Shown here in pieces: positions 1-64,000 of a DNA stretch of 64,000 nt (within the stretch, counting starts at the first letter, position 1; each line of letters begins with the position of its first letter). A program made the translations under genes and the position numbers. Origin of the DNA: an uncultured Candidatus Peribacteria bacterium (lineage in GTDB: Bacteria; Patescibacteriota; Gracilibacteria; RBG-16-42-10). Location: contig CAZDKI010000003.1 of the NCBI GenBank assembly GCA_964506115.1, positions 40,627 through 104,626 on the forward strand. Reading direction: 5' to 3'. The notes beneath the pieces are model-generated. The model saw nothing but the letters and a program-made list of their open reading frames with translations. It was not told the DNA's origin and made no database searches.

Positions 1-369
1 TCGTAAGATATAACCAGCTAATGGATGCGCGGCAGGTACATCAGGAAACGGATTTTCTGTTGCAGTAGGAATATCACGAACGCCAGCTGTATCTAGAAAA
101 AGTCTTAAAGCTTGCCCACGAGGCATCCCTTCTTCAGGATGAAATCTACCATCAGCCAATGCTGTCATTATTCCTCGTCTCCCTAAAAACTGAATTGCTT
201 GAAATTGATGATGCTCAGGGGGCACATCAGGAAAAATAACGCGAACATCTTCTCTGATAGTATTTCTAGCCACAGTCTCAGGTGCTTGAGTTCTACACGC
301 CTCAGTACCAGCGAGCATCATTGCCAAAGCTGCTGGAAGGTATCTATTCATCAAAGACTTTTGTCGCAT
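1..369 (-). CDS. SLH-domain secreted protein, N-terminal part (CDS runs off the left edge)
   Basis: Absent from the ORF track because it is open at the window edge. Reverse-strand translation from ATG (369-367) gives MRQKSLMNRYLPAALAMMLAGTEACRTQAPETVA, which looks like a signal peptide. Two SLH-type repeats follow: FPDVPPEHHQFQAIQFLGRRGIMTALADGRFHPEEGMPRGQALRLFL and FPDVPAAHPLAGYILR. No stop down to position 1. Confidence 0.6.
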   Translation of the reverse strand, partial: MRQKSLMNRYLPAALAMMLAGTEACRTQAPETVARNTIREDVRVIFPDVPPEHHQFQAIQFLGRRGIMTALADGRFHPEEGMPRGQALRLFLDTAGVRDIPTATENPFPDVPAAHPLAGYILR

Positions 370-438
370 ATATCAAATTAATAGGTTGATTTATAGCATA
401 CAAAAGGCGTTTATTCAACGCTTTAGCTCCTCAAGATA

Positions 439-467
439 TTCAGCTGACTTATAAAGCTTGCTATAAT
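439..467 (+). promoter_or_regulatory. putative sigma70-type promoter (TTCAGC-17-TATAAT)
   Basis: TATAAT at 462-467 and TTCAGC at 439-444 with a 17-nt spacer, 23 nt upstream of the ATG at 490. Confidence 0.35.
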
Positions 468-489
468 TAGATCATCATCACTTACACTT

Positions 490-1377
490 ATGGCTGTACC
501 TATCAAATCTTCAGCGTTCCCAACTGTAGCGAAATACCTCAATTATTGGCCAGCACCTAAAAAGAAAATCCTCAACACTGTACGTGAGTGCATTAAGAAA
601 GCTGCTCCAAAAGGGGAGGAGGTGATCAGCTATGCTATGCCAGCAGTGCTATTTGATGGCAAGAGAGTTTGGTATGCGGGTTGGGATAAGCATTACTCTA
701 TTTATGTGCCTCAAGTAATGGCCCAATATCAGCATGAGCTAAAGAAATATACTACTAGTAAATCAGCAATTAATTTTCCTTGGGATGAACCAGTACCAGT
801 AGCTTTGATTACCAAAATTGCTAAAACAGTGATGGCATTACCAGGAAAGTCAGCTAAGTCCAAAGCAAAATTAGCTAAAGATCCTAAAAATAAACGCATA
901 TGTAAAAACGGCCATATCTTTTATAAAACCAGTGATTGCCCAGTTTGCCCTCGTTGTGAACAAGCAAAAATTGTTGCTAAACCATTCTTTGTGCAGCTCA
1001 GTGCTCCCGCTCGCAGAGCACTTGAAAATGCTGGCATCACTACCACCAAGAAGTTAGCTACGTTTACTAAAAAAGCTATCTTAGAACTCCACGGAATGGG
1101 ACCAGGTAGTATACCCAGACTTGAAGCCGCACTCAAAAAAGAAAAATTAACATTTAAATCTGGTAAAGCTGAAAAGTATATTCAATATCACAAAGATGGC
1201 AGTATCTGGGCCAAGGGACAGACTATTAATGGTGTCTCAGAAGGATTCTGGCAATGGTATCGCAAAGATGGTACTAAGCTACGTTCTGGCTACTTTACCA
1301 AAGGTAAGCAAACAGGTGAGTGGACTACGTATGATCTAAAAGGTAAAACATATAAAGTAACTCCAATTAAAAAATAA
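490..1377 (+). CDS. three-module fusion protein: DUF1801/YdhG-like N-terminus, helix-hairpin-helix-like middle, MORN-repeat (YwqK-like) C-terminus
   Basis: The N-terminus YLNYWPAPKKKILNTVRECIKKAAPKGEEVISYAMPAVLFDGKRVWYAGWDKHYSIY resembles DUF1801. The middle has CPVCPRCEQ followed by ARRALENAGITTTKKLATFTKKAILELHGMGPGSIPRL (HhH-like). The C-terminus has GFWQWYRKDGTKLRSGYFTKGKQTGEWTTYD (MORN-type repeats). Confidence 0.6.
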   Translation: MAVPIKSSAFPTVAKYLNYWPAPKKKILNTVRECIKKAAPKGEEVISYAMPAVLFDGKRVWYAGWDKHYSIYVPQVMAQYQHELKKYTTSKSAINFPWDEPVPVALITKIAKTVMALPGKSAKSKAKLAKDPKNKRICKNGHIFYKTSDCPVCPRCEQAKIVAKPFFVQLSAPARRALENAGITTTKKLATFTKKAILELHGMGPGSIPRLEAALKKEKLTFKSGKAEKYIQYHKDGSIWAKGQTINGVSEGFWQWYRKDGTKLRSGYFTKGKQTGEWTTYDLKGKTYKVTPIKK

Positions 1378-1387
1378 CTCATTCTTT

Positions 1388-1822
1388 ATGAAAAAACTTC
1401 ATTTTAGTATTGATATAAACGCTCCAAAAGCTAAAGTTTGGGATACAATGATTAGCGAGACTTCCTATCGCGAGTGGACCTCAGCTTTTGCAGAAGGGTC
1501 AAGTTTTAAAGGTTCTTGGGATAAAGGCGCGAAGATCTTATTTGTAGATCCCAATAACAGTGGCATGGTTGCTGAAATTGCTGAAAATAAATTACATGAA
1601 TTCATTTCTATTCGTCATTTAGGTGAGATTGATCATGGAGTGGAGGATACTACAAGCGAAAAGGTAAAAGCTTGGACACCAGCATATGAGAATTATACCT
1701 TCACTGAAAAAGATGGTGTGACGACTGTTGACATCGAACTAGACAGTGCTGATGCATGGGCAGCAATGATGAGTGATATGTGGCCAAAAGCTTTACTAAA
1801 GTTAAAAGCAATTAGTGAATAA
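1388..1822 (+). CDS. SRPBCC/AHSA1-like domain protein
   Basis: 144 aa. MKKLHFSIDINAPKAKVWDTMISETSYREWTSAF is typical of SRPBCC (Activator of Hsp90 ATPase homologue-like) proteins. Confidence 0.65.
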   Translation: MKKLHFSIDINAPKAKVWDTMISETSYREWTSAFAEGSSFKGSWDKGAKILFVDPNNSGMVAEIAENKLHEFISIRHLGEIDHGVEDTTSEKVKAWTPAYENYTFTEKDGVTTVDIELDSADAWAAMMSDMWPKALLKLKAISE

Positions 1823-2201
1823 GCCTATGAACGGACTTAACTATTTTGAGATTCAGGTAAATAATCCTGAGCAAGCTATTACCTTTTATAGCAACGTATT
1901 CGGTTGGCAGTTTACCAAACTAGACATGCCAATTGATTATTGGCTAATTCAAACAGATGGCTTGCATGGAGGTATGCTTAAACGTCCTATTCCACTCACA
2001 AAAGATTCATCTGGAGCCAATGCTTTTGTATCCTCAGTTCAAGTAGAAAATTTTGATGCTACAACCCAATCTATCATCCAAGCAGGTGGCACAGTTGTTC
2101 TTTCGAAATTTCCTGTAACTGGCAAATGTTGGCAAGGTTATTTTAACGATACTGAAGGAAACACATTTGGTATTTACCAAGTAGATTCTACAGCTCAATA
2201 A
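1815..2201 (+). CDS. VOC (glyoxalase/bleomycin-resistance fold) family protein
   Basis: 128 aa. NYFEIQVNNPEQAITFYSNVFGWQF ... GYFNDTEGNTFGIYQ is the VOC-fold pattern. Overlaps the previous gene by 8 nt, so an operon is likely. Confidence 0.65.
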   Translation: MNKPMNGLNYFEIQVNNPEQAITFYSNVFGWQFTKLDMPIDYWLIQTDGLHGGMLKRPIPLTKDSSGANAFVSSVQVENFDATTQSIIQAGGTVVLSKFPVTGKCWQGYFNDTEGNTFGIYQVDSTAQ

Positions 2202-2206
2202 TTTAT

Positions 2207-2530
2207 ATGGACATTAGCACTCTACAGACTAAAGCTTTGGCGATAGCTGAACAATATGCCAATCTTAATCGCACCCAGGAACGTCCACAGTGGGAAATAG
2301 CAGAGTACATGCAGGCTTTTGTAGGAGATGTTGGTGATTTAGCCAAATTAATCATGGCTAAAAATAACTTTCGCAGTATACCTAACCATGATGAAAAAAT
2401 TGCGCATGAACTAGGTGACTGTCTATGGGCTATTTTAGTTCTTGCTAAAAAACTAAATGTAGACCTAGAACAAGCATTTCAAGAGACAATGAAAACAATT
2501 GAAGCAAAGATCAACCAGCAAATCGATTAA
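2207..2530 (+). CDS. MazG-like nucleotide pyrophosphohydrolase domain protein
   Basis: 107 aa. EYMQAFVGDVGDLAKLIM ... AHELGDCLWAILVLAKKLNVDLEQAF matches the small all-alpha MazG pattern. Confidence 0.6.
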   Translation: MDISTLQTKALAIAEQYANLNRTQERPQWEIAEYMQAFVGDVGDLAKLIMAKNNFRSIPNHDEKIAHELGDCLWAILVLAKKLNVDLEQAFQETMKTIEAKINQQID

Positions 2531-4002
2531 GCCTTTCTCGTTAGATCTAGCTCTTGATCAATTCTTACTTGCATAACAAAGTCAGGCACGTGAGAAACTA
2601 AAATCATGGCTCCCGTATATTCATCTAATGCTTTGGCAATAACTGGCAAATGACGAAAGTTAATATGATTTGTCGGCTCATCCAAAATAAGTAATCCTGG
2701 TCTTTGTAAGACTAGACGAGCAAATGCCACTAATCCTTTCTGTCCTTCAGATAAAGTACCAATTTTGCTATTGATCAAAGCTGAAGTAATCAAAAAACCA
2801 GCAGCGACTGAGCGCAAAAGCTCTTCCATTGATTTACCAGTCCCAGCTGCAGATTCCAGTGCCTCCAATAATGATTGGTGAACAGTGTGTTCGAAATTTA
2901 AAGTAGAAAAATCCTGACGATAATAACCAACGCGAACATCCTCACCAATAATAGCTCCTTTTGCCGTTCCAGTAGCCAAAGCTTCTAGAAGAGTACTTTT
3001 ACCAATTCCATTAGGTCCAGTAAGCAACAAATGTTGATTCTTACGCACAATGACAGAAGCCTTTTTCACTACAGGTTCATGGTTTTGAATAATGGTGAAA
3101 CTATCAATTTTTACAATTTCTCCACCAATATTTTCCTGACAAGGGATAATAAACTCTCGAATAGTCTTATCTTCACGTCGAACATCAACTACTTCATCTT
3201 CCAGTTCATCAGCCAAACGATTCATCCGCTTTGCTACAGCACGCATCTTGCCTCCTTTATGAGCAAATACATTCGCTTTATCGCGTTTTTCTTGAATGCC
3301 CTTAGCTAATTGAGCATTCTTACTATTCTCCTTTTGTTTACGAATCTCAATTTGCTCTACTACATCGAAGTAGTTTCCCTCATATTGCTCTACTTTCTTG
3401 GTAAAGATATCCAGGTACAAGACTGTGTCTGTAAATGCATTCAAAAAGTCAGCATCATGAGAAATGACGATACAAGTTTTGGGATAATCCAAAATAAAGT
3501 TCAACAAGTGATCAATACCAGTATGATCTAAGTTATTAGTAGGCTCATCTAAAAGTAAAACATCTGGGTCTTGAATCAAGGCTGAGGCTAACAACAAACG
3601 TGCTTGTTGACCACCAGAAAATGATTTAATAATGCGATCTTTGGGTGCATGCACATTCACAATCGCTAAGACATCATCGATCTTACGATCAATATCATAC
3701 GCTTTTTCTCCATAATATTTCTCAAAAAAAGCTTTCACAGTAAGATCACGATCTTCTTGAGGAGTGACTTGAGGAGCGATAGCAATACTGATACCGGGAA
3801 CAACGTTTACTCGACCATCTGTGGGAGAGAATTGCTTAGTGATCAGTTTGAAAATAGTACTTTTACCAGCACCATTTTGACCCATGATCGTTACTTTACT
3901 ACCTTTACGGACGGAGAAGTCTACTTCATCCAAAATTTGATGATCGTTTTCATAAATAAACGTAACCGTATCAAAACTAACAAGTGTTTCCTGAGCTGAC
4001 AT
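2527..4002 (-). CDS. ABC-F family ATPase (two ABC cassettes, no TM domain)
   Basis: 491 aa. Walker A GQNGAGKST and GPNGIGKST. Signatures LSGGQQARL and LSEGQKGLV. Walker B LLLDEPTN and LILDEPTN. A charged linker lies between the cassettes. Confidence 0.85.
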   Translation of the reverse strand: MSAQETLVSFDTVTFIYENDHQILDEVDFSVRKGSKVTIMGQNGAGKSTIFKLITKQFSPTDGRVNVVPGISIAIAPQVTPQEDRDLTVKAFFEKYYGEKAYDIDRKIDDVLAIVNVHAPKDRIIKSFSGGQQARLLLASALIQDPDVLLLDEPTNNLDHTGIDHLLNFILDYPKTCIVISHDADFLNAFTDTVLYLDIFTKKVEQYEGNYFDVVEQIEIRKQKENSKNAQLAKGIQEKRDKANVFAHKGGKMRAVAKRMNRLADELEDEVVDVRREDKTIREFIIPCQENIGGEIVKIDSFTIIQNHEPVVKKASVIVRKNQHLLLTGPNGIGKSTLLEALATGTAKGAIIGEDVRVGYYRQDFSTLNFEHTVHQSLLEALESAAGTGKSMEELLRSVAAGFLITSALINSKIGTLSEGQKGLVAFARLVLQRPGLLILDEPTNHINFRHLPVIAKALDEYTGAMILVSHVPDFVMQVRIDQELDLTRKA

Positions 4003-4124
4003 AATGACGCAAACATAATTTTAAATCGGCCAGAGAGTAACCTATCTTGTCCAATTTGGCTACTACATTTCATTGCTTAGCCTAAAAACAGAAACTAAGA
4101 TCAGTTTAATTAGTACTCAAAATT

Positions 4125-4538
4125 ATGAATAATGATTCTTTTCCTCGTATTCTTGCCGTCGCCGGTATTATTATCAACGAAAGAGGAGAGATCTTACTTA
4201 CTTGGAGAGAAGACGAACCAGCTAAACATACGTGGCAAATAACTGCCGGATTTGTAAAACCGGGTGAAAGAATGGCTGAAGCAATGGCTCGTCAGTTAGC
4301 TGAAAAAGTAGGCATTACTGAAATTAAATCCATAGAATTTACGGGAAAGTTCTACGATGATCCCAATCGCAATCCCGATCGGCTTTGCTTGCCACTACTA
4401 TTTAAAGTCGTAGTTGCAAATAATGTCAGCATTAACACTTCTAGTAAGTACCAATGGCTCGAACCTAAAAGTATTGAAGCTTTAGAAATGGCATTTGATA
4501 ATAAACAAATGCTTAAAGATGCTGGCGTTATTCTTTAA
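4125..4538 (+). CDS. NUDIX hydrolase
   Basis: 137 aa. Near-canonical Nudix box GFVKPGERMAEAMARQLAEKVGI, with RE changed to RQ and EE changed to EK. Confidence 0.65.
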   Translation: MNNDSFPRILAVAGIIINERGEILLTWREDEPAKHTWQITAGFVKPGERMAEAMARQLAEKVGITEIKSIEFTGKFYDDPNRNPDRLCLPLLFKVVVANNVSINTSSKYQWLEPKSIEALEMAFDNKQMLKDAGVIL

Positions 4539-4605
4539 TGATCAAACTTCCTACCAAATTGACAGCCAAAAGAACAATCGATAGAGTCGGCTCTCGATTA
4601 AATCT

Positions 4606-5157
4606 ATGGCCAAACTTCATATAGAAAAGAGAGAGACTCCAGACAGTTTAACTCTTGCTCTCTACAAACACACTGAATTAATCATGACGGCAGCTCAAGC
4701 ATTAATTGATGAGCAACCCGACCACTGCACAAAATCAAAGGATCAAATCGCATCCGCTACCTTTAAGCTACCGAGTACACCCCCATCACCTACCTTGTCC
4801 AATAGTCCTTGGTACATAGAAAGTGTAAAAATTACTCGAAACTTCGAGTCAACGACTAGCACTAACTGGCAAGTAGTACTGTTTTTCTTGCATTACTCAA
4901 CCACCGGATTACAAGAAAGAAACGAAATAGTCTTTACAGTATCCGATCGCAATGGACAACTCATTATTTCTATTACCAAAAAGAAAGGTGAACAAATAAC
5001 ATTGTTTATTGAAACCAACCTTAACCGACCTGACCACTTACATAGCAGTGACATGATTATTTTAAGTCACTGTGAAAGTTACTTAAAGCCATTACTGCTT
5101 GAAGCCCAAGGACAGATGAGCAGAAAGGTAGTGAGAGAAGTGATCTCTGCCGGTTAA
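4606..5157 (+). CDS. hypothetical protein
   Basis: 183-aa ORF filling an otherwise empty interval. No motif recognised. Confidence 0.45.
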   Translation: MAKLHIEKRETPDSLTLALYKHTELIMTAAQALIDEQPDHCTKSKDQIASATFKLPSTPPSPTLSNSPWYIESVKITRNFESTTSTNWQVVLFFLHYSTTGLQERNEIVFTVSDRNGQLIISITKKKGEQITLFIETNLNRPDHLHSSDMIILSHCESYLKPLLLEAQGQMSRKVVREVISAG

Positions 5158-5161
5158 GACT

Positions 5162-5497
5162 CTAGAGCTCCATCATTTTCCGTTCAGCAAACTCTTTGGT
5201 TAACTTATAAATAAGCTCCTTGCTATCATCCTTGGCCACGGTTACAGGATGTCTATACTTACACTTCAAACACTCATGAATGATCTGGTAAGTCTTTTTT
5301 GCTGAATTATAAATCATATCCACCGGTTTCATCAGGGACTGGCAGGTACATTTGCGATCTCCTGGAAGCTTCAAATCAACATGGTAAGAATAGAGACAAT
5401 TAGGACAGTGATTCCGACAATAGCCACCACCACGGCGTGGGACCATCATGTGGCAATTTTGGCACTCAAAATCTTCATCCCGATGCGTTGTTTTCAT
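5162..5497 (-). CDS. RNHCP domain protein (Cys-rich, zinc-ribbon-like)
   Basis: 111 aa. Contains CQNCHMMVPRRGGGYCRNHCPNCLYSYHVD, the eponymous RNHCP motif with flanking CxxC pairs. Confidence 0.65.
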   Translation of the reverse strand: MKTTHRDEDFECQNCHMMVPRRGGGYCRNHCPNCLYSYHVDLKLPGDRKCTCQSLMKPVDMIYNSAKKTYQIIHECLKCKYRHPVTVAKDDSKELIYKLTKEFAERKMMEL

Positions 5498-5549
5498 GTA
5501 CTTATCGCTAAAGCTAGTTTACAATAAGAGTGTACCTTATTTTTCGGGC

Positions 5550-7952
5550 ATGTCATATGTGCTTTTTATCCTCGTTATAGTCCTTATTGGTGCAAGCATA
5601 CTCTTTGCTATTCGCCAGTATCATGCTGTTCAATCTGCACTACAGCTAGTCTTCTTACGTGTCAGTGTACCTAGAGCCGAAGATCCTAAGGATCATGAAC
5701 GTAGTAAAGACCGTGAAAAAGACTTCAAAGAAAGTATTAGTATCATGGAACAACTGCTTACCAACTTAGGCGGCATGATCAAGCGTAAGTGGTATCAGAT
5801 CTGGAAATATCCTGACACTATCACTTTTGAATGTGTCGTAGAAAAACATTTAATTTATTTTTACATTATTGTTCCTCAAGGATGGGAGACTGTCGTTGAG
5901 AAACAGCTTACTTCATATTATGCCGATGCCACCGTAGATATTGTAGACGAATACCCACTATTCCAAGCAAACGCTTACACTGAAACCGTACAGTTAGCAA
6001 TGAAAGAAGCTCATTATTTACCAATCAAAACCTACAATCAACTAGAATCAGATCCTCTCAATGCGATCACCAATGCTTTGAGTAAATTAGCGGAGAATGA
6101 AACAGCTAGTATTCAGATCTGCATGGCGCCACCTACTAAACGCACTCTTAAAAAGGGTAAGAAGAAAGCAAAAGATCTATTTCAAGGCAAATCAGGACCA
6201 AAGGGTATAGTCATACTACGCCCTTTCATCGCAATTTTTGATTTCTTTACCAATAGTGCAACTAGTACACCTAAAGAACCAAAACGGCTTACCCCACGTG
6301 AGGAAGAGCGGGTTAAACTTATCGAAGCAAAACTCAACCACAACAATTTCGCCACCAACATTCGTATTGTAGTAAGTAGTGGTGATAAAGAGGCCGCAAA
6401 GCTACAGATGAAAAATATTCTAGCTTCACTCAACCAATTTAGTAGCATCGACCTTAATAAAATGGAGGTAAAAAAATATTTAAACAAACAAAAAATTGAA
6501 AAGTATTTTTTATTGAGAAAGCTAACCCCTATGGTTCCTACTTTGACGCTAGGCACCGAAGAAATAGTGAGTCTCTTTCATGTTCCTAACACCCGCTTCA
6601 ACACAAGCCCCTCTATTTTTTGGCAGTCATTTAAGATTGCTCCAGCACCTACCGACCTGCCTAAAGATGGTATTTTATTAGGCTACAATGTCTATCGTGG
6701 TGAGGTTAAGGAAGTAAGATTGAAGCATAGCGATCGTTTCAGGCACTTCTACGTCATTGGTCAAACTGGTACAGGTAAATCAACCATCCTCCAAACGATG
6801 ATCCGTCAGGATTTACAATTAGGACATGGTTTCTGTGTCATTGATCCTCACGGAGAATTAATTGAGGATATCCTTCCTTTTATCCCAAAATCACGTGTGC
6901 AAGATGTGGTTTACTTTAATCCTGGAGATACTGAGCGTCCGATGGGACTCAACCTCTTGGAGGCCAATACACCTGAAGAAAAAGACTTTATCTCTACTGA
7001 AGCTTTGAACATTATGATCAAGCTCTATGGCGAAGAGATTTTCTCTCCACGTTTGCAAGATTATTTTCGTAATGGATGCCTGACCTTAATGGATGATCCG
7101 CAGGGAGGTTGTATTACCGATATCGTACGTTTATTCACAGATGAAGATTGGCAGACGTTCAAAGTATCCAAAGTCCAAAACCCAATTGTGAAATCGTTTT
7201 GGAGTAAACAAATGGCCATGACCGGGGCACGCGAAAAGCAAGAAATGATTCCGTATTTTGCTGCTAAATTTGGTGCTTTTATTACCAACACTTTGATGCG
7301 TAATATTTTGGGCCAACCAAAATCAGCCTTTGATATTGGAGACATCATGAACAATAAAAAGATTTTGTTAGTAAATCTCTGTAAAGGGCTAGTAGGAGAT
7401 TTCAATGCTAGCTTGCTTGGTATGATTATTGTAGCAAAACTCCAAGTAGCGGCTATGCGCCGAGTGTATGGGGAGAAAAGTGATTTCTTCTTATATATAG
7501 ATGAATTCCAGAACTTCGTCACCAATAGCGTAGAGGTCATTCTTTCTGAAGCACGTAAGTACCGGCTTGGTATGGTTATGGCTCATCAGTTCATCCCTCA
7601 ATTGGTTAGAAACAATAATGACACCAAGATTCGCGATGCGGTATTTGGTAATGTCGGCTCAATTTTGTCATACAAAATTGGTGTCGATAGTGCAGAGTTG
7701 ATTGGCAAAGAAATGGCACCAGTTTTCTCAGAACAAGATTTACTAAATATTGGTGACTTCAAAGCAGCCCTAAAACTTTCAGTAAATAATAAACCAACCA
7801 GACCTTTTACTCTCAATGTGATCAAACCTTGGGAGGTCAGTGGCCCGGGAAATAAAAAGCTAGCACAAGCGATCAAAGAACTATCTCGACTAAAATATGG
7901 AGCTCGCCGTGAATTTGTAAATCAAGAAATTCTCGCTCGTATTGGTGCTTAA
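5550..7952 (+). CDS. VirD4/TraD/TraG-like coupling-type P-loop ATPase with N-terminal TM anchor
   Basis: The track ORF starts at 5448 and would overlap the divergent RNHCP gene. The ATG at 5550 (MSYVLFILVIVLIGASILFAI, a TM helix) is the more plausible start. Walker A GQTGTGKST, Walker B FFLYIDEFQNF, and VIDPHGEL / MAHQFIPQL blocks typical of T4SS coupling/HerA-like ATPases. Confidence 0.7.
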   Translation: MSYVLFILVIVLIGASILFAIRQYHAVQSALQLVFLRVSVPRAEDPKDHERSKDREKDFKESISIMEQLLTNLGGMIKRKWYQIWKYPDTITFECVVEKHLIYFYIIVPQGWETVVEKQLTSYYADATVDIVDEYPLFQANAYTETVQLAMKEAHYLPIKTYNQLESDPLNAITNALSKLAENETASIQICMAPPTKRTLKKGKKKAKDLFQGKSGPKGIVILRPFIAIFDFFTNSATSTPKEPKRLTPREEERVKLIEAKLNHNNFATNIRIVVSSGDKEAAKLQMKNILASLNQFSSIDLNKMEVKKYLNKQKIEKYFLLRKLTPMVPTLTLGTEEIVSLFHVPNTRFNTSPSIFWQSFKIAPAPTDLPKDGILLGYNVYRGEVKEVRLKHSDRFRHFYVIGQTGTGKSTILQTMIRQDLQLGHGFCVIDPHGELIEDILPFIPKSRVQDVVYFNPGDTERPMGLNLLEANTPEEKDFISTEALNIMIKLYGEEIFSPRLQDYFRNGCLTLMDDPQGGCITDIVRLFTDEDWQTFKVSKVQNPIVKSFWSKQMAMTGAREKQEMIPYFAAKFGAFITNTLMRNILGQPKSAFDIGDIMNNKKILLVNLCKGLVGDFNASLLGMIIVAKLQVAAMRRVYGEKSDFFLYIDEFQNFVTNSVEVILSEARKYRLGMVMAHQFIPQLVRNNNDTKIRDAVFGNVGSILSYKIGVDSAELIGKEMAPVFSEQDLLNIGDFKAALKLSVNNKPTRPFTLNVIKPWEVSGPGNKKLAQAIKELSRLKYGARREFVNQEILARIGA

Positions 7953-7993
7953 GCTGATTATATGCTTAAATAGACTTCGTAAAGTTTTTATTT

Positions 7994-8557
7994 ATGCCTG
8001 AATCAAACGCTTCATCTCAACAGTCATCAGGTCAAAATGATCCTCAGATGACTAATCAGAACCCTGTTCCAGCTAATACTCAAGCCAATGGAGGTCAACC
8101 ACCGGTAGACCCAATGGCACCACTTTTTCCAGTAGGCAAAAGTGCCGATCCACGTGATGATGAATGTTTATCTATCTTCTCTGATGAAGAGACGAAAACA
8201 AAACATGCAGCCCTAAGCAAACACGCAATCGCTCCTAACAACCTCCAATTCAATCCTCAGAGATTGCTGGAGTTAGTAGCATCATCATACTCACTGACCT
8301 ATGCTGAGAAAATCTACTTCTTAGATATTGCTATTGGTAAAATCTCTCAAGAGCAGGTCAATCAATTGATGCAAGTATTTGAGAATGAACAAGAGCGTTT
8401 TGCTAAATTGCATAAAGAACACAACGAGAAAATGGCCGAGATTCAGAAAAAGTATGAGCAAAACAATACTGCAGATCCTCAAGCACAACAGAAAAAAGCT
8501 GAAGCGCAAGCAGAAGATATGTCGCAAGTTCAAGATATTCTCAACAATCTTGATTAA
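7994..8557 (+). CDS. hypothetical protein (Q/N/P-rich N-terminus, coiled-coil C-terminus)
   Basis: 187-aa ORF directly downstream of the ATPase. Low-complexity N-terminus. No motif recognised. Confidence 0.45.
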   Translation: MPESNASSQQSSGQNDPQMTNQNPVPANTQANGGQPPVDPMAPLFPVGKSADPRDDECLSIFSDEETKTKHAALSKHAIAPNNLQFNPQRLLELVASSYSLTYAEKIYFLDIAIGKISQEQVNQLMQVFENEQERFAKLHKEHNEKMAEIQKKYEQNNTADPQAQQKKAEAQAEDMSQVQDILNNLD

Positions 8558-8607
8558 TTAGTTTGTACCAGTTACAATCCACCCGATTTTGATTCACAGT
8601 TATCTCT

Positions 8608-8970
8608 ATGTCTAAAGTGTTTACATTCATTCAACGCAATACCAAGACTCCTAATCTTCCAAAGATCGTACCTGGTGATACTGTGAAGATTTTCCAGAAA
8701 ATTACTGAAGGTAAAAAACAACGTGTTCAGCTCTTCGAAGGTTTAGTGATTGCTATGCATAACAAAAACCCAGTACAGGCTACTATTACTGTTCGCAAGA
8801 TTGCCTCAGGAGTAGGAGTAGAGCGTATCTTCCCTTTGGTTTCACCAGCAATTGAAAAAATTGAAATAGTGAAGCATGCTCATGTGCGCCGCGCAAAGCT
8901 TTATTATATTCGTAAATTAGTCGGCAAAGCTGCTCGTCTGAAAGAAGAACAAGTAGTAGCTGCTGCATAA
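8608..8970 (+). CDS. rplS: 50S ribosomal protein L19
   Basis: 120 aa. GDTVKIFQKITEGKKQRVQLFEGLVIAMHN ... VRKIASGVGVERIFPLVSP ... VRRAKLYYIRKLVGKAARLKE is the canonical L19 pattern. Confidence 0.92.
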   Translation: MSKVFTFIQRNTKTPNLPKIVPGDTVKIFQKITEGKKQRVQLFEGLVIAMHNKNPVQATITVRKIASGVGVERIFPLVSPAIEKIEIVKHAHVRRAKLYYIRKLVGKAARLKEEQVVAAA

Positions 8971-8977
8971 TTAATCA

Positions 8978-10096
8978 ATGTTTAAACAACTCTGGCGTGA
9001 GTTTGATTGGTGGCTATTCTACAGCGCTGTAGTACTCAGTCTTTTTGGCCTGGTTGTTTTGGTGGGACATGATATTGGTAGCAATTTCTTCTCCAGTATA
9101 TCCAGTAAACAAATTGCCTTCTTAGTCGTCGGTATCATTTTAGTATTTGTAGTAGGGAACAGTGACTATAGAACTTGGCGGACACCAGCATATGCTTTTT
9201 ATGGCTTATCACTAGCAATTCTACTAGCAGTATTGCTATTTGGCGTAACCCGAAATGGTACTCGAGGATGGTTTGAGCTCGGCCCATTACAATTACAACC
9301 TTCGGAATTGATGAAAATACCATTCATCATTATGTTGGCACGCTATTGGAGCAAAAAATCCTTCCACTCTATTCGTGATGTTTTGATATCACTACTTATC
9401 CTGCTTCCAGTGTTAGTCTTAATTTTAAGGCAACCAGATTTAGGAACTGCCTTAAGCTATACCACTATTTGGGTGATCATTGTTCTAGCCCTCAACTTAC
9501 CACTAAAACAAATTATTACCTTCATGATCGCCGGCATTGCCTTTGCCAGTATCTCCCTTCTAGCTTTACTCCAAGTAGTTGGTCATGATAGTTATCAATT
9601 TCAACGAATATCAGTTTATCCTGATCATCTATTCCTTACATCACTTCACCATCGTGATAGTGGATATCAAGTCGACCAAGCTCTGATTGCAATTGGTTCA
9701 GGTAAAGGTTTAGGGGCTGGCGTAGGCAGAGGATGGCAAGCTAGACTAAATTATCTACCGGTAAAAGAGTCTGACTTTATTTTTGCTAATATAGCTGAAT
9801 CGATGGGATTTTTAGGTGCTTCGATTTTGATACTACTTTTTGTTTTATTTTTACTGAGAACAATTCGCGTAGCTACCATTGCTCAAGATGCTTTTGGTAA
9901 GTTGATGGCAACTGGCTTGTTAGGTATGTTTTTCTTTCACATGCTCGAAAACATAGGCATGAATATTGGCTTGCTGCCGGTCACAGGAGTTCCTCTGTCA
10001 TTTGTGAGCTATGGCGGTAGTCACATGATAACCGCTTATATAGGCCTAGGTTTACTAGAGAGCATTATCATGAGACACAAAAAAATCAAATTCTAA
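8978..10096 (+). CDS. FtsW/RodA/SpoVE (SEDS) family peptidoglycan polymerase
   Basis: 372 aa, multi-TM. LQPSELMKIPFII, RQPDLGTAL and DFIFANIAESMGFLGA blocks typical of SEDS proteins. Only 7 nt after rplS. Confidence 0.85.
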   Translation: MFKQLWREFDWWLFYSAVVLSLFGLVVLVGHDIGSNFFSSISSKQIAFLVVGIILVFVVGNSDYRTWRTPAYAFYGLSLAILLAVLLFGVTRNGTRGWFELGPLQLQPSELMKIPFIIMLARYWSKKSFHSIRDVLISLLILLPVLVLILRQPDLGTALSYTTIWVIIVLALNLPLKQIITFMIAGIAFASISLLALLQVVGHDSYQFQRISVYPDHLFLTSLHHRDSGYQVDQALIAIGSGKGLGAGVGRGWQARLNYLPVKESDFIFANIAESMGFLGASILILLFVLFLLRTIRVATIAQDAFGKLMATGLLGMFFFHMLENIGMNIGLLPVTGVPLSFVSYGGSHMITAYIGLGLLESIIMRHKKIKF

Positions 10097-10110
10097 AGCC
10101 ATTTTCCTTG

Positions 10111-10139
10111 TTGACATCGCCGCTTCGCTATGCTTAGAT
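10111..10139 (+). promoter_or_regulatory. putative promoter (TTGACA-17-TTAGAT) upstream of hup
   Basis: Perfect -35 TTGACA at 10111-10116, a 17-nt spacer and TTAGAT at 10134-10139. The leader contains the inverted repeat CTATAT-N7-ATATAG (about 10155-10173). Confidence 0.35.
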
Positions 10140-10207
10140 GGCTTCGGTATGCTATCTATATCAATCGAATATAGATAAATTTATATGCTGAAAAGGAGGT
10201 GACCAAC

Positions 10208-10483
10208 ATGACTAAACAAGATCTCATCAATTCAATTGCTACACAAGCAAAAGTTACAAAGAATGCAGCTGCATCAGCTCTTTCTGCTGTTTTAGATTCT
10301 ATTTCTAAAACTTTGTCTAAAGGTGGTAAGGTAACTATCACTGGTTTCGGTACATTCAGCGTAAGTAAACGCAATGCACGTACTGGTGTTAACCCTCGCA
10401 ACCCAACTCAAAAGATCAAGATCCCTGCTATGAAGACTCCACATTTCAAAGCTGGTAAATCTCTCAAAGAATCTGTACGTTAA
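10208..10483 (+). CDS. hup: DNA-binding protein HU
   Basis: MTKQDLINSIA ... GFGTFSVSKRNARTGVNPRNPTQKIKIPAMKTPHFKAGKSLKE. GGAGG at 10195-10199 lies 8 nt before the ATG at 10208. The track start at 10199 is a GTG inside the RBS. Confidence 0.92.
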   Translation: MTKQDLINSIATQAKVTKNAAASALSAVLDSISKTLSKGGKVTITGFGTFSVSKRNARTGVNPRNPTQKIKIPAMKTPHFKAGKSLKESVR

Positions 10484-10506
10484 TCAGATTTTTGATCAAG
10501 ACGCCT

Positions 10507-10544
10507 AAGAATTCCCAAAGGGTTTGTGCCTTAGGGAATTTTTA
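10507..10544 (+). terminator. possible intrinsic terminator after hup
   Basis: AATTCCC (10510-10516) pairs with GGGAATT (10534-10540) and is followed by a T run. The loop is long (17 nt), so this is only moderate. Confidence 0.35.
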
Positions 10545-10599
10545 GGTTAGGGACATATATTGCAAAATCTGCTATTGTTGAAAATCAAAATTATTATCA

Positions 10600-11262
10600 A
10601 TGACCCGAATAGCAGACATATTAGGTGTTCCACCAGGATTGGAAGGTTTGCACGATGTAGTCATGAAAGAGCAAATGCGACATGATGCATTTCGTAATCT
10701 TCTTAGACATGTCCTTAAGGACTATCCCACTTCCCACAACAACTTCGGGACTATAGTTAATCTTGGCTGTCGAAGCGGATCAGACACTGATGACATCGAC
10801 ACAGTTTTTAGTGAAAGAGGCCAAACATATCAACACATTGCTATCGATTGTGATTCTCGAGAAATTGATTACGCAAAAACTGCTCACCCTAGTCCTCACA
10901 CAACCTACATTGATGACAATGCTGCTGATCCTACAGTAAAAAAACACTACCCACCATACATTGATTTAGTATTACTGAGACATCCTGAAATTTTCACTGG
11001 TAATGAAGATATTTGGTTCGACATGGTTCTGCACGCTTGGAGTCGAACCCATGACCGAAGTCAAATCCTGATTACGTTATATAATGATAAAGAATATCAA
11101 CTAATACAGAAAACATTTGCACGTTTGCCAAACAGTAAAATTACAGAAGTGGGGATTAATCCACTCAGAAACAGTGAGCTAACTCAGTGGAATCATCGAA
11201 CTGACACCTTGAATTGCCCTGATCACTTCTTAGTAAGGCTAAAAAAAGACGATTGTAAATAA
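10600..11262 (+). CDS. hypothetical protein, possibly a class I SAM-methyltransferase fold
   Basis: 220 aa. IVNLGCRSGSD resembles motif I (xLDxGCGxG). HIAIDCDSREIDYAK and DLVLLRHPE resemble motifs II/III. Weak, motif-level only. Confidence 0.4.
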   Translation: MTRIADILGVPPGLEGLHDVVMKEQMRHDAFRNLLRHVLKDYPTSHNNFGTIVNLGCRSGSDTDDIDTVFSERGQTYQHIAIDCDSREIDYAKTAHPSPHTTYIDDNAADPTVKKHYPPYIDLVLLRHPEIFTGNEDIWFDMVLHAWSRTHDRSQILITLYNDKEYQLIQKTFARLPNSKITEVGINPLRNSELTQWNHRTDTLNCPDHFLVRLKKDDCK

Positions 11263-11277
11263 TTGCTCCCAAAGGTA

Positions 11278-11305
11278 TTGCAATTGTAACTCTCTTCGTT
11301 ATAAT
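11278..11305 (+). promoter_or_regulatory. putative promoter of the tRNA-Gly/tRNA-Pro unit (TTGCAA-16-TATAAT)
   Basis: TTGCAA at 11278-11283, a 16-nt spacer and TATAAT at 11300-11305. The -10 element ends 12 nt before the tRNA-Gly 5' end. Confidence 0.5.
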
Positions 11306-11317
11306 CCTTCTGCCTTT

Positions 11318-11391
11318 GCGGGTATAGTATAGCGGTATTATGACTGCCTTCCAAGCAGTAGAGATGGGTTCAATTCCCATTACCCGCTCCA
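11318..11391 (+). tRNA. tRNA-Gly (anticodon UCC), CCA encoded
   Basis: Acceptor GCGGGTA/TACCCGC. Anticodon stem ACTGC/GCAGT with loop CTTCCAA (TCC). T arm ATGGG-TTCAATT-CCCAT. 3' TCCA. Confidence 0.9.
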
Positions 11392-11437
11392 CGAACGCAA
11401 TGCGTTCGAAGAATAGGTATAAGAATGAGAATAAGAC
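11392..11437 (+). repeat. tRNA 3' trailer module (CCA-abutting GC hairpin + AAGAAT(A/G)-type AT-rich repeats)
   Basis: CGAACGC-AAT-GCGTTCG perfect hairpin at 11392-11408, then AAGAATAGGTATAAGAATGAGAATAAG. Same layout as the trailers of tRNA-Pro and tRNA-Arg. Confidence 0.6.
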
Positions 11438-11478
11438 TTAAAACTTCCTTATTCAAATACTAATTCTCATTCAAACAT

Positions 11479-11555
11479 CGGGGTATGGCTCAGTTGGCTA
11501 GAGCGCCTGCTTTGGGAGCAGGAAGTCGCAGGTTCGAGTCCTGCTACCCCGACCA
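11479..11555 (+). tRNA. tRNA-Pro (anticodon UGG), CCA encoded
   Basis: Acceptor CGGGGTA/TACCCCG. D arm GCTC-AGTTGGCTA-GAGC. Anticodon stem CCTGC/GCAGG with loop TTTGGGA. T arm GCAGG-TTCGAGT-CCTGC. 3' ACCA. Confidence 0.92.
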
Positions 11556-11648
11556 CGATCGCTTATTCTAAAACTTATTCTCATTCTAATTCTAAGAATG
11601 CTATTTAATCGCGATCGAAGAATAAGTATCAGAATAAAAATAAGAAAC
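11556..11648 (+). repeat. tRNA 3' trailer module (homologous to the tRNA-Arg trailer)
   Basis: Starts with CGATCGC directly after CCA. The core ...TCATTCTAATTCTAAGAATGCTATTTAATCGCGATCGAAGAATAAG aligns with 57413-57475 (...TCTCAATCTTATTCTAAGACTGCTATTTGAGTGCGATCGAAGAATGAG). Confidence 0.65.
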
Positions 11649-11787
11649 CTCTAGTAGACTACTAAAGATAGTATTTAAGCTTACGCTGACAACTGTTTAT
11701 AGTTCCTTAAAATAGAAAGAAGTTTCAATCTGTGATTAAATTACCTTATATCTTCAGTTACTCATTTACTCTTTTAACTACACTACT

Positions 11788-11958
11788 ATGAAAAACTCAT
11801 CTAATAAGAAAGTAAGTTCTCAGCAAAATAATCATGCTGTGCAAACTGCACAGGGTAATAGAGAAGCACAGGTAAAATTGCATGCCCAAAAACAAACACG
11901 CAAAATGGGTCAACGATCAAGTGGTAATCGTGGTAAAGATGCTTCTAACCACAGTTAA
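11788..11958 (+). CDS. possible small basic protein (56 aa), hypothetical
   Basis: Below the track's size cut-off. Hand translation gives MKNSSNKKVSSQQNNHAVQTAQGNREAQVKLHAQKQTRKMGQRSSGNRGKDASNHS then a stop. It sits in an otherwise empty 415-nt gap. No clear RBS. Confidence 0.2.
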   Translation: MKNSSNKKVSSQQNNHAVQTAQGNREAQVKLHAQKQTRKMGQRSSGNRGKDASNHS

Positions 11959-11972
11959 TTAACCAGCAACAG

Positions 11973-12539
11973 CTACCTTGATTTATCGGAGGTCTGACTT
12001 ATTTGCTTCCGATAAATCAAGGTATCATAACCGTGTTTTACTTTGTCTTCTTCTTTTACTCCTAAAGTGCTTAAAAAATGCCATAGGTTGGCTAATTCGT
12101 TGTCAGTTCCAGACTCATTATCTACTAGTTTTTCCACCTCAACAAAAACACCTAAACCATCTACTTCATCGGCACAAATAGTGATCTGATCTAAATGATA
12201 TTCATGGCGTTTCTTCTTCACCTGCAAAGCAGGACTAAAACCAATAGCAGCCAGAATTTTTATCAATTCAGCAGCATTTTCAACTATTGTTTCATGCTCG
12301 ATACCAATTGATTCATTCTTGGGTTTCTGTTTCATGCCAAAAATAAATTGCCCATTCTGATCGCGAATACGCATGACGGGCATGCCAGGGATTAGTTCAC
12401 CATAGAGCATTCCCGTTGGAAGAAATATCGTATCAGATTGCATTAATTCCTTTTCCTTTTGCGCCCCCAGAGTCTCCAACTGTTTCAACAATTCGGCGTA
12501 AGAGCCATGAAAATATGCCTTTACTTCAATCTCTACCAT
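11973..12539 (-). CDS. CYTH domain protein (class IV adenylate cyclase / triphosphatase fold)
   Basis: 188 aa. Starts MVEIEVKAYF, the EIEVK motif that opens CYTH/CyaB proteins. Acidic beta-strand pattern throughout. Confidence 0.7.
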   Translation of the reverse strand: MVEIEVKAYFHGSYAELLKQLETLGAQKEKELMQSDTIFLPTGMLYGELIPGMPVMRIRDQNGQFIFGMKQKPKNESIGIEHETIVENAAELIKILAAIGFSPALQVKKKRHEYHLDQITICADEVDGLGVFVEVEKLVDNESGTDNELANLWHFLSTLGVKEEDKVKHGYDTLIYRKQISQTSDKSR

Positions 12540-12632
12540 AATGCTGATTAATTGACTTGATCATAGCAAAGTGTGGACAAAAGAGACTAGTGTTAGGTAC
12601 TCTTCAGAAAACTAGAAAGTTAATTTAATACA

Positions 12633-12998
12633 ATGCTCAAGATTTCAGCTATGGTAATTGGCGTCAAATCTCTTACCCAATCCCGTTCATTTTACGAACA
12701 AGTACTAGGTATTACTTTTAGTGAATTCCGTCCGCCTTTTGCATCATTTTTCTTGGATGGAGTGGAATTCAATATTGAAGAAAATAGCAAGCATCGTGAT
12801 GAGTCATGGGGTAAAAATTATATTAGCGGTAGGAAAGGGATTACTTTTGCAGTAAATGACATCGAGCAATTTCTTGCTCAAACGAAAGCTTTTCACGCCC
12901 AAATTATTCAACACCCACAAAAGAAACCTTGGGGTTGGATAGAAGCCGTGATTGCTGATCCAGACGGTAATGAATTTTTAATCGAACAAGAAGCTTAA
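12633..12998 (+). CDS. VOC (glyoxalase fold) family protein
   Basis: 121 aa. GVKSLTQSRSFYEQVLGITF ... VIADPDGNEFLIEQ is the typical VOC pattern. Confidence 0.6.
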   Translation: MLKISAMVIGVKSLTQSRSFYEQVLGITFSEFRPPFASFFLDGVEFNIEENSKHRDESWGKNYISGRKGITFAVNDIEQFLAQTKAFHAQIIQHPQKKPWGWIEAVIADPDGNEFLIEQEA

Positions 12999-13103
12999 TT
13001 AATCACTACTTAAGTAGCTTAAAATATTGACTTTACTGTGCTAAAGGGTATAGTAAAACATTAAAATCAAAATTCCCCAATAGTAGATCATAATCAAGAA
13101 TAT

Positions 13104-15014
13104 ATGCAGAAATTAACTATCGGCATCGGAGCTGTAATCGCCACCACTATTATTGCAGGAATAGTCATTGTTCCCAATCTCGCTTCCTCTCAAACTCCGA
13201 CTGACTCACCTTCAGAAATTACTACAAGTACAGAGAGCATCACAGCCACAAGCGTAAAACTTTTGAAACCAGCAACAGCCCCTTCAAATAATCAACCAAT
13301 ACAGCTCAATTTGCGTGGGAAAATTGTGTCAGATGGCAATATTCGTTTAACTGCTACCACAGGAGCTACTATCAAATCTATTGCTGTCAAAAGAGGGGAT
13401 ACTGTACACAAAGGAGATGTATTAATGAACTTGGGCGGTAGTAAAGAAAACAAGCACCCACTAGAGATTGCTTATGAACAAGCGGTATTAAGCAAGCAAA
13501 ACATTGAAACTAGTTTAGCTAATGCTACCAGCTCTACCGGTATTGCTATTCGCCAAGCAGAGCAACAACGCATTGCTCTCAATATTTCGGTTAGTCAGCT
13601 CCAAAAAACACTTGAGTTGACTAGAAATGCCGGTAGCTTTGCTGTTCAGGGCGCCAATCTCGCTTTAAATAACCTGCAAAATACAGTCACAAGAACCCAA
13701 GATCTTCGTAATCTTTCTGGCAATTTAGCTAGCGTAAGTATTGAACAAGCGCAAGAGTTGGCACAACTTTCAATTCAGAATACATCAAGGTCATTGCTAG
13801 TCAGCCTACAAGGGACAGTAATCCCTTTATTAGAGGGCATTAAAAGCGTCAGTAGCAATAATAGCATCCGAGAAAATTTGGATGATGTTAAAAATATTGT
13901 CGATAAATTAGATGATTTCAAAGACGTTTCTGATCACAGAGTTCCCAGCGAGATCAATGATATTACTGATATCCTCTATGATCTGATGGATAGCATCGAA
14001 GATATTAGTATCAATGTCACTCGAATTGATACTGCTGCAGCTAAGCCTTTAGTCGATGCTTGGAGACAATTGAGCGGCACAGTCACCAGCTCAGTAGCTG
14101 TTTCAATTACTCAACTCTCCACCACGAGAAATCAAATCGAGAATGCTCCTACCAATAGGGATATCCAACTAGCAACACCTGACAATCAAATCAGTGCCAG
14201 CCAAGATCAACAACGTGTTCTAGAAATGGCTATTGCACAAGCTCAAAATGCTGGCGCCTTACAAGAACAAGCTATCAATGGTCAAATCCAAACTTTAGAA
14301 CAACAAAAATTAAGTGCTAATTTAGCAATTGAGGCGGCAAAAGCCGGAGCAAAAACTCAAAGAGATAGTATCCAAGGGCAGCTCAGTATCGCTGAGAAAC
14401 AATTAGAACAAGCACAGATTCAGCTGAGCCAACTAACTCTGATTGCTAGTATGGATGGTTATGTCGTAGATGTCCCTGTCAGCCTCAATGAAGATGTCAG
14501 TATTGGTCGTGAATTACTTACTATTTATGGTAGCAGACCAGATTTTATCCGTTTAAGTGTCTCTCCCAGTGATCGTGATCATATTCAGGTAGGGGATCAA
14601 TTAATGGTTAGCTTAAACAACAGTACTACTGAGATTCCTGCAATCATCGATAAAATTGCGGTTGTTAGTGACACTACTGGCAATATTCCAGTGGATTGTG
14701 TATTTGAAGCCGAAATTGTATTACCTATGGGCTTTGTTCCTGGAAGTAATGTTCAAGCTAGAACCACATTGACTACTAGTGATGCCCCCACTCAACCACA
14801 AAATCACTTTGTACCAGTGAGCGCGATTGTTATCGATGGTGGTCAGACCTATGTATGGCTCTACCAATCTGGGATAGTCACCAAAAAAGCAGTGACTGTG
14901 GGACCTAGTCAAAATGACCAGGTCAGTATCTTTGATCAACTTAATTGGAGTGAAGTCATAATTAATCCTAGTCCAGTACTAGAAGAAGGACAGGCAGTAA
15001 CTGTGACCAATTAG
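13104..15014 (+). CDS. efflux periplasmic adaptor (HlyD/MFP family) with a very long alpha-helical hairpin
   Basis: 636 aa. N-terminal TM anchor. Split lipoyl-like motif (ATIKSIAVKRGDTVHKGDVLMNL ... IASMDGYVVDVPVSLNEDVSIGRELLTIY) separated by about 330 aa of Q/L/A-rich coiled coil. Beta-barrel-like C-terminus. Confidence 0.8.
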   Translation: MQKLTIGIGAVIATTIIAGIVIVPNLASSQTPTDSPSEITTSTESITATSVKLLKPATAPSNNQPIQLNLRGKIVSDGNIRLTATTGATIKSIAVKRGDTVHKGDVLMNLGGSKENKHPLEIAYEQAVLSKQNIETSLANATSSTGIAIRQAEQQRIALNISVSQLQKTLELTRNAGSFAVQGANLALNNLQNTVTRTQDLRNLSGNLASVSIEQAQELAQLSIQNTSRSLLVSLQGTVIPLLEGIKSVSSNNSIRENLDDVKNIVDKLDDFKDVSDHRVPSEINDITDILYDLMDSIEDISINVTRIDTAAAKPLVDAWRQLSGTVTSSVAVSITQLSTTRNQIENAPTNRDIQLATPDNQISASQDQQRVLEMAIAQAQNAGALQEQAINGQIQTLEQQKLSANLAIEAAKAGAKTQRDSIQGQLSIAEKQLEQAQIQLSQLTLIASMDGYVVDVPVSLNEDVSIGRELLTIYGSRPDFIRLSVSPSDRDHIQVGDQLMVSLNNSTTEIPAIIDKIAVVSDTTGNIPVDCVFEAEIVLPMGFVPGSNVQARTTLTTSDAPTQPQNHFVPVSAIVIDGGQTYVWLYQSGIVTKKAVTVGPSQNDQVSIFDQLNWSEVIINPSPVLEEGQAVTVTN

Positions 15015-15016
15015 GT

Positions 15017-18000
15017 ATGAGCACTAAAAAAGATTTTAATTACCGGATTACTGAGTTTTTCCTCAATAACTCCCGGTTTACTATTCTTACCGTTATTTTG
15101 TTTTTACTGATTAGTAGCATTGCTCTATTGAGTTTAAAAACTACGGGATTTCCTAGTCCAAAAGTCAATTTAGCAGTTATTAGTACGATTTATCCTGGAG
15201 CATCATCTGAAGTAGTCTCACGAGACATTACTAAACCAATCGAAGGTGCAATCAAAAGTATTAGTGGTATTGAAACCTATACATCGGTCAGCCGAAACTC
15301 TAGTTCCACAGTTAGTGTCACTATTGAAAGTAACGCTGATGCCGATAGTGTCCAAAGTAAAATCAGTACTGCTATCCGTAGTGTCAAACTACCTACGGGA
15401 GTAGATGATCCTCAAATCATAGTGCCTACGGTAGGCAGCCCAGATTTTATCATTTCGCTAGCTGCTAGCGATAAAGAGAAACTTTATCACAACTGGGATC
15501 AGTTACGTGACAGTCTCAATGAGATTCCAGAAACAAGCAGCATTACACCTTTGGCTGAGCTCAAACAGAGAGTACTGATCAGTCTCAATTTGCCAGCAAT
15601 CAATAATAGCGGTTTAACTGTCGAAGAAATTCAAAGACAAGTAAGCAGCATCGGCGAAACTTTGCCTGTTATCAGTAATACCACGCTTGATGGTGAAAGT
15701 CAGACTATTTCTACCAAGCTAGCTGGAGATGACATCGACACTCTCAAACAACTCAAAATTTATACCAGCGCTAACTCAGCTCGAGGCACTGCTAGCTCCA
15801 GTATTCCTTTAAGTGATCTAGCTCAGGTAAATATTGATTACTACTTTGAAGGCAACGCTATTAGTTATGTAGGTATCAGAACAGAAGAAGCTGAGCAAGT
15901 ATTACCAGCTTTAGTAGTTACTATTAGGGCAGCAGAAAGTGCAGACAAAAATGCTTACGAAGAAGAACTACTAGCTAAAGCAGCTGAATTACCAGAAATT
16001 AGTGTCGTCAACAGACCATGGAGCATTGATGAGCACAAACCAGTACTGATGATTACCAATCTCGCTTCAACTGACAGTACCAAAGAACAGGTACATGAAG
16101 TAGTGAGTGGTTTGATTGGTAGCAGACTCAAAACCAATAGCCCTTGGGCTAATCTTGGTTGGTTGTTGGGTGGTATTCAATTGGTGTTCTTAGCAATGCT
16201 GATATTCGTCTCCTGGCGTGCGGCTATTGTATCCGCTTTGGCAATTCCTTTGAGTTTACTTTTCTCACTGGTATACCTGTTTTTCATTGGTGAAAGCTTG
16301 AATACTCTAGTGCTTTTTTCTTTAGTTTTGGTATTGGGATTAGTAGTAGATCCTGCTTTAGTAATTTTAGAAAGTATTCAAAGACAAATAGATCTGGGTC
16401 ATCGAGGGAAGGACGCAGCCCTATTAGCAGTAAAAGATGTAGGCGGGGGTTTATTCTTGGCAGCATTGACCAATATCATTGTCTTTGCTCCATTCGGGAT
16501 CATTTCTGGTATTTTAGGACAAATCTTTGGCTATATTCCACTTACAATTATTCCTGCAACAATTGGATCATACATCGTACCATTGGTTATTTTGGCTTGG
16601 ATTGGTAGCAGCTTCCTCAAGCCGACCAAAGGCAAAGGCCATGACGAAGAAAAAAACCTTTGGGGTATAGCGCAAGGATTGATTAAACTAAACTATCGTA
16701 TCCTCCATAGCCCTATCTGGGTAAGGCTGCTCATTATCATTATTGCTCTCGTAACTCCATTCATGGTTACTGGTTCACTGATTGGCAGCGGGAAAATCGC
16801 TTTCGTCCAATTTGCTAGTAGTCAAAATAGTAAATATCTAGTTGTATCGGGTACATTTTTACCAACAAAAAATTCCACCGAGACTCAAGCCATCAGACGT
16901 CAAATTGCGGAAATTATTGCCAGTAATCCTTATGTAAAACAAGTATTTCCCTTGTCACGATCTCTCAGTCTGCAGGTAGAATTACTACCGGCAGAAGAAC
17001 GTCCTGGAACTGTGTCGGTGAATATTGCTAAAGAATTAGAACAAAAAATTACCACTAAATTTGCTCCTTACTTTTTTGATTTACGTGTAAGCGTACAAGG
17101 TAATGGTCCTCCCGCTTCAGCCTTTAAGATTTCTCTGGCAGTAAAAACTGATGATTTAGTTGTATTAGAAAAATCAGCTAAAGCTGTAGGTGAGACACTA
17201 GCAGCAGCTTGCAAAAAAGAAAATACAATTATTATTGACCAACAGTGTGCAGCAACAAATAAACTGATTACTCGGGTAGACAATGGCTATGATGGCAAAG
17301 AAAATAAAGCACTCGATATCACTATTGATCGCAATGAACTATATAATCAACAATTTGTAGCACCGAGTGGCCCATTAACCGGATTACTCAATCAACAAGT
17401 GAAACGTCTTTTCAATGTCGGTGATGATAGGAAGATAGCTTCCATCAAAGTAGATGGTGAAGACACTGAAGTATTCCTAGATAAACAATCATTAGATCCA
17501 GGACAAGCACAGGATTTAGGCATGGCTTTAGTAAAAAACACTGTCGGTGATGCCTACAATATTAGTGCAATTGCTGCTCTGGTGCCTAATCTACCCAAAG
17601 ATACTATTCAAGGTGTGAAAGGACAAACAGTAGGTGTAGTCCAAGGCAGAATTCGAGATGAAGACAATAATGAAAGCGTATCGGCTCAGATCACGCAAGC
17701 AGTGGTTAAATTTTATCAAGACAACGACTTTGCTGAAACTAAAAAATTAGGCCTAAGTACCAATAGTATTGAGCAGTATAGCGAAGGTAGTAGTGCCGGT
17801 TTTGCTAAATCATTTCAAGAGCTTTTGCTAGCATTATTGTTAGCCATTGTTATGAGCTATTTTGTTCTAGCTATATTCTTTGGCTCACTGGGACAACCAC
17901 TAGTTATTCTTTTTACAGTTCCATTAACTTTTCTGGGTGTATTTCCAGCCTTAGCAAGTTTCACTACTGGTGAATTTGGATTCTTAGAAATTATCGGTTT

Positions 18001-18415
18001 AATTATTCTTGTTGGTATAGTAGAAAATGTAGCTATATTTTTAATTGATGCTGCGAATCAAAAGATCAGAGACGATCAATGGGAAGAAAAACGAGCGATC
18101 AGCTTCGCTTCAGGAGTACGTTTCCGACCAGTAATTCTGACAAAGATTACAGCCATTGCGTCTTTAGCTCCATTAGCTTTACTTAGTGAATTTTATCGCT
18201 CAATCTCATTAGTAATCATTTTCGGCCTTATCACTTCAGGTTTCACCTCGTTAATAACTACACCGATTCTATTCATATTCTTCCGTTGGCTTTCTAGAAG
18301 CTTCCAGGCATTACAATGGTGGCATAAAATTCTTTTCTTCCCATTCTTCCCAATTTACATTATTGCAATGGGGATAGCCACGAGACCCCGAGGGAAGTTC
18401 AAAGTGGAAAGTTGA
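15017..18415 (+). CDS. RND family efflux permease (AcrB/AcrD/AcrF type)
   Basis: 1132 aa. Two 6-TM bundles, each preceded by a large extracytoplasmic domain. Blocks LGLVVDPALVILESI and IGLIILVGIVENVAIFLID are typical RND TM4/TM10 regions. Starts 2 nt after the MFP gene. Confidence 0.85.
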   Translation: MSTKKDFNYRITEFFLNNSRFTILTVILFLLISSIALLSLKTTGFPSPKVNLAVISTIYPGASSEVVSRDITKPIEGAIKSISGIETYTSVSRNSSSTVSVTIESNADADSVQSKISTAIRSVKLPTGVDDPQIIVPTVGSPDFIISLAASDKEKLYHNWDQLRDSLNEIPETSSITPLAELKQRVLISLNLPAINNSGLTVEEIQRQVSSIGETLPVISNTTLDGESQTISTKLAGDDIDTLKQLKIYTSANSARGTASSSIPLSDLAQVNIDYYFEGNAISYVGIRTEEAEQVLPALVVTIRAAESADKNAYEEELLAKAAELPEISVVNRPWSIDEHKPVLMITNLASTDSTKEQVHEVVSGLIGSRLKTNSPWANLGWLLGGIQLVFLAMLIFVSWRAAIVSALAIPLSLLFSLVYLFFIGESLNTLVLFSLVLVLGLVVDPALVILESIQRQIDLGHRGKDAALLAVKDVGGGLFLAALTNIIVFAPFGIISGILGQIFGYIPLTIIPATIGSYIVPLVILAWIGSSFLKPTKGKGHDEEKNLWGIAQGLIKLNYRILHSPIWVRLLIIIIALVTPFMVTGSLIGSGKIAFVQFASSQNSKYLVVSGTFLPTKNSTETQAIRRQIAEIIASNPYVKQVFPLSRSLSLQVELLPAEERPGTVSVNIAKELEQKITTKFAPYFFDLRVSVQGNGPPASAFKISLAVKTDDLVVLEKSAKAVGETLAAACKKENTIIIDQQCAATNKLITRVDNGYDGKENKALDITIDRNELYNQQFVAPSGPLTGLLNQQVKRLFNVGDDRKIASIKVDGEDTEVFLDKQSLDPGQAQDLGMALVKNTVGDAYNISAIAALVPNLPKDTIQGVKGQTVGVVQGRIRDEDNNESVSAQITQAVVKFYQDNDFAETKKLGLSTNSIEQYSEGSSAGFAKSFQELLLALLLAIVMSYFVLAIFFGSLGQPLVILFTVPLTFLGVFPALASFTTGEFGFLEIIGLIILVGIVENVAIFLIDAANQKIRDDQWEEKRAISFASGVRFRPVILTKITAIASLAPLALLSEFYRSISLVIIFGLITSGFTSLITTPILFIFFRWLSRSFQALQWWHKILFFPFFPIYIIAMGIATRPRGKFKVES

Positions 18416-18559
18416 AAATTGCCCTGAAGGGGTCCCGTTGGGAAAAGTTATGTAGCCCGAGGCTTAAAATTCTCACTTGGCAATTCTCTATTCGTAATTC
18501 GAAGTAGTTTTGTCCCTCTGCTCAATTTGCTCTATATTGTTCCTGAATTAACTTGTTCT

Positions 18560-20353
18560 ATGAAGAAGATCATCGGCTTCCTGGTCGCTGTTTTAGTTTT
18601 AAGTAGTTTTATCAACGTTTCTCAAGCATCGATATTCAGTGATGTAGCTGATTCACATCCAAATTTTACTGCTATTAGCTTCCTCCGCAGTAGAAATATC
18701 ATCAATGGTTATGAAGACGGCACATTCCGACCTGAGCGTCCTGTTAGTCGGGTTGAGTTTTTGAAAATTGTTTTACTGGCCTCGGGCAATCCTGTAGTAG
18801 CAGGGGATCTAGATCGTACAGCCTTTAGCGATGTACCAATGAGTACTTGGTACTTTGGTTTCGTCAATCGTGCTTTAGCACTAGGTGTTGCCAGTGGTTA
18901 TCCTGATGGATTATTCCGCCCAGACCGTACAGTTAGCCGTATCGAAGCAATTAAAATGATGCTTCGTTCAAATAGAATTACTGAGGCAAGTTTGAGCAGT
19001 GAAGCAAGTTATAGTGATATCGAAGCAGGTAGTTGGGCTGTTCCTTATGCTCGTTTTGCTCAATCAGCTCGATTGTTCGATAGTATCCCTGGCAATCTTT
19101 TGCGCCCCAATGAAGCAATGACTCGAGCGCAGGTAGCTGAAATGGTGTATCGTTTTTATCAATATCGTCCTGATTTATTGCCAACAACACCACTACCCAC
19201 GAGTTCTCCCACAGCTACTAGTACAAGCACTGCAGTACCAACGCCAGCAGCAACTGCTCCTACCAGTGAGGCATTGAGAATCAGTGCTTTATCAATAACT
19301 CCTGAGGCACCAAATGTTAGTGCCGGCTGTGCCAGTACAGTTTACTACACCTTTATCGGCAACATAACCACCAATGGTAGCGCAGGTACATTTACTTATT
19401 ATTGGGAAGGTGAAAATGGATACCGCAGTGCTGATCAAACTTTCACCACTACAGCTGGTGTATCAAACTACAATTTCCGTCATGATGCTGGTTCACCCGG
19501 CACAGGTGTATACAATGCTTGGCGTCGTTTCTATATAGGAGCTCCATTCAACAATGTTTCTTCTGCTGCTACTATCAGTGTTGACTGTACTAGAGGCACA
19601 AGCGCTACTCCAGCAGCAACACCAACAAGCACAACGAGCTCGGCCCTATTAGTAACCAGTGTGGGATTGTCAGCAAGCGGTCGTACAGATGCAAATGCAC
19701 CATGTTCAGTTTCCACCAATGTAAATGTGAAAGGCGGAGTAAGCACCAATGGCCAACCCGGCACTATTCGCTACTATTATGACCTTGGTGACGGTAGACG
19801 TTCACCTGAAATGACTTATACGTTCAGTGCTGGTGAAACAGGCATTGGTACGAGCGTGATCAACTATTCGGCAACATTTGATACCAACCATGTCCGTCGT
19901 CTAGGCTCCATCCGCTTAATGGTGGTGTCCCCAAACAATATGACTAGTGGGGGAGTAGCATACAGTTTACGCTGTTCTGATGATGACTTACCAAGAACTC
20001 ACCAAGTTACCGGAGCAACCTTTACATCCCAACAACCTGGTGTACGTGATGGAGCTTGGGTATGTGGACGCAATAACAATTTCACTCTACGGGGCCGTCT
20101 GACGCTAGCAACACCACCAAGTGGAGGAAGAATTGCTTACAATTGGCTCTTCAATACTGGAGCAACTTCGCCTACATTCACAGTTGATGTGACCAGCAGT
20201 TCCACCAATCCCATTATCTTACCTGAGTACATTTGGAGCATCCCATCCGGTCCTGATGGAGCTCGCTATACAGCATGGCTCAATGTCTTGACCCCAAACG
20301 CTCTAACATCACCATCATGGAGCATCGACAAACCAAGATGCGGTAGTTTGTAA
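18560..20353 (+). CDS. SLH-domain cell-surface protein with three C-terminal Cys-bounded repeats
   Basis: The ATG at 18560 (MKKIIGFLVAVLVLSSFINVSQA, a signal peptide) is preferred over the TTG at 18527. Three SLH repeats (FSDVADSHPNF..., FSDVPMSTWYF..., YSDIEAGSWAV...). P/T/A linker, then three ~110-aa repeats. Confidence 0.8.
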   Translation: MKKIIGFLVAVLVLSSFINVSQASIFSDVADSHPNFTAISFLRSRNIINGYEDGTFRPERPVSRVEFLKIVLLASGNPVVAGDLDRTAFSDVPMSTWYFGFVNRALALGVASGYPDGLFRPDRTVSRIEAIKMMLRSNRITEASLSSEASYSDIEAGSWAVPYARFAQSARLFDSIPGNLLRPNEAMTRAQVAEMVYRFYQYRPDLLPTTPLPTSSPTATSTSTAVPTPAATAPTSEALRISALSITPEAPNVSAGCASTVYYTFIGNITTNGSAGTFTYYWEGENGYRSADQTFTTTAGVSNYNFRHDAGSPGTGVYNAWRRFYIGAPFNNVSSAATISVDCTRGTSATPAATPTSTTSSALLVTSVGLSASGRTDANAPCSVSTNVNVKGGVSTNGQPGTIRYYYDLGDGRRSPEMTYTFSAGETGIGTSVINYSATFDTNHVRRLGSIRLMVVSPNNMTSGGVAYSLRCSDDDLPRTHQVTGATFTSQQPGVRDGAWVCGRNNNFTLRGRLTLATPPSGGRIAYNWLFNTGATSPTFTVDVTSSSTNPIILPEYIWSIPSGPDGARYTAWLNVLTPNALTSPSWSIDKPRCGSL

Positions 20354-20372
20354 GAACAATCACAAGTTATTA

Positions 20373-20409
20373 AAAGAAGCCTTTGTAGACAACTACAGGC
20401 TTCTTTTTT
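20373..20409 (+). terminator. intrinsic terminator
   Basis: AAAGAAGCC (20373-20381) pairs with GGCTTCTTT (20398-20406). Inner stem TGTAG/CTACA. Ends in TTCTTTTTT. Confidence 0.7.
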
Positions 20410-20530
20410 GATAAAGGATGGTGAACGCAGAGGCCTGAAGCCAGATGTTCGAAGCGCGAATTAGGGGATTAGCTCAATTGTAAATGCTAAAATTTAAATT
20501 TCATGCATCAGGCCTCTGGCTTTAGACTTC

Positions 20531-20562
20531 ATAATTTTCCACTTTCAACTTTAGCTATAATT
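20531..20562 (+). repeat. TTTCAACT...TATAAT module (promoter-like repeat, copy 3)
   Basis: ATAATTTTCCACTTTCAACTTTAGCTATAATT is related to 27511-27549 and 61951-61991. Ends in TATAAT about 30 nt upstream of the ATG at 20593. Confidence 0.45.
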
Positions 20563-20592
20563 TGTTATACATGCGATCAGCACAACACATTT

Positions 20593-21585
20593 ATGCCTGC
20601 CCCGATTATTCACGTCCAAAATCTTGCTAAAAAGTTTAAGCTAAAGCAAAAGCCAGCTGGTTTCAAAAACAGCTTTAAAGATTTATTCAAGCCTCAATAT
20701 AAAGACATTACCGCAGTTGATAATATTAACTTCACGGTCAATAAGGGAGAAATTCTTGCTTTCATTGGTCCCAATGGCGCCGGAAAATCTACCACGATCA
20801 AAATGCTCAGTGGTATCCTTTATCCTAGCAGCGGTACTATTGAGGTATTAGGCTTTGATCCTACCAAGAAACGTCGAGAGCTAGCTTACCACATCGGTTT
20901 AGTCTTTGGTCAAAAGCCACAACTTTGGTATCACTTACCACCACAAGATACTTACGAATTGCTTTCCCATATTTACGAGCTGGATCGAGATCAGTATGCA
21001 AAACGTAAACAGTTTTTAGTCGAAGCATTTTCCATCCAAGATTTATTAAACACCCCCGTACGCAAACTTTCACTAGGCCAAAGAATGCGCTGCGAACTAG
21101 TAGCATCTCTTATTCATCAACCACAAATTATATTCCTAGACGAACCCACTATTGGATTGGATGTCATAGCCAAGCAACAAATTCGTGATGTCATTAAATA
21201 CCTCAACGAAAAAGAGCAAGTAACTATTTTCCTGACTTCGCATGATGCTGGTGATATTGAAATGCTGGCTCAGAGAACAATAGTAATCAATCATGGCACG
21301 ATTATCTTTGATGACACTACTCAAAAATTGAAGAAAAATTACATTAAGAAAAAACTAGTAGAGATTGTTTTTAACGAGGTTAAAGCTGATTTCAGTTGCC
21401 CTTATGGCGAAGTAGTAAAACAAGCTGGTTCCAGTATCACTATTGCTGTCGATGTAGCTGAAACCAGTATTGAGAAAGTAATACAGTATGTCTTTCAATT
21501 AGGACAGGTCCAAGATGTCAATATTTATGATCCACCGATGGAGGAGATAATTGCTGATATTTATACCGCTAAAAAGAGTAACTAG
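20593..21585 (+). CDS. ABC transporter ATP-binding protein
   Basis: The ATG at 20593 (MPAPIIHVQNL) is preferred. Walker A GPNGAGKST, signature LSLGQRMR, Walker B IFLDEPTIGLD. Confidence 0.85.
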   Translation: MPAPIIHVQNLAKKFKLKQKPAGFKNSFKDLFKPQYKDITAVDNINFTVNKGEILAFIGPNGAGKSTTIKMLSGILYPSSGTIEVLGFDPTKKRRELAYHIGLVFGQKPQLWYHLPPQDTYELLSHIYELDRDQYAKRKQFLVEAFSIQDLLNTPVRKLSLGQRMRCELVASLIHQPQIIFLDEPTIGLDVIAKQQIRDVIKYLNEKEQVTIFLTSHDAGDIEMLAQRTIVINHGTIIFDDTTQKLKKNYIKKKLVEIVFNEVKADFSCPYGEVVKQAGSSITIAVDVAETSIEKVIQYVFQLGQVQDVNIYDPPMEEIIADIYTAKKSN

Positions 21586-21591
21586 GCCTTT

Positions 21592-22422
21592 ATGACTACT
21601 ACTCTTGCTGCACCGATCACTAAAAGTTTCGCTAAATACTATGCGATTACTCGAGTAAGTTGGAAAAACACCCAAGCTTTTTTGATTAACACTCTTGCCC
21701 GGAGTGGTATTGTTATCCTCAGAATTGGCATATTTTTTCAAGTTTATACCGCAACCTATGCTTCAAATAATGTTACTACCGTCAATGGTTTTGATATCAA
21801 TATGGTAGTGTGGAGCTTGGTCTTTGCCCAAAGCATCCAAAGCGCTACCCGTCCACCTGTATCCAACGTTATTCAAGAAGAAGTACAAAGTGGTGCACTG
21901 TCTTACAGCTTCAATAGACCATATTCTTTTATTCTCTTTCAGCTATTCAACCGCCTGGGCACATTTATCCTCAATGCAGGGATGAACATTGGCTTGGTTA
22001 CTATCATTACACTACTAATGGTAGGGGTCCCATACACCATTCGACCGGTTAGTCTGTTAGCAGGATTAGTACTTTTAATGGGCGGTTTCTTGTTAGATTT
22101 TTGGATCAATATGATTATTGGCATTTGTGCTTTTTGGCTAGAAGATATCAAAGCTATCAACTGGCTTTATAGCAAAGGGATGCTCATGCTGGGCGGGCTA
22201 ATTATTCCTTTAGCATTATTCCCCGACCAATTAAGAAGTATCGTTGAATTATCACCATTTCCTTACTTATTCTCCAGTGCTGCTCAACAGATAGTTCACT
22301 TTGAGATTGATACTTTCATCAGATTTTTATTGATCCAAATAATCTGGATAATAATATTTGCCATCATCAGTAAAGTTCTTTTTTCTTACGCTACCAAATA
22401 TGTTTCTCACAACGGTGGTTAA
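21592..22422 (+). CDS. ABC-2 type transporter permease
   Basis: 276 aa, about 6 TM segments. Immediately downstream of the ATPase. Layout matches ATPase plus two ABC-2 permeases. Confidence 0.65.
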   Translation: MTTTLAAPITKSFAKYYAITRVSWKNTQAFLINTLARSGIVILRIGIFFQVYTATYASNNVTTVNGFDINMVVWSLVFAQSIQSATRPPVSNVIQEEVQSGALSYSFNRPYSFILFQLFNRLGTFILNAGMNIGLVTIITLLMVGVPYTIRPVSLLAGLVLLMGGFLLDFWINMIIGICAFWLEDIKAINWLYSKGMLMLGGLIIPLALFPDQLRSIVELSPFPYLFSSAAQQIVHFEIDTFIRFLLIQIIWIIIFAIISKVLFSYATKYVSHNGG

Positions 22423-23194
22423 ATTATTTAAAATCACATATCAGCTCAAGAAGCATAGTTTGCTTGGAGCAATGGAGTATAAGTTTAGCTTTATTACCCA
22501 AGTAGTTGGTATGATCCTCAACGATTTATTGTTAGTTCCTATTTGGACAATCTTTTATAGCCGTTTCCCTTCAGTAAACGGTTGGACATTTACTGATACC
22601 ATCCAACTGTTAGCAATCAGCACGATCTGTTTTAGCTTAGTACACATTATTGTTCCTGGAACAACTCGTCTATCTGAGAATATTACCAAAGGCAACCTCG
22701 ATTATTTCTTAGCTTTTCCTCAAAGTGTATTATGGCATGTATTAGTGATTGGTATTGATATTTCAGCTATAGGCGATCTATTGTTTGGAATAGTTTTGTT
22801 ACTGATCTTTATTCCGATAACCAGCTATCCTCTCCTTGTCGTAAGCATCTTTTTGTCAGCTTTGATCATGTTTGGTACCTTGCTTGTCTATCACTCTTTA
22901 ACCTTTTTTCTAGGAAGATTTGAAGAAGCTGCAGCTCAAGGACAGGAGGCTATTCTCAGTACCAGCATGTATCCTCAGACCGCATTCACAGGAGCTCTCA
23001 AAATAACTTTAATGACTGTTATCCCAGCATTTTTTATCAATACAGTTCCTCAGAGACTATTTGCTCATTTTAATTGGACTGATTTAGGAATTTTATTAGT
23101 GGTAGCAATTGTTGTAAACACTGTAGCTATTTGGTTATTCCATAAAGGACTGAAACGTTATGAGTCAGGTAATATGTTTCAAGTAAGAATTTAA
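22400..23194 (+). CDS. ABC-2 type transporter permease (second subunit)
   Basis: The ATG at 22400 (MFLTTVVKLF...) overlaps the upstream gene by 23 nt. Multi-TM. Same operon. Confidence 0.6.
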   Translation: MFLTTVVKLFKITYQLKKHSLLGAMEYKFSFITQVVGMILNDLLLVPIWTIFYSRFPSVNGWTFTDTIQLLAISTICFSLVHIIVPGTTRLSENITKGNLDYFLAFPQSVLWHVLVIGIDISAIGDLLFGIVLLLIFIPITSYPLLVVSIFLSALIMFGTLLVYHSLTFFLGRFEEAAAQGQEAILSTSMYPQTAFTGALKITLMTVIPAFFINTVPQRLFAHFNWTDLGILLVVAIVVNTVAIWLFHKGLKRYESGNMFQVRI

Positions 23195-23245
23195 GTTAGA
23201 CAAATTTGCTCGCTATTCTTAGGATAGAGAAGCTTAAGCTTGGTT

Positions 23246-24295
23246 ATGAAAAAAATTATTAGTATTGGAAAAAAAGTTTATCAATTTGCTCTCAATTCGC
23301 ATCTTTATTATGGATACCTGGGTCTTCTGACCGTCGGATCATTTTTCTTATTTATTAGCCATTTCACTGCCAATATTTTGATCACAGAAATGATCATCAG
23401 TTTTTTACCTTTAGGCACTATTCTCCAAACAGTAACCTTAGTTCTGGCCTTTATTTGGAGCATACTTTACTTCAAAAGTACTAGTAAGGTGAGAATACTA
23501 GCTGGATTGTTGTTACTGATCAGTACAGCAGGTTGGGGATTCAATTTAGCTGGTATCTGGGACTATGCTGCTCCCCAATTTCTCTATAGTGCTACTTGGA
23601 ATAAAGATATTAATCCCAAAGACACCACTACTAGCTTAAAAGTAGGCTTCTTCAACAAAGCTTACTGGAACGACAATATTCAAGCCCTAAGCGATCAAAC
23701 ACGATTACTACAGTTAGATGTACTAGGAGTGGCTGAGATTAGCCAGGATGACTACAATAAACTCAAATTACAGTTACCACTACAGAATACTTACTTTACA
23801 AGCTGCAAGTGTCAAAGTGAGATTGGTTCTCAGGTAGCGATTTTTAGCCGTTACCCTCTTAGCAATATCGAGGCCAACTTTATTGCTAGAACCCCAATAT
23901 TACGTGCAGATATCAACATCCAAAATAAACTTCTCAATACAATAATTACCCATCCTTATGCCCCTATAGGTGGAGATGACCTCCTACAAAGAAATCTAAG
24001 CTTGCAGCAAATAGCTAAACACTTAAATAACACTCCCGATCGTCAAAGCCTAATTATGGGTGACTTCAACACAGCTAGCTGGTCATGGTCTTATAAGAAT
24101 TTCTTAGTCTCTATCCCTCATATGCGAGATCTCAACCGTGGTGGGGGACTGGCATCGACCTGGAACTCGGGCTTTTTTCATACCATCATTGATCATATGC
24201 TGGTATCAGCAAATGTTAGTGCTCAAAGTTTCTCTATTCTGCCAGACAAATTAGATTCTGATCATCACTTATTATGGGCCGAGATTCAGCTATAA
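23246..24295 (+). CDS. membrane-anchored endonuclease/exonuclease/phosphatase (EEP) family protein
   Basis: N-terminal TM segments, then LDVLGVAEI ... GDFNTASWS ... SDHHLLWAEIQL, the terminal DH motif of the EEP fold. Confidence 0.6.
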   Translation: MKKIISIGKKVYQFALNSHLYYGYLGLLTVGSFFLFISHFTANILITEMIISFLPLGTILQTVTLVLAFIWSILYFKSTSKVRILAGLLLLISTAGWGFNLAGIWDYAAPQFLYSATWNKDINPKDTTTSLKVGFFNKAYWNDNIQALSDQTRLLQLDVLGVAEISQDDYNKLKLQLPLQNTYFTSCKCQSEIGSQVAIFSRYPLSNIEANFIARTPILRADINIQNKLLNTIITHPYAPIGGDDLLQRNLSLQQIAKHLNNTPDRQSLIMGDFNTASWSWSYKNFLVSIPHMRDLNRGGGLASTWNSGFFHTIIDHMLVSANVSAQSFSILPDKLDSDHHLLWAEIQL

Positions 24296-24852
24296 AGATC
24301 ATTCAGTTTCAACTCGCTGAAAAAACTCTAGTCATCAAAATTAAACGTCAAGCTTATCGTCGTAGTATTAAGCTACAGCATCAATCAGCTGAGTTTAGTG
24401 TCACGGTTCCTGTTGGAATCTCTCTTCAGCAGATTGAAGACTTTCTCCAAAGCCAAAAGAAATGGATGAGTAAAAGGTTAAGCAACCATCTAAAGAAGGA
24501 TATCTTACCGGAGTTGCCTTTTAGTGAAGATACCAAACGAGCAGCAAGACTCTTAGTAATCAGTCTCATTGAACGATACCAAGCTTTGTACCCATATACA
24601 TTCAAACGAATTACAATCAAAGATCTTCACAGCAAATGGGGGAGCTGCTCTGCTCAGAAAAATCTCAACTTTAATTACCGTATTATCGCCCTTCCAAGTG
24701 AACTTGCAGCATATCTAGTAGTACATGAGCTATGCCATCTGGCTGAGCTCAATCATTCAATTCGTTTTTGGCGCTTAGTAGCCAAAGCGTTTCCCAATTA
24801 CCAATCATTACGTAAGAAGCTGCACAATATTGATTTTGAGAAGGTAAGCTAA
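24274..24852 (+). CDS. YgjP-like (DUF45) zinc metallopeptidase
   Basis: 192 aa. WGSCSAQKNLNFNYRIIALPSELAAYLVVHELCHLAELNHSIRFW contains HExxH in the DUF45/M48-like context. Confidence 0.7.
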   Translation: MGRDSAIKIIQFQLAEKTLVIKIKRQAYRRSIKLQHQSAEFSVTVPVGISLQQIEDFLQSQKKWMSKRLSNHLKKDILPELPFSEDTKRAARLLVISLIERYQALYPYTFKRITIKDLHSKWGSCSAQKNLNFNYRIIALPSELAAYLVVHELCHLAELNHSIRFWRLVAKAFPNYQSLRKKLHNIDFEKVS

Positions 24853-26498
24853 AGTAAAGCTTGTTGGTAACAAGCCTCACACAAAACCAGTTCATCTTGA
24901 TACACCGTTTCTAATTGCATCCCGCACTGACTACATGATCGCTTCAGAGCTGGATTAATTTGAAGAATCTTGGATAGATTTTCGATTCGAACCAAAGGAG
25001 CAAGTCTAGGTATCGGTAGCTGAAACCGGCGATAGAAATCTAATTCTGGTTTAGTAATGCGATACTTTCGTTTAGTAACTTCACAAGTAAGCACCTGACT
25101 AAGGATAGTATCTTGAACATCTTCAATACGATCAGGAATCTCCGAAATTGAAGAGTCATCATTCTCGGTAGAATCTTTCCATTTATATCCCCGTTTCAGT
25201 GCCTCTTCACGACTGAGCGGAGCAAATTCATGAGCATATGACTCATTATAATAACGTGGCGACATCGAAGCGGGGAACAGTTCTCCATACTCATCGTGAA
25301 GGTTCATTTGTGTTTTGATTCTTGCTAATAGCTCATAATATTCTTCCTTGGAATACTGTTTATTCAAGATACAATATTCTTTCTGCTTGAGACCGACACA
25401 ACCAAAACAGTCATGACATCCCGCTGACATGTACCCACAATACTCCAAGTCATGCGTATTGCTGGTAGAGTTGAGACACCATTTCAGATTAGTGGAGTTG
25501 TTGGCGGCCACATTACAACTATAAATTTGTTCAGCATTGTTAACCGCAAAACCAGAACAATAAACATCTTTAGCTTTTACTACTCGGACTGAACACTCTA
25601 CATCCTGTGACTCTAAGACAAAAAAGCTATCCCGACAATTTTGTGATTGGTTAATGTAATTACCACTACAGTCTTCACTCTGGTTACCCTGCATAAACTT
25701 TCGAGCAATAGTTTTTCGTTTTTCTTCATAGCTAGCTAACTCCTGTAACCAATTACTATAGCTACCTAAATCTTTAGCTTTCAACTTCACTTCATATTCT
25801 TGTGGTGTACATGCTTTATTCTCAAAATAATATTCTTTACCACTCAAATTAGTGCATCCGTAACAATGCTTCAGATTTCTACAATTAAATAAGAAATATG
25901 AATCCTGACAATTACTACAATTTTCAGCAACTATCAGGTTATAACAACTTTGCACATTGACGCACTGATAACATAATTCTGAACTGAATACACTGATACA
26001 ATCAACTGAATCCTTCACTGAGTTGAGAAAACGACCGAAATAACAATCTTCACAACTAGTACAATTAAAGATTAAGTAACAATTCCGAGCATGTGTGACT
26101 GCATTTACATAATCACAATTTTCTAAGTCAGAAAGCAGCACATGACGACTTGGTAAGGGAACTTTATTAAACAAAGCGGTAAACTGATCAAAAAAAGACC
26201 GGGAGAAATCATAATCTTGACCAAAACTCTGGGGATCCCAACTATCACCAAAAAATATCTCAGGTGTATAGATCGGATGTCCTAATTCTGGAGGGAAATT
26301 GGTTAACAAGGTTTGTCCAGTCATAGAACACTTACCATTGTAAAGATACGTACCATTGTCAAAGCTAGTCACTCGACGAAGTCTTTCAATAGGAGAAATG
26401 GTAGGCAGAGGAATATCATGTTCCTCACAATACCTCAGCTCAGCATCTGAAATAACAAACTCCTTCCCAGAAAGTTTACATGTTTTGGTGATAGCCAT
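24849..26498 (-). CDS. cysteine-rich repeat protein, paralogue 1 of 3 (function unknown)
   Basis: 549 aa, about 34 Cys by my count. No signal peptide or TM segment. Aligns end-to-end with the products of 33737-35377 and 37672-39321. Confidence 0.8.
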   Translation of the reverse strand: MAITKTCKLSGKEFVISDAELRYCEEHDIPLPTISPIERLRRVTSFDNGTYLYNGKCSMTGQTLLTNFPPELGHPIYTPEIFFGDSWDPQSFGQDYDFSRSFFDQFTALFNKVPLPSRHVLLSDLENCDYVNAVTHARNCYLIFNCTSCEDCYFGRFLNSVKDSVDCISVFSSELCYQCVNVQSCYNLIVAENCSNCQDSYFLFNCRNLKHCYGCTNLSGKEYYFENKACTPQEYEVKLKAKDLGSYSNWLQELASYEEKRKTIARKFMQGNQSEDCSGNYINQSQNCRDSFFVLESQDVECSVRVVKAKDVYCSGFAVNNAEQIYSCNVAANNSTNLKWCLNSTSNTHDLEYCGYMSAGCHDCFGCVGLKQKEYCILNKQYSKEEYYELLARIKTQMNLHDEYGELFPASMSPRYYNESYAHEFAPLSREEALKRGYKWKDSTENDDSSISEIPDRIEDVQDTILSQVLTCEVTKRKYRITKPELDFYRRFQLPIPRLAPLVRIENLSKILQINPALKRSCSQCGMQLETVYQDELVLCEACYQQALL

Positions 26499-26571
26499 AA
26501 GCGATGCTAAATCTCTTGTACTATAGTAATCTGCTTGAGGAAATACAATTCATTAAAGACTACTAAATAAT

Positions 26572-27378
26572 ATGAAAACCGTACTGATTACTGGTAGCTC
26601 CAGTGGTATTGGCAAAGCCACAGCTAAACTCTTTCAAGCTCAAGGATGGAAAGTAATTGCGACTATGCGTAAACCAGACCAAGAAAAAGAACTGCAAAAA
26701 CTAGCTAATGTTCACTGCGTGGCCTTAGATGTCACTCAATTGAGCACTATTCACTCAGTCGTTGACCAAATCACCACCGAACATGGTCATATAGACGTAT
26801 TAGTGAACAATGCTGGGTATGGTTTAATTGGAGCGCTAGAATGTGCCACTCAAACGCAAATAGAAAATCAAATTACCACCAATATCACAGGATTAATGGT
26901 TCTTAGTCAAAAACTTATCAGTCATTTTCGCCAAAACGGTAAAGGCACTATCGTAAATATTTCTTCAGTTGGAGGGAAGCTGACATTTCCATTTTACAGC
27001 AGTTACCATGCAACCAAATGGGCTGTTGAAGGCTTAAGCGAATCATTACAATTTGAGCTGCAACCACTCAATATTAAAGTCAAAATTGTAGAACCAGGTG
27101 TAGTCAATACAAATTTCTTTAGCCGTTCACTCCAAATAACTGATATGGAGTCTATTCCAGTATATAAACAGCTTTATCAAAAAGCAGAAGGTAAAATGGA
27201 TGTTGGTACAGGTAGTAGTCCGGACCATATTGCTAAAGTAATTTTCCAAGCGGCAACATCTACCAGTAATAGATTGCGTTACAAAGCAGGAAAAGATGCA
27301 AAAACACTGATTTGGTTACGAAAGGTAGTGGGAGAGAATATATTTCAGTGGATAATGAAAAAGTTCATTGTTGGGTAA
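26572..27378 (+). CDS. SDR family oxidoreductase
   Basis: 268 aa. TGSSSGIGKA (TGxxxGxG), NNAG, and YSSYHATKWAVEG (YxxxK). Confidence 0.85.
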   Translation: MKTVLITGSSSGIGKATAKLFQAQGWKVIATMRKPDQEKELQKLANVHCVALDVTQLSTIHSVVDQITTEHGHIDVLVNNAGYGLIGALECATQTQIENQITTNITGLMVLSQKLISHFRQNGKGTIVNISSVGGKLTFPFYSSYHATKWAVEGLSESLQFELQPLNIKVKIVEPGVVNTNFFSRSLQITDMESIPVYKQLYQKAEGKMDVGTGSSPDHIAKVIFQAATSTSNRLRYKAGKDAKTLIWLRKVVGENIFQWIMKKFIVG

Positions 27379-27392
27379 GCGGTGAGTTGGCC

Positions 27393-27549
27393 GGATCCTT
27401 CGACGTCGCTACGCTTTGCTCAGGATGAATTAAAAATTCTGCCAAACATAGCGTCGGCAAGGTCCCTCCCCTTCGACAAACTCGGGGTCAAAATAACACC
27501 CAAATCAGAGTAACTCTCAACTTTCAACTCTCCACTCACAACTAGAATT
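27393..27549 (+). repeat. intergenic mosaic repeat, copy A
   Basis: GATCCTTCGACGTCGCTACGCTTTGCTCAGGATGAATTAAAAATTC-TGCCAAACATAGCGTCGGCA... aligns at about 75% by eye with 30214-30330. The 3' end carries the TTTCAACTCTCCACTC module shared with 61951-61991. Confidence 0.65.
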
Positions 27550-27601
27550 TGCAGTTTATCTTCACATACATTAGTATGCCATCGCTTATTTTTGAGAAAA
27601 T

Positions 27602-28282
27602 ATGGGTAATACAATTTCACTCGCGTCAAAGGCACGCACCACTTTTGGTAAGAATGTTAAACGCCTCAGAGCTCAGGGCATCATCCCTGGTGTAGTCTAT
27701 GGTCATGGTAGCAATACCGATCATATCGAAATCAATGCCAAGGAATTCAATCGTGTATACCGCGAAGCTGGTACCAACACCATTGTTGATCTTGAGGTAG
27801 AGGGTAAGGTAGTCAAGACCATTATCTACAATGTAGACTTTGATCCTACTAGCGATGCTCCTCGTCATGCTGACTTCTATAAAGTACGTATGAATGAAAA
27901 ACTTACTACTATGGTACCTCTCAACTTTATTGGTGAGTCACCAGCTGTAAGAACACTCTCAGCTATCGTAGTGCATGGAAAAGAAGATGTAGAGGTAAGC
28001 TGTCTCCCTGGAGATATGCCTCATGCTCTCGATGTCGATCTCAATCGTCTTGTAGAAATTGATGACATGTTCAAAGCTTCTGACTTGGTAATGCCTGCTA
28101 ATGTAGAGCTCAAAGAAGAGGGCGATACTATGCTCGCTCAAGCAATTCTTCCTCGTGAAATGAAGATTGATACCACTCCTGTGGCTGCTGCCGGTGTAGT
28201 AGGTGAAGAAGGTGCTCCAGCTGCTGAAGGTGCTGCTGCCGAAAGTGGTGAAGCTAGCGCTGAAGCAAAGAAAGAAGAATAA
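27602..28282 (+). CDS. rplY: 50S ribosomal protein L25 / general stress protein Ctc form
   Basis: 226 aa. RAQGIIPGVVYGHG ... NTIVDLEVEGK ... DFDPTSDAPRHADFYKV. Acidic and Ala-rich C-terminal tail typical of Ctc-type L25. Confidence 0.85.
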   Translation: MGNTISLASKARTTFGKNVKRLRAQGIIPGVVYGHGSNTDHIEINAKEFNRVYREAGTNTIVDLEVEGKVVKTIIYNVDFDPTSDAPRHADFYKVRMNEKLTTMVPLNFIGESPAVRTLSAIVVHGKEDVEVSCLPGDMPHALDVDLNRLVEIDDMFKASDLVMPANVELKEEGDTMLAQAILPREMKIDTTPVAAAGVVGEEGAPAAEGAAAESGEASAEAKKEE

Positions 28283-28305
28283 TTTAGTTTTTTAACTCTA
28301 CGATT

Positions 28306-28590
28306 ATGGCTGACCAAAACGCTCAATCACAGAATCAAAACCAGAATGTCATCAATGTCCAAATCAAAGATGAACAACAAGCTGGCGTCTATGCTAATGC
28401 TGCTTCAGTAAGCGTCAAAGAAAATGATGTATTGATCGACTTTGGTTTCATTTTACCAGGAGTAAATCCTACTACTATCAAAGTACAAGCTCGAGTAAAC
28501 ATGAGTCACGTTACTGCCGAGCAATTCCTCGGAGTATTCCAAAATGCTTTGTTAGACTTCCGTAATCGCAACAAAGAAGAGAAAAACTAA
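28306..28590 (+). CDS. DUF3467-like protein
   Basis: 94 aa. GVYANAASVSVKENDVLIDFGFILPG ... MSHVTAEQFLGVFQNAL resembles DUF3467. Confidence 0.55.
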   Translation: MADQNAQSQNQNQNVINVQIKDEQQAGVYANAASVSVKENDVLIDFGFILPGVNPTTIKVQARVNMSHVTAEQFLGVFQNALLDFRNRNKEEKN

Positions 28591-28612
28591 AGTTACTTTA
28601 ATTAGTAGATCG

Positions 28613-28646
28613 AAGCAGTATTTCTTAAAGAAGTACTGCTTTTTTT
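28613..28646 (+). terminator. intrinsic terminator
   Basis: AAGCAGTA (28613-28620) pairs with TACTGCTT (28634-28641), extended by TTTC/GAAG. Followed by a T run to 28646. Confidence 0.7.
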
Positions 28647-28817
28647 ATATCCAACTTTCAGAATAATTAGTTTTAAACATATAGCCATTTCTACAGCATT
28701 TGCAAGACGAGTTAAATGTTCAAATCAAAGAATAATAGCCAATCTATAACACTTGAAAATTATTTTGCCTGGATTAGCTCTTTCTAGTACACTCGAAATG
28801 ATTTTCATTCAGAACTT

Positions 28818-30194
28818 ATGACTCCTTCACTCGATGATATTGTATCTCTGTGTAAACGCAGAGGCTTTGTTTTCCCTTCATCAGAAATCTACGGTGGCTT
28901 CGCTGCTGTTTATGATTACGGTCCCTATGGTGTGGAGCTAGCTAACGCGATCAAGGCATTGTGGTGGAAGAATATGGTCCAAATGCGCGATGATATCGTC
29001 GGTTTAGACTCCAGTATTTTCATGCATCCTAAAATTTGGGAGGCCAGTGGTCACGTAAAAGGATTCTCTGATCCATTAGCTGAATGCAAAAATTGTCATA
29101 CCCGATCTCGTGTCGACCATTTATTAGAAGAAATCAATGTTGCAGCTGACGAGAAAATGAGTGAAGAACAAATCAATGAGCTGTTCAAAGCAAATATGGC
29201 AAAAATTAAATGCCCTAAATGTGGTAAGAGTACTTTCACTGATGTCCGAAGTTTCAATCTGTTAGTTCAAAGTAACCTTGGCAACTTCACTGGTGACTGG
29301 ACTAAAGAGCCAACCTATTTACGAGGGGAAACTTGTCAGGGGATCTATGTAAACTATAAAAATGTCTTGGACAGTGCACGCGTCCGAGTCCCTTTTGGTA
29401 TTGCCCAAATTGGCAAAGCATTCCGCAATGAAATCACTGCTCGCCAGTTTATTTTCCGCAAGCGTGAATTTGAACAAATGGAAATGCAGTACTTTGTACA
29501 TCCAAACGAAGCAATGACTGAATACGAAAAATTGAAACAGTACCGTTGGGATTTTTATATAAGCATGGGCATCAAGGCTGAGAATCTGCAATGGCATAAG
29601 CATGAAAACTTAGTGTTTTATGCCAAAGAAGCTTACGACATTGAATACAATTTCCCATTTGGCTTCAAAGAGCTAGAGGGTATCCATGCCCGTAGTGATT
29701 ATGACCTTACCCAACATAGTAAGGGATCCGGCAAAGATCTCAGTTACATTGATCCTATTACCCAAGAGCGATACGTACCACATATCATTGAATCATCAGT
29801 GGGTGTAGAGAGAACATTCTTGATGGTGCTCAGTGATGCTTATCATGAAGAAGAGGTGAATGGTGAAAAACGTATTGTCCTAAAACTCAATCCACGCCTG
29901 AGTCCAATAAAAGTAGCAGTATTGCCATTATCTAAAAAAGAACCAATCCTCAAGTACTCTGAACCATTAGCAAAAGAACTACGTCAGAATTATCGTATTG
30001 AGTATGATGAAACCCAATCAATAGGAAAACGCTATCGTCGCCAAGATGAGATCGGAACTCCTTACTGTATTACTATCGACTTCGAAACCGAAAACGACCA
30101 AAAAGTCACTATTCGCGAACGTGATAGCATGGTTCAAGAACGAATAGCGTTAGATCAAGTTGCTAATTACCTTAGAGATAAACTAGGATTCTAA
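28818..30194 (+). CDS. glyQS: glycine--tRNA ligase (homodimeric class II type)
   Basis: 458 aa. CKRRGFVFPSSEIYGG ... YDYGPYGVELANAIK ... IWEASGHV ... FRNEITARQFIFRKREFEQME ... IESSVGVER. Confidence 0.92.
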   Translation: MTPSLDDIVSLCKRRGFVFPSSEIYGGFAAVYDYGPYGVELANAIKALWWKNMVQMRDDIVGLDSSIFMHPKIWEASGHVKGFSDPLAECKNCHTRSRVDHLLEEINVAADEKMSEEQINELFKANMAKIKCPKCGKSTFTDVRSFNLLVQSNLGNFTGDWTKEPTYLRGETCQGIYVNYKNVLDSARVRVPFGIAQIGKAFRNEITARQFIFRKREFEQMEMQYFVHPNEAMTEYEKLKQYRWDFYISMGIKAENLQWHKHENLVFYAKEAYDIEYNFPFGFKELEGIHARSDYDLTQHSKGSGKDLSYIDPITQERYVPHIIESSVGVERTFLMVLSDAYHEEEVNGEKRIVLKLNPRLSPIKVAVLPLSKKEPILKYSEPLAKELRQNYRIEYDETQSIGKRYRRQDEIGTPYCITIDFETENDQKVTIRERDSMVQERIALDQVANYLRDKLGF

Positions 30195-30213
30195 AGAGCT
30201 ATAAGTCGACCAA

Positions 30214-30375
30214 GATCCTTCAGCTCCACTACGTTTCGTTCAGGATGAATTATTAATTCGACTCCTGCCAAATACAGTGTCGGCAGGATCCTTCACCCCG
30301 CGGGTGCGGGGATCAGGATGACTCCAGTAAGCTATAACTCTGCATTACAATTCGCACTTCGCAATTATGAATTCT
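30214..30375 (+). repeat. intergenic mosaic repeat, copy B
   Basis: Contains two GATCCTTC-N18-TCAGGATGA units (30214-30248 and 30288-30321). The second encloses the hairpin CCCCGC-GGGT-GCGGGG. There is also a CCTGCC-N12-GGCAGG hairpin and a 3' part whose reverse complement aligns with 61751-61825. Confidence 0.65.
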
Positions 30376-32322
<1,947 letters not shown>

Positions 32323-32467
32323 CTATTTAGACGAACGAAATCTATCACAAAAGAACCTAAAAGAGAACCTGTTTTAAGACCAAATTTGCTTCTTCTAAGA
32401 GCCAATACTGCTCCAGTCATTGACTTAGTTACATTTCAGCGGATAATATCCAGTCATTAGCTTAATT

Positions 32468-33079
32468 ATGAAAGATAACTTACGCGAAGAAGATAGAGAA
32501 ATTAGAGATATAGTTATTGTAAGAAATATTCCTCAGGAAGAAACTTATATTACTCCTAAAAGTGTACATAAACGATTACAAGATTGGGAGGAAGCAGTAC
32601 GAACAGTAAGCCGAATAGATCTTGTAGCAGCTGTTACTGACGGTGTGCTTTTTGGCTATTTGCTGCATTTAGCAGATGCACCCACTACAAACTATTTTCA
32701 AAAAATATTAGCAGGTTGGTTAATTATTAGTCGAGTTATTGTGGCATCAGTATTTCAAGTCCAGATGAGAAAGATGGAAGAACAAGTACATAATCAAATA
32801 TGCAAAAATGGGCCAACTTTCAGCCATCCCTCTGCAACAATCGAACTACTCAGCCTAGTTACTGCAGCACTATTTATTTCTAACACTGGATTGCTCAATC
32901 AGATAAAATCAATAGGCCATATTATTCAACCTATTGAGTTCTTAGAACTTATGATAATAATCTTCAGAATGCTCAGTAGACTTATTCTCGATGAGCAAGC
33001 CCTTAAAATTGTCAGCGACTATAAAGAGGCCCTAAATCGCGACGATGCTTTACCCCAACAAATGGTACCTAAAAGCTAG
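32468..33079 (+). CDS. hypothetical membrane protein
   Basis: 203 aa with a charged N-terminus and about 3-4 hydrophobic segments. No motif recognised. Its 3' end overlaps recO convergently by 30 nt. Confidence 0.4.
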   Translation: MKDNLREEDREIRDIVIVRNIPQEETYITPKSVHKRLQDWEEAVRTVSRIDLVAAVTDGVLFGYLLHLADAPTTNYFQKILAGWLIISRVIVASVFQVQMRKMEEQVHNQICKNGPTFSHPSATIELLSLVTAALFISNTGLLNQIKSIGHIIQPIEFLELMIIIFRMLSRLILDEQALKIVSDYKEALNRDDALPQQMVPKS

Positions 33080-33730
33080 CTCTAAAAAATTTTGCACCTG
33101 TTCAGATTGGGGACTCTCAACTAAAGGTGCATTAGCTAAAGATAAAGAATGTAAGTATTGATAAACTAAGCGATCATCTTCTTTGTGCGCTGAAGAACAA
33201 TGTGAACATAAAAATCCTTCATAATTTTGAGCATGTTCAGCTACTTCTTCCAGGTCCTCTCGACAAGATTGGCATATCTCAGTGGAAATACCAAAACCAG
33301 TTAAAAATAATAGCTTATACAAGAACCATAACCACAAACCCTGCGGATTAGGGTAACGTTCAGCTTGAACTAAAAATTGTTGCAGTAAGAAATAAACTTC
33401 TGGATTCTCATCCTCATCAGATGTTGCTCTAAGTACTGCCTTGGCTGCTCTCTCAGCATACTGCCAATGCGTCAATGAATGGCGCAAATAGGGAAACCAG
33501 GTAACGGTAGTAGCTTGAATTAGAGTAGGTAAGTGAGATTTGCGTGTAATTTCAAATTGACCCTCCACAAAGTGGTCAATGATACCACCATATTTACTAG
33601 TAGCTTTGCGCACACCACGTGCCATGAATTGCACTTTGCCAGCCTCTTTGGTAAAGACCGTAACAATGCGATCAGCCTCAGCATAATTGGTAATTTTGAG
33701 CACAATACCCGTCCAAATTTGTGAATACAT
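33050..33730 (-). CDS. recO: DNA repair protein RecO
   Basis: 226 aa. GIVLKITNYAEADRIVTVFTKEAGKVQFMARGVRK (OB-fold N-terminus). C-terminal CQSC...CSHC zinc motif. Confidence 0.8.
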   Translation of the reverse strand: MYSQIWTGIVLKITNYAEADRIVTVFTKEAGKVQFMARGVRKATSKYGGIIDHFVEGQFEITRKSHLPTLIQATTVTWFPYLRHSLTHWQYAERAAKAVLRATSDEDENPEVYFLLQQFLVQAERYPNPQGLWLWFLYKLLFLTGFGISTEICQSCREDLEEVAEHAQNYEGFLCSHCSSAHKEDDRLVYQYLHSLSLANAPLVESPQSEQVQNFLELAFRYHLLG

Positions 33731-33736
33731 AATAGG

Positions 33737-35377
33737 CTAACTCACCACCTGTTGGTAACATCCTTCACATAAGACAGGTCGTTCTGCTGGATTATACACT
33801 GACTCGATTGCTTTATGACAATTACTACAGGCAATATTTTTGATTTCTTCTACTCGAAAGATAGCCGCTCTTTCATGTAAGCGATTCAGTGGTGCCACAT
33901 GGGGGAGGGGAATATTGTTGTTTCGATAAAAACTCACTTCAAGTTTAATGAATCTGAAGGCTTTGCCACTCATCTCACATGTAAATGATTCACCCACTAT
34001 ACTCTCTGAAACATCCTTAATATTGCTTGGGATTGTTCTAGTTGCTGGAGAGGCCTCTGGGACTTCATCCCTCCAATCAAAACCTTCCTTGATTGCTTGT
34101 TCCTTAGTAAGTGGGAAAATAATAGCAGCATCACTTTGGTTGTAATAAACCTGAGACATTTGCAGTGGTAAATAATCTTGCCACTCGTTTTTCTCACTCA
34201 TTTTCTGTTTAATTGCTGCCACAATGCGCTCGTAATCTTCTTTTGAGTATTGCTTATTGAAGATACAGTACTGTTTCTTTTTGAGTCCAACACAACCAAA
34301 ACAGTCACTACAACCTTGAACACAGTATAAACAAAACTCTAGATTTTTACTGCCAATACATTCAATACAAAACTGTAAATTGTAGTTACCCACACCTGCA
34401 TGAGTATTGTAGAGCAATTCACCAGAAGTGTTATAAGCAGTAGCAAAACAATCCTTACATTTATTGGTACCAATACTATTTTCTACATCCTGTACTTCCA
34501 TGGCATGAAAGACATTATTAGCATTGCTACTATTATGGATATAGTTACCTCTGCAATTTTCATTGCTTTTACCTTGCATAAACTTTCTCGGTTGCTGCTT
34601 TTTAAACTCGTTAAATTTAGCCAATTCACTCATACGAGTTGCATAATCACCTAAATCTATTGCCCCCAAACGCTGCTCGTACTCGTCCTTGGTCAATTGC
34701 TCATTATACCAACAGTATTCTTTATTAGTGAGATTAGTACAGCCATAACAGTGCTTACAACTCTGACAAGACTCCAAGAAATAACTATCAGAACAGTGAT
34801 TGGCACTATCTACATGCTGCACATTGTAGCAGTGATCGATGTCAGTGCAGGCATAACACAGTTCACAGCCTTTAGCAGAAATAGTATCCAGGACATTCTT
34901 GCACTCAAAAATATTCCAACCAAACATACAATCTTCATTGAAGGTATTGGCAAAGGTCAAATAACAGTTTTTCAAGTTAGCACCACCATTCACATACTCA
35001 CTATTGAGAGTAGTAGAGCGAACAATAGTTAAATTAGGTAAAGGTACTTTTTTATAGAGACTCTCTAGCTGAGTCCAGAAAGATCCGCTCAAGTCATACT
35101 CCTGACCATAACTCAAAGGATCCCATTGTTCACTATTCCAAATATCATTGTCATAAATAGTAAAACCTTTGTCTGGAGCAATACAGCTCAAAATCGGCTT
35201 TTTGGTAAAAGCACAAGTGGTATTGTAGAGAAACGTACGATTACGAAAAGCTAGTACTCGCTTCAACCGCTCGTTAGGATGGATTGTAGGTAGTGGATAA
35301 CCACGATCACGACAATAATTAGCTTCACGATCAGTAATTACAAACTTTCTACCAGTTAATTTACAAATAGCATCCAT
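33737..35377 (-). CDS. cysteine-rich repeat protein, paralogue 2 of 3 (function unknown)
   Basis: 546 aa, collinear with paralogues 1 and 3. Its stop lies 6 nt upstream of the recO start on the same strand. Confidence 0.8.
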   Translation of the reverse strand: MDAICKLTGRKFVITDREANYCRDRGYPLPTIHPNERLKRVLAFRNRTFLYNTTCAFTKKPILSCIAPDKGFTIYDNDIWNSEQWDPLSYGQEYDLSGSFWTQLESLYKKVPLPNLTIVRSTTLNSEYVNGGANLKNCYLTFANTFNEDCMFGWNIFECKNVLDTISAKGCELCYACTDIDHCYNVQHVDSANHCSDSYFLESCQSCKHCYGCTNLTNKEYCWYNEQLTKDEYEQRLGAIDLGDYATRMSELAKFNEFKKQQPRKFMQGKSNENCRGNYIHNSSNANNVFHAMEVQDVENSIGTNKCKDCFATAYNTSGELLYNTHAGVGNYNLQFCIECIGSKNLEFCLYCVQGCSDCFGCVGLKKKQYCIFNKQYSKEDYERIVAAIKQKMSEKNEWQDYLPLQMSQVYYNQSDAAIIFPLTKEQAIKEGFDWRDEVPEASPATRTIPSNIKDVSESIVGESFTCEMSGKAFRFIKLEVSFYRNNNIPLPHVAPLNRLHERAAIFRVEEIKNIACSNCHKAIESVYNPAERPVLCEGCYQQVVS

Positions 35378-35519
35378 AGCATGGAGATTACTTAACCTTT
35401 TTATAGAGGAGTTACTAAAAAAAGGAAAGAAAAATCAAGCTAAATTTAGGTGAAGTGTAAGGTTGGTAGTTACAAAAATTGTTACAGTTAAAAATTAACT
35501 CAACGGTTTGAGTTTTCTA

Positions 35520-35629
35520 ATTCCTCTCCTAAATCTCAGTCTAAGTCTTTGGTCTTATCTCGGACAATATTGAAGTGGCAATCTTAGACTGAGACTAAGA
35601 TTGAGACTAAGCATCCCGCATACGCGAGA
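35520..35629 (-). repeat. tRNA-Gln 3' trailer module
   Basis: On the minus strand, CCA is followed by the hairpin CTCGC-GTAT-GCGGG. Next comes CTCAATCTTAGTCTCAGTCTAAGATTGCC, compare tRNA-Arg trailer CTCAATCTTATTCTAAGACTGCT. There is also a 12-bp inverted repeat, TCTCAGTCTAAG at 35534-35545 with CTTAGACTGAGA at 35583-35594. Confidence 0.55.
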
Positions 35630-35703
35630 TGGTTCGGGGATAGGGACTCGAACCCCAACTCACAGCTCCAAAGGCTGTTGTCCTACCATTAGACGATCCC
35701 CGA
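35630..35703 (-). tRNA. tRNA-Gln (anticodon UUG), CCA encoded
   Basis: Reverse complement: TCGGGGA TC GTCT AATGGTA GGAC A ACAGC CTTTGGA GCTGT GAGT TGGGG TTCGAGT CCCTA TCCCCGA A CCA. Confidence 0.9.
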
Positions 35704-35722
35704 TCAGAATAAACACGCGCAT

Positions 35723-35751
35723 TTTATAGCACGCTCTGGGGGATTGAGCAA
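35723..35751 (-). promoter_or_regulatory. putative promoter of tRNA-Gln (TTGCTC-17-TGcTATAAA)
   Basis: On the minus strand, TTGCTC (35751-35746), a 17-nt spacer ending in TGC (extended -10), and TATAAA (35728-35723). Lies 19 nt upstream of the tRNA 5' end. Confidence 0.45.
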
Positions 35752-35832
35752 TCACAATCCTAACCTGGTGATTTAGAATCATTTTCAATAACTAAACTAA
35801 TCGGATATGATCACATTAGTTAATTTTTTACT

Positions 35833-37542
35833 ATGCTCAAACGGTTGCGGATTGTTGGTTTAACGATAGCAATCCTATCTTTACCAATTTCACCAGTAAG
35901 TGCCCACAACTTTCAAGATGTGCGTCATCAAGACTGGTTTGCTTATTATGTAGATCAATTAGAAGACGGGAGGATCATCAATACTGATACAGCTAACTTT
36001 TATCCCAATCGTTCCATCACTCGCGCTGAATTGGCTAAGATGGTAGTAAAATCGGCACAGTACAAAGGCCAACTACCAGTGGCCATGGTAAGTAGTCAAT
36101 CGGTATTTTGTGATGTCCTAGGTGATAATTGGGCACATGAATTCGTCTCCATTTTAGCCAGCAAAGGCGTAAACGGAGTGAGTGACACTAGCTGCAATCT
36201 TGGCAAAAAGTTTTTGCCTAACCAACCAGTGACTAGAGCAGAAGCGCTGAAGATCATGTTTCTGGTCTATGGTGTAGATGTAAATGGCAGTAGTACTTTC
36301 TCTGATGTCAGCCAAAGTAGCTGGTTTAATAGTTATGTTGCCACCGCTGTTAGATTAAGTTTAGTAAATGGTTACCCTGATCGAACCTTTCGTCCTAATG
36401 GCTTACTGACTAGAGCAGAAATGAGTAAAGTGGTAACCAATTTGATGAATCAAACTGACCACCCAGCAACCGCTGCCCCAACGCCCACACCACAACCAAC
36501 TGATACCAGTGCTGATGACAGCTTCACTCTACCAACTATCAATACTCCCCACGGTAACAACCAAGTGAATGTCCGAACCGAAGCGGAACTACGTGAAGCT
36601 ATTGGTAATGCCGAACCTGGAGATGAGATTATTCTCGCAGCAGGAACCTATAGACTCTCCCGTCAATTATGGATAGATAAACAAGGAACGGAAAGCAATC
36701 CGATTATTATTCGTTCTGGAGGTGAGAAGTATAGTGCAAAACTAACAGGATCTTCAGAAGAAGGGATTAATATTGGTGATGGTGCAGCATACTTGGTCAT
36801 CGATGGCTTAGAAGTGTTTGGTATGGGCGATAACAATATCCATGTGCAAAATGCGCACCATATTACTTTGCAAAATATCAAATCATATGATGCGGGACGT
36901 AATGGGGATGTAATCAAAGTAAACCAAGCTCATCACATCACAGTGCAGAACACAGAGTTGGCTCGCTCTGGTGCTCGTCCAGGTTGTCCTAGTGAAAATT
37001 GTTGGCAAGAGTTAATCGACTTCGTGGACACCGATGATAGTGTCATTCGAGATAATGTAATGACCGATTTCGGTAACCTGGCTGGTTATGTAAAAGGCGG
37101 CAGTACCAATGTTCTGATTACAGGCAATACCATCACTGGTCAACGCAGTGGAGCAGGGGATCCGTCATGGGGTATTGGAGGTTGGACAGATAGAGAACTA
37201 CTAAGAGGTCGCCAATACGAAGCCATCAATGTCCGCTTCGAAGATAATATCATCACCAATAGCAGCTATGGTGCATTAGGTATTTATGACGCCAACAATG
37301 TCCAAATTCGCAATAATACCCTCAACAATAACCGTGGGACTTTGATTGAGTTCAAAGCCGGTAATGCACCTAGCGAAGGTAGCGATAATATCACTATTAC
37401 TGCCAACCGTTTTAATAATAATCAATTAGATCCCGATACCTTGTGTGTCATCTCCAGCCACAATGCTTCAGGTATTGCGATCAGCAATAATTCAGGTAAT
37501 ACTACAGCCGCTGTAAGTGCGACAACTTGTGTGACAGACTAA
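35833..37542 (+). CDS. SLH-domain surface protein with right-handed parallel beta-helix (pectate-lyase-fold) domain
   Basis: 569 aa. Signal peptide. Three SLH repeats (FQDVRHQDWFAYYV..., FCDVLGDNWAHEFV..., FSDVSQSSWFNSYV...). P/T linker. PbH1-like repeats: NIHVQNAHHITLQNIKS / VIKVNQAHHITVQNTEL / NVLITGNTITG / NVQIRNNTLNNN. Confidence 0.8.
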   Translation: MLKRLRIVGLTIAILSLPISPVSAHNFQDVRHQDWFAYYVDQLEDGRIINTDTANFYPNRSITRAELAKMVVKSAQYKGQLPVAMVSSQSVFCDVLGDNWAHEFVSILASKGVNGVSDTSCNLGKKFLPNQPVTRAEALKIMFLVYGVDVNGSSTFSDVSQSSWFNSYVATAVRLSLVNGYPDRTFRPNGLLTRAEMSKVVTNLMNQTDHPATAAPTPTPQPTDTSADDSFTLPTINTPHGNNQVNVRTEAELREAIGNAEPGDEIILAAGTYRLSRQLWIDKQGTESNPIIIRSGGEKYSAKLTGSSEEGINIGDGAAYLVIDGLEVFGMGDNNIHVQNAHHITLQNIKSYDAGRNGDVIKVNQAHHITVQNTELARSGARPGCPSENCWQELIDFVDTDDSVIRDNVMTDFGNLAGYVKGGSTNVLITGNTITGQRSGAGDPSWGIGGWTDRELLRGRQYEAINVRFEDNIITNSSYGALGIYDANNVQIRNNTLNNNRGTLIEFKAGNAPSEGSDNITITANRFNNNQLDPDTLCVISSHNASGIAISNNSGNTTAAVSATTCVTD

Positions 37543-37671
37543 AATCAAAGTGCAAAGAGCAGAGATCAAAGAGTGATGTTCATTAATTCAGGCTTTAGGC
37601 CTCAAAATTCAAGCCTCGACTAAATAACAACAATTTTCAATCAAGTTTTAGAACCTAAAATCTCCCTCCCC

Positions 37672-39321
37672 ATGCCTGTCATTACCAAAACTTGTATCAC
37701 TAGTGGAAAAACATTCACTGTGTCTGAAGCAGAACAAAAGTATTGCAATGAACGAAATATTCCATTGCCACAACAGCATCCATTTGAACGGTTGAAGCAT
37801 ATAGCAAATTTCCGCAATCGCATTCATCTCTACAATACTACCTGTGCCAAGACAATGAAGCCGATTTTGAGCTGCTTTCCACCTGAGAAAAACTATACCG
37901 TTTATGATATCGAAGCCTGGAGTGGAGATGGCTGGGAAGCTACTGACTACGGTCAGAATTATGATCCAACCCGCTCTTTCTGGGATCAATATGAAGAACT
38001 CCTGAAAAAAGTACCACTGCCCAACTTGAATGTAGTCAGTGGCACAATGGAAAACAGTAATTATGTGAATGGGGCAATGAATCTCAAAAACTGTTACCTC
38101 TGTTTCTCAACATTGGATAGTGTTGATTGTATGTTTTGTTGGGCAACATTCAACTCCCAGAATATTGTTAATAGCATCAACTGTTACTTCAGCGAGATTG
38201 CTTACGACTGCCGTGATATTGAAAAATGTTATAATTGTTTTTATATCGAGAGCTGCCAAAACTGTAGTGATAGCTACTTCTTGTTTGGATGCCAAAGCTG
38301 TAAACACTGTTATGGTTGTATAAACCTTAATAATAAAGAATATTGTTGGTACAATGAACAATTGAGTAAGGATGAATATGAGAAACGTCTTGCTGAGATT
38401 AATTTAGGCAATATTCAGGTAGTAGGCGCTGAGAGAAGTAAATTTAAAGAGTTTTCTAAACAATTCCCTACCAAATATTATCGTGGGAAAAGTATTGAGA
38501 ATAGTGATGGTAACTACATAAGTAATTGTAAAGACACTCATAATGCCTTCTTTTGTACAGATTGTGTTGATATCGAGCACTCTTTAGTTTTATTAAAGAG
38601 TAAGGACTGCTTCGGTATCGTTTCTTCAAAGGCGTGTGAATTGACCTACAACTCTCAAAGCGGCATGAATTATAATTGCCAATATTGCAACGAAAGTCTG
38701 GTAGGTAATCGCAATTTAGCATGGTGCATGTTCACTAATGGTAGTACCGATTGTTTTGGTTGTGTCAGTCTGAAGAAAAAACAATATTGCATACTCAACA
38801 AACAATACTCTCAAGAAGAGTATTTCCAATTGGTAAAACAAATTAAACAAGCAATGATCGACAGTGGAGAATATGAAGATTTCTTTCCACGAAGATTAAG
38901 TCCATTCTACTACAACGAAAGTGATAGCATGATTTACTTCCCAGCTACTAAGGAAGAAGCAACCAAAAATGGATTTAGTTGGAAAGATGAAAATATATCG
39001 CTACAAGAGAGCAGCTACGTACCACCGGACGACATTTCAGCGGTTACAGATGATATTTTGCAGCAAACATTAATTTGTGTAAAAACAGGGAAAAAATATC
39101 GACTAACGAAACAAGAGTTAGATTTTTATCGCAGATTCAAAATACCAGTTCCCCGCATTGCTCCACTAGAACGAGTGAATAACTTTGCTCATCAAATGTT
39201 TGATATGAGAGAGCTAACCACTATTGCTTGCAGCCAATGTCAAAAATCCCTCACAAGCGTATACAACCCGGCTCAACAACAAGTACTTTGTGAAGAGTGT
39301 TTCCTAAAATCAGCCTTTTAA
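37672..39321 (+). CDS. cysteine-rich repeat protein, paralogue 3 of 3 (function unknown)
   Basis: 549 aa. Roughly half of positions are identical to paralogue 2 by eye over the N-terminal 240 aa, for example KKVPLPNL, NLKNCYL, CSDSYFL..CQSCKHCYGC.NL.NKEYCWYNEQL.KDEYE.RL. Confidence 0.8.
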   Translation: MPVITKTCITSGKTFTVSEAEQKYCNERNIPLPQQHPFERLKHIANFRNRIHLYNTTCAKTMKPILSCFPPEKNYTVYDIEAWSGDGWEATDYGQNYDPTRSFWDQYEELLKKVPLPNLNVVSGTMENSNYVNGAMNLKNCYLCFSTLDSVDCMFCWATFNSQNIVNSINCYFSEIAYDCRDIEKCYNCFYIESCQNCSDSYFLFGCQSCKHCYGCINLNNKEYCWYNEQLSKDEYEKRLAEINLGNIQVVGAERSKFKEFSKQFPTKYYRGKSIENSDGNYISNCKDTHNAFFCTDCVDIEHSLVLLKSKDCFGIVSSKACELTYNSQSGMNYNCQYCNESLVGNRNLAWCMFTNGSTDCFGCVSLKKKQYCILNKQYSQEEYFQLVKQIKQAMIDSGEYEDFFPRRLSPFYYNESDSMIYFPATKEEATKNGFSWKDENISLQESSYVPPDDISAVTDDILQQTLICVKTGKKYRLTKQELDFYRRFKIPVPRIAPLERVNNFAHQMFDMRELTTIACSQCQKSLTSVYNPAQQQVLCEECFLKSAF

Positions 39322-39348
39322 GTTTATTTACACTTTAGACCAGTCAGT

Positions 39349-39636
39349 ATGTATAACCCATTTGATATACTAGGCAACATCCTCTTTTTCCCAATCATTG
39401 TTGCCATTCTCATTCTCAAGGGAGTAGCTCTCTGGAAAGCTGCTAAACAAGACCAAAAAGAGTGGTTCATCGCTCTTTTGATTCTCCAAACTTTCGGCAT
39501 TTTGGAATTAGTATACTTATTGATCTATCAAAAAGACGCTAATCCAAAGTATAAAAATTGGTTTAAAACAAAATCCAAATTAGACCAAGTTCAAGGGGTA
39601 AAAGACATTGAACCTAAGAAAACAGAAACCAAGTAG
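39349..39636 (+). CDS. small membrane protein, DUF5652-like
   Basis: 95 aa. ILKGVALWKAAKQDQKEWFIALLILQTFGILELVYLLIY resembles DUF5652, which is common in CPR genomes. Confidence 0.5.
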   Translation: MYNPFDILGNILFFPIIVAILILKGVALWKAAKQDQKEWFIALLILQTFGILELVYLLIYQKDANPKYKNWFKTKSKLDQVQGVKDIEPKKTETK

Positions 39637-39710
39637 ATTACCTAGATACCATCTATAGTCTTCTATTTGGTTTACAGTTTTGGATAGAGATGTGGAATAC
39701 CCCACTACAA

Positions 39711-41480
39711 TCAAAGAGCAGCATTACCAATGACAGCTTTGATACGACGGATACCTTTACTAGAGCTTTCTTCTTTGAGAATTTTGAATGCTTTCAGTTG
39801 ACCAGTATGTTCTACATGTGGGCCACCACATATTTCTTTAGAGAAATCACCCATAGTATAGACTTTGACGGTATCACCATAGCGATCTTCAAAGATGCCA
39901 ATAGCACCGTTCTTTTTGGCTTCTTCTACACTCATTTCTTGCCAACTAACCGCTAAGTCACGCTTAATCTGTTCATTCACAATTGCCTCTACTTTTGTCT
40001 TTTCTTCAGGAGTCATTGGCTTATCATGAGGAAAGTCAAAACGCAAACGTTCACTAGTAATATTGCTACCACGCTGCTCTACATGTGCACCTAATACTGT
40101 CCTAAGTGCTTGATGGAGTAGGTGAGTAGCAGTATGGAGCATTTTACTTTCATCTGAGTGATCAGCCAAACCACCAGCAAATTTTTGCTCACTACCTTGG
40201 CGAGACAAATCTTGATGTTTCTTGAATGCTTCAGCAAAACCTTGTTCATCCACTGAAAAATCAATTTCAGAAGCAAGTTCTTTCGTAATCTCAATTGGGA
40301 AACCAAAAGTGTCGTAGAGGTGAAACGCTTGTTCTCCAGAAATTTGTTTCACTGCTTGCTCAGTAAGTTGTACTTCGAGTTTTCTAAATTGTTTTAAGCC
40401 ATTCTCCAAGGTTTTGTTAAATTGATTTTCTTCGTCCTGAAGAGCTTGGAGTAAACTAATAGGATTCTTCATTAGTTCAGGATAAGCGTCTTGATACATA
40501 GCAATTACCATAGATCCTAATGGTTCCAAAAAGTTACCATTGATTCCCAACTTACGACCGTGGCGAACAGCCCGACGAATTAAACGACGCAATATATATC
40601 CCTGATCAACATTGGCTGGTCTAACGTGATCTGCCAACAAAAACATCGAAGCACGAATATGATCAGCAATAATACGTTCGGAAACTACATTCTGAATGGT
40701 TGCTAATGATCGAATCTTTTCAATGAGTGGTAAAAAGAGTTCAGTGGCATAAATATTATTCTGACCGTTGAGCACCATCAGAGTACGTTCAAGTCCTAAG
40801 CCTGTATCCACATTCTTTTGTTTCAATGGTTGGTATGCACCATCAGCGGTGCGGTTAAACTCCATGAATACATTGTTCCAAATCTCTACCCATTGTTTAT
40901 TACTAGGATCATATTTCTCAGGAGCACCCTCAGTTCCAGTCCAATAAAAGATTTCTGTATCCGGTCCTTGAGGACCAGGATGTTTGCCACCTGAAGGCCA
41001 CCAGTTATCATCTTTACCTAAGAAAACAATGCGACTATCAGGTATGCCTAATTCACGCCACCGTTTATAAGAAACTTCATCGCGAGGAGCTGTTTCATCA
41101 CCTGCAAAACAGGTCACTGCTAATTTATCAACAGGAAGCTCTAAAACTTCTGTAAGTAGTTTATAGCTCAATTCAATTGATTCATTTTTAAAGTAATCCC
41201 CTAAAGACCAGTTTCCCAACATTTCAAAATAAGTATTGTGCGTATTATCACCAACTTCATCAATGTCATCCGTACGAACACATTTTTGGACATTAACTAA
41301 TCTCGTTCCACGTGGATGTTTTTCTCCCATCAAATAAGGTACCAATGGATGCATACCAGCCGTAGTAAAGAGTACGCTAGGATCGTTCTCAGGTACTAGT
41401 GAAGCACTAGGCAAAACCGCATGGCCATTCCTCTCAAAAAACTGTAAATATTTAGCACGTAATTCTTTAGCTGTTAGCAT
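39711..41480 (-). CDS. alaS: alanine--tRNA ligase, short form lacking the C-Ala/DHHA1 C-terminal domain
   Basis: 589 aa. FFERNGHAVLPSASLVP ... LFTTAGMHP ... FEMLGNWS. Editing domain HTATHLLHQAL ... CGGPHVEHTGQL. The protein ends about 30 aa after the editing domain. Confidence 0.9.
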   Translation of the reverse strand: MLTAKELRAKYLQFFERNGHAVLPSASLVPENDPSVLFTTAGMHPLVPYLMGEKHPRGTRLVNVQKCVRTDDIDEVGDNTHNTYFEMLGNWSLGDYFKNESIELSYKLLTEVLELPVDKLAVTCFAGDETAPRDEVSYKRWRELGIPDSRIVFLGKDDNWWPSGGKHPGPQGPDTEIFYWTGTEGAPEKYDPSNKQWVEIWNNVFMEFNRTADGAYQPLKQKNVDTGLGLERTLMVLNGQNNIYATELFLPLIEKIRSLATIQNVVSERIIADHIRASMFLLADHVRPANVDQGYILRRLIRRAVRHGRKLGINGNFLEPLGSMVIAMYQDAYPELMKNPISLLQALQDEENQFNKTLENGLKQFRKLEVQLTEQAVKQISGEQAFHLYDTFGFPIEITKELASEIDFSVDEQGFAEAFKKHQDLSRQGSEQKFAGGLADHSDESKMLHTATHLLHQALRTVLGAHVEQRGSNITSERLRFDFPHDKPMTPEEKTKVEAIVNEQIKRDLAVSWQEMSVEEAKKNGAIGIFEDRYGDTVKVYTMGDFSKEICGGPHVEHTGQLKAFKILKEESSSKGIRRIKAVIGNAAL

Positions 41481-41546
41481 AAATCACATAAGTATAAAGC
41501 GAAGGTATATTACTGAACTCCGATACTACTGTGAAGGGCGCTATCG

Positions 41547-41572
41547 CTGTAGGTATTCAAGAATACCTACAG
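41547..41572. repeat. perfect 26-nt palindrome overlapping the stop codon of the RAYT-like gene
   Basis: CTGTAGGTATTCA/AGAATACCTACAG. Arms of 12 nt around a central AA. No following U run on the gene strand. Confidence 0.8.
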
Positions 41573-42096
41573 TACTTCCTTTCCCACTTTTTAGGATTAT
41601 TAGCTATATAAGCTCTAATATTCCACAGTGCGTGCTCATTACGAATTATCCTTTCGTAATAGCCTTTTTTCCACAATGAAGAACCAGTAGTTCCATTCAA
41701 TAAGTTCACATGCTTCGCAGTTTGCATCTTAAATTTTCCAATCAAAAGACTAAGCATCATGTTGCGTCTTGAGTGTGCCGCCGTCTCCCCCTCGTTCACT
41801 GATTCATGAATCAGTGAACCTTGAACGCCTCTCGGCACATCTTTGATCCAGGTGATGCCGGGCACGTGATCGGGCATTATGACGAAAGCATCCAATGCAC
41901 ACCTGGTGTTCTCTTTGGCTAACTGTCTCCAATAATACTCACAGACATAGGCGGCCGGAGTCCAAGATAATTTACCATTAACTAATTGACCGAGATTTTT
42001 TCTTCTTTTGTGAGTAACAAAGGTAATAAAATAGCCTGCAGGATCAGAGTAGTCCCAAGAAAGTAATCGACGCATCAAACTCTTTAAGTAAATCAA
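41557..42096 (-). CDS. IS200/RAYT-like Y1 (HUH-family) transposase homologue with degenerate HUH motif
   Basis: 179 aa. YFITFVTHKRRKNLG, IMPDHVPGITWI (HVH expected, HVP found, CCC instead of CAC), and WKKGYYERIIRNE ... YIANNPKKW (catalytic Tyr region). Confidence 0.7.
   Translation of the reverse strand: MIYLKSLMRRLLSWDYSDPAGYFITFVTHKRRKNLGQLVNGKLSWTPAAYVCEYYWRQLAKENTRCALDAFVIMPDHVPGITWIKDVPRGVQGSLIHESVNEGETAAHSRRNMMLSLLIGKFKMQTAKHVNLLNGTTGSSLWKKGYYERIIRNEHALWNIRAYIANNPKKWERKYCRYS
41794..41819. repeat. perfect 26-nt palindrome inside the RAYT-like ORF
   Basis: GTTCACTGATTCA/TGAATCAGTGAAC. Shares the central ATTCA-GAAT core with the palindrome at 41547-41572. Confidence 0.8.
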
Positions 42097-42364
42097 TTTT
42101 ACCCGGTCGAAAATGAATTTCTCATACTTGCAATTCCGTCCAACTCTCTATAAATTTCTTCTCCGGTTTAATCAAAATATCTCCCAACATGACAACACTA
42201 ATAGCTCGCGAGTTAGACTTAGCACAAAAAGACATCAAACAACCAGTACGTTCAGTTCCAGTCTTCCCAGAAGAAAGCATTGCCTGTGCAGAAACACGTG
42301 CATTATTTCATGCATTGAACGAGTGCATCGGATCAGAAACAGCTAAACCAGAACAAGACTAAAA

Positions 42365-44347
42365 CTATTTATTCTTGCCCTTCTTCAACTGTTTTTCCAG
42401 CTCATCAATCTGATCACGAATTTCAGCTGCTTTTTCGAATTCCATTTTGCCAGCTGCAATATCCATTTGTAGTTCAAGCTCGGCAATCACTTTAGCCAAC
42501 TCTTCATGCGGCAAAGTTTGTAAAGCCTGACCATCTTGCTTCAGCTCATCATGTGGCATGATATCTCGGATCTCCTTGATAATAGTCTTTGGCGTAATAC
42601 CATGCTCTATATTGTAAGCTTCTTGGATAGCACGACGACGATTCGTTTCATGTAACGCTTTTTTCATTGAGTCTGTCATACGATCGGCATACATGATTAC
42701 TTGACCGTGAGCATTACGAGCCGCACGACCAATAGTCTGGATCAACGCCATTTCTGAACGTAAGAAACCCTCTTTATCAGCATCCAAAATGGCTACTAAA
42801 CTCACTTCAGGTAAATCCAAACCTTCACGGAGTAAGTTGATACCCACTACTACCTCAATTACCCCTAAACGTAAATCTCTTAAAATATCCAAGCGGACTA
42901 AGGTTTCAATGTCGGAGTGAAGATACTTCACTCGTATACCTGCTTCTTGCAAATACTCAGTCAAATCTTCTGCCATACGCTTAGTCAATGTGGTCACTAA
43001 TACTCGTTCATCCACCTTAATTCTTTCGCGAATCTCATTGAGTAAATCATCTACTTGATTTTGCGTTGGTTTAACAGTAACCACTGGATCAAGTAAACCT
43101 GTAGGACGAATCAATTGTTCCACTACAACCCGACCTGATTTCTCTAATTCATACTCACGGGGTGTTGCTGATACATAGACTACCTTGTTGATCTGCCCTT
43201 CAAATTCAGTGAAGGTTAATGGACGGTTATCATAAGCAGATGGCAAACGGAATCCATAATCAACCAAACTCTTTTTGCGAGCCAAATTACCATTAAACAT
43301 CCCGCCAATCTGAGGAACAGAAATATGTGACTCATCAATAAACATCATGTAGTCATCTGGAAAATAATCCAGCAATGTCGCTGGTTGTTCTCCGGGTGAC
43401 CGATTGCCTAAATAACGAGTGTAGTTCTCAATACCACTACAGTATCCGGTCTCCATCATCATTTCCAAATCATACTCCGTTCTTTGTTTGAGACGTTGCG
43501 CTTCAACAATCTTCCCCATACCATTGAGCTCTTTCAGTCTCTCTTCTAGGTCTATCTTGATTTGCTCCACCGCTCTTAGTACTGCTTCACGAGAAGTAAC
43601 TGCGTGTTTAGCTGGGAACACTTCTACTGATTGCAGACTAGCGACAATTTCACCAGTAAGTGTATCAAACTCATCGAGCGTTTCTATCTCATCACCAAAG
43701 AATGCCACGCGGACAGCAGTATCACTATAGGTAGGATAAATCTCTACGACATCGCCACGTGCTCGAAAAGTACCACGGACAAAAGCTAACTCATTACGTT
43801 TATATTGTAAATCTGCTAAATGTCGAAGCAATTTTTCACGCTTATAACTCATGCCCACACTAAGCTTCTCCGCCACATTGCCATATTCTTCCACTGATCC
43901 CAAGCCGTAAATACATGACACTGAGGCTACGATAATGACATCTCTGCGAGTCAAAAGATTCTTAGTCGCAGCATGACGATACTTATCAATCTCTTCATTG
44001 ATAGAAGCATCTTTTTCAATATAAGTATCTGAGCGAGCAATATATGCTTCTGGCTGATAGTAATCGTAATAAGAAACGAAGTAATTGACTGCATTATCAG
44101 GGAAGAACTCCTTAAACTCAGAATAAAGTTGGGCAGCTAAGGTCTTGTTATGAGCAAGAATCAAAGTAGGCTTCTGAATCTGATTGATCACATTAGCCAT
44201 AATAAATGTCTTACCGGTACCGGTAGCTCCCAATAAAGTCTGATGTACTTTCCCTTCTTCAAGCCCTTTGATCAAAGCAGCCAAAGCCTTTGGTTGATCA
44301 CCCGTCGGTGAGTACGGAGCAACCAATCTAAATGGTTTGTTTTCCAT
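42365..44347 (-). CDS. uvrB: excinuclease ABC subunit B
   Basis: 660 aa. [36 protein letters not shown], and the C-terminal UVR motif [11 protein letters not shown]. Confidence 0.95.
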
Positions 44348-44524
44348 GATGAAATAATTTTTCGCATTCTAACAGACTCAAGCTGAAGACGTAAAGCTTT
44401 TCATCCAGCTCAAAGCTAAATTCTAAAATCTAGATTCCACACTTCACATCAAAATTGCTCCTGCTCACAAAATAGAGTAAAGTTGCGGCACGAAATTTCC
44501 CTCACAGCCCTTTATCTTCTTAAT

Positions 44525-47500
44525 ATGGCTACCCCCGAAAAAAAGTCCGCATCTAAGATAGAACCAAAGACCATCTTTGATCCTGTTCAAGTAAAACAGT
44601 CCTTCCCAGATCTTGAGAATGACATTTTAGATTTTTGGAAAAAAGACGATGTCTTCAAATTAGTACAAGACAAACGAACAGGTAGTAAACCGTTCATTTT
44701 CTACGAAGGTCCTCCAACTGCCAATGGCAAACCAGGAGTACACCATGTGATCGCTCGCGTATTCAAAGATGTAATTTTGCGATATAAAACCATGCAAGGC
44801 TTTTATATTGAACGTAAAGCCGGATGGGATACACATGGGCTACCAGTTGAGTTGCAGGTAGAAAAAGAATTAGGAATTTCAGGTAAGAAGCAAATTGAAG
44901 AATACGGTATCGAAGCCTTCAATAATAAATGTAAAGACTCAGTTCATAAGTTCACTCAAGCCTTTGAAGTGATGACCGAGCGTATCGGTTACTGGGTAGA
45001 TATGAAAAACCCGTATGTAACATACTCTCCCGATTATATCGAATCAGTATGGTGGTGTCTCAAACAAATTTGGGAAAAAGGTTTACTGTACCGTGATCTC
45101 AAAATTGTTCCTTATTGTTGTCGTTGTGGTACCCCACTTTCTAGTCATGAAGTCGCACAAGAGTATCAGACAGTAAAAGATATGTCTCTGACAGCTCTTT
45201 TCAAAATCATCGATCAAGCTAAATTTAGCAAGGATAGCGAGACTGTTTACTTTGCCGCTTGGACTACTACACCTTGGACCTTGGTAGGTAACCTCGCGCT
45301 CTGTGTCGGACCTGATATCGAGTATAGCCAAGTAAGAATAGATCAAAATACAGCAATCATCATCGCTACAGATCGTATTGCAGCTTACAATGATGTCCTG
45401 CCAAAAGATGAAGAGGGGAAACCACAGTACACCATTGAAGCTACGTACCGAGGCACCGATCTCGTCGACACTAGTTATGAAGCTCCTTGGAATTATTACA
45501 CAAGCGAAAAGAAAGGACATTATGTAGTAGCTGAACCATTTGTCACTACTACCGACGGTACTGGTATCGTTCATATTGCTCTCTATGGTGAGGATGATTA
45601 TCAAGTGATCCAAAAATATGACTTACCGAGACTGCAACATGTAGATAAGGAAGGCCGATTCATCGCTGGCAGCGGTCCATATAGTGGTCGTTACTTCAAA
45701 GAAGAAGGACTAGATGTGGAAGTACTCAAAGATTTGGCAGCACGAAACATGCTCCTCAAAAAAGAAAAATATGAGCACAACTATCCTCACTGTTGGAGAT
45801 GTAAAACACCACTGATTTATTTTGCCATCAGCTCTTGGTTTATTCGCATGTCACAATTGAGAGATGAATTGGTCAAAAACAACCAAGAGATCAATTGGCA
45901 TCCAGAACATATCAAAGAAGGACGATTCGGTAATTGGCTCAATGAAATTAGAGATTGGGCGGTGTCTCGCAATCGGTACTGGGGCACCCCATTACCGGTC
46001 TGGGAATGTCAGTCATGTCACAAGACCTTGTGTGTTGGCTCTATGATCGAACTTCAAAAAAAGAGCGGCCAGGATTTGCCAATCAACGACAAAGGGGAAC
46101 CAGACCTCCATCGTCCTTATATCGACAATATTATTATTGCCTGTGAATGTGGTGGCACTATGAAAAGAGTAGAAGAGGTAATTGACTGTTGGTTTGACTC
46201 CGGTGCCATGCCAGTCGCTCAAGTCCACTATCCATTCGATATCAAAGACCAAGAGTTCCAGGAACACTACTTCCCAGCGGATTATATCTGTGAAGCAATC
46301 GACCAAACTCGGGGTTGGTTCTATACATTATTAGCTGTCAGCACTGCTATTTGGAATAAAACCGCTTATAAAAATGTCATCTGTCTCGGCCATATCCTTG
46401 ATGATAAAGGGATCAAGATGAGTAAGTCTCAAGGCAACATCGTCGACCCAATGGAGGTAGCGGATAAACATGGAGCCGACGCATTGCGTTGGTATATGTT
46501 TAATGCTTCGCCCCCAGGTCAACCACGTAATTTCTCAATTAGCTTAGTTGAACAATCGCTACGTAAGTTCCAACTGACATTGTGGAATGTATACTCATTC
46601 TTCGTCACCTACGCTAACATTGATCAATTCCAACCTCAGAAATTCACCAAGGTAATTAGTGTCCAACACACTGAGTCAGAAAATATTCCTCTTGGTGTAG
46701 TCGCTAGTGACAAAGATCAAGTCTACCATCTCACTGAGAAAGGACATCGTGATGCTGAAGCATTGGCCCAAGAATTCAAACATAGTAGCCTCGATAAAAT
46801 CTTCGTTGCCCCCCTCAATCGCACTCGAGAAACAGCTGAAATTATTAGCCAATTCCACCAAGTACCTGTGATTGATGATGAACGCTTACGTGAGCTTAAC
46901 TTAGGAACATTTGACGGTAAATTGGCAGCTGATGTAGAAACATACTTAAGCAGCCTTACCAATCAATATGCGCAGAAATTTCCTGAAGGTGAATCATACC
47001 TAGATCTAGAAGAACGCGTCTTTGCTTTCTTGGATGAGATCAAAGAAAACTGCGCAGGTGAAACGATCCTGATCGTCGCTAATGGTATGGTAAAAAAAAT
47101 GATTGATAAATACTTCAATCACACACCATCAGATCAAGTAATTGCTAATAAATTTAGCCTTGGCAGTATCGATCGCTATGTGATGCCATGGAGTGAACAT
47201 AAACTCGATCGATGGATCCTTTCTGAACTCCATGCCATGGTCAAAGAAGTAGCAATTATGCTCGACAATTACCAAATCTGGGAATCTACCAACAAAATTG
47301 AGAAATTTGTTGACAATCTTTCCAACTGGTATGTACGTAGATCGCGCCGCCGCTTCTGGAAAGCAGAAAATGACCAGGACAAAAATGGTGCATACCAGAC
47401 TCTCTATCATGTACTGACCACTTTAGTAAAAGTAATTGCACCATTCGTTCCTTTTGTCAGTGAGCACATCTATCGCAACTTAGTAGGTAAAGAATCTGTG

Positions 47501-48280
47501 CATATGGCCAGCTTCCCTCGTAGCATAGATAGTTTCATCCGACCAGCACTCAATGAGGAAATGGCATTCATGCGTAATATCGTTAATTTAGGCCATGCTA
47601 TTCGTGCTAGTCAGAAATTGAAAACACGTCAACCGCTACAGTCAGCAACAGTTATTGCTCCTATGCGTTTGCAAGCTGAGGAACTCCAAGTGATTGCGGA
47701 AGAACTCAATGTCAAAACCGTAACCATGACTAGCCCCGAACAAGCGACTATTCAAAAAGGTATCAAACCAAAAGCAGCCATTATTGGCCCTAAATATGGC
47801 AATGATGTCCAAACAATTATGCAAGCTGCCCGTGATCATAATGTGACCTTCGAAGATAATGGCACTGTTACTGTGGCTGGCAAATTCACCTTAGCTCCAG
47901 ATGAGTTTGAGGTTGTTTACAAAACTGAACCAGGTATGAGCATCATGAGTGAAGGCAATATCGTAGTCACACTCGACACCAATCTCACGGATGAATTGGT
48001 ATACGAAGGATATGCTCGTGAAATCGTACGTGCCATCCAAGACATGCGTAAAGCAGCCAATTACCAAGTAGACAGCCGTATCAATGTCAGCCTCGAAGTA
48101 CTGAGTGAACCTGAATTAGCCCATAAAGTAATCACTACCTGTGGTTCTTATATTGCTCGTGAGACATTGGCCGACACCCTCAATGCGGCCAATATCATCC
48201 CTGATAGAGAAGAAAAGATCGCTGTAGACAAACTAGAATTAGCGATAAAGATCTGCCCAAGTCAGAAAAGCAATAGCTAA
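44525..48280 (+). CDS. ileS: isoleucine--tRNA ligase with inserted degenerate histidine-phosphatase-fold domain
   Basis: The ATG at 44525 (MATPEKK...) is preferred over the TTG at 44483. PPTANGKPGVHHV, the CP1/editing region, KMSKSQGN, and the anticodon-binding region LDRWILSEL ... NWYVRRSRRRFW. An extra ~170-aa domain is encoded at about 46684-47200. Confidence 0.9.
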   Translation: MATPEKKSASKIEPKTIFDPVQVKQSFPDLENDILDFWKKDDVFKLVQDKRTGSKPFIFYEGPPTANGKPGVHHVIARVFKDVILRYKTMQGFYIERKAGWDTHGLPVELQVEKELGISGKKQIEEYGIEAFNNKCKDSVHKFTQAFEVMTERIGYWVDMKNPYVTYSPDYIESVWWCLKQIWEKGLLYRDLKIVPYCCRCGTPLSSHEVAQEYQTVKDMSLTALFKIIDQAKFSKDSETVYFAAWTTTPWTLVGNLALCVGPDIEYSQVRIDQNTAIIIATDRIAAYNDVLPKDEEGKPQYTIEATYRGTDLVDTSYEAPWNYYTSEKKGHYVVAEPFVTTTDGTGIVHIALYGEDDYQVIQKYDLPRLQHVDKEGRFIAGSGPYSGRYFKEEGLDVEVLKDLAARNMLLKKEKYEHNYPHCWRCKTPLIYFAISSWFIRMSQLRDELVKNNQEINWHPEHIKEGRFGNWLNEIRDWAVSRNRYWGTPLPVWECQSCHKTLCVGSMIELQKKSGQDLPINDKGEPDLHRPYIDNIIIACECGGTMKRVEEVIDCWFDSGAMPVAQVHYPFDIKDQEFQEHYFPADYICEAIDQTRGWFYTLLAVSTAIWNKTAYKNVICLGHILDDKGIKMSKSQGNIVDPMEVADKHGADALRWYMFNASPPGQPRNFSISLVEQSLRKFQLTLWNVYSFFVTYANIDQFQPQKFTKVISVQHTESENIPLGVVASDKDQVYHLTEKGHRDAEALAQEFKHSSLDKIFVAPLNRTRETAEIISQFHQVPVIDDERLRELNLGTFDGKLAADVETYLSSLTNQYAQKFPEGESYLDLEERVFAFLDEIKENCAGETILIVANGMVKKMIDKYFNHTPSDQVIANKFSLGSIDRYVMPWSEHKLDRWILSELHAMVKEVAIMLDNYQIWESTNKIEKFVDNLSNWYVRRSRRRFWKAENDQDKNGAYQTLYHVLTTLVKVIAPFVPFVSEHIYRNLVGKESVHMASFPRSIDSFIRPALNEEMAFMRNIVNLGHAIRASQKLKTRQPLQSATVIAPMRLQAEELQVIAEELNVKTVTMTSPEQATIQKGIKPKAAIIGPKYGNDVQTIMQAARDHNVTFEDNGTVTVAGKFTLAPDEFEVVYKTEPGMSIMSEGNIVVTLDTNLTDELVYEGYAREIVRAIQDMRKAANYQVDSRINVSLEVLSEPELAHKVITTCGSYIARETLADTLNAANIIPDREEKIAVDKLELAIKICPSQKSNS

Positions 48281-49498
48281 GGCGATCACAACTACAACAA
48301 TTGCGGTATAGATGTACATGATCTTACGCAATTGTTTGTGACCAAAAATTACTGAGATACCACACTTCACAATCATATTGCTCATAAATACCAAGAGTAC
48401 AGCAACACTAGCTTGAATGGTACTGATACTACCTTGGCCAGCTAATTGACTAGCCGAAATCGTCATCGCATCTACATCAGCTACACCGGCAAATAAACTA
48501 GCAAAGTAAAGTCCATTGACTCCAAAATAGGCTGTACTAGTACGTGCCAGGAATGAAATGACTACGAAAAGCAAAGCAAAAGTAATTGCAGAACTGATTT
48601 GAAAAGGATTATTTAAACTAACATTCTCATCCGTAGTCACTGTCTTGGTATGTAGTCTCCAAATAAACAAGACACCAATAATACCTAGTAAGACCATTGG
48701 TGCCACTAACCACTGCAGAATAGTCGGATTGACCAGAGATGCTGTAGTAAGCACTCTGATGGCTGCGATTGAACTAGCAATCACACTTCCCATTGCAAAC
48801 AAGGTGACAGGTCCAAGACTACGCTTAGATTGTTGAGCCATGGCCGTAGTTACTGCTGTCGACGATACCAAACCGCCGACTGCAGAACTAACCAAGATAC
48901 TACCGCGGCTACCAATAACAATATGTAATATATAACCAACGAAACTGATACCAGAAACAAGCACTACCATCCACCAAGCAACATAAGGATTGAAAAAATT
49001 CCAAGGACCCATATATTGATTAGGGAGAAAGGGCAAAATAGCTCCACTTAATACTGCAAATTGAACAGTAGCGAGAACTGCCTCCCTCGGTAAAATTTGT
49101 AACCAATTGGTAAGCACTTTTTTCACAGATAGAACCAAAGCCACCATTACCCCCATGGCCAGCACAATGCTATGATCCAATTGCAACGACAGAGCAGTTA
49201 ATAAAAATATAACAATCGCAGCCATTTCTGTAGTCAAACCATGTTGCTCGTGGTTCTTCATCCTGACGTAATAGCTCAAAGAAAGGATGGCAATCAAACT
49301 CAAAAACGCTATCGGGAAAAAGATCGGCCCCCAAAGCTGAGTAATTACACCAGTAAGCCATCCCCAAGCACCAATAAAAATAAATGTGCGCAAGCCGGCA
49401 ATAGTATTGACACCACTCAACCGATAAGACTCTCGTTCTAAGCCAACCAATACCGCTATTGCTAGAGACAAACCTAATGAAGGTAAAAAATCAGTCAT
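48239..49498 (-). CDS. MgtC/SapB family membrane protein with DUF4010-like extension
   Basis: The ATG at 49498 (MTDFLPSLGLSLAIAVLVGLERE) avoids overlap with uvrC. Multi-TM throughout. Its 3' end overlaps the ileS 3' end convergently by 42 nt. Confidence 0.7.
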   Translation of the reverse strand: MTDFLPSLGLSLAIAVLVGLERESYRLSGVNTIAGLRTFIFIGAWGWLTGVITQLWGPIFFPIAFLSLIAILSLSYYVRMKNHEQHGLTTEMAAIVIFLLTALSLQLDHSIVLAMGVMVALVLSVKKVLTNWLQILPREAVLATVQFAVLSGAILPFLPNQYMGPWNFFNPYVAWWMVVLVSGISFVGYILHIVIGSRGSILVSSAVGGLVSSTAVTTAMAQQSKRSLGPVTLFAMGSVIASSIAAIRVLTTASLVNPTILQWLVAPMVLLGIIGVLFIWRLHTKTVTTDENVSLNNPFQISSAITFALLFVVISFLARTSTAYFGVNGLYFASLFAGVADVDAMTISASQLAGQGSISTIQASVAVLLVFMSNMIVKCGISVIFGHKQLRKIMYIYTAIVVVVIALAIAFLTWADLYR

Positions 49499-49544
49499 AA
49501 AAAGAATATTCTTATTAGAATAGCATAAAATACCTCTTCTCACC

Positions 49545-51461
49545 ATGTTTACCGTTAGTGATCTCATCAAGGATTTGCTTAAAAAATGTAGTACACAACC
49601 AGGTGTCTACAAAATGCTCGATAAAGATAATCAGATCATTTATGTCGGCAAAGCAAAAAATCTACGTAAACGCGTAAAATCATATTTCCAGAAAAACAAA
49701 ACCATTGCCCCAAAGGTAGCAGTGATGCGAGAACGAATCGTAAATATTGAATTCACAGTTACTCGCACTGAGCTTGAAGCCCTCGTACTAGAAACCAACC
49801 TAATCAAAAGTATTCGGCCGAAGTACAACATCCTGATGAAAGATGACAAGAACTATGTCTATGCCAAGATTGCCAAAGATGTCGACTTTCCAGAAATCGA
49901 AATAGTGCGTCATTTTCGCAAAGATGCTAGCCACCATTATTTTGGGCCGTATACCTCAACCGATAGTATATTTAAGACTCTCAAGGGATTACAGAAACTA
50001 TTTCCTTACCGTAGCTGTCATGGAGAAATCAAAGAAATCGCTCCCGGCCAAACCGTTATTCACAACTTAAGCCGCCAAGCTCCTTGTTTAGACTATTACA
50101 TCAAACGCTGTCAGGCTCCCTGTATTGGCAAAGTAACCAAAGAAGAGTATCAGACCAATATCGCTCATATTTGCGCTATCCTCGGCGGAGACTATCAAGA
50201 TTTGGCTAAACAGTGGGAACAATCAATGACTGAAGCCGTGAGCAAAAAGGCATTTGAACAAGCAGCCAAGTACCGTGACCGCCTACAAGCATTGTCAGTT
50301 CTGACTGAAAAACAGTATGCCATTCTTACCTCAGGCCACAATCAAGATGTTTTAGCCGTCGCTAAAGATGAAGCAAATGCAGTGATTGCTCTCTTCATGA
50401 TTCGTAATGGCCATATCATTAGAACCGAGCATTTCAATCTGACCGACCAAAGTAAAGAAGAGTCGGTAGAAAATATGCTGGAATCTTTCATTCAGCAATA
50501 CTATACCGATGCCAGTTCTATCCCGGAAGAAATTGTTACCAGTGTAAGCTTAAGCGAAGAAAAGTTGTTGAGCCAATTTCTAACTACTCTGAAAGGGAAA
50601 AAAGTCACCTTGCTTACTCCAGAGAGAGGGGAGAAGCGACAATTGATCAGCATGGTAGAAGAAAATGCGAAACTACAATTAGAAGCAAATAAACAAGCTT
50701 GGGAACGAGAACGTGTCCATAGTAGCGGCGCTCTTGAGAGTTTACAGCAAGCTCTCAAGATGAAGTCAGTACCCCGACGTATAGAATGTTATGATATTTC
50801 TCATATTCAAGGCACTAATAAAGTAGGCTCTATGGTGGTGTTTATAGACGGAAAGCCCCTGACCAGCCACTATCGGCGATTCACCATCAAGGAGCTGGAA
50901 GAGGGGGTAAATAATGACTTTGCTTCACTACAAGAAGTACTTACTCGACGCATTCAATATTTAGATAGCGTCTATCGTAATAAAAAGAAGCGCAGAAAAG
51001 AAAAGATGGATACCGTTTCACTTCCTGAGCAACCGGACCTCATCATTATCGATGGCGGAAAGGGCCAACTTAGCAGTGTGATGACTGCACTCAAAGCAGT
51101 CATCAAAAGTGGTAGTAAAATCACCCTCCCTAAAGTAGTCAGTCTTGCTAAACAAGAAGAAGAGATCTTTATTCCTAAACAAAGAACACCAATTATCTTG
51201 CCTAAAGATAGTCCCGAGTTTTTCTTGATTCAACGCATTCGAGATGAAGCGCATCGTTTCGCTATTCAAGGTCATCGCAAAATGCGCGGCAAAAAGATGG
51301 TCCAGTCCGTGTTAGACGGCATCGATGGTATTGGTCCCAAAACTAAAAAGAAGCTTCTCTCTACCTTTGGCAGTGTTGCTGGTATTAGAGAAGCTTCTTG
51401 GGAACAACTACTCAGTGTAGTTGATGAACATATTGCCGAAAAAATCCGGGAACAAATTTAA
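49545..51461 (+). CDS. uvrC: excinuclease ABC subunit C
   Basis: 638 aa. GIY-YIG region GVYKMLDKDNQIIYVGKAKNLRKRVKSYF, UVR motif FEQAAKYRDRLQAL, endonuclease V-like region IECYDISHIQG, C-terminal HhH. Confidence 0.95.
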   Translation: MFTVSDLIKDLLKKCSTQPGVYKMLDKDNQIIYVGKAKNLRKRVKSYFQKNKTIAPKVAVMRERIVNIEFTVTRTELEALVLETNLIKSIRPKYNILMKDDKNYVYAKIAKDVDFPEIEIVRHFRKDASHHYFGPYTSTDSIFKTLKGLQKLFPYRSCHGEIKEIAPGQTVIHNLSRQAPCLDYYIKRCQAPCIGKVTKEEYQTNIAHICAILGGDYQDLAKQWEQSMTEAVSKKAFEQAAKYRDRLQALSVLTEKQYAILTSGHNQDVLAVAKDEANAVIALFMIRNGHIIRTEHFNLTDQSKEESVENMLESFIQQYYTDASSIPEEIVTSVSLSEEKLLSQFLTTLKGKKVTLLTPERGEKRQLISMVEENAKLQLEANKQAWERERVHSSGALESLQQALKMKSVPRRIECYDISHIQGTNKVGSMVVFIDGKPLTSHYRRFTIKELEEGVNNDFASLQEVLTRRIQYLDSVYRNKKKRRKEKMDTVSLPEQPDLIIIDGGKGQLSSVMTALKAVIKSGSKITLPKVVSLAKQEEEIFIPKQRTPIILPKDSPEFFLIQRIRDEAHRFAIQGHRKMRGKKMVQSVLDGIDGIGPKTKKKLLSTFGSVAGIREASWEQLLSVVDEHIAEKIREQI

Positions 51462-51952
51462 GATTTACGTTTCTTTGCTGGAGTAGATTTCCGTGCTAAT
51501 GGTTTAGTAGATTTTGGTGGCAATTTTACAGGAACTGGTTTAGTCACCACAGGAGCACTCACTTTTTCAGTAACCATAGTTGCTGGCTTCATAGTACCCA
51601 CGGTAGCGGTCTCTAATACGACACCACCAGTAATATTTGCTGACAAGTTGTAAAGAAGCGCAAGCAATATGCCATAGAAAAAACCAACAACCATTACGAT
51701 GAGCGTCAGTAAGCAAGTAAGTAAAAGGATTTGCCAAGGATTGAGAAAGATTTCTTGTTGCATACTAGGATTGTCTACCATGGTGTTGAAAAGTACTGTC
51801 AAACCACCACGACCAAAGGTAATCGCCACAAAATCAAAAGCCAAACCAAGGATGAATACGACAAGACCCACATATACCGCATACACTTTTCCTAAGGAAA
51901 CAGGTTTGACTCGGACGAAGGCTTGAAGCATAAATGATGTGTAATAAATCAA
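51458..51952 (-). CDS. hypothetical membrane protein with K/P-rich C-terminal tail
   Basis: 164 aa with three hydrophobic segments. Tail KPVPVKLPPKSTKPLARKSTPAKKRKS. The exact start is uncertain. Confidence 0.45.
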   Translation of the reverse strand: MIYYTSFMLQAFVRVKPVSLGKVYAVYVGLVVFILGLAFDFVAITFGRGGLTVLFNTMVDNPSMQQEIFLNPWQILLLTCLLTLIVMVVGFFYGILLALLYNLSANITGGVVLETATVGTMKPATMVTEKVSAPVVTKPVPVKLPPKSTKPLARKSTPAKKRKS

Positions 51953-51978
51953 TGGTAACCGTATATGACACCCTAACT

Positions 51979-52701
51979 ATGGTCAAACCTCAAAGATTGC
52001 AAAAATACATCGCCGGTTGTGGAATATGCTCTAGAAGAAAAGCTGAAATCCTCATTGTAGCAGGCAGAGTCACTATTAATGGCAAGAAAGCTTCACTAGG
52101 AATGAGCGTAAACTCAGATGACAAAGTGATGCTAGATAACAAGCTGATCCAATCCTCAGATAACCCAGAACAAACTTTTCTGGTCTATAAGCCTCGAGGC
52201 TATACCAGTTCAGTATCCGATCGTTTTGCGGAAAAGTTAGTTACTGAATTAGTGCCAAGTAAGCTGAGACTCTATCCAGTAGGTAGATTGGACAAAGACT
52301 CAGAAGGGTTGATTCTGCTCACTAATAATGGCGATCTTGCCAACCGATTACTTCATCCGCGCTATGAACTCAACAAAGTCTATGAGGTAACACTTGATAG
52401 ACCATTATCAGCAGCAGATAGAGCAGGATTATTAAAAGGTGTATTCGATCGTGGCGAAAACTTAGAAGTAGATAATATTATTTTTAAACAAAGCGCCCAT
52501 ATCATTGAAATCACTTTGCACCACGGCAAAAAGCGCCACATTAGAAGGATGTTAGCTAGATTTGATTATCAAGTACTGAAGCTAGTCCGCACCCAGATTG
52601 GACCACTCACTCTTGCCACTTTGAGAAGGGCACCGTATCTTGCCCTTAGTGACCAAGATATTGATCATTTGCTCTCTTCATGTCTCAAGCCTTCCTCTTA
52701 A
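51979..52701 (+). CDS. pseudouridine synthase, RsuA/RluB family
   Basis: S4 domain QRLQKYIAGCGICSRRKAEILIVAGRVTING. Catalytic block PVGRLDKDSEGLILLTNNGDLANRLLHP. The start is chosen at 51979 (MVKPQRL) to avoid the divergent gene; 51934 and 51952 are alternatives. Confidence 0.8.
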   Translation: MVKPQRLQKYIAGCGICSRRKAEILIVAGRVTINGKKASLGMSVNSDDKVMLDNKLIQSSDNPEQTFLVYKPRGYTSSVSDRFAEKLVTELVPSKLRLYPVGRLDKDSEGLILLTNNGDLANRLLHPRYELNKVYEVTLDRPLSAADRAGLLKGVFDRGENLEVDNIIFKQSAHIIEITLHHGKKRHIRRMLARFDYQVLKLVRTQIGPLTLATLRRAPYLALSDQDIDHLLSSCLKPSS

Positions 52702-53591
52702 GCACATTTTTGTTTTACCAAACTCTGCAAAATTCTACCTTGCTCAGCATCCCTCAGGATACGACAGTTAGTAACAATGTAGAGGCACTGAACGAAAACT
52801 ATCTTTATAATCCAGCTCGATTTAACATTACTAAAGATGTGGATGCCTTGGCTCCTGTAATCAATGCCAAAGCAGCTTTGATCATGGACGTAAATACGCA
52901 AGCCATTCTCTATCAGAAAAATGGGTATGAGCGCTTACCCATAGCTAGCATCACCAAGCTTTTCACAATGATGACGCTATTGGATCAAAAGATTCCTTTA
53001 GACAAAGTAATTACTATCGACCAGTATGCGGCTGATATGCCAGCTTCCAAGCTCTACCTCAAAAGAGGTGATAAACTCACTCTCCATAGCTTACTTCAAG
53101 GCAGTCTAATCTCCTCAGCCAATGATGCTACAATGGCTATTGTGCAGGGTGCATTAGGAGGATCAGAAAATGCTATTGAGTTAGTCAACAAAAAGGTACA
53201 TGCATTAGGTTTAATCAATACCCACATTGCTCACCCCCTAGGCTTCGATGATGCCCAAAACTACTCTACAGCATTTGAAATAGGCAAAGCAGCCCATACT
53301 ATTTACAGTAAATATCCTACGATTCTAGACATTGTGAAATTGGGACCATTAACTATTACTTCCCAGTTGGGCAACACTTATAAAGTAAATCCCACTAATC
53401 AACTCTTAAATAGTTATATCAAGATGCAGGGGCTCAAAACAGGCACTACACCTGAGGCTGGTGAATCTTTTGTGTCGCTGGGAACATATCGAGGCCATCA
53501 ATTAATTACCGTGGTACTTAATAGCCCTGACCGCTTCCAAGAAACAAAAGTGCTTTATGAATGGGTCACCAAACACTACCACTGGCAATAG
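52680..53591 (+). CDS. D-alanyl-D-alanine carboxypeptidase (peptidase S11, PBP5-like)
   Basis: 303 aa. The SxxK (ASITKLFT), SxN (SSANDA) and KTG (KTGTT) motifs are present in the correct order. Confidence 0.8.
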   Translation: MSQAFLLSTFLFYQTLQNSTLLSIPQDTTVSNNVEALNENYLYNPARFNITKDVDALAPVINAKAALIMDVNTQAILYQKNGYERLPIASITKLFTMMTLLDQKIPLDKVITIDQYAADMPASKLYLKRGDKLTLHSLLQGSLISSANDATMAIVQGALGGSENAIELVNKKVHALGLINTHIAHPLGFDDAQNYSTAFEIGKAAHTIYSKYPTILDIVKLGPLTITSQLGNTYKVNPTNQLLNSYIKMQGLKTGTTPEAGESFVSLGTYRGHQLITVVLNSPDRFQETKVLYEWVTKHYHWQ

Positions 53592-53633
53592 AGAAAAAGT
53601 CAGTGTATAATTTAAGGTGCATAAGAAATCAAA

Positions 53634-53972
53634 ATGAACTTCACATCCCTACGTGCAGTCATTCGCAACATCAAAAGTCATGTCAATTGTCCGCAATGTG
53701 ACAATAGCTACTCCAATGATGACATCAATGTCATTAGCGCAGTAGGTGAGAAGTGTATGATCGTCGCTCAATGTGACTATTGTAAGACTTCAATTTTAAT
53801 TACCGCCAATCTCAGTCCCAATTCACCAGAGGCAGCAACTACTACTAGCATCAATACGACAGTGCAACCAATGGATACCAAAGAAATCGTGAGCTCAGAT
53901 GATGTCATGGATGTGCACCAGTTCCTCAAAGACTTCAAAGGTAACTTTGATGAGATTTTGCCTAATAAATAA
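53634..53972 (+). CDS. hypothetical zinc-ribbon protein
   Basis: 112 aa. CPQC...CDYC pair in the N-terminal half. S/T-rich linker. Confidence 0.45.
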   Translation: MNFTSLRAVIRNIKSHVNCPQCDNSYSNDDINVISAVGEKCMIVAQCDYCKTSILITANLSPNSPEAATTTSINTTVQPMDTKEIVSSDDVMDVHQFLKDFKGNFDEILPNK

Positions 53973-54029
53973 GCGCTTCTAGGTTCTACTTAAGAATCAA
54001 AGTCTAGTTTCAGTAACTGGGCTTTTTTA

Positions 54030-54704
54030 TTAAGAAACCGATAGTTCAAAGCTACGTCGATGATTCCAACTCAATCGCAAATCTCTACGAACTTGAGCAA
54101 GATGAGCTCGGTATTGATCAATGTATTGTGGGTCAAAAACAAGTACAGCTAATTTACGGTACACATCCCACACACACCCCGAGTAGTTCAAATTATCGTT
54201 ATCAATAAGCCAATGAGGCAGTCCAATCATATCTTGCCTAGAGAAAACTTTGGCTGCTGCCAAATTTTTAAAGTCAGCTTCATCAAAAAACACCCAACCA
54301 TTGCCAGGATCGACAAAAAGCCATTCTCTGCCAGCTTGAAGCAATACCTGTTTTAAAATATCAATTGGCAACAAAACATCGAGCTGAGTTGGCCGTTCTG
54401 TTCTCACTAATACAGCTTGTAGGTTGGCGCGAACTCCTTTGTATACTTTGTCATCAACGTCGTAAAATTCTCGAGCTGAACGGCTTGGGTAATTGGTGAA
54501 AGCATCAAGTCCAGCACCCACCTCATTGAGGCGTTGCAAAATTTTATCTGCATTAGAGCTAGCATCATAAATTTCTTTTGCTGAAACGAAATGTAATGCC
54601 GTAAGAAATGCTCTCGCTTCAACTGCACTGAAAGAAAAATGTGGTGGAGCCACATTACCGACATGTTTTTCCCAGCTAAGCCAACGTTGATACCGTTCAG
54701 CCAT
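54030..54704 (-). CDS. hypothetical protein
   Basis: 224 aa from the ATG at 54704 (MAERYQRWLS...); the track start at 54743 is the alternative. No motif recognised. Confidence 0.45.
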   Translation of the reverse strand: MAERYQRWLSWEKHVGNVAPPHFSFSAVEARAFLTALHFVSAKEIYDASSNADKILQRLNEVGAGLDAFTNYPSRSAREFYDVDDKVYKGVRANLQAVLVRTERPTQLDVLLPIDILKQVLLQAGREWLFVDPGNGWVFFDEADFKNLAAAKVFSRQDMIGLPHWLIDNDNLNYSGCVWDVYRKLAVLVFDPQYIDQYRAHLAQVRRDLRLSWNHRRSFELSVS

Positions 54705-54820
54705 AATGATCATCAAACAAAGGTGTAACATTAAGATAGGCATGCAGCCATGTCAATCAATATGATTGACTTATTGGCTGAGAGAAACTAGTCTTTTACC
54801 CAATCATTCAATTGCTAATT

Positions 54821-55771
54821 ATGGAAAAACTTTACGATCAATCAGCATTAGAGGCTATTGCAGCAAAACATGATCTCGAACTGGGAGATAAATTGGGAAA
54901 ACCTAGTCGACATCAAGCAACAAAAGCAATTACCAGAGATGGTGTTTCTTATGTAATCAAATATGGTGACAAGCTAAATCTTCATGAGGTTAGATTAATG
55001 AAAGTGGCACAGACAATAGGGGACCTTAGCTTTCAAGTTCCAACAATTTTGGCCGAAGGTTTTGTTCAAAGAGATATCAGATATTGTGTACGCCAATATG
55101 TTGACCAACCAAATCTTGCTGAGATCAGCAAAGACCCAAGAAGAAACAGTGAAATGCTCGACGTTTTAAGCAACGCGGCTCAAGATTATCAAAGAGTACT
55201 TGCTGCATACGGACCAACATTGAAAGTAAGTCACGGACAAGCGGCAGCAGAAATGGCAAGATTTTTGGTAGCCATCGCAAGCTGGGAAACAAAACTACTA
55301 AGAGCAAATCCAGCATCGGCAAAAGCAATCAAAACTATCATGACTGATTTGATTAAACTGTATTATAAGTATGGAGCTGATTTTGTCGGGTATGCTCATG
55401 GAGATGTCCACGCTGAACATGTACTGTACAAAATAGGGGAGAAACCCACCTTACTCGATCTCAATGCTCAAGTGAGACTTGGCAAAGGATTTGATGGTGA
55501 AAAGCGCATAGGATTCTATGATAAAATCCGAGCCTTAGATTCTTCAGCAGCACATAGTTATGCCCCAAGTGGATTACATATTCACTTAGCGGGGCGCATA
55601 CGAGAACTCGAAGACCGATTCGGTCCTCAGCAAGTAAGAGCATTGATGGCAGCCAGACTACTAGGAGTCGCGACCGACATTGAAAAAGATGCCAAGGACG
55701 GAAAAAATATGCCTGACGTAGATATTAGACGTCGCTTAGTTAGAACCTTCATAGAAGCAGCCCGCTATTAG
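54821..55771 (+). CDS. protein-kinase-like fold (APH/choline-kinase-like) phosphotransferase homologue
   Basis: 316 aa from the ATG at 54821. GYAHGDVHAEHVLY resembles the HxDxxxxN catalytic loop with N changed to H. It is followed by PTLLDLNAQ (metal-binding Asp region). Confidence 0.5.
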   Translation: MEKLYDQSALEAIAAKHDLELGDKLGKPSRHQATKAITRDGVSYVIKYGDKLNLHEVRLMKVAQTIGDLSFQVPTILAEGFVQRDIRYCVRQYVDQPNLAEISKDPRRNSEMLDVLSNAAQDYQRVLAAYGPTLKVSHGQAAAEMARFLVAIASWETKLLRANPASAKAIKTIMTDLIKLYYKYGADFVGYAHGDVHAEHVLYKIGEKPTLLDLNAQVRLGKGFDGEKRIGFYDKIRALDSSAAHSYAPSGLHIHLAGRIRELEDRFGPQQVRALMAARLLGVATDIEKDAKDGKNMPDVDIRRRLVRTFIEAARY

Positions 55772-55776
55772 CACTA

Positions 55777-56673
55777 ATGACAATTGAATCGATTTTAAAC
55801 AAGCACCAATTAGTAGATACTAGGGAAACACTTAACGACCGAACACATATTAGAAAAGTTTTGGCTGAAGATGGACAAATAATGGTGCTTAAGACAAGTA
55901 AGATTGATATTCACCAAACTACATTATTATTAGCTGCCAGTGAGTCTCCAACCAAAAGAAGCTTCTCAACCCAAAGAGTATTTCATCCAGATAATCTAGC
56001 GCAACAACCAGAGTATCTCCTTTTAGAATATATTGAGGGTCAAGAATTGAAAGAGTTCTATCGTGACAGGTTAAGTGAAGCTCTAACTATCAGTGAAGGC
56101 ATTTGCAACGACTATCAAACATTCATTAAACAATGCCAAACAACTGGAATCATACCTTCAAAACCAAATATTGAAGTAGCTTATGGATGGCTTGGTCGCA
56201 TGTTCCATCGTTGGGTACGGCGCATTATTGAGAAAAAACTGCTGACTAAAAGCGAAGCTTTTAAGATTATTAGCACTCTATTTGCTTTAGCTGACCAAAA
56301 TCCAGATCAGTTCTTTGGATATAACCACGGTAATATTCATGGTGAACATGTCATTGTCACTCCCCAAGCCGAACCATATCTACTTGATTTAACTATCGAG
56401 CCCAGACCAGGAACTGCTTTCTATGATCACTTACGTGTACTAGACTTTATTCTTTTAGAACATCCCGATCCTAACCATGCTTTACCTGAAATAGTAACTA
56501 GATTAAAAGCATTGAAGGATCAACATGACCCCGTTGCAGTACAAGCAGTATGGGCTTTTCGTTGTATTGGTTTACTAGGAGCGGATATTTTAGGCAACAC
56601 CAAAAGAGTAGCAGCTCCGGAGTATCCTGTGAGAGAACAAATTGCTTTGGCTATGATAAGGAGCCAATACTAG
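55777..56673 (+). CDS. kinase-like fold paralogue, catalytic Asp replaced (HGN)
   Basis: 298 aa, starting 5 nt after the previous gene. GYNHGNIHGEHVIV aligns with GYAHGDVHAEHVLY. PYLLDLTIEPRPGTAFYDHLRVLD aligns with PTLLDLNAQ...GFYDKIRALD. Confidence 0.5.
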   Translation: MTIESILNKHQLVDTRETLNDRTHIRKVLAEDGQIMVLKTSKIDIHQTTLLLAASESPTKRSFSTQRVFHPDNLAQQPEYLLLEYIEGQELKEFYRDRLSEALTISEGICNDYQTFIKQCQTTGIIPSKPNIEVAYGWLGRMFHRWVRRIIEKKLLTKSEAFKIISTLFALADQNPDQFFGYNHGNIHGEHVIVTPQAEPYLLDLTIEPRPGTAFYDHLRVLDFILLEHPDPNHALPEIVTRLKALKDQHDPVAVQAVWAFRCIGLLGADILGNTKRVAAPEYPVREQIALAMIRSQY

Positions 56674-57157
56674 ATTCAGCAAAAGTCACAACTTCCCAAG
56701 AATTACCGACTTTAATTAGAAATTCTTGAAAGGACTCCCTACTGATAGCCAGTGATGCAGTGTTTCTATTTGGATGAAAATAGAAAGTCTCTTGTTGCCA
56801 TAAATCAACATCGATCAGTACTTTGATGTGATGATCGGAATCGTTAATCAAACCGAAAGGGGATACCGAACCTGGGGTAAGCTTAAGATACTGCAGCAAC
56901 CTTTCTTCAGAAGCAAAACTAAGTTTTGACTCATGAACCAAATGAGCCGCCGCCACTAAATTTATTCGCTTCGCGGCTGGGATAATAAATAAATAATGTT
57001 GAGTACTATTTTTATTACGCAGAAATAAATTTTTTGCATGTCCGCCAATATGAGTGGACGCAAAAAGAGAAGCATCTTCACAAGTAAAGAATGCTTCATG
57101 TTCAAATTTTTGATAAACAATTCCCCAACTATCCAATAATTCCAGAATATCTGACAT
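56651..57157 (-). CDS. YbaK/ProX-type aminoacyl-tRNA deacylase domain protein
   Basis: 168 aa. GHAKNLFLRNKN ... LKLTPGSVSPFGLIND ... FHPNRNTASL matches the prolyl-tRNA-synthetase-associated (PrdX/ProX-like) domain pattern. Confidence 0.7.
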   Translation of the reverse strand: MSDILELLDSWGIVYQKFEHEAFFTCEDASLFASTHIGGHAKNLFLRNKNSTQHYLFIIPAAKRINLVAAAHLVHESKLSFASEERLLQYLKLTPGSVSPFGLINDSDHHIKVLIDVDLWQQETFYFHPNRNTASLAISRESFQEFLIKVGNSWEVVTFAESSIGSLS

Positions 57158-57316
57158 GCTAAAAAGAAAAGCTACGGATTAGTGTAATCGATCTCTAGCC
57201 AAATGCAATTTAGTTCTGCACTCACGTAATACAGATCTCTTGAACCGTAATACCATGTCAAAAGCCAAACCAGCCACTTAATTTTTATGTCAGCTTGTGT
57301 TATAAGTCTTGTGCTT

Positions 57317-57391
57317 GCCTCCGTAGCTTAATGGATAGAGTCCCGGTCTTCGGAACCGGTTATGAAGGTTCGATTCCTTCCGGGGGCACCA
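57317..57391 (+). tRNA. tRNA-Arg (anticodon UCG), CCA encoded
   Basis: Acceptor GCCTCCG/CGGGGGC. Anticodon stem CCGGT/ACCGG with loop CTTCGGA. T arm GAAGG-TTCGATT-CCTTC. 3' ACCA. An extended -10 TGtTATAAG (57298-57306) lies 11 nt upstream. Confidence 0.9.
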
Positions 57392-57480
57392 CGATCGCGA
57401 CAGGCGATCGCTAATGCTCATTCTTTCTCTCAATCTTATTCTAAGACTGCTATTTGAGTGCGATCGAAGAATGAGAAGTA
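57392..57480 (+). repeat. tRNA-Arg 3' trailer module
   Basis: CGATCGC-GACAG-GCGATCG hairpin directly after CCA (57392-57410). Then an AT-rich core ending GTGCGATCGAAGAATGAG, homologous to 11556-11648. Confidence 0.65.
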
Positions 57481-57491
57481 ATCTCCCTCAC

Positions 57492-58052
57492 CTATAAATT
57501 TCCTGCTATTTGAGAAAGAACCGTATCAGCCGTCAAAACAAGTGCTTCCATCGATCGCATTTTCATCCTCAATACATGCTCTCCAGTAGTTAATTCTTGT
57601 AATCTCACATGTTCTCCATGGGGATTAGCTTCTAGTTTCCAATCTCTACATGCATCAGGAACAGCTTCTACAATATCGGGATGAACACTTACTAAAAATC
57701 TAAAAAATTTAAAGGGAGCTTTATTAGCATTTAAAAGATCATAATCAGCTTGCCCTAAAACTTGTACCATTCTGTCCCTAGCTTGACTGAGCAGCCGTTT
57801 CGCTTCAAGAAAAAAGTCAGGAGATGTGGGCACAAAAACATCATCTATATTTCTTTTGAATAATTCATAAGTAGTAAAGCCACTAACATCTTCAATATCG
57901 TCCTTAGTAGAGTGCAAACCCATTTGTAAAATCGCCCGAACCTCATTATGCGTATATTCATTGAATCGGTTGCTAGGTATACCTAAAGCTAAATAGGGTT
58001 TAGATGCATCAAATTGAACTGGATAAACTGGGATAACTAAGCGTGGATCCAT
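57492..58052 (-). CDS. hypothetical protein
   Basis: 186 aa from the ATG at 58052 (MDPRLVIPVYPVQFD...). No motif recognised. Confidence 0.45.
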   Translation of the reverse strand: MDPRLVIPVYPVQFDASKPYLALGIPSNRFNEYTHNEVRAILQMGLHSTKDDIEDVSGFTTYELFKRNIDDVFVPTSPDFFLEAKRLLSQARDRMVQVLGQADYDLLNANKAPFKFFRFLVSVHPDIVEAVPDACRDWKLEANPHGEHVRLQELTTGEHVLRMKMRSMEALVLTADTVLSQIAGNL

Positions 58053-58100
58053 ATATTTTTTAGCCTTGATTATGCTATAATATACAGAAAATGTAAATAC

Positions 58101-58751
58101 ATGGATCCCATAGATAAACAAAAATCCAGAGAAATTCCATCCAAAATCGATACACTATTTCTTGATGTAAGAAATGGCATTATACGAGAAATAATGCTTG
58201 CAGATGATAGAAGTAAGCTAGAAAGTCACAAAATTGTTGATCAGGAACTAAGCAAAAGACTACTAAAACCGTCAGCAACGACACTAGATGAAATAGAGGA
58301 TGAAGGCCCTCTTGAATGGGGCTGCGCCAAACTCAAAGAGTTGATTGAAGCTGGTTTCAAGCCAACTTTTACTGTACCTCGAGATTTTGAAAAAGCAGTA
58401 TTACAAAATGGACTTACACCTAGACCAACTTTATATGGTACCAACGAACTAATCTTAGCGGGAACGATTGGGATTGAATACTTTCAAGATATTGGAGAGG
58501 AGTGGCGAATTGCAGCTATCTTGATGAAACCCACAAAATATAGAATTATGCCGCGATTTACTGGTAATCCACCAGTTTTCCGAGGCGTAATTAGATGTAG
58601 TGAAGCAATTGCGCTAGCAGATCTGATCCTTATTGATACTAAAGATATGAAGATATTGTATCCAACTGACATTCCCAATATCGATGTCTTAGACAGCACT
58701 GAACGGATTTCTCGAACTGGTGTCAGAGAAATGATCAGAAAGATACTGTAG
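58101..58751 (+). CDS. hypothetical protein
   Basis: 216 aa (MDPIDKQKSREIPSKI...). Divergent from the previous gene across a 48-nt spacer. No motif recognised. Confidence 0.45.
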   Translation: MDPIDKQKSREIPSKIDTLFLDVRNGIIREIMLADDRSKLESHKIVDQELSKRLLKPSATTLDEIEDEGPLEWGCAKLKELIEAGFKPTFTVPRDFEKAVLQNGLTPRPTLYGTNELILAGTIGIEYFQDIGEEWRIAAILMKPTKYRIMPRFTGNPPVFRGVIRCSEAIALADLILIDTKDMKILYPTDIPNIDVLDSTERISRTGVREMIRKIL

Positions 58752-58756
58752 AAATA

Positions 58757-61627
58757 CTACTTCTTTTTAGATAACAGTTTTTTCTCTCGCTCTACTAAGA
58801 GCTTGAGATATTTTCCTGTATACGATTCTTTTACTTCCATTACCTCTTCCGGAGTACCTTCAGCCAGAATTTGGCCACCGCCTTCACCACCTTCTGGACC
58901 TAAATCAACAATCCAGTCTACTGATTTGATCACGTCTAGATTGTGTTCAATAGTAAGGACGGTATTACCACCTTCAACTAGTTTATTGAGGACATTGAGT
59001 AGTCTTTCCACATCAGCGAAATGCAACCCAGTAGTTGGTTCATCCAAGACATAGAGTGTACGGCCGGTACTGCGTCTCGCTAGTTCGGTCGCTAATTTGA
59101 TACGTTGTGCTTCACCTCCAGAAAGAGTGTTTGCTTGTTGACCCAACTTGATATACCCCAAACCTACTTCCAGTAAGGTGTCTAAAATTTCTTTGATTCT
59201 AGGTACCGCTGCGAAAAAGGCGACTGAGTCTTCTACTGTCATATCCAAAACTTGCGCTATATTCTTTCCTTTATAATGAATTTCTAAAGCTTCACGGTTG
59301 TAGCGTTGTCCCTTACAAACTTCACAAGGTACATACAGATCAGGCAAGAAATGCATTTCAATGCGGACGATACCGTCACCATGACAAGTTTCACAACGAC
59401 CACCTTTGACATTGAAGCTAAAGCGACCAGATTTATAGCCACGTGTACGCGCTTCAGGAGTAGCCGCAAATAGTTCACGAATATCCGTAAATACACCGGT
59501 ATAAGTAGCTGGGTTAGAACGAGGGGTTCGTCCAATCGGTTTTTGATCGATACTAATAATTTTATCAATATTCTCAAAGCCAGTGATTTGGCCATACGCA
59601 CCAGTAGGTTTACTAGAGCCATTAATATGATTAGTAATTGCCTTAACCAAGATTTCATTAATTAAGGTGGATTTACCTGATCCTGATACACCTGTAACGG
59701 CAATGAATGTACCCAATGGGAATGAAACTGAGACATCTTTGAGGTTGTGTTCGGTAGCCCCTTTGATATTGATAAATTTATGATTGCCTGTACGACGTTT
59801 CTTAGGTGAAGGAATTAATTTTCTACCCGACAAATATTGACCAGTAATAGAATTAGGATCATTCATTACTTCTTCTGGCGTACCTTGAGCGATTACTCGA
59901 CCGCCATGCTTACCAGCTCCAGGACCAATATCCACAATATAGTCAGAAGCTAACATGGTATCAGTATCATGTTCTACTACGATTACCGTGTTTCCCAAAT
60001 CTCGAAGACGCTTCAAGGTAGCAATCAAACGATCGTTATCTCGTTGATGTAAACCAATTGATGGTTCATCCAATACATAGAGCACACCAAGTAACTGCGA
60101 TCCAATCTGAGTAGCCAAACGAATACGTTGAGCCTCACCACCTGAGAGAGTACTTGCTGATCGAGACAGCGTGAGATAATTCAAGCCAACATTTTGTAAA
60201 AATGTGAGACGATCAGTAATTTCTTTGATAATTCTCTCTGCTACTTTTTTTTGATAATCCGAAAATGGTAATGTTCTAAAAAAAGTATCGGCACGAGCTA
60301 CGGAGAGAGCAGTGACCTCAATGATTGATTGATCAGCGATTTTTACTGCCAAAATCTCTTTTTTTAAACGCATTCCCTTACATTCAGGACAGGTAAGGAT
60401 CTGCATATATTTCTCGATTTCCTTGCGGACATAGTCAGAGTCAGTTTCATTGTAGCGGCGCTCAAGATTAGGAATCACACCTTCATAAGTCACCTTGAGA
60501 TTACCTTCAAAGTGGTAATCTTTGACCCCCTTAAGCTGGTACGACTCAGTCCCAGTACCATAAAGCACTAGCTTCTTTGCTTCTTCACTCAACTCTCGGT
60601 AAGGAGTATTGAGGTTGAAATCATAGAGCTGGCCCACTTCTTTCAAAATACGGTTGTACCAACTCAAACGTGAAGCAGTCTTTGCCCAAGGCACAATCGC
60701 TCCTTCAGCTAAAGTGAGTCGGGGATTAGGAATAATCAAATTAGTATCCACTTCCAGTTTGGTCCCCAATCCATGACAAGCATTACAGGCACCATGAGGA
60801 CTATTGAAAGAAAAGCTGCGTGGTGAGATCTCAGGCAAACTAATATTACAGTATACGCAGGCGAAGTGTTCACTATAAATCACTTCGTCATTCTTGGTCA
60901 TATCGACAACCGACATCATCCCTTCGCCCAAACCTAAAGCTAACTCAATAGAATCAGCCAAACGTGTCATATCCTCAGCTTCATACTTTTCTTTAGCCAC
61001 TAAACGATCGACGACAACATCAATTGAGTGGGTTTGGTTTTTGTCTAAACTGACACTGTCAGAAATATTATAGATTTGGCCATCTACTCGCATACGAATA
61101 AAACCACCTTTGCGAATCTGATCAAATATTTTCATATGTTCTCCTTTTCGATCTTTCACTAAAGGAGCCATAATCATCAGCTTATTGCCCACAGGCATAC
61201 TAGCTACCTGATCAGTGATTTGCTGAATAGTTTGTTTAGTAACCGGACGAGCACAGTTGGGACAATGAGGTTGGCCGACTTTAGCAAAAAGTAAACGTAA
61301 ATAATCATAAATCTCCGTCACGGTACCTACAGTGGAGCGAGGATTGCGTGAAGTACTTTTTTGATCAATAGAAATAGCAGGGGAGAGACCATCGATTTGA
61401 TCGACATCCGGCTTCTCCATCAGCTCCAAAAATTGGCGAGCATAGGTAGAAAGACTTTCTACATAACGTCTCTGGCCTTCAGCATAAATAGTATCAAATG
61501 CTAAAGAAGATTTACCGGATCCAGACAGTCCAGTCATCACTATGAGCTTCTCTCGAGGCAATTCCAAATCCAAATTTTTAAGATTGTGAACACGAGCACC
61601 GTGTATCACGATTTTATCTGAAGCCAC
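58757..61627 (-). CDS. uvrA: excinuclease ABC subunit A
   Basis: 956 aa. Two ABC cassettes ([23 protein letters not shown]; [24 protein letters not shown]). Zinc-finger Cys clusters ([20 protein letters not shown]). Confidence 0.95.
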
Positions 61628-61750
61628 AGCAAAAAAGTTAGTATTACATTATTAGCCAGACTAATAGTGACTGTGATGTTCGTCAAGTTTTTTCCCTGAA
61701 GTGAGCAAAGGGGCTAATTATGAAACCTAAAGCTTGAGGCCGGATGCCTG

Positions 61751-61991
61751 AATTTAAATTGCGAGGTGCGAATGGCGAATTTTAATGCAGAAGTCAGAAT
61801 TTAGAATGCAGAGTTATAGCTCAAGGATGGCATCCTGACCATAAGCTTGCCAAGGTGAAGAACTCTACGACACTACGTGGCAGTATTAATTCAATGTTGT
61901 GCGCAACGCAGTGGAGTCGAAACATCCGGCCATACTTTGTCCAAAGGTGTCAAACTTTCAATTTTCAACTCTCCACTCTCAACTATAATTA
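61751..61991. repeat. intergenic mosaic repeat, copy C (inverted relative to copy B; 3' module direct relative to copy A)
   Basis: 61751-61930 aligns with the reverse complement of 30214-30375, for example GAATTTAAATTGCGAGGTGCGAAT versus GAATTCATAATTGCGAAGTGCGAAT. It also shares TAATGCAGAGTTATAGCT and GCAGTGGAGTCGAAACATCC. 61951-61991 aligns directly with 27511-27549. Confidence 0.65.
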
Positions 61992-62648
61992 CGTCATATC
62001 CATCCCATTTCTCTCTATCCTTTGCCAATCGTAAGACAAACGATGCGTTTCTAGAGCACGTACTAATGCGGCAAAGATTGCCCAGACAGAATATTCAGTA
62101 TAGGTGAAAGCATTTCCTTCTTCGGAGATTGGATCATAGTCCCTTACCAAAGATTGGTCATTGTGCACTACTGGTACCAAACCATAACGAAAACAAGCAG
62201 CGACCATAGCATCATCAACTACAGTTGGTACTACCAAAATATCAGCGGCACCAAAAAATAAATGCATATGAGCCTCCGTTGGCAACATATGCTTAATAGT
62301 ACCTTTTTTAGCTACCTGACAACTTTGTTTATCAGCAATAATTACTAGTTGCATACCCAAACTACCACTCGCTTCTACTAATTGTTCCAGCATACCTATA
62401 TCTTTTTTGCTCAGAGCTTGAGCCACAATACCAACAACAGGCAAGTCATTGTCGATATGTAAGCCACTTCGTAATGACTGTTGATTTTTCTTTCTTTGCG
62501 CTACATTACGAGCTGTATATTGGAACGGTAGATAAGAATCCTCAGCAGGCGATAATTGAGGGAAAGCAAGCTTTGACACTGACTTAGACACCTGAAAACT
62601 AACAGACTGAGTAGCAGCAAGTGCTGAATGGGGAGTAAGGGATGGCAT
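61989..62648 (-). CDS. stand-alone glycosyltransferase C-terminal-half homologue (GlgA/GT-B C-domain-like), probably non-catalytic
   Basis: 219 aa. LPVVGIVAQALSKKDIGMLEQLV ... LVIIADKQ ... FFGAADILVVPTVVDDAMVAACFRYGLVPVV ... GNAFTY follows the C-terminal Rossmann half of glycogen-synthase-type GT-B enzymes. It has VVDDAMV where FEPCGL is expected. Confidence 0.5.
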   Translation of the reverse strand: MPSLTPHSALAATQSVSFQVSKSVSKLAFPQLSPAEDSYLPFQYTARNVAQRKKNQQSLRSGLHIDNDLPVVGIVAQALSKKDIGMLEQLVEASGSLGMQLVIIADKQSCQVAKKGTIKHMLPTEAHMHLFFGAADILVVPTVVDDAMVAACFRYGLVPVVHNDQSLVRDYDPISEEGNAFTYTEYSVWAIFAALVRALETHRLSYDWQRIERNGMDMT

Positions 62649-62737
62649 AGAAATTAGCTATCTAATCAGTGTAACACATTCATCATAAGTGCCCTATACT
62701 CCTGGTCACCTTTCTCGCCTAAAAACGCGACTAACCA

Positions 62738-62765
62738 TTGACAAAATTACTTAAAGTTGTATATT
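62738..62765 (+). promoter_or_regulatory. putative promoter (TTGACA-16-TATATT)
   Basis: TTGACA at 62738-62743, a 16-nt spacer and TATATT at 62760-62765. Lies 30 nt upstream of the ATG at 62795. Confidence 0.5.
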
Positions 62766-62794
62766 TCTAGCCTTTACTTTTAAAAACCATCTCT

Positions 62795-64000
62795 ATGGCA
62801 AGTAAACTCAGTATCGAACAATCCCTCACCCGTGAATCACGTCATACCCCCACCAGAACAACTCGCTTAGCATTAGTAGCAGCCTTAAGTTTGGCATCAG
62901 CAGAAGCAATGGCACAACGAAGACCAGCTCCTCGTGCACCATTAAGAGCAGTTTTAATAGTGAATGCTGATTCACCTGAAGGTAGAGCAGCTCAAGCTGA
63001 AAGAACAGGACGACCAGTAGCAGCACCAACAGTTGCTCCTGCTGTCCCTACTGCTCCTGCAGCAGCTAGCGGTTTAGATTTCTCTGGCCAACAACCAGCA
63101 GCTCCCGTTGCAGTCGCACCTACAGCTCCAGTAGTTGTAGCTCAACCTGTTCGAGTAGCTGAACAACCTACATATGTAGTTCAAACTCCACATCCAGCAG
63201 CTCCAGTCGAACCATCTTCTAGCTCAACTGGAAGCACACGTAGACGCGATGGTGTATTCACTCGATTGGGTGCAGTTTTCACAGTTGTACCTAACCTTGA
63301 ACCAAGACCAGAAGCACCAAATGCTTCTAATATCACTATTTCAGCACGTAACTGTGCTAACGAGCTTGGAGCAATGGGCCCAACTGGTAGACGTATTTGT
63401 CCTGTTACAATTACAGGAGGAGGCGACAGTTATACAGTAATGGGAAATAGTGTTGAGGTACCGATGGGTATGGGTACTGGACGTCAGATCAATGTAATAG
63501 TTCCACAAGGTCTCGGAACTTTAACTGTACGCACTCCAAATGGTGCTAGCCGTACCTTTCTCGTAGGTGCTAACCAAGGAACATTTTCATCACAAGTAAT
63601 CAATGAAATTGCAGCTCCTGAACAACCGGTCCGTGTAAGTGTCATCCCAGCTATGGAAGCAACTGTAGGTTATAATACTGGACCTTGGGAAGTTTCTGGT
63701 TCAGTTCGGGCTGGCATTGTTCGTCCACACACATCAGCGTACTACTTAGGTTTACGTACCAACGTTTCTTACCATGGCCGAAGCCGAACAAATTTAGCAG
63801 CCGTAGGTATCCAAACTGGTGTAGATGCTGTAATCCCTGAAGGAGATGGATCTACTCAAACGTTTGTACCTGTAGAAGCTACAGTAACACTCAGAACTAG
63901 CGCTAATACTAATCGTCCTCGTGGAGTATTCACATTCGCAGCTGGGGCTACAGTTCCTACTAACACCAACCCAGTAGCTTTCACTGGTTCAGTAGGTGCT
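62795..64000 (+). CDS. secreted A/P-rich protein of unknown function, N-terminal 402 codons (CDS runs off the right edge)
   Basis: Absent from the track because it is open-ended. Hand translation from the ATG at 62795 is stop-free to 64000. It gives MASKLSIEQSLTRESRHTPTRTTRLALVAALSLASAEA (signal-like), an A/P/V-rich linker (APTVAPAVPTAPAAA...), then a G/T/V-rich beta-type region. Confidence 0.65.
   Translation, partial: MASKLSIEQSLTRESRHTPTRTTRLALVAALSLASAEAMAQRRPAPRAPLRAVLIVNADSPEGRAAQAERTGRPVAAPTVAPAVPTAPAAASGLDFSGQQPAAPVAVAPTAPVVVAQPVRVAEQPTYVVQTPHPAAPVEPSSSSTGSTRRRDGVFTRLGAVFTVVPNLEPRPEAPNASNITISARNCANELGAMGPTGRRICPVTITGGGDSYTVMGNSVEVPMGMGTGRQINVIVPQGLGTLTVRTPNGASRTFLVGANQGTFSSQVINEIAAPEQPVRVSVIPAMEATVGYNTGPWEVSGSVRAGIVRPHTSAYYLGLRTNVSYHGRSRTNLAAVGIQTGVDAVIPEGDGSTQTFVPVEATVTLRTSANTNRPRGVFTFAAGATVPTNTNPVAFTGSVGA

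Follow-up and report, generated by a model that had tools for sequence, protein, structure and literature searches.

A structured and rapidly rewritten trailer directly behind the tRNA genes of a CPR bacterium, with a possible role in tRNA 3' end formation

Why should unrelated tRNA genes of one bacterium be followed, right at the encoded CCA, by the same kind of structured element? The question is raised by a 64-kb stretch of DNA (hereafter, the window) from an uncultured wastewater CPR (Patescibacteria) bacterium. CPR bacteria are mostly uncultured, with very small genomes and a reduced set of RNases, and to our knowledge the formation of RNA ends in them is essentially unknown. A tRNA-wide signal whose shape is kept while its sequence is replaced would give a direct handle on how they make RNA ends.

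Four tRNA genes lie in the window, all with an encoded CCA: tRNA-Gly(tcc) (11318–11391, + strand), tRNA-Pro(tgg) (11479–11555, +), tRNA-Gln(ttg) (35630–35703, −), and tRNA-Arg(tcg) (57317–57391, +). The original prediction placed the element behind the Gly, Pro, and Arg genes, which is correct but incomplete, since the Gln gene has it as well and all four are thus followed by a copy. Each tRNA unit has a −10/−35-like promoter of its own, such as TTGCAA-16-TATAAT (11278–11305, +) ahead of tRNA-Gly. tRNA-Gly and tRNA-Pro are probably co-transcribed, with the Gly trailer between them, and the Pro, Arg, and Gln trailers are the ends of their transcription units. Behind the trailers of Pro and Gln lie protein genes in the same direction; that of Arg runs up against a convergent ORF (57492–58121, −), occupying the entire gap up to its stop codon. 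The neighbors are housekeeping genes, and no integrase, transposase, or other mobile-element gene was found near the trailers in the 64-kb window.

The element is a two-part fold at the CCA end, comprising a small GC helix and a long, weak, AT-rich hairpin made of 6- or 7-nt repeats. Read from the CCA, the order is a strand of the GC helix (S1), a pyrimidine arm (Y), a core, a second complement of S1 (S1''), and a purine arm (R) complementary to Y. S1 starts at or inside the CCA, the start being fixed to within 3 nt, and the nucleotides at −2 to +1, counted from the CCA end, always belong to one strand of a GC-rich helix that is completed in a local hairpin or by a complement 50–80 nt away. 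Pairing with the distal S1'' crosses the Y:R pairing, and in most of the copies tested the nested fold is better by 4–20 kcal/mol. The core between the two arms, TCTAAGAnTGCyAyTT, is AU-rich and conserved, and is altered or missing in Gly-type trailers and in those of the type found in one relative (L018); its exact form TCTAAGANTGC occurs three times in the 64 kb, each time in a tRNA trailer. The complementary AT-rich 7-nt words described originally do form complementary arms, but they are overlapping hexamers (TnATTC/nAGAAT), with an autocorrelation peak at lag 6 (z = 4.0–4.9); among genomes the unit length varies between 6 and 7 nt. G-U pairs are tolerated in the stems.

In the Gly trailer, the S1 hairpin CGAACGC-AAT-GCGTTCG (11392–11408, +) abuts the CCA and is followed by AAGAATAGG, and a long imperfect hairpin (11410–11467, +) runs from an R-arm (AAGAAT AGGTAT AAGAAT GAGAAT AAGA) through a loop to a Y-arm (CTTATTC..TAATTC TCATTC), stopping 11 nt short of tRNA-Pro. 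The Pro trailer opens with the S1 strand CGATCGC (11556–11562, +), which has no partner nearby, and a Y-arm of five hexamers (TTATTC TAAAAC TTATTC TCATTC TAATTC; 11563–11592, +), three units of which are missing in the relatives L010 and L048. Within its core TAAGAATGCTATTTAATC (11593–11610, +), TAAGAA pairs back with the last Y unit, giving a small apical hairpin; the distal complement S1'' GCGATCG (11611–11617, +), followed by AAGAATAAG, and an R-arm complementary to the Y-arm (AAGAAT AAGTAT CAGAAT AAAAAT AAGAAA; 11618–11647, +) complete the trailer.

The S1 hairpin of the Gln trailer, CAUCUCGC-GUAU-GCGGGAUG (35612–35631, −), takes in C75 and A76 of the CCA, and in the relative L054 it reads CAUCUCAC/GUGGGAUG, a compensatory G-C to A-U change. 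Behind it come the Y-arm (CTTAGTC TCAATC TTAGTC TCAGTC; 35587–35611, −), the core TAAGATTGCCACTTCAATATTGTC (35563–35586, −), S1'' CGAGAT (35557–35562, −), which complements ATCTCG of S1, and the R-arm (AAGACC AAAGAC TTAGAC TGAGAT TTAGGA; 35527–35556, −), with CTTAGTC/GACTAAG and CTCAGTC/GACTGAG as compensating words. The Arg trailer consists of the S1 hairpin CGATCGC-GACAG-GCGATCG (57392–57410, +), the proximal half of which is missing in the relative L062, the Y-arm (CTCATTC TTTCTC TCAATC TTATTC; 57417–57441, +), the core TAAGACTGCTATTTGAGT (57442–57459, +), S1'' GCGATCG (57460–57466, +), and the R-arm (AAGAAT GAGAAG TAATCT; 57467–57484, +). The Gly, Pro, and Arg trailer sequences and their GC complements are as originally claimed, and so is the likeness of the Pro and Arg trailers, which are 87% identical in an alignment of 45 nt (E = 1e-6 for a search within the window). 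All four fold better than shuffled sequences, with z-scores of −5.8 for Gly (11389–11478), −2.6 for Pro, −2.2 for Arg, and −3.8 for Gln, and most copies examined fall between −1.7 and −5.8.

The element extends beyond the window. A helix or inverted repeat at the CCA is present in all 20 trailers read from the window and its relatives (about seven related genomes, labeled Peribacteria, Abawacabacteria, or Gracilibacteria), and 16 of the 20 have the full arm architecture, with arm words that differ from genome to genome. Five genomes show the parts in the order S1, Y, core, S1'', R, and the RodA proteins of genomes sharing the architecture are only 72–78% identical to that of the window, for which an exact-protein look-up gave no record. 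In the host genome there are at least five further copies on assembled contigs; in run X1, where the host genome has a depth of about 25×, six further core-matching contigs stand at 23.7–25.5×, three of them with the upstream consensus ...CCACGATCGC... and one reading CCACGATCGCGGTTAGCGATCG, and the extra host copies with visible upstream sequence start directly after CCA.

Copies were also sought away from tRNA genes. A blastn-short search with 18 trailers as queries covered 174 kb and a further 75 kb of DNA from the lineage (249 kb in total) and gave no significant match outside tRNA trailers. Contigs of relatives found via paralogous proteins were without tRNAs and served as negative-control DNA. 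A covariance model (R1) scanned over both strands of 532 kb reached E < 0.01 at tRNA trailers alone, among them the Gly trailer on which it had not been trained, and found no non-tRNA match below E = 0.4; the scan thus bears out the predicted enrichment at tRNA 3' ends, where every copy found sits. No orthologous tRNA lacking the element was seen. Among 11 matches to the core pattern in a genome collection, one, L010 (Peribacteria), is a true ortholog, and the other 10 are from unrelated taxa, with no tRNA near and at chance level; two matches in a viral scan were both due to chance. A metagenome scan anchored on the 3' half of tRNA-Pro returned 35 loci, among which L048 is the sole relative, the remainder being outgroups with ordinary terminators. 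In Rfam, only tRNA matches passed the gathering score, and E-value scans of three trailer regions returned only generic miRNA-like hairpins (11–24 bits against cut-offs of 31–100 bits). The central claim of a shared structured element at a fixed position behind unrelated tRNAs holds in the window, in the wider genome, and in relatives.

The word "conserved," as applied to the element in the original prediction, is apt for its position, architecture, S1, and core, but not for the arms: the trailers are 52–72% identical to those of close relatives, whereas the flanking intergenic DNA is 96–98% identical. The trailers change by insertion and deletion of whole units, faster than the neighboring intergenic DNA, and the helices stay paired. 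Over 10 distinct helix sequences are found at this one position, among them CGAACGC, CGATCGC, CAUCUCGC, ACGAUUCCGC, AUGAUCGC, GCUCGC, GGUCA, UCGCC, and CCAUCC/GGAUGG versus CCAACC/GGUUGG. Arm words covary as CTTATTC/GAATAAG, CTTAGTC/GACTAAG, and TTCCT/AGGA. Run on seven trailers, RNAalifold recovered the 6-bp apical hairpin alone, as the arms are thrown out of register by unit indels, and for the same reason the Y:R pairing carries no formal covariation statistic.

From this pattern, we infer that the element functions as a cis-acting RNA module for tRNA 3' end formation, with a probable part in terminating or trimming the tRNA transcript. Three roles had been suggested at the outset, namely a processing or maturation signal, a co-transcribed small RNA, and a tRNA-targeting mobile or recombination site; a processing or termination signal fits best, because the CCA helix is kept through compensatory changes. 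Our leading reading, drawn from the sequences and held tentatively, is that tRNA primary transcripts of this CPR clade carry, in their 3' trailer, a cis-acting module specific to the lineage. Transcription from the tRNA promoter would run through the trailer, the CCA-abutting helix would mark the junction, and an endonucleolytic cut there would yield the mature CCA-3'OH. The Y:R hairpin and the AU-rich core might act as a stop without a U-tract, as a pause, or as a place where a nuclease (e.g., RNase III or an enzyme of the RNase Y/E type) enters, thereby shielding the following gene from the strong tRNA promoter and separating co-transcribed tRNAs. Selection would act on pairing and position, with the arm sequences drifting by whole-unit slippage, and the copies within a genome might be kept alike by gene conversion or by co-evolution with a factor that reads them. 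This reading predicts a cut where the CCA meets the helix, as well as a partner enzyme to be sought in the same genomes.

The model needs an endonuclease, since trimming by exonucleases would be impeded by a stable hairpin at the CCA. In Thermotoga maritima, RNase Z carries out 3' processing directly after the encoded CCA. An RNase Z that cuts directly after the encoded CCA is also found in methanomicrobial archaea (PMC7479834), and the minimal protein-only RNase P (HARP) trims 3' trailers as well (PMC12217051). An RNase Z of this kind would be the likeliest endonuclease here, and RNase Z or HARP would be able to turn a CCA-encoding precursor with its structured trailer into a tRNA with a mature end. 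Neither enzyme, as far as we know, needs a trailer helix. No such enzyme is encoded in the 64-kb window. The S1 hairpin was also considered as a model substrate of RNase P, which was not supported, since it is not followed by a 3' RCCA and its −1/+1 nucleotides are unfavorable. The RNA runs cover only tRNA bodies, with reads shared with other bacteria; a 169-nt, low-depth metatranscriptome contig from a relative comprises a 10-nt leader, tRNA-Gly, and 82 nt of trailer.

As for termination, the trailers do have the hairpins of an intrinsic terminator (S1 hairpins of 5–10 bp and the Y:R hairpins), but a U-tract (about five or more U within 8 nt after the hairpin) is absent from all four in the window, and a terminator scan lists none there, as had been claimed for Gly, Pro, and Arg. 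Canonical terminators with a hairpin and a U-run do exist in the window behind protein genes (after 28590 and 53972), and termination by the trailer is therefore only a possibility. No significant structure that could be a separate terminator was found just past the trailers. The Gly trailer cannot be a full terminator, since it lies between two probably co-transcribed tRNAs. Only the Leu trailer of L016 has a second hairpin followed by UUUUUU, i.e., a canonical terminator. A reading of the Y-arm as a Rho-loading site that explains internal versus terminal tRNAs was rejected, since GCA_016207805.1 has an internal Gly trailer with Y before R, as in terminal trailers. Long hairpins without a U-run stand at two other gene ends of the window (10503–10546 and 11975–12013), and the hairpins behind protein genes have no sequence in common with the trailers.

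Rho-independent terminators directly behind tRNA genes are familiar, e.g., from monocistronic E. coli tRNA genes, on which Mohanty and Kushner have reportedly worked, and they are present in the outgroups L050, L025, and L041. Like them, the element places a stable hairpin at or a few nt from the encoded CCA, ends a short tRNA unit, and would have to come off before the tRNA is mature. Unlike them, the window element has no U-tract, is two-part with a distal S1 complement, has arms of 6-/7-nt tandem units, is common in sequence to unrelated tRNAs of one genome, and is also found between two probably co-transcribed tRNAs. Another comparison is with Methanopyrus kandleri, in which roughly half of the tRNA genes are followed, some 10 bp on, by a palindrome of no known function, CGTTA-N9-TAACG; the authors who found it speculated that it might signal 3' maturation (PMC5217627). 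Both are lineage-specific, palindromic, and at a fixed distance behind unrelated tRNAs. However, the M. kandleri palindrome is archaeal, short, single, and 10 bp away, without repeat arms or core and with a dissimilar sequence, so that we regard the likeness as an analogy only.

A stronger form of the processing and termination reading, which we consider doubtful, is that this CPR clade has its own tRNA 3'-end system, in which a nuclease or termination factor, either dedicated or re-specialized, would read the CCA helix and the repeat hairpin with its conserved loop motif and would co-evolve with the trailers in each genome. Such co-evolution would explain why one version of the trailer is common to all tRNAs of a genome and another is found in related genomes. 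We found no description in the literature matching the element, and if this form is true, no genome-wide signal for 3' processing or termination that is specific to tRNAs would have been described in bacteria before it.

Alternatively, the element could be a selfish or recombination-driven palindromic repeat, REP/REPIN- or MITE-like, that was spread or homogenized among tRNA 3' flanks and is tolerated there, its structure being a by-product of inverted-repeat DNA and template switching rather than of RNA function. REP/BIME/REPIN, Correia, ERIC, and small MITE-like repeats are imperfect palindromes of about 40–120 nt in gene 3' flanks. Like these, the element is similar within a genome, different between genomes, and quick to turn over. 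Words are common to the copies of one genome (CGATCGC and the core in the window; a 36-nt stretch with 97% identity between the Pro and Gln trailers of GCA_016207805.1; a version of its own common to the tRNAs of L018), and L048 has a wholly different Gly trailer, yet its Pro trailer shares 98% identity with the L010 copy. Whole-unit arm changes and divergence faster than that of the flanks are also what a weakly constrained repeat would show, and sense and antisense strands fold about equally. However, dispersed copies of the REP/REPIN or MITE kind were not seen, all copies being tRNA trailers in the 249-kb BLAST and 532-kb covariance-model searches, and their start is fixed at the CCA. The 64-kb window has no RAYT-like or IS transposase gene and no target-site duplication, there is no constant internal sequence, length varies by unit slippage, and the architecture outlives sequence replacement across genomes as far apart as their RodA proteins indicate. 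We therefore regard a selfish repeat as rather unlikely; if it is one, its strict specificity for tRNA 3' ends is still unusual. The suggested tRNA-targeting mobile or recombination site fares poorly too, having only the within-genome sharing of sequence in its favor and being opposed by the absence of a nearby integrase or transposase, of a repeat of the tRNA 3' end (the last 22 nt of each tRNA occur once in the window, at ≤3 mismatches), of an empty site, and of any non-tRNA copy.

A role as a DNA-level site, either bound by a protein (nucleoid, insulator, or recombinase) or forming cruciforms at highly transcribed tRNA genes, seems to us quite unlikely. Several S1 words contain 6-bp palindromes (CGATCG, GAGCTC, and AAGCTT in L018), at two or three per trailer; CGATCG is enriched in the window (17 occurrences vs. 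4.8 expected); and folding shows little strand asymmetry (−506 kcal/mol for sense vs. −489 for antisense, summed, with sense better in 11 of 17 copies), which leaves room for such a role. However, non-palindromic S1 words (CGAACGC, ATCTCG, GAGGTC, CTGCGCT) keep complementarity alone, which indicates pairing rather than a repeated binding word. The unit length of 6 or 7 nt in different genomes, the G-U pairs in the stems, and the lack of an integrase and of an att-like tRNA repeat also speak against it. The word CGATCGC/GCGATCG and the short tandem units in intergenic DNA recall cyanobacterial HIP1 (GCGATCGC) and the heptamer repeats STRR, but in the element hexamers form complementary arms, only behind tRNAs and in a CPR host. 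We rejected the HIP1/STRR reading because GCGATCGC occurs once in the 64 kb (0.4 expected) and the relatives are CPR bacteria.

It is very unlikely, in our estimation, that the trailer is freed by tRNA processing as a stable trans-acting small RNA. There are precedents in the 3'ETS-type sponges of E. coli and the tRNA-C/D-box sRNA dicistron of Nanoarchaeum equitans. Release by RNase Z has been proposed for an sRNA directly behind a tRNA (PMC3491384). In our trailers the core is conserved and single-stranded between paralogs and the flanking hairpins are stable, but Rfam shows no match, and rapid turnover among close relatives, with the core altered or missing in Gly-type and L018-type trailers, fits poorly with a trans-acting RNA of defined targets. 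Least likely of all is a functionless mutational by-product, i.e., gene-end hairpins grown by slippage and alike through chance AT-rich convergence, since the observed unit indels and the long U-run-less hairpins at other gene ends are outweighed by the significant Pro-Arg alignment, an exact core confined to trailers, the further host copies, the same ordered architecture in five genomes, and protein-gene hairpins that share no trailer sequence.

In these genomes, the element marks tRNA 3' ends, where it accounts for breaks in assemblies. Strains could also be told apart by its unit-length polymorphism; for example, the R-arm of the Pro trailer has a 6-nt insertion (TATCAC behind 11626) in run X5 and in L010.

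ARAGORN and Rfam place four tRNA genes in the window, each with an encoded CCA: tRNA-Gly-tcc (11318-11391, +), tRNA-Pro-tgg (11479-11555, +), tRNA-Gln-ttg (35630-35703, -) and tRNA-Arg-tcg (57317-57391, +). The original prediction described a shared structured trailer directly 3' of the CCA of Gly, Pro and Arg, and on rereading its sequences are correct: the CCA is followed in Gly by CGAACGC-AAT-GCGTTCG and AAGAATAGG, in Arg by CGATCGC-GACAG-GCGATCG, and in Pro by CGATCGC, with GCGATCG 55 nt on and then AAGAATAAG. The proposed Pro/Arg alignment is recovered within the window at 87% identity over 45 nt (E = 1e-6). The prediction overlooked the Gln trailer, which is the same element in other words (CTTAGTC/GACTAAG, CTCAGTC/GACTGAG). 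The shared trailer is real, and more general than first reported, extending to this fourth tRNA and to relatives. When the four trailers were compared with the window by short-word BLAST, no further copies appeared, and TCTAAGANTGC, the exact core, is present at three places in the 64 kb, each time inside a trailer. Single-strand folding against shuffled controls gave z = -5.8 (Gly), -2.6 (Pro), -2.2 (Arg) and -3.8 (Gln).

The element is laid out in the order CCA, S1, an optional S1', Y-arm, core, S1'', AAG and R-arm. S1 is GC-rich and 6-10 nt long, and starts at +1 or already at C75/A76; S1' is a nearby partner forming a small hairpin with it, and S1'' is a second, distal complement. The Y-arm comprises 2-5 pyrimidine-rich units, the core reads TAAGAnTGCyAyTTnA, with its first unit pairing back onto the last Y unit, and the R-arm consists of purine-rich units complementary to the Y-arm. 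In type A (Gly), the S1 hairpin is followed by R-arm, loop and Y-arm; in type B (Pro), S1 lacks a nearby partner; in type C (Arg, Gln), it has both nearby and distal partners. The repeat unit in the window is a hexamer, TnATTC/nAGAAT (autocorrelation peak at lag 6, z = 4.0-4.9), and six in-phase tandem hexamers occur in the window against 0.9 expected, five of them in trailers. The S1:S1'' pairing crosses Y:R; in most copies tested, the nested fold is favoured over it by 4-20 kcal/mol. Of 18 trailers, 11 have CGA directly after CCA, in genomes with differing S1 words; this triplet may be a determinant for a putative cutting enzyme. The palindrome CGATCG has 17 sites in the window (4.8 expected; e.g., 47170 and 47206, 52218 and 52446), only five of them in tRNA trailers, so it is enriched in coding DNA too.

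Trailers in relatives were reached via contigs sharing neighbouring proteins: Gly and Pro (L010, L048), Gln (L054, L055), Arg (L062/L063, L064/L065), Leu and Val (L016), Val, Pro and Gly (L018, GCA_964512325.1), and Pro, Gly and Gln (L014 and L056, both from the Abawacabacteria genome GCA_016207805.1). All 20 trailers, window included, show a helix or an inverted repeat at their CCA, and 16 show the full arm architecture, the rest being the three of L018, which share a different type, and the minimal L055 Gln trailer. The words differ from genome to genome, and unrelated tRNAs of one genome carry a common version. In GCA_016207805.1, S1 reads CGAGCTCGC/GCGAGCTC or GAGGTC/GACCTC, the arm units are heptamers (TTCCTnn/nAGGAnn, autocorrelation lag 7), and the Pro and Gln trailers have 36 nt in common at 97% identity; in L064, S1 reads GAAGCTCGC/GCGAGCTCC. 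The Gln hairpin changes in a compensatory manner from CAUCUCGC/GCGGGAUG in the window to CAUCUCAC/GUGGGAUG in L054. In L018 the CCA itself is paired, as CCAUCC:GGAUGG in Val and Gly vs. CCAACC:GGUUGG in Pro, again a compensatory pair; the shared trailer there is CCA(U/A)CCU(G/A)CGCU..GAAGCUUCGG(A/U)UGGCGGGGCCA (Val/Pro/Gly; 14421-14487, 14225-14346, 390-535). The tRNA-Gln of GCA_016207805.1 (L056, 2745-2755) reads ...GAA-CA-CGAGCTCGC, with CA in place of CCA; either the assembly is wrong here or the tRNA needs CCA repair.

When 18 trailers were searched by BLAST against 174 kb of lineage DNA, all significant matches lay within other tRNA trailers; a further 75 kb of tRNA-free DNA, including 43 kb of GCA_016207805.1, returned no copies. 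A covariance model, as proposed with the original prediction, was built from seven type B/C trailers and run on both strands of 532 kb. All matches at E < 0.01 were trailers, including the untrained Gly; four trailers of other genomes are among the weak matches (E = 1.6-8), and the best non-tRNA match has E = 0.4. In assembled contigs of sequencing run X1, where the source genome reaches about 25x depth, six further contigs (23.7-25.5x) match the Pro core region and read into four different R-arm continuations. In three of the six the alignment begins at S1, with upstream consensus ...CCACGATCGC..., and one reads CCACGATCGCGGTTAGCGATCG; all copies with visible upstream sequence begin directly after CCA. 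Even if one of the six is the Arg locus, the genome has at least five more copies elsewhere. In outgroups, the tRNA-Pro loci have ordinary hairpin-plus-U-run terminators in the trailer's place. What the sequences establish is the element's position, pairing potential, compensatory changes and, in the DNA searched, exclusivity to tRNAs. No Rfam family matches it, and full-text literature searches turned up no account of tRNA trailers or terminators from CPR bacteria; its closest counterpart in print is a palindrome about 10 bp behind tRNA genes in Methanopyrus kandleri (PMC5217627). The element is previously undescribed.

As to function, we tentatively favour, at somewhat less than even odds and from sequence, a role in processing and termination. 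The helix at the CCA would mark an endonucleolytic cut by a putative nuclease, leaving CCA-3'OH, and transcription would end or stall at the Y:R hairpin and its AU-rich core, or a nuclease would gain entry there, insulating downstream genes and separating Gly from Pro. Enzymes cutting after encoded CCA exist (PMC7479834), and a minimal RNase P trims trailers too (PMC12217051). A promoter-like site precedes each tRNA unit; the genes after the Pro and Gln trailers are co-directional, and that after Arg is convergent. A 169-nt metatranscriptome contig, in which tRNA-Gly has a 10-nt leader and is followed by 82 nt of GCA_016207805.1-like trailer, hints at co-transcription with the tRNA. In working, the element most resembles the terminators or processing hairpins that follow tRNA genes, but the window's trailers lack a U-tract, as originally predicted, which counts against this proposal, as do the Gly trailer's position inside a probable operon and a marginal sense vs. 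antisense folding asymmetry. The L016 Leu trailer has UUUUUU after its second hairpin. Canonical hairpin-plus-U-run terminators stand behind protein genes after 28590 and 53972; at 10503-10546 and 11975-12013, following the HU gene and separating two convergent genes, are long, nearly perfect hairpins of 14-19 bp that lack a U-run. The genome thus seems to have two kinds of gene-end structure. A 12-bp perfect hairpin with AAGCTT in its arms (51349-51398) lies inside the uvrC 3' end, which overlaps the convergent ORF 51458-51952 (z = -5.96 for 51315-51440).

A selfish or converting palindromic repeat is unlikely, though the most probable of the alternatives. Between the window and L010 and L048, identity is 92% in the upstream ORF, 96-98% in promoter/leader and downstream intergenic DNA, 99-100% in the tRNAs and 72% in the trailers (52% in the L048 Gly trailer). 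Most trailer differences are indels of whole units: 18 nt (three units) in the Pro Y-arm and 6 nt in the Pro R-arm, the same 6-nt insertion segregating in run X5. In the Arg trailer of L062 the proximal half of the hairpin (13 nt) is missing, so that type C becomes type B, and the R-arm is 12 nt longer. S1 and core are constant across the compared trailers; the element is therefore fixed in place and shape, yet is the locus's fastest-changing sequence. The alikeness of copies within one genome is due to gene conversion or a shared reader. REP-type repeats evolve in a like manner, but in the DNA searched the trailer is not dispersed as they are. The window encodes no integrase or transposase and contains no repeat of any tRNA 3' segment. 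A protein site acting at the DNA level, to which the marginal strand asymmetry is relevant, is improbable; a trailer RNA acting in trans, slightly more so. Least probable is a functionless by-product.

A core-pattern scan of a genome collection yielded one true ortholog, L010, labelled uncultured Candidatus Peribacteria; the other ten matches were due to chance. The closest homologues of the window's RodA are labelled Gracilibacteria and Abawacabacteria, and DNA of the window turns up in metagenomes from wastewater and activated sludge. The proteins encoded in the window are of ordinary housekeeping kinds (L19, RodA, HU, GyrB, RecO, AlaRS, IleRS, UvrABC, L25). An IleRS-like class I enzyme of 1265 aa (44483-48280, +) is interrupted at residues 748-901 by an inserted histidine-phosphatase domain (PF00300), an architecture also called in L062 and L064. 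Three proteins of a ~546-569-aa family (24849-26498, -; 33737-35377, -; 37672-39321, +) have no Pfam match; the family forms tandem arrays of 4-8 copies in GCA_016207805.1 (L056 4956-11641; L058) and has thousands of homologues in CPR metagenomes. An RNHCP-domain protein (5162-5497, -) adjoins a HerA/TrwB-like ATPase with a DUF8128 domain (5448-7952, +), and the synteny of this pair is kept in L014, L016 and L018.

Follow-up and report, generated by a model that had tools for sequence, protein, structure and literature searches.

The window analysed, a stretch of 64,000 nucleotides from an uncultured Candidatus Peribacteria bacterium, harbors three genes for large related proteins, namely paralogue 1 (24849–26498, minus strand, 549 aa), paralogue 2 (33737–35377, minus strand, 546 aa), to which all residue numbering refers, and paralogue 3 (37672–39321, plus strand, 549 aa). 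As stated in an earlier sequence-only reading, the three reading frames are intact, starting with ATG and revealing zero internal stops, and the encoded proteins are collinear, aligning end to end with 42–43% identity to paralogue 1. Comparison via tblastn resulted in identities of 49% between paralogues 2 and 3 and of 41–42% between paralogue 1 and the other two (E = 1e-137 to 1e-179, far beyond chance), identifying paralogue 1 as the most divergent copy; no additional copies or fragments of the family were found in the window by this search. The shared motif blocks quoted in that reading were present, except that KKVPLPNL occurs exactly in paralogues 2 and 3 only and reads NKVPLPSR in paralogue 1. 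Cysteine content is 6.0–6.4% and the pI 5.2–6.0, and, as had also been claimed, neither a signal-peptide-like N-terminus nor a hydrophobic segment was detected (maximum 19-residue Kyte-Doolittle window of about 1.0). The paralogues are soluble, acidic proteins of about 550 aa.

In the window, paralogue 2 is followed directly on the same strand by recO (33050–33730, minus strand; Pfam RecO_N/RecO_C), a context gene outside the family that starts 6 nt past the paralogue 2 stop, so that both are probably co-transcribed. This link, to which attention had been drawn before, is retained in close relatives (L082, L083) but absent from a syntenic Abawacabacteria MAG (L080), and it holds at the genus level only. 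Upstream of paralogue 2 lies a tRNA-Gln(ttg) gene (35630–35703, minus strand), followed by a gene for a secreted SLH and right-handed beta-helix protein (35833–37542, plus strand; Pfam SLH, Beta_helix, Chondroitinas_B) upstream of paralogue 3, and the described divergent arrangement of paralogues 2 and 3 around these two genes was thus confirmed. Both the tRNA gene and the SLH/beta-helix gene, whose fold family is unrelated to the paralogues, are found at the syntenic site in L080, where the slot of paralogue 3 is occupied by a four-copy tandem array of family genes. Paralogue 1 is flanked by a convergent gene for a YgjP-like metallopeptidase and a divergent SDR gene. The window also encodes a VirD4/TrwB-like ATPase (5448–7952, plus strand, 834 aa; Pfam TrwB_AAD_bind and DUF87), whose TM segment around residue 37 anchors it in the membrane and which lies about 17 kb from the nearest family copy; neither an ATPase nor a TrmB gene is located next to any of the three copies, which are dispersed into housekeeping neighborhoods.

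Each end of the proteins is formed by a basic, degenerate double treble-clef module (zf_Tbcl + zf_Tbcl_2). In the N-terminal module of paralogue 2 (residues 4–80; 35138–35368, minus strand), the zinc ligands are gone except for C5 and C55. The C-terminal module (residues 463–546; 33740–33991, minus strand) has a degenerate first knuckle, and its second knuckle carries a Cys4 site (C517, C520, C537, C540; window 33758–33829). Intact in 56 of 61 members and in all three window copies, this site at the extreme C-terminus is the only Cys4 zinc site conserved family-wide; of the four ancestral sites, the other three have disappeared from almost every member, the window copies among them. The N- and C-terminal modules are homologous to each other (hhalign 99.7%, E = 1.5e-25, negative controls included) and to a stand-alone, intact 98-aa zf_Tbcl + zf_Tbcl_2 protein (hmmsearch E = 8e-12 for the N and 1e-15 for the C module; hhalign 97–98%). 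The zf_Tbcl (PF13451) zinc site is incomplete in the window (CTHE/CSSE/CSHE at the N site, CSAN/CTAV/CTAE at the C site) and intact in 6/61 (N) and 4/61 (C) members, and one relative (P0091) exceeds the PF13451 gathering cut-off. PF23477 matched 24 of the 61 members at E < 0.1 (best 1.3e-6), paralogue 2 scoring 16.2 bits (cut-off 27) with it and 15.3 bits (cut-off 36) with TIGR04272 (CxxC-x17-CxxC); paralogues 1 and 3 were matched by neither profile. Homology of the degenerate module to zf_Tbcl is clear despite the lost ligands. While the known unit comprises about 50–100 aa with eight cysteines, in the present family one copy stands on each side of a core of about 380 residues, with three of four zinc sites gone. 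The Pfam families for zf_Tbcl lack functional characterisation themselves, and a literature search found no paper on them. Together with homologue taxonomy, the treble-clef C-terminus bears out the likeness to zinc-ribbon-type ORFs of Patescibacteria mentioned in the sequence-only reading.

The last knuckle also showed a weak likeness to the second finger of a LIM domain (CRP2, 1IBI, E = 0.005). LIM domains are a eukaryotic family of protein-interaction modules with two consecutive zinc knuckles, whose ligands are CCHC and CCCC, whereas the family knuckle is Cys4 and only one zinc site is complete; the module consensus scored 20.0 bits, below the Pfam LIM cut-off of 22.9. The resemblance is probably generic to treble-clef knuckles, though, taken at face value, it would point to protein binding rather than to nucleic acid.

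Between the end modules lie two homologous narrow beta-solenoids with coils of 12 residues. In paralogue 2, the first half, M1 (residues 126–240; 34658–35002, minus strand), consists of about eight such coils with Cys/Ser ladders and ends in a CKHCYGCTNL..KEYC cap, and the second, M2 (residues 266–395; 34193–34582, minus strand), matched M1 in hhalign with 99.8% (E = 1.3e-29, negative controls included). These internal duplications had not been picked up in the sequence-only reading. The core revealed an autocorrelation peak at 12 residues, a register with Cys or Ser, interchanging, at positions 3, 9, and 12, periodic entropy and, in the domain model, strands every 6 residues; the solenoid interior is built of Cys/Ser and aromatic ladders, with one face variable. 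Per-coil entropy identified the first coils of M2 as the most variable region among paralogues, while no motif in the family is more conserved than the last coils of M2, CFGCVGLKKKQYCIFNKQYSKEDY; dN/dS of the M2 segment was 0.008. The full-length AF2 model of paralogue 2 reached a pLDDT of 84.3 and a pTM of 0.84. Foldseek gave only non-significant matches, all of them beta-solenoids. Among these, the antifreeze protein of Tenebrio molitor (TmAFP, PDB 1EZG) gave the best local superposition (TM 0.47 on target, rmsd 3.1 Å, 52 columns; E = 3.7, probability 0.35, hence not significant), sharing coils of 12 residues, cysteines 6 apart, and a narrow two-sided solenoid. TmAFP is a secreted, disulfide-bonded ice-binding protein of 84 aa with a Thr-Cys-Thr face. 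In contrast, the family solenoids are cytoplasmic and embedded in a multidomain protein of 550 aa without a signal peptide, their cysteines swap with Ser, and no TxT face or ladder is present.

The three genes are ancient and strongly conserved, and they belong to a very large family of Patescibacteria that has never been described. More than 5,749 matches were found, all named ones being 'hypothetical'. At 50% identity, the family comprises 5,379 clusters, of which the 150 listed were almost all 520–595 aa long; at least 595 matches came from GTDB species genomes. The vast majority of homologues belong to Abawacabacteria, Gracilibacteria, or Peribacteria; the main occurrence of the family is thus in Patescibacteria of the Gracilibacteria type, with Peregrinibacteria grouped alongside Peribacteria, and there are a few homologues in MAGs of the predatory Bdellovibrionota and single-copy homologues outside Patescibacteria at L048, L071, and L078. 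In line with the failure of the sequence-only reading to assign the family, Pfam, NCBIfam, PADLOC, PDB sequences, and Foldseek gave no whole-protein match, with zero matches to the anti-phage defence profiles of PADLOC. The family is essentially absent from the 2.9 million viral contigs searched. In PHROGs, the sole match was phrog_15341 (3.4e-6), with one paralogue and over the Cys repeat, and a single phage tblastn match was rejected as a low-complexity CxxCxx repeat protein. The expansion is old and maintained, as previously proposed: identity among the paralogues is 41–49%, and the orthologues of paralogue 2 at 94% and 82% identity are intact and constrained (dN/dS of 0.033 and 0.018, respectively), the value of 0.033 comparing with 0.033 for recO and 0.016 for gyrB.

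Tandem arrays are the normal state of the family, with 2–7 copies in 57 of 77 loci and up to seven copies per approximately 13 kb. Neighbors in an array are only 29–57% identical to each other, and for 128 of 149 members the best match lies in another genome; the paralogues are ancient subtypes, each under strong purifying selection. In relatives, the arrays lie in operon-like clusters, typically with a divergent TrmB-family regulator at the head and a soluble DUF8128 + VirD4/TraG-type ATPase following; among the family-anchored loci, TrmB was present in 25/77 and the ATPase in 16/77, lying within 6 kb in only about 20%. Seven independent contexts were inspected, four of them added from long contigs: the ATPase adjoins family genes in three (two TrmB–family–family–ATPase with divergent TrmB, one family–ATPase–family), and a fourth revealed two TrmB-headed arrays. 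Gaps at junctions between family gene and ATPase are mostly below 100 nt, and one junction overlaps. Reciprocally, an ATPase-anchored search found family genes adjacent at 18/80 loci, including 6/6 of the closest orthologue loci, and a second ATPase subtype interleaved with family genes. The array-linked ATPase is soluble, without a membrane anchor, and 51–72% identical across orders; the ATPase of the window is its distant paralogue (approximately 31% identity; tblastn 2e-112). Since the family members next to it are not one orthologous subtype, the linkage has survived array turnover. It could also be a synteny passed on by descent, with the arrays growing in situ at one site. No ATPase was found within 10 kb of arrays such as L079 (seven copies) and L080, and the single-copy loci outside Patescibacteria revealed no ATPase or TrmB neighbors. 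The arrays and both neighbors had escaped the sequence-only reading; TrmB and the VirD4-like ATPase are the only real functional leads.

From gene order, we tentatively propose that the proteins act as paralogue-specific recognition or adaptor/cargo proteins with the orphan ATPase and that they probably do so on nucleic acid. The paralogues would then form a panel of specificity factors, i.e., adaptors or cargo for a coupling-protein-like ATPase, in which the variable solenoid face may bind a conserved target specific to each paralogue and the basic end modules may engage either the ATPase or nucleic acid. A role connected with DNA is favored because, in other Patescibacteria lineages, a DNA-binding protein with Sigma70-region-4 and HARE-HTH domains takes the position upstream of the ATPase homologue. 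Alternatively, the proteins could act autonomously as regulators or scaffolds that bind nucleic acid or protein. Each paralogue would then use its solenoid face and its basic end modules to recognise a DNA, RNA, or protein target of its own, and the ATPase and TrmB adjacency would be no more than historical synteny. The acidic core between basic terminal modules, the ancient, stable subtypes under housekeeping-level constraint, the weak similarity to the LIM interaction module, and the location of the window copies and many arrays in housekeeping contexts without an ATPase would all suit such binders. However, the order of family gene and ATPase recurs across orders and with two ATPase subtypes, with mostly short gaps and overlapping junctions, and persists although the adjacent family subtype changes; in genomes that retain little synteny over long distances, drift by itself can hardly explain this. 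We regard autonomous action as somewhat unlikely.

That the proteins are effectors, recognised as cargo by the VirD4-like ATPase and delivered to host or prey cells by the type IV system of Patescibacteria, with paralogue diversity reflecting different host targets, seems quite improbable to us. Such a role would be in line with the T4CP-type neighbor, the multi-copy arrays of solenoid repeat proteins lacking a Sec signal in host-dependent bacteria, the homologues in predatory Bdellovibrionota, and the usual location of conjugative T4CP genes beside their substrate genes (PMC12102498). It is at odds with the missing membrane anchor of the array-linked ATPase, the strong purifying selection on orthologues with no sign of an arms race, and the compact predicted fold, which would need unfolding for transport; moreover, virB4 or channel genes were not seen in the annotated neighborhoods of the four long-contig contexts, and past the zinc knuckle there is no C-terminal tail to act as a charged signal of the kind typical for translocation. 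A metal, redox, or Fe-S function, a metal or redox role having been named as possible in the sequence-only reading, found little support; here the many cysteines would bind several metal ions or clusters, as used in electron transfer, sensing, or storage. Apart from the Cys content, the CxxCxxC spacing and the one bona fide Cys4 knuckle, twelve central cysteines conserved in at least 80% of members could be cited for it, gathered close to both solenoid caps (195, 204, 210, 213 and 349, 359, 362, 371). The central cysteines, however, are mostly ladder residues, and the half-conserved ones interchange mostly with Ser, but also with Ala, Val, or Thr, at positions of the 12-residue register, which is not ligand behavior; no invariant Fe-S ligand set such as CxxCxxCxxxCP was found. 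With the loss of three ancestral Cys4 sites, almost no conserved His, and no ferredoxin, rubredoxin, or metallothionein match in Pfam and NCBIfam, we consider this function very unlikely. Still more remote is self-assembly into bactofilin-like filaments or an intracellular beta-helix scaffold, for which two stacked beta-solenoids in soluble, cytoplasmic proteins of high copy number might speak. There is no likeness to bactofilin or any polymer-forming family, the many diverged subtypes are unexpected for a filament subunit, and conserved motifs cap the solenoids, which lie between globular modules; together with the compact model, this argues against open-ended polymerisation.

Returning to the proposed role with the ATPase, 5,713 homologues of VirD4-type T4CPs are reported from Patescibacteria, nearly all away from virB4 and possibly exapted (PMC12102498). 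A further-reaching version, in which the family would be the missing partner set of these orphan ATPases, a soluble DUF8128-T4CP motor selecting and passing on distinct nucleic-acid or protein substrates via a battery of solenoid/zinc-finger paralogues, is in our view unlikely. If true, it would represent a new substrate-selection system replacing relaxases in relaxase-poor, host-dependent bacteria, with the sigma70_r4/HARE-HTH proteins in an equivalent role in other Patescibacteria classes. Similar to conjugative relaxase-T4CP pairs, family genes in relatives are located directly upstream of a VirD4/TrwB-type P-loop ATPase. Unlike relaxases, the family revealed neither an HUH/Tyr motif set nor a match to a curated Pfam or NCBIfam family, each ATPase is accompanied by many paralogues, and the pairing is absent from the window; the ATPase itself differs from VirD4/TraG/TrwB T4CPs in being soluble, carrying an N-terminal DUF8128, and not lying near virB4.

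Three genes of the window, paralogue 1 (24849-26498, minus strand), paralogue 2 (33737-35377, minus strand), and paralogue 3 (37672-39321, plus strand), encode proteins of 549, 546, and 549 aa, respectively, each with an ATG start and free of internal stop codons. The deduced proteins align collinearly from end to end, and tblastn revealed 49% identity between paralogues 2 and 3 and 41-42% between paralogue 1 and the other two (E-values of 1e-137 to 1e-179), with no further family copies or fragments within the 64-kb window. At the nucleotide level, similarity among the three copies was restricted to short patches of 68-80%, so that none of them is a recent duplicate. Cysteine accounts for 6.0-6.4% of the residues, the pI ranges from 5.2 to 6.0, and neither a hydrophobic segment (maximal 19-residue Kyte-Doolittle window of c. 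1.0) nor a signal-peptide-like N-terminus was detected in any of the three. Paralogues 2 and 3 are divergently oriented around a tRNA-Gln gene and a gene for a secreted SLH/beta-helix protein, and recO starts 6 nt past the stop codon of paralogue 2. ORF, tblastn, and hydropathy analysis thus agreed with the sequence-only reading, which had described three intact, collinear, cysteine-rich ORFs lacking signal peptides and transmembrane helices, together with these neighbors.

The closest database matches of the window copies showed 58-62% identity, and there was clear synteny with MAG GCA_016207805.1, which identifies the source of the window as an Abawacabacteria-like member of the Patescibacteria. 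At the syntenic locus of the Abawacabacteria MAG (L080), the gene order is gyrB, recO, an unrelated gene for 279 aa, tRNA-Gln, SLH/beta-helix, four family copies, and DUF5652, so that the slot of paralogue 3 is filled there by a four-copy array and that of paralogue 2 is empty; the best match of paralogue 2 was the fourth member of this array (58%). The junction between the family gene and recO (6 or 5 nt) is retained in two close relatives and no terminator-like site was found between paralogue 2 and recO, which makes their co-transcription plausible in this genus. To this extent, the co-transcription proposed earlier was supported; the arrangement is a local rearrangement and not a trait of the family. 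Promoter-like sites around the locus occurred at chance frequency and are therefore uninformative on transcription units, and an Rfam search resulted in four tRNAs and nothing else. A 203-aa ORF without a family match (32468-33079, plus strand) converges on recO, sharing 30 nt with its 3' end, and is conserved in position in both close relatives (205 and 200 aa).

A word-indexed search resulted in more than 5,749 significant matches; among those listed, nearly all were about 545-560 aa long, every named one was a "hypothetical protein", and the sources were Candidatus Abawacabacteria, Gracilibacteria, the "Patescibacteria group", and a few MAGs of Deltaproteobacteria/Bdellovibrionales. An exhaustive profile search against 1.84 billion cluster representatives revealed 5,379 clusters at E<=1e-3, 2,391 of which remained at E<=1e-30, with likewise uniform lengths among the cluster matches listed, and a GTDB scan with one genome per species yielded at least 595 matches, the best of them mostly from Peribacteria/Peregrinibacteria, Gracilibacteria, and Abawacabacteria. 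No whole-protein match was obtained in Pfam, NCBIfam, PADLOC, PDB sequences, or by Foldseek with a confident model, in line with the earlier failure to assign the proteins to any characterized family. When the three proteins, 61 relatives, and module consensuses were searched against Pfam, NCBIfam, PHROGs, and PADLOC profiles, only the terminal zinc knuckles were matched, apart from one marginal repeat-region match in PHROGs. The family profile had no match among PDB sequences at E<=10, intact modules showed only weak LIM-like matches there, and Foldseek found nothing significant, be it with the full-length model (against PDB and BFVD) or with the core-only model (against PDB). Literature searches within the searchable library found no description of the family, its Pfam/TIGR accessions, or DUF8128; the cysteine-rich Peribacteria proteins of PMC4736985 are different, being secreted proteins of about 1,650 aa with signal peptides. 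The family is very large and undescribed, and both its domain architecture and its genomic association, which is testable, are new. Its parts are of recognizable structural kinds, namely treble-clef knuckles and a 12-residue beta-solenoid; no described system corresponds to the protein as a whole or to the operon-like cluster that it forms with TrmB and a soluble VirD4-like ATPase.

A scan of viral contigs found a single fragment; the family is essentially absent from them and is therefore not a mobile or phage family. A phage lead (phrog_15341; Campylobacter phage CC_R7) proved to be compositional, deriving from a low-complexity CxxCxx repeat protein. The gene in this phage (L084:3974-4696), located between the portal and DNA ligase genes, encodes 240 aa consisting almost entirely of CxxCxx hexapeptide repeats. 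A further relative from a high-GC organism (P0122, 731 aa) carries an N-terminal GNAT acetyltransferase domain ahead of a full-length family protein; as a single sequence, this fusion may be real or a gene-calling artefact.

Profile-profile comparison (residues numbered after paralogue 2) revealed that the N module (4-80) is homologous to the C module (466-541; 99.7%, E=1.5e-25) and the first solenoid half (c. 130-240) to the second (c. 278-392; 99.8%, E=1.3e-29), with negative cross-comparison controls. Each terminal module pairs two treble-clef knuckles, zf_Tbcl (PF13451) first and zf_Tbcl_2 (PF23477/TIGR04272) second, and one relative (P0091) that retains all cysteines exceeds the PF13451 cut-off. 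A stand-alone 98-aa protein encoded near a family array (L086:189-485) represents a complete zf_Tbcl plus zf_Tbcl_2 unit (E=6e-18 and 1.5e-14) with all eight cysteines. It matches the N and C module profiles of the family (E=8e-12 and 1e-15) and resembles an ancestral unit from which the end modules were built. Among the four Cys4 sites of ancestral origin, conservation as a zinc site is confined to the last one, which 56 of 61 members retain intact, as do all three window copies; the others are intact in 6, 1, and 4 of the 61 members, and not a single window copy has any of them intact. Both end modules are basic (median pI 8.7 and 9.1), in contrast to an acidic core and an acidic helical region (396-462).

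The core follows a 12-residue register in which C/S occupies positions 3, 9, and 12, while positions 4-5 hold an aromatic or hydrophobic pair. Entropy in the first half is about 1.1-1.4 bits at positions 1-3, 5, 6, and 12 and 2.2-2.9 bits at positions 7, 8, 10, and 11. Half-conserved cysteines are exchanged mainly for serine (e.g., C30/S23, S29/C27, and C26/S23 of 61), which is the behavior of a buried ladder of small residues and not of metal ligands. The full-length AF2 model was compact and confident (pLDDT 84.3, pTM 0.84), and the core-only model, based on 122 sequences, displayed a beta-strand every six residues (pLDDT 77). Foldseek matches of the core model were non-significant, yet all were beta-solenoids; the antifreeze protein of Tenebrio, with its coils of 12 residues, gave the best local superposition (rmsd 3.1 A over 52 columns, TM 0.47 on the target, non-significant E=3.7). 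Of all motifs in the family, CFGCVGLKxKxYCILNKQYSKEEY, which caps the second solenoid, is the most strongly conserved. The conserved cysteines of the two caps are residues 195/204/210/213 and 349/359/362/371. Based on these models, the core is predicted to be a new example of a 12-residue-coil beta-solenoid without a solved relative, useful as a structural-biology target, and the family is a candidate for a new Pfam entry.

Two orthologues of paralogue 2 (94% and 82% identity) were intact, with dN/dS values of 0.033 and 0.018 that indicate purifying selection; the same-contig comparison gave 0.033 and 0.017 for recO and 0.016 for gyrB. The second solenoid is the most divergent part between paralogues and the most constrained between orthologues (omega 0.008). 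Across 77 loci with 176 full-length members, neighboring copies of a tandem shared only 29-57% identity (median 42%), and the nearest relative of 128 of 149 members lay in another genome, pointing to stable subtypes of old age that each serve a conserved task of their own. Judged from these sequence comparisons, the family is not a fast-turnover contingency family. The expansion, first read as old and maintained, was confirmed as such, as the orthologues in close relatives showed no decay. Since the subtypes are conserved as tightly as recO and gyrB, they must fulfil a function that these organisms need.

Tandem arrays are the rule in the family, with 2-7 copies within about 13 kb at 57 of the 77 loci and seven copies in 21 kb at the locus L079. 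A TrmB-family HTH regulator was present at 25 of the 77 loci, divergent from a family gene in 17, and a ~747-aa ATPase at 16, directly adjacent and on the same strand in 13. This ATPase matches T4SS-DNA_transf, TrwB_AAD_bind, and TraG-D_C and has a DUF8128 domain at its N-terminus; it lacks TM segments, and its identity across orders amounts to 51-72%. The usual layout is TrmB on the minus strand followed by n family copies and the ATPase on the plus strand, most junction gaps being below 100 nt; a second ATPase subtype is interleaved with the family (ATPase, family gene, ATPase). Four additional contexts, selected on long contigs and annotated with Pfam, all contained TrmB and/or the ATPase. 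Altogether, the ATPase adjoins family genes in three of seven annotated contexts (L087, L088, and L089), and in L089 the end coordinate of the family gene is the start coordinate of the ATPase. Reciprocally, the family was found at 18 of 80 ATPase-anchored metagenomic loci, including all six with the closest ATPase orthologues. The ATPase-adjacent member is not a single conserved orthologue, as the subtypes differ, and the linkage has therefore outlived array turnover. Neither a TrmB gene nor a soluble ATPase lies beside any of the three window copies.

The window does encode a VirD4/TrwB-like ATPase (5448-7952, plus strand, 834 aa), located 17 kb from the family copies, which is membrane-anchored (TM near residue 37) and only c. 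31% identical to the array-linked type. It is flanked by small ORFs without a family match (4606-5157 and 7994-8557), and the window ORFs scanned included neither an identifiable virB4 nor any other type IV gene. Homologous ATPases of 880-1040 aa (c. 40% identity) occur in other Patescibacteria (L095-L169); in 31 of 64 cases, the gene ahead of the ATPase encodes a conserved DNA-binding protein of about 350 aa that combines Sigma70_r4 and HARE-HTH domains (e.g., L095:5672-6721), and the two look like a further undescribed pair of conserved genes. A 2025 survey (PMC12102498) counted 5,713 VirD4-type coupling protein homologues in 2,918 Patescibacteria genomes, of which 148 were near virB4, and very few relaxases; its authors left exaptation possible and posed the purpose of coupling ATPases unlinked to type IV machinery as a question.

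We tentatively regard the family as paralogue-specific recognition factors, adaptors, or cargo for the soluble VirD4-like ATPase, a role that is possible rather than probable. The variable solenoid face would carry specificity, and the basic modules at either end would make contact with nucleic acid or with the motor; a nucleic-acid-related role is favored because a DNA-binding partner fills the same slot in other lineages. It is somewhat doubtful that the proteins act autonomously in binding or regulation, with a merely historical synteny. Translocation as effectors is unlikely, given that the ATPase is soluble, that channel genes are absent nearby, and that purifying selection is strong. The interchange of Cys and Ser and the loss of three of the four Cys4 sites make metal or redox proteins very improbable, and structural polymers are hardly to be expected.

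Patescibacteria represent a large share of bacterial diversity, and most of their lineage-specific genes are functionally uncharacterized. Few genes in these genomes of about 1 Mb are as heavily duplicated as this family, with up to 7-8 copies of 1.65 kb per locus amounting to c. 1% of the genome, and its linkage to the soluble ATPase offers a concrete, testable partner candidate for orphan VirD4-type ATPases.

Several other genes of the window were also identified. With uvrB (42365-44347, minus strand), uvrC (49545-51461, plus strand), and uvrA (58757-61627, minus strand), all within 20 kb, plus recO and gyrB, it is rich in DNA-repair genes. A weak remnant of an IS200-like Y1 transposase was detected at 41557-42096. 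SLH-domain proteins are encoded at 18527-20353 and 35833-37542 (both plus strand), the latter being syntenic in a related MAG; one of them is fused to a pectate-lyase-type right-handed beta-helix, which suggests an S-layer or cell-wall-anchored surface enzyme. A tandem of an HlyD-like adaptor (636 aa) and an AcrB/RND-type transporter (1,132 aa) at 13104-18415 (plus strand) is of the tripartite-efflux type, in a Patescibacterium expected to be monoderm. Finally, in an isoleucyl-tRNA-synthetase-like class I synthetase of 1,265 aa (44483-48280, plus strand), a histidine-phosphatase domain (His_Phos_1, E=4e-30, residues 748-901) is inserted between the catalytic core and the anticodon-binding domain.

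What the first reader, a model, noticed from the sequence alone, without database searches (positions are those of the whole stretch)
46684..47200. IleRS carries an inserted histidine-phosphatase (PGAM-like) fold domain with both catalytic histidines replaced
The ileS product is 1251 aa. An extra ~170 aa sits between the post-KMSKS helical region (...FFVTYANIDQF) and the start of the anticodon-binding domain (LDRWILSEL). Its sequence is IPLGVVASDKDQVYHLTEKGHRDAEALAQEFKHSSLDKIFVAPLNRTRETAEIISQFHQVPVIDDERLRELNLGTFDG...FPEGESYLDLEERV...ETILIVANGMVKKMI. This follows the histidine phosphatase superfamily branch 1 pattern: (RHGET)...LT.KG..QA...SS.L.R...TAEII...D.RL.E...G..EG...P.GES...(VSHG). The nucleophile motif RHG is replaced by ASD, and the distal HG is replaced by NG. 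The Arg of NRTRETA and the acidic RELNLG are kept. A pseudo-phosphatase module inserted into an aminoacyl-tRNA synthetase is unusual. It could bind a phosphorylated ligand (nucleotide, alarmone or tRNA end) or mediate regulation.
Basis: partly seen in the sequence, partly recalled or inferred. Interest (0 to 1): 0.7.

Follow-up and report, generated by a model that had tools for sequence, protein, structure and literature searches.

The report
Degenerate histidine-phosphatase domain inside IleRS
The isoleucyl-tRNA synthetase of this candidate-phyla-radiation bacterium carries a complete, strongly conserved histidine-phosphatase domain that keeps its catalytic histidine but has lost half of its phosphate pocket. 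It is one case of an apparently undescribed habit of these bacteria of inserting such phosphatases into, or encoding them beside, class I tRNA synthetases.

Summary
The ileS gene (44525-48280, 1251 aa) contains a 188-aa insert (aa 706-893, nt 46640-47203). It replaces a 5-residue linker between the catalytic body and the anticodon-binding domain of a type-2 IleRS. The insert matches Pfam His_Phos_1 (E 4e-30). Modelled alone it folds as a histidine phosphatase (pLDDT 94.7, TM 0.86 to PspA 4IJ5).

Lost pocket residues are Arg→Gln714, Asn→Ile721 and distal His→Asn853. Arg766 and Glu790 remain.

Ten Abawacabacteria orthologues carry the same gap-free insert. Basal ones keep the full pocket, so the loss was stepwise. 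dN/dS of the insert (0.025-0.033) equals that of the core enzyme.

The nearest relatives of the domain include more than 40 other CPR IleRS and one ValRS. Their inserts are catalytically intact and sit at four or more different loops. There are also QueC and MiaB-like fusions. Seven of eight standalone homologues examined lie next to ileS, usually after argS.

The domain is most likely a selected, catalytically weakened binding module. Its substrate is unknown. I found no literature on this.

The parts
44525..48280 (+). ileS, type-2 isoleucyl-tRNA synthetase, 1251 aa. An alternative TTG start at 44483 would give 1265 aa.
   Evidence: ORF list and translation. TIGR00392 ileS scores 946.7 bits against a cut-off of 621.4. 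Pfam finds tRNA-synt_1, Anticodon_1 and DUF5915. Best solved relative is 8C8W IleRS, E 7e-277.
44525..46639 (+). IleRS catalytic body (aa 1-705): Rossmann fold, CP1 editing domain, Zn-knuckle, KMSKS (aa 631-635, nt 46415-46429) and the post-KMSKS helices.
   Evidence: Aligns to residues 4-665 of 8C8W. Pfam tRNA-synt_1 covers aa 34-665. KMSKS position.
46640..47203 (+). Inserted histidine-phosphatase (His_Phos_1) domain, 188 aa (aa 706-893).
   Evidence: Pfam E 4e-30 in the whole protein and 2.4e-31 for the excised segment. The insert has the same length with no gaps in 10 orthologues. AlphaFold model of the insert alone: pLDDT 94.7, pTM 0.90. Foldseek top hits are 4IJ6/4IJ5, 4PZ9, 6E4B and 1H2E, with TM 0.81-0.86.
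46664..46672 (+). Q714-H715-T716, the equivalent of the RHG motif. The nucleophile His is kept and the Arg is replaced by Gln.
   Evidence: Alignment to PspA R8-H9. R9/H10/G11 are nearly invariant columns in the 132-sequence alignment. Codons checked.
46682..46687 (+). N720-I721. The family-conserved pocket Asn column holds Ile here, and an Asn sits one residue earlier.
   Evidence: N16 is a nearly invariant column in A5. The role of this Asn in the pocket is described in PMC12051542.
46820..46822 (+). R766, the second pocket arginine, retained.
   Evidence: Invariant in A2, A4 and A5.
46892..46894 (+). E790, the proton-donor glutamate, retained.
   Evidence: Invariant in the 10 orthologues. 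It aligns with the Glu of 'RLREIHLG' in PhoE.
47081..47083 (+). N853, which takes the place of the distal pocket histidine ('VANG' against 'VTHG/VSHG').
   Evidence: Alignment to PhoE 'IVTHG'. Column H148 is nearly invariant in the family. Residue tables.
47204..48277 (+). Anticodon-binding helical domain and C-terminal DUF5915 domain of IleRS (aa 894-1251).
   Evidence: Pfam Anticodon_1 at aa 895-1040 and DUF5915 at aa 1055-1243. Aligns to 8C8W residues 671-1013.

Best explanation
SHOWN. The segment is a complete 188-aa histidine-phosphatase (branch 1) domain. It was inserted once, in an ancestor of the Abawacabacteria-type CPR bacteria, into the short surface linker that joins the catalytic body of a type-2 IleRS to its anticodon-binding domain.

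SHOWN. The domain belongs to a CPR-specific subfamily of ~190-aa phosphatases whose standalone genes usually sit between argS and ileS. Members of this subfamily have repeatedly been inserted in-frame into IleRS at several loops, sometimes in 2-4 copies. They also occur in ValRS and fused to QueC and to a MiaB-like enzyme.

SHOWN. In those relatives, and in the basal orthologues of this gene, all six phosphate-pocket residues are intact. In the window's subclade the pocket eroded stepwise to Gln714, His715, Ile721, Arg766, Glu790 and Asn853. That is three of six residues changed, with the nucleophile kept.

SHOWN. The domain still evolves under purifying selection as strong as that on the essential synthetase core.

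INFERRED. The ancestral module was an active phosphomonoesterase working alongside class I synthetases, most plausibly on a nucleotide-type by-product or ligand. The window's version is no longer an efficient phosphatase. It is retained as a phosphate- or nucleotide-binding, structural or regulatory module of IleRS, with at most slow turnover through His715.
For: Domain identity and fold.

Exact insertion point: aa 706-893 replace the linker residues 666-670 of 8C8W. The insert is absent from P0012-P0015.

Single origin and stepwise loss: ten orthologues carry an identical-length insert. The NJ tree puts insert-less P0012 as sister. Basal P0007/8/10 have R-H-N-R-E-H, P0009/11 have T-H-D/E-R-E-H, P0006 has N-H-N-R-E-Q, and the window with P0003-5 has Q-H-I/V-R-E-N.

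Selection: insert versus rest dN/dS is 0.025 vs 0.021 (window-L001), 0.033 vs 0.038 (L001-L002) and 0.020 vs 0.033 (L004-L005). Protein identity is 54-93% in the insert against 71-96% in the rest. GC content is the same as the host gene.

Family context: 44 of the 150 closest representatives are aaRS-embedded. Insertion sites are mapped. RH..R..E..H is kept wherever the alignment reaches those columns (59 of 59 for RH, 70 of 72 for the distal His) among 75 domain copies in the long (>=300 aa) proteins outside this clade, most of them aaRS.

Gene neighbourhood: standalone homologues lie next to ileS in 7 of 8 loci and directly after argS in 6 of 8, with HIT or NUDIX genes nearby in several. ileS genes that carry an insert have no standalone copy beside them.

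Pocket definition (R8, H9, N15, R58, E82, H149): PMC12051542.
Against: No biochemical data exist for any member.

The amide substitutions (Gln or Asn at the Arg site, Asn or Gln at the distal His site) can still hydrogen-bond a phosphate. With His715, Arg766 and Glu790 invariant, real though altered catalysis cannot be excluded.

The variety of insertion sites and copy numbers in relatives argues against a fixed geometric role relative to tRNA. It is equally compatible with simple co-expression of an unrelated housekeeping phosphatase.

Many of the neighbourhood examples share the argS-X-ileS synteny and may not be independent.

dS is saturated for all but the closest pairs.
Confidence: 0.55

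Rival explanations
1. The domain in this lineage is still a working phosphatase. Gln714, Asn720 and Asn853 take over phosphate coordination. This would retune substrate specificity, for example towards a less charged or bulkier phospho-ligand, or slow the hydrolysis of the phospho-histidine intermediate.
For: The nucleophile His715, Arg766 and Glu790 are invariant in all 10 orthologues. The replacements are polar amides in two sublineages (Q/N here, N/Q in P0006) rather than random residues. An Asn sits one position before the lost pocket Asn. Purifying selection is strong.
Against: Three of the six pocket residues that are near-invariant in the family are changed (pocket definition in PMC12051542). 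Two positive charges are lost. From general knowledge of the superfamily, mutating the RHG Arg or the distal His lowers activity by orders of magnitude; this was not tested here.
Confidence: 0.3
2. One reading: a pure pseudo-phosphatase with both catalytic histidines replaced (RHG→ASD and HG→NG), acting only as a binding module.
For: The distal His is indeed Asn853.
Against: The ASD assignment is an alignment error. Three independent alignments and the predicted strand order place RHG on Q714-H715-T716, so the nucleophile is present and invariant.
Confidence: 0.02
3. The insert is functionless baggage, either a decaying neutral insertion or an assembly or annotation artefact.
For: Catalytic residues are eroding in this subclade.
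Against: The same gap-free 188-aa insert is found in 10 clusters from independent MAGs and samples. dN/dS is about 0.03, equal to the core enzyme. There are 61 invariant columns. The fold prediction is confident.
Confidence: 0.03
4. The association is only a co-expression convenience. An unrelated housekeeping phosphatase, for example a phosphoserine, ribazole or sugar-phosphate phosphatase, is hitch-hiking in or beside highly expressed aaRS genes of reduced genomes, with no biochemical coupling to aminoacylation. In the window's lineage that activity became dispensable, and the domain is kept only because removing it would destabilise IleRS.
For: Insertion sites and copy numbers vary widely, up to 4 tandem copies, and partners include QueC and MiaB-like proteins. 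The best characterised relatives are small-molecule phosphatases: PspA, CobC, PhoE and Rv2419c.
Against: The recurrence is specific to class Ia synthetases (IleRS, ValRS) and to argS/ileS neighbourhoods. All partners are tRNA- or nucleotide-related. Surface conservation within the clade is very high, more than structural tolerance alone would require.
Confidence: 0.25

Closest known systems
Small broad-specificity histidine phosphatases of branch 1: PspA/iPSP1 of Hydrogenobacter thermophilus (4IJ5), PhoE of Geobacillus stearothermophilus (1H2E/1EBB), CobC alpha-ribazole phosphatase (6E4B, 6NRU), Rv2419c (4PZ9), Aquifex HFP (9MMH)
   Same: They share the fold and size (TM 0.81-0.86; sequence E 1.6e-17 to PhoE and 1.3e-14 to PspA). 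They share the nucleophile His, the second Arg and the Glu proton donor.
   Different: Those are standalone enzymes with a complete R-H-N-R-E-H pocket. Here the domain is embedded in IleRS, and Arg→Gln714, Asn→Ile721 and His→Asn853.
Type-2 IleRS (Priestia megaterium-type 8C8W/8C8U; Thermus thermophilus 1ILE)
   Same: Full-length homology (E 7e-277). KMSKS, the CP1 editing region, the anticodon-binding domain and the DUF5915 C-terminus are all present.
   Different: In 8C8W residues 665 and 671 are joined by a 5-residue linker. Here 188 aa are intercalated at that point.
Other CPR class Ia synthetases with embedded His_Phos_1, e.g. P0116 (JGI), P0155 = MBI5153429.1 'class I tRNA ligase family protein [Parcubacteria group bacterium]', P0140, P0126 and ValRS P0264
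   Same: They carry the same phosphatase subfamily inserted in-frame into surface loops of IleRS or ValRS. P0126, P0132 and P0140 also have a copy at the same junction as the window (aa 704/705).
   Different: Most are inserted in the Zn-knuckle loop (window aa ~514-527) or near aa 540-582, and some in 2-4 copies. All keep the canonical RH..R..E..H set. Their IleRS cores are only 35-50% identical to this one.
Other synthetases or nucleic-acid enzymes carrying an extra catalytic domain: NCBIfam NF040702 'ileS_w_GNAT' (IleRS with an N-acetyltransferase domain) and NF005567 'bifunctional RNase H/acid phosphatase' (a histidine-phosphatase domain fused to RNase H)
   Same: These are precedents for IleRS acquiring a foreign enzyme domain, and for a CobC-like histidine phosphatase being fused to a nucleic-acid enzyme. 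Both models appear in the hit list.
   Different: They involve a different domain (GNAT) or a different partner (RNase H), and terminal fusion rather than internal insertion. The window's protein scores far below both curated cut-offs, so it is not a member of either.

Membership tests
Histidine phosphatase superfamily, branch 1 (Pfam PF00300) | Significant profile match above the curated threshold | tested here: met
   105.4 bits against a cut-off of 21.7, E 4e-30. Also matches TIGR03162, NF045917 and others, all below their equivalog cut-offs.
Histidine phosphatase superfamily, branch 1 (Pfam PF00300) | Alpha/beta fold of the superfamily | tested here: met
   AlphaFold pLDDT 94.7, pTM 0.90. 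Foldseek probability 1.00 and TM 0.86 to 4IJ5/4IJ6, with 298 PDB matches at E<=0.001, the 50 best shown all family members.
Histidine phosphatase superfamily, branch 1 (Pfam PF00300) | Nucleophilic His of the RHG motif | tested here: met
   H715 aligns with PspA His9. It is invariant in the 10 orthologues.
Histidine phosphatase superfamily, branch 1 (Pfam PF00300) | Arg of the RHG motif (phosphate pocket) | tested here: not met
   Gln714. Arg is retained only in P0007/8/10.
Histidine phosphatase superfamily, branch 1 (Pfam PF00300) | Pocket Asn (N15 of HFP, N17 of dPGM) | tested here: not met
   The conserved column holds Ile721, with Asn720 adjacent. Whether Asn720 compensates cannot be judged without coordinates.
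Histidine phosphatase superfamily, branch 1 (Pfam PF00300) | Second pocket Arg | tested here: met
   R766 is invariant.
Histidine phosphatase superfamily, branch 1 (Pfam PF00300) | Glu proton donor | tested here: met
   E790 is invariant in the orthologues and aligns with the PhoE Glu.
Histidine phosphatase superfamily, branch 1 (Pfam PF00300) | Distal pocket His | tested here: not met
   Asn853.
Histidine phosphatase superfamily, branch 1 (Pfam PF00300) | Phosphatase or mutase activity through a phospho-His intermediate | not testable with these tools
   Needs enzymology.
Type-2 isoleucyl-tRNA synthetase | ileS equivalog model above cut-off, class I signature KMSKS, anticodon-binding domain, and the DUF5915 C-terminal domain typical of the MupA-like/eukaryote-like type | tested here: met
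   TIGR00392 scores 946.7 bits against 621.4. The closest 'exception' models are MupA and MupB, below their cut-offs. Pfam finds Anticodon_1 and DUF5915. KMSKS is at aa 631-635. 8C8W matches at E 7e-277.
Type-2 isoleucyl-tRNA synthetase | Isoleucylation of tRNAIle and editing activity | not testable with these tools
   Inferred from conservation only (core dN/dS about 0.02).
CPR aaRS-linked histidine-phosphatase subfamily (informal group defined here) | Closest relatives are CPR ~190-aa phosphatases and aaRS-embedded copies | tested here: met
   In the representative search, 44 of the best 150 are aaRS-embedded. The profile search finds standalone proteins of Moranbacteria, Pacebacteria and Patescibacteria.
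CPR aaRS-linked histidine-phosphatase subfamily (informal group defined here) | Genomic linkage to ileS/argS (fusion or adjacency) | tested here: met
   In the window the domain is fused. Seven of eight standalone homologues are adjacent to ileS and one is not.
CPR aaRS-linked histidine-phosphatase subfamily (informal group defined here) | Intact catalytic set RH..R..E..H, as in the other members | tested here: not met
   The window has QH..R..E..N.

The most novel reading that the evidence does not exclude
CPR bacteria possess a dedicated histidine phosphatase that is a true functional partner of class Ia aminoacyl-tRNA synthetases. It might clear or sense a phosphorylated nucleotide by-product or inhibitor of the adenylation reaction, or remove a blocking phosphate or pyrophosphate from the tRNA 3' end. 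It has been captured repeatedly as an internal domain of IleRS and ValRS. The Abawacabacteria lineage has converted the captured enzyme into a non-hydrolysing phospho-ligand sensor that regulates IleRS.
Probability: 0.3. Interest if true: 0.85.

Novelty: new variant of a known kind. Interest (0 to 1): 0.66.

Why it matters
Aminoacyl-tRNA synthetases are among the most conserved enzymes. New internal catalytic domains in bacterial synthetases are rare and have usually pointed to new biology such as editing, signalling or resistance.

Three independent genomic signals link this phosphatase subfamily to class I synthetases in a very large and poorly understood branch of bacteria. They are recurrent in-frame insertion at several loops, multi-copy insertion, and conserved adjacency to argS/ileS.

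The Abawacabacteria series offers a natural gradient from a complete to a half-eroded phosphate pocket under constant purifying selection. That makes it a ready-made system for studying how an enzyme domain becomes a pseudo-enzyme within an essential protein.

If the phosphatase acts on tRNA ends or on adenylate-type by-products, it would define a new accessory step of translation in reduced genomes.

Tried and rejected
(1) Searching the 211-aa fragment in the word-indexed protein database gave only two standalone hits. This wrongly suggested the insert was nearly unique. The full-length search and the exhaustive profile search corrected that.

(2) The full-length AlphaFold model (aa 52-1251, pLDDT 84.8) gave only moderate confidence in the insert, with blocks of 41-87, because only 10 rows cover it. 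The insert was remodelled alone with 132 sequences.

(3) dN/dS is interpretable only for the closest pairs. dS is saturated for most comparisons.

(4) PADLOC defence models gave no hit for the insert, for a standalone homologue or for P0007, so there is no support for a defence-system origin.

(5) Seven literature searches found nothing relevant. They covered IleRS with histidine phosphatase, phosphoglycerate mutase or phosphatase domain; aaRS with CPR or Patescibacteria; Abawacabacteria; and pseudoenzymes. One search had invalid syntax.

(6) Recent horizontal acquisition or a mobile element was rejected. The GC content of the insert is 0.402 against 0.423 for the rest of the gene, and the insert is present in all orthologues.

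(7) The idea that copies at the same junction in P0126, P0132 and P0140 share an origin with this insert was rejected. In those proteins the other copy, not the same-site copy, is the better match to the Abawacabacteria profile.
Full report
**1. What is in the sequence**

The + strand ORF 44483-48280 encodes an isoleucyl-tRNA synthetase. It scores 946.7 bits on the ileS equivalog model TIGR00392, against a cut-off of 621.4. It has tRNA-synt_1, Anticodon_1 and the C-terminal DUF5915 domain, and its nearest 'exception' models are MupA and MupB, so it is a type-2 IleRS. Its closest solved relative is the 1032-aa IleRS of 8C8W (E 7e-277). Window residues 21-706 align to chain residues 4-665 and residues 891-1227 to 671-1013. 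About 185 residues therefore take the place of a five-residue linker.

Aligned with the nearest insert-less IleRS sequences (P0012-P0015), the extra segment is aa 706-893, nt 46640-47203. They also start 15 codons too late.

**2. Identity of the insert**

Pfam His_Phos_1 matches at E 4e-30 in the whole protein and 2.4e-31 in the excised piece. Several NCBIfam histidine-phosphatase models match below their equivalog cut-offs: CobC, PspA, archaeal dPGM and GpmB. PDB sequences of PhoE (E 1.6e-17) and PspA (E 1.3e-14) also match.

Modelled alone with a 132-sequence alignment, the insert gives pLDDT 94.7 and pTM 0.90. Foldseek returns only histidine phosphatases: 4IJ6/4IJ5 at TM 0.86, then Rv2419c, CobC, PhoE and HFP 9MMH. 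The fold assignment is secure.

**3.

The phosphate pocket of this superfamily is R8, H9, N15, R58, E82 and H149 in HFP numbering (PMC12051542). Four lines of evidence place RHG instead on Q714-H715-T716 in 'KVISVQHTESEN':
- the HMMER alignment to PspA, whose catalytic His9 is the residue mutated in 4IJ6;
- the NCBIfam PspA model, which aligns from profile position 3 at aa 709;
- the 132-sequence MAFFT alignment, in which R9, H10, G11 and N16 are nearly invariant columns;
- the predicted first beta-strand, insert residues 3-9.

The pocket in the window is therefore Gln714, His715, Ile721 (with Asn720 next to it), Arg766, Glu790 and Asn853. The nucleophile is present. Three of the six pocket residues are changed.

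**4. Orthologues and history**

A full-length search found nine further clusters, 68-96% identical, with the same architecture. All come from MAGs labelled Abawacabacteria, Peribacteria or Gracilibacteria. Every other IleRS listed was about 1035-1090 aa without PF00300, except P0116. Six species-representative genomes carry the insert.

The insert is exactly 188 aa with no gap in all ten, and 61 columns are invariant. A neighbour-joining tree of the core enzyme puts the insert-less P0012 as sister to the clade and orders the pocket states as follows:
- P0007/8/10 (basal): R-H-N-R-E-H, fully canonical.
- P0009/11: T-H-D/E-R-E-H.
- P0006: N-H-N-R-E-Q.
- Window and P0003-5: Q-H-I/V-R-E-N.

The domain therefore arrived intact and eroded stepwise, and both charged residues ended up as amides.

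Despite this, Nei-Gojobori dN/dS of the insert equals that of the rest of the gene. It is 0.025 vs 0.021 for window-L001, 0.033 vs 0.038 for L001-L002 and 0.020 vs 0.033 for L004-L005. The more distant pairs are saturated. The GC content matches the host gene. The domain is neither decaying nor a recent import.

**5. The wider context**

An exhaustive profile search of 1.84 billion representatives returned 25,296 family members. Among the best 150, 44 are class I synthetases or fragments of them. Pfam confirms the following:
- IleRS with one His_Phos_1 domain (P0116 and others);
- IleRS with two domains (P0140, P0126, P0125, P0163);
- a fragment with four domains (P0124);
- a ValRS (P0264);
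- a QueC fusion (P0133);
- a fusion to a MiaB-like radical-SAM methylthiotransferase (P0249).

One of these is annotated as coming from a Parcubacteria bacterium. Mapped to window numbering, most inserts lie in the Zn-knuckle loop (aa ~514-527). Others lie near aa 540-546 and 565-582. In P0126, P0132 and P0140 a second copy lies at aa 704/705, the window's own site. Wherever the alignment reaches the relevant columns, the 75 domain copies in long proteins outside the Abawacabacteria clade keep RH (59 of 59), the second Arg, the acidic proton donor and the distal His (70 of 72) almost without exception.

A broader profile search finds that the best-scoring standalone members are ~190-aa 'histidine phosphatase family proteins' of Moranbacteria, Pacebacteria and other Patescibacteria. 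I looked up eight of these:
- Six lie just upstream of a type-2 ileS on the same strand, sometimes with a HIT gene, two hemerythrin genes or three other genes in between.
- One lies convergent to and directly adjacent to ileS.
- One is elsewhere.
- Six follow argS directly.
- NUDIX or recO follows ileS in several loci.

P0280 keeps the ileS adjacency in a different upstream context. Two ileS genes with an internal copy have no standalone copy beside them. In the ValRS-insert contig argS lies two genes downstream. The 64-kb window holds no other member of the family.

**6. Interpretation**

Fusion at several independent sites plus conserved adjacency is the classical genomic signature of a functional link. 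Here it connects this phosphatase subfamily with class Ia synthetases, with IleRS foremost.

What the phosphatase does is not shown by anything here. The variable insertion geometry, the tandem copies and the company of HIT and Nudix genes favour a soluble nucleotide-type substrate or ligand over a precisely positioned tRNA end. This is inference.

For the window's protein, three facts hold together: half of the pocket is lost, the nucleophile, Arg766 and Glu790 are strictly retained, and purifying selection is core-like. These are best explained by a module that still binds something in the old pocket, or that is structurally integrated into IleRS, but no longer turns over efficiently. An altered but real activity is the main rival. 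Baggage, artefact and the 'both histidines gone' reading are rejected.

**7. Novelty**

The proteins are present in public databases under generic names, and their Pfam hits are precomputed. Seven full-text searches found no description of histidine-phosphatase domains in IleRS or of the ileS linkage. Only open-access literature was searchable.

I class the finding as a new variant of known kinds: an accessory-domain synthetase, and a degenerate histidine phosphatase. The CPR-wide association is the more interesting result.

Noticed in passing
P0124, P0140, P0126, P0132, P0163, P0125 (proteins): Some CPR IleRS carry two His_Phos_1 domains at different loops or in tandem. One class I aaRS fragment (P0124, 1161 aa) carries four copies, all with canonical catalytic residues.
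   Followed up: partly
P0133 (579 aa), P0249 (591 aa), P0264 (1069 aa; locus L022 5001-8210): The same phosphatase subfamily is fused to QueC (queuosine precursor synthesis) and to a MiaB-like radical-SAM methylthiotransferase. It is also inserted into a ValRS at the loop equivalent to the IleRS Zn-knuckle site.
   Followed up: partly
L008, L010, L012, L014, L016, L019, L021 (around 5001-5600 in each): Standalone CPR homologues sit in a recurring argS - phosphatase - ileS arrangement. A HIT-family gene (L016/L017) or two hemerythrin genes (L012) lie in between, and NUDIX or recO follows ileS. A small 50-56-aa ORF often lies between argS and the phosphatase.
   Followed up: partly
L005 1224-445 (-): The Abawacabacteria RBG_16_42_10 contig encodes a second, distant His_Phos_1 ORF (about 260 aa, E 2e-10 to the family profile) roughly 2.5 kb upstream of its insert-bearing ileS.
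   Followed up: no
window 39711-41480 (-): The alanyl-tRNA synthetase here is only 589 aa (tRNA-synt_2c plus tRNA_SAD). It appears to lack the usual C-terminal extension of bacterial AlaRS.
   Followed up: no
window 41557-42096 (-): A 179-aa ORF between alaS and uvrB has a borderline match to the IS200-like Y1 transposase family (23.0 bits, exactly at the gathering score), covering only the C-terminal half of the profile.
   Followed up: no
window 48239-48280: The 3' end of ileS overlaps by about 40 nt the end of a convergent gene (48239-49570, -) that encodes an MgtC/DUF4010 membrane protein. ileS is flanked by uvrB (42365-44347, -) and uvrC (49545-51461, +).
   Followed up: no
window 44483-44525: An in-frame TTG 14 codons upstream of the ATG would give a 1265-aa product. 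The 96%-identical database protein P0003 is called with that longer form. Orthologue N-termini differ in length, so the true start is uncertain.
   Followed up: no
window 35833-37542 (+): A 569-aa protein combines S-layer homology (SLH) repeats with a right-handed beta-helix/chondroitinase-B-like domain. It lies next to a 549-aa ORF (37672-39321) with no Pfam match.
   Followed up: no
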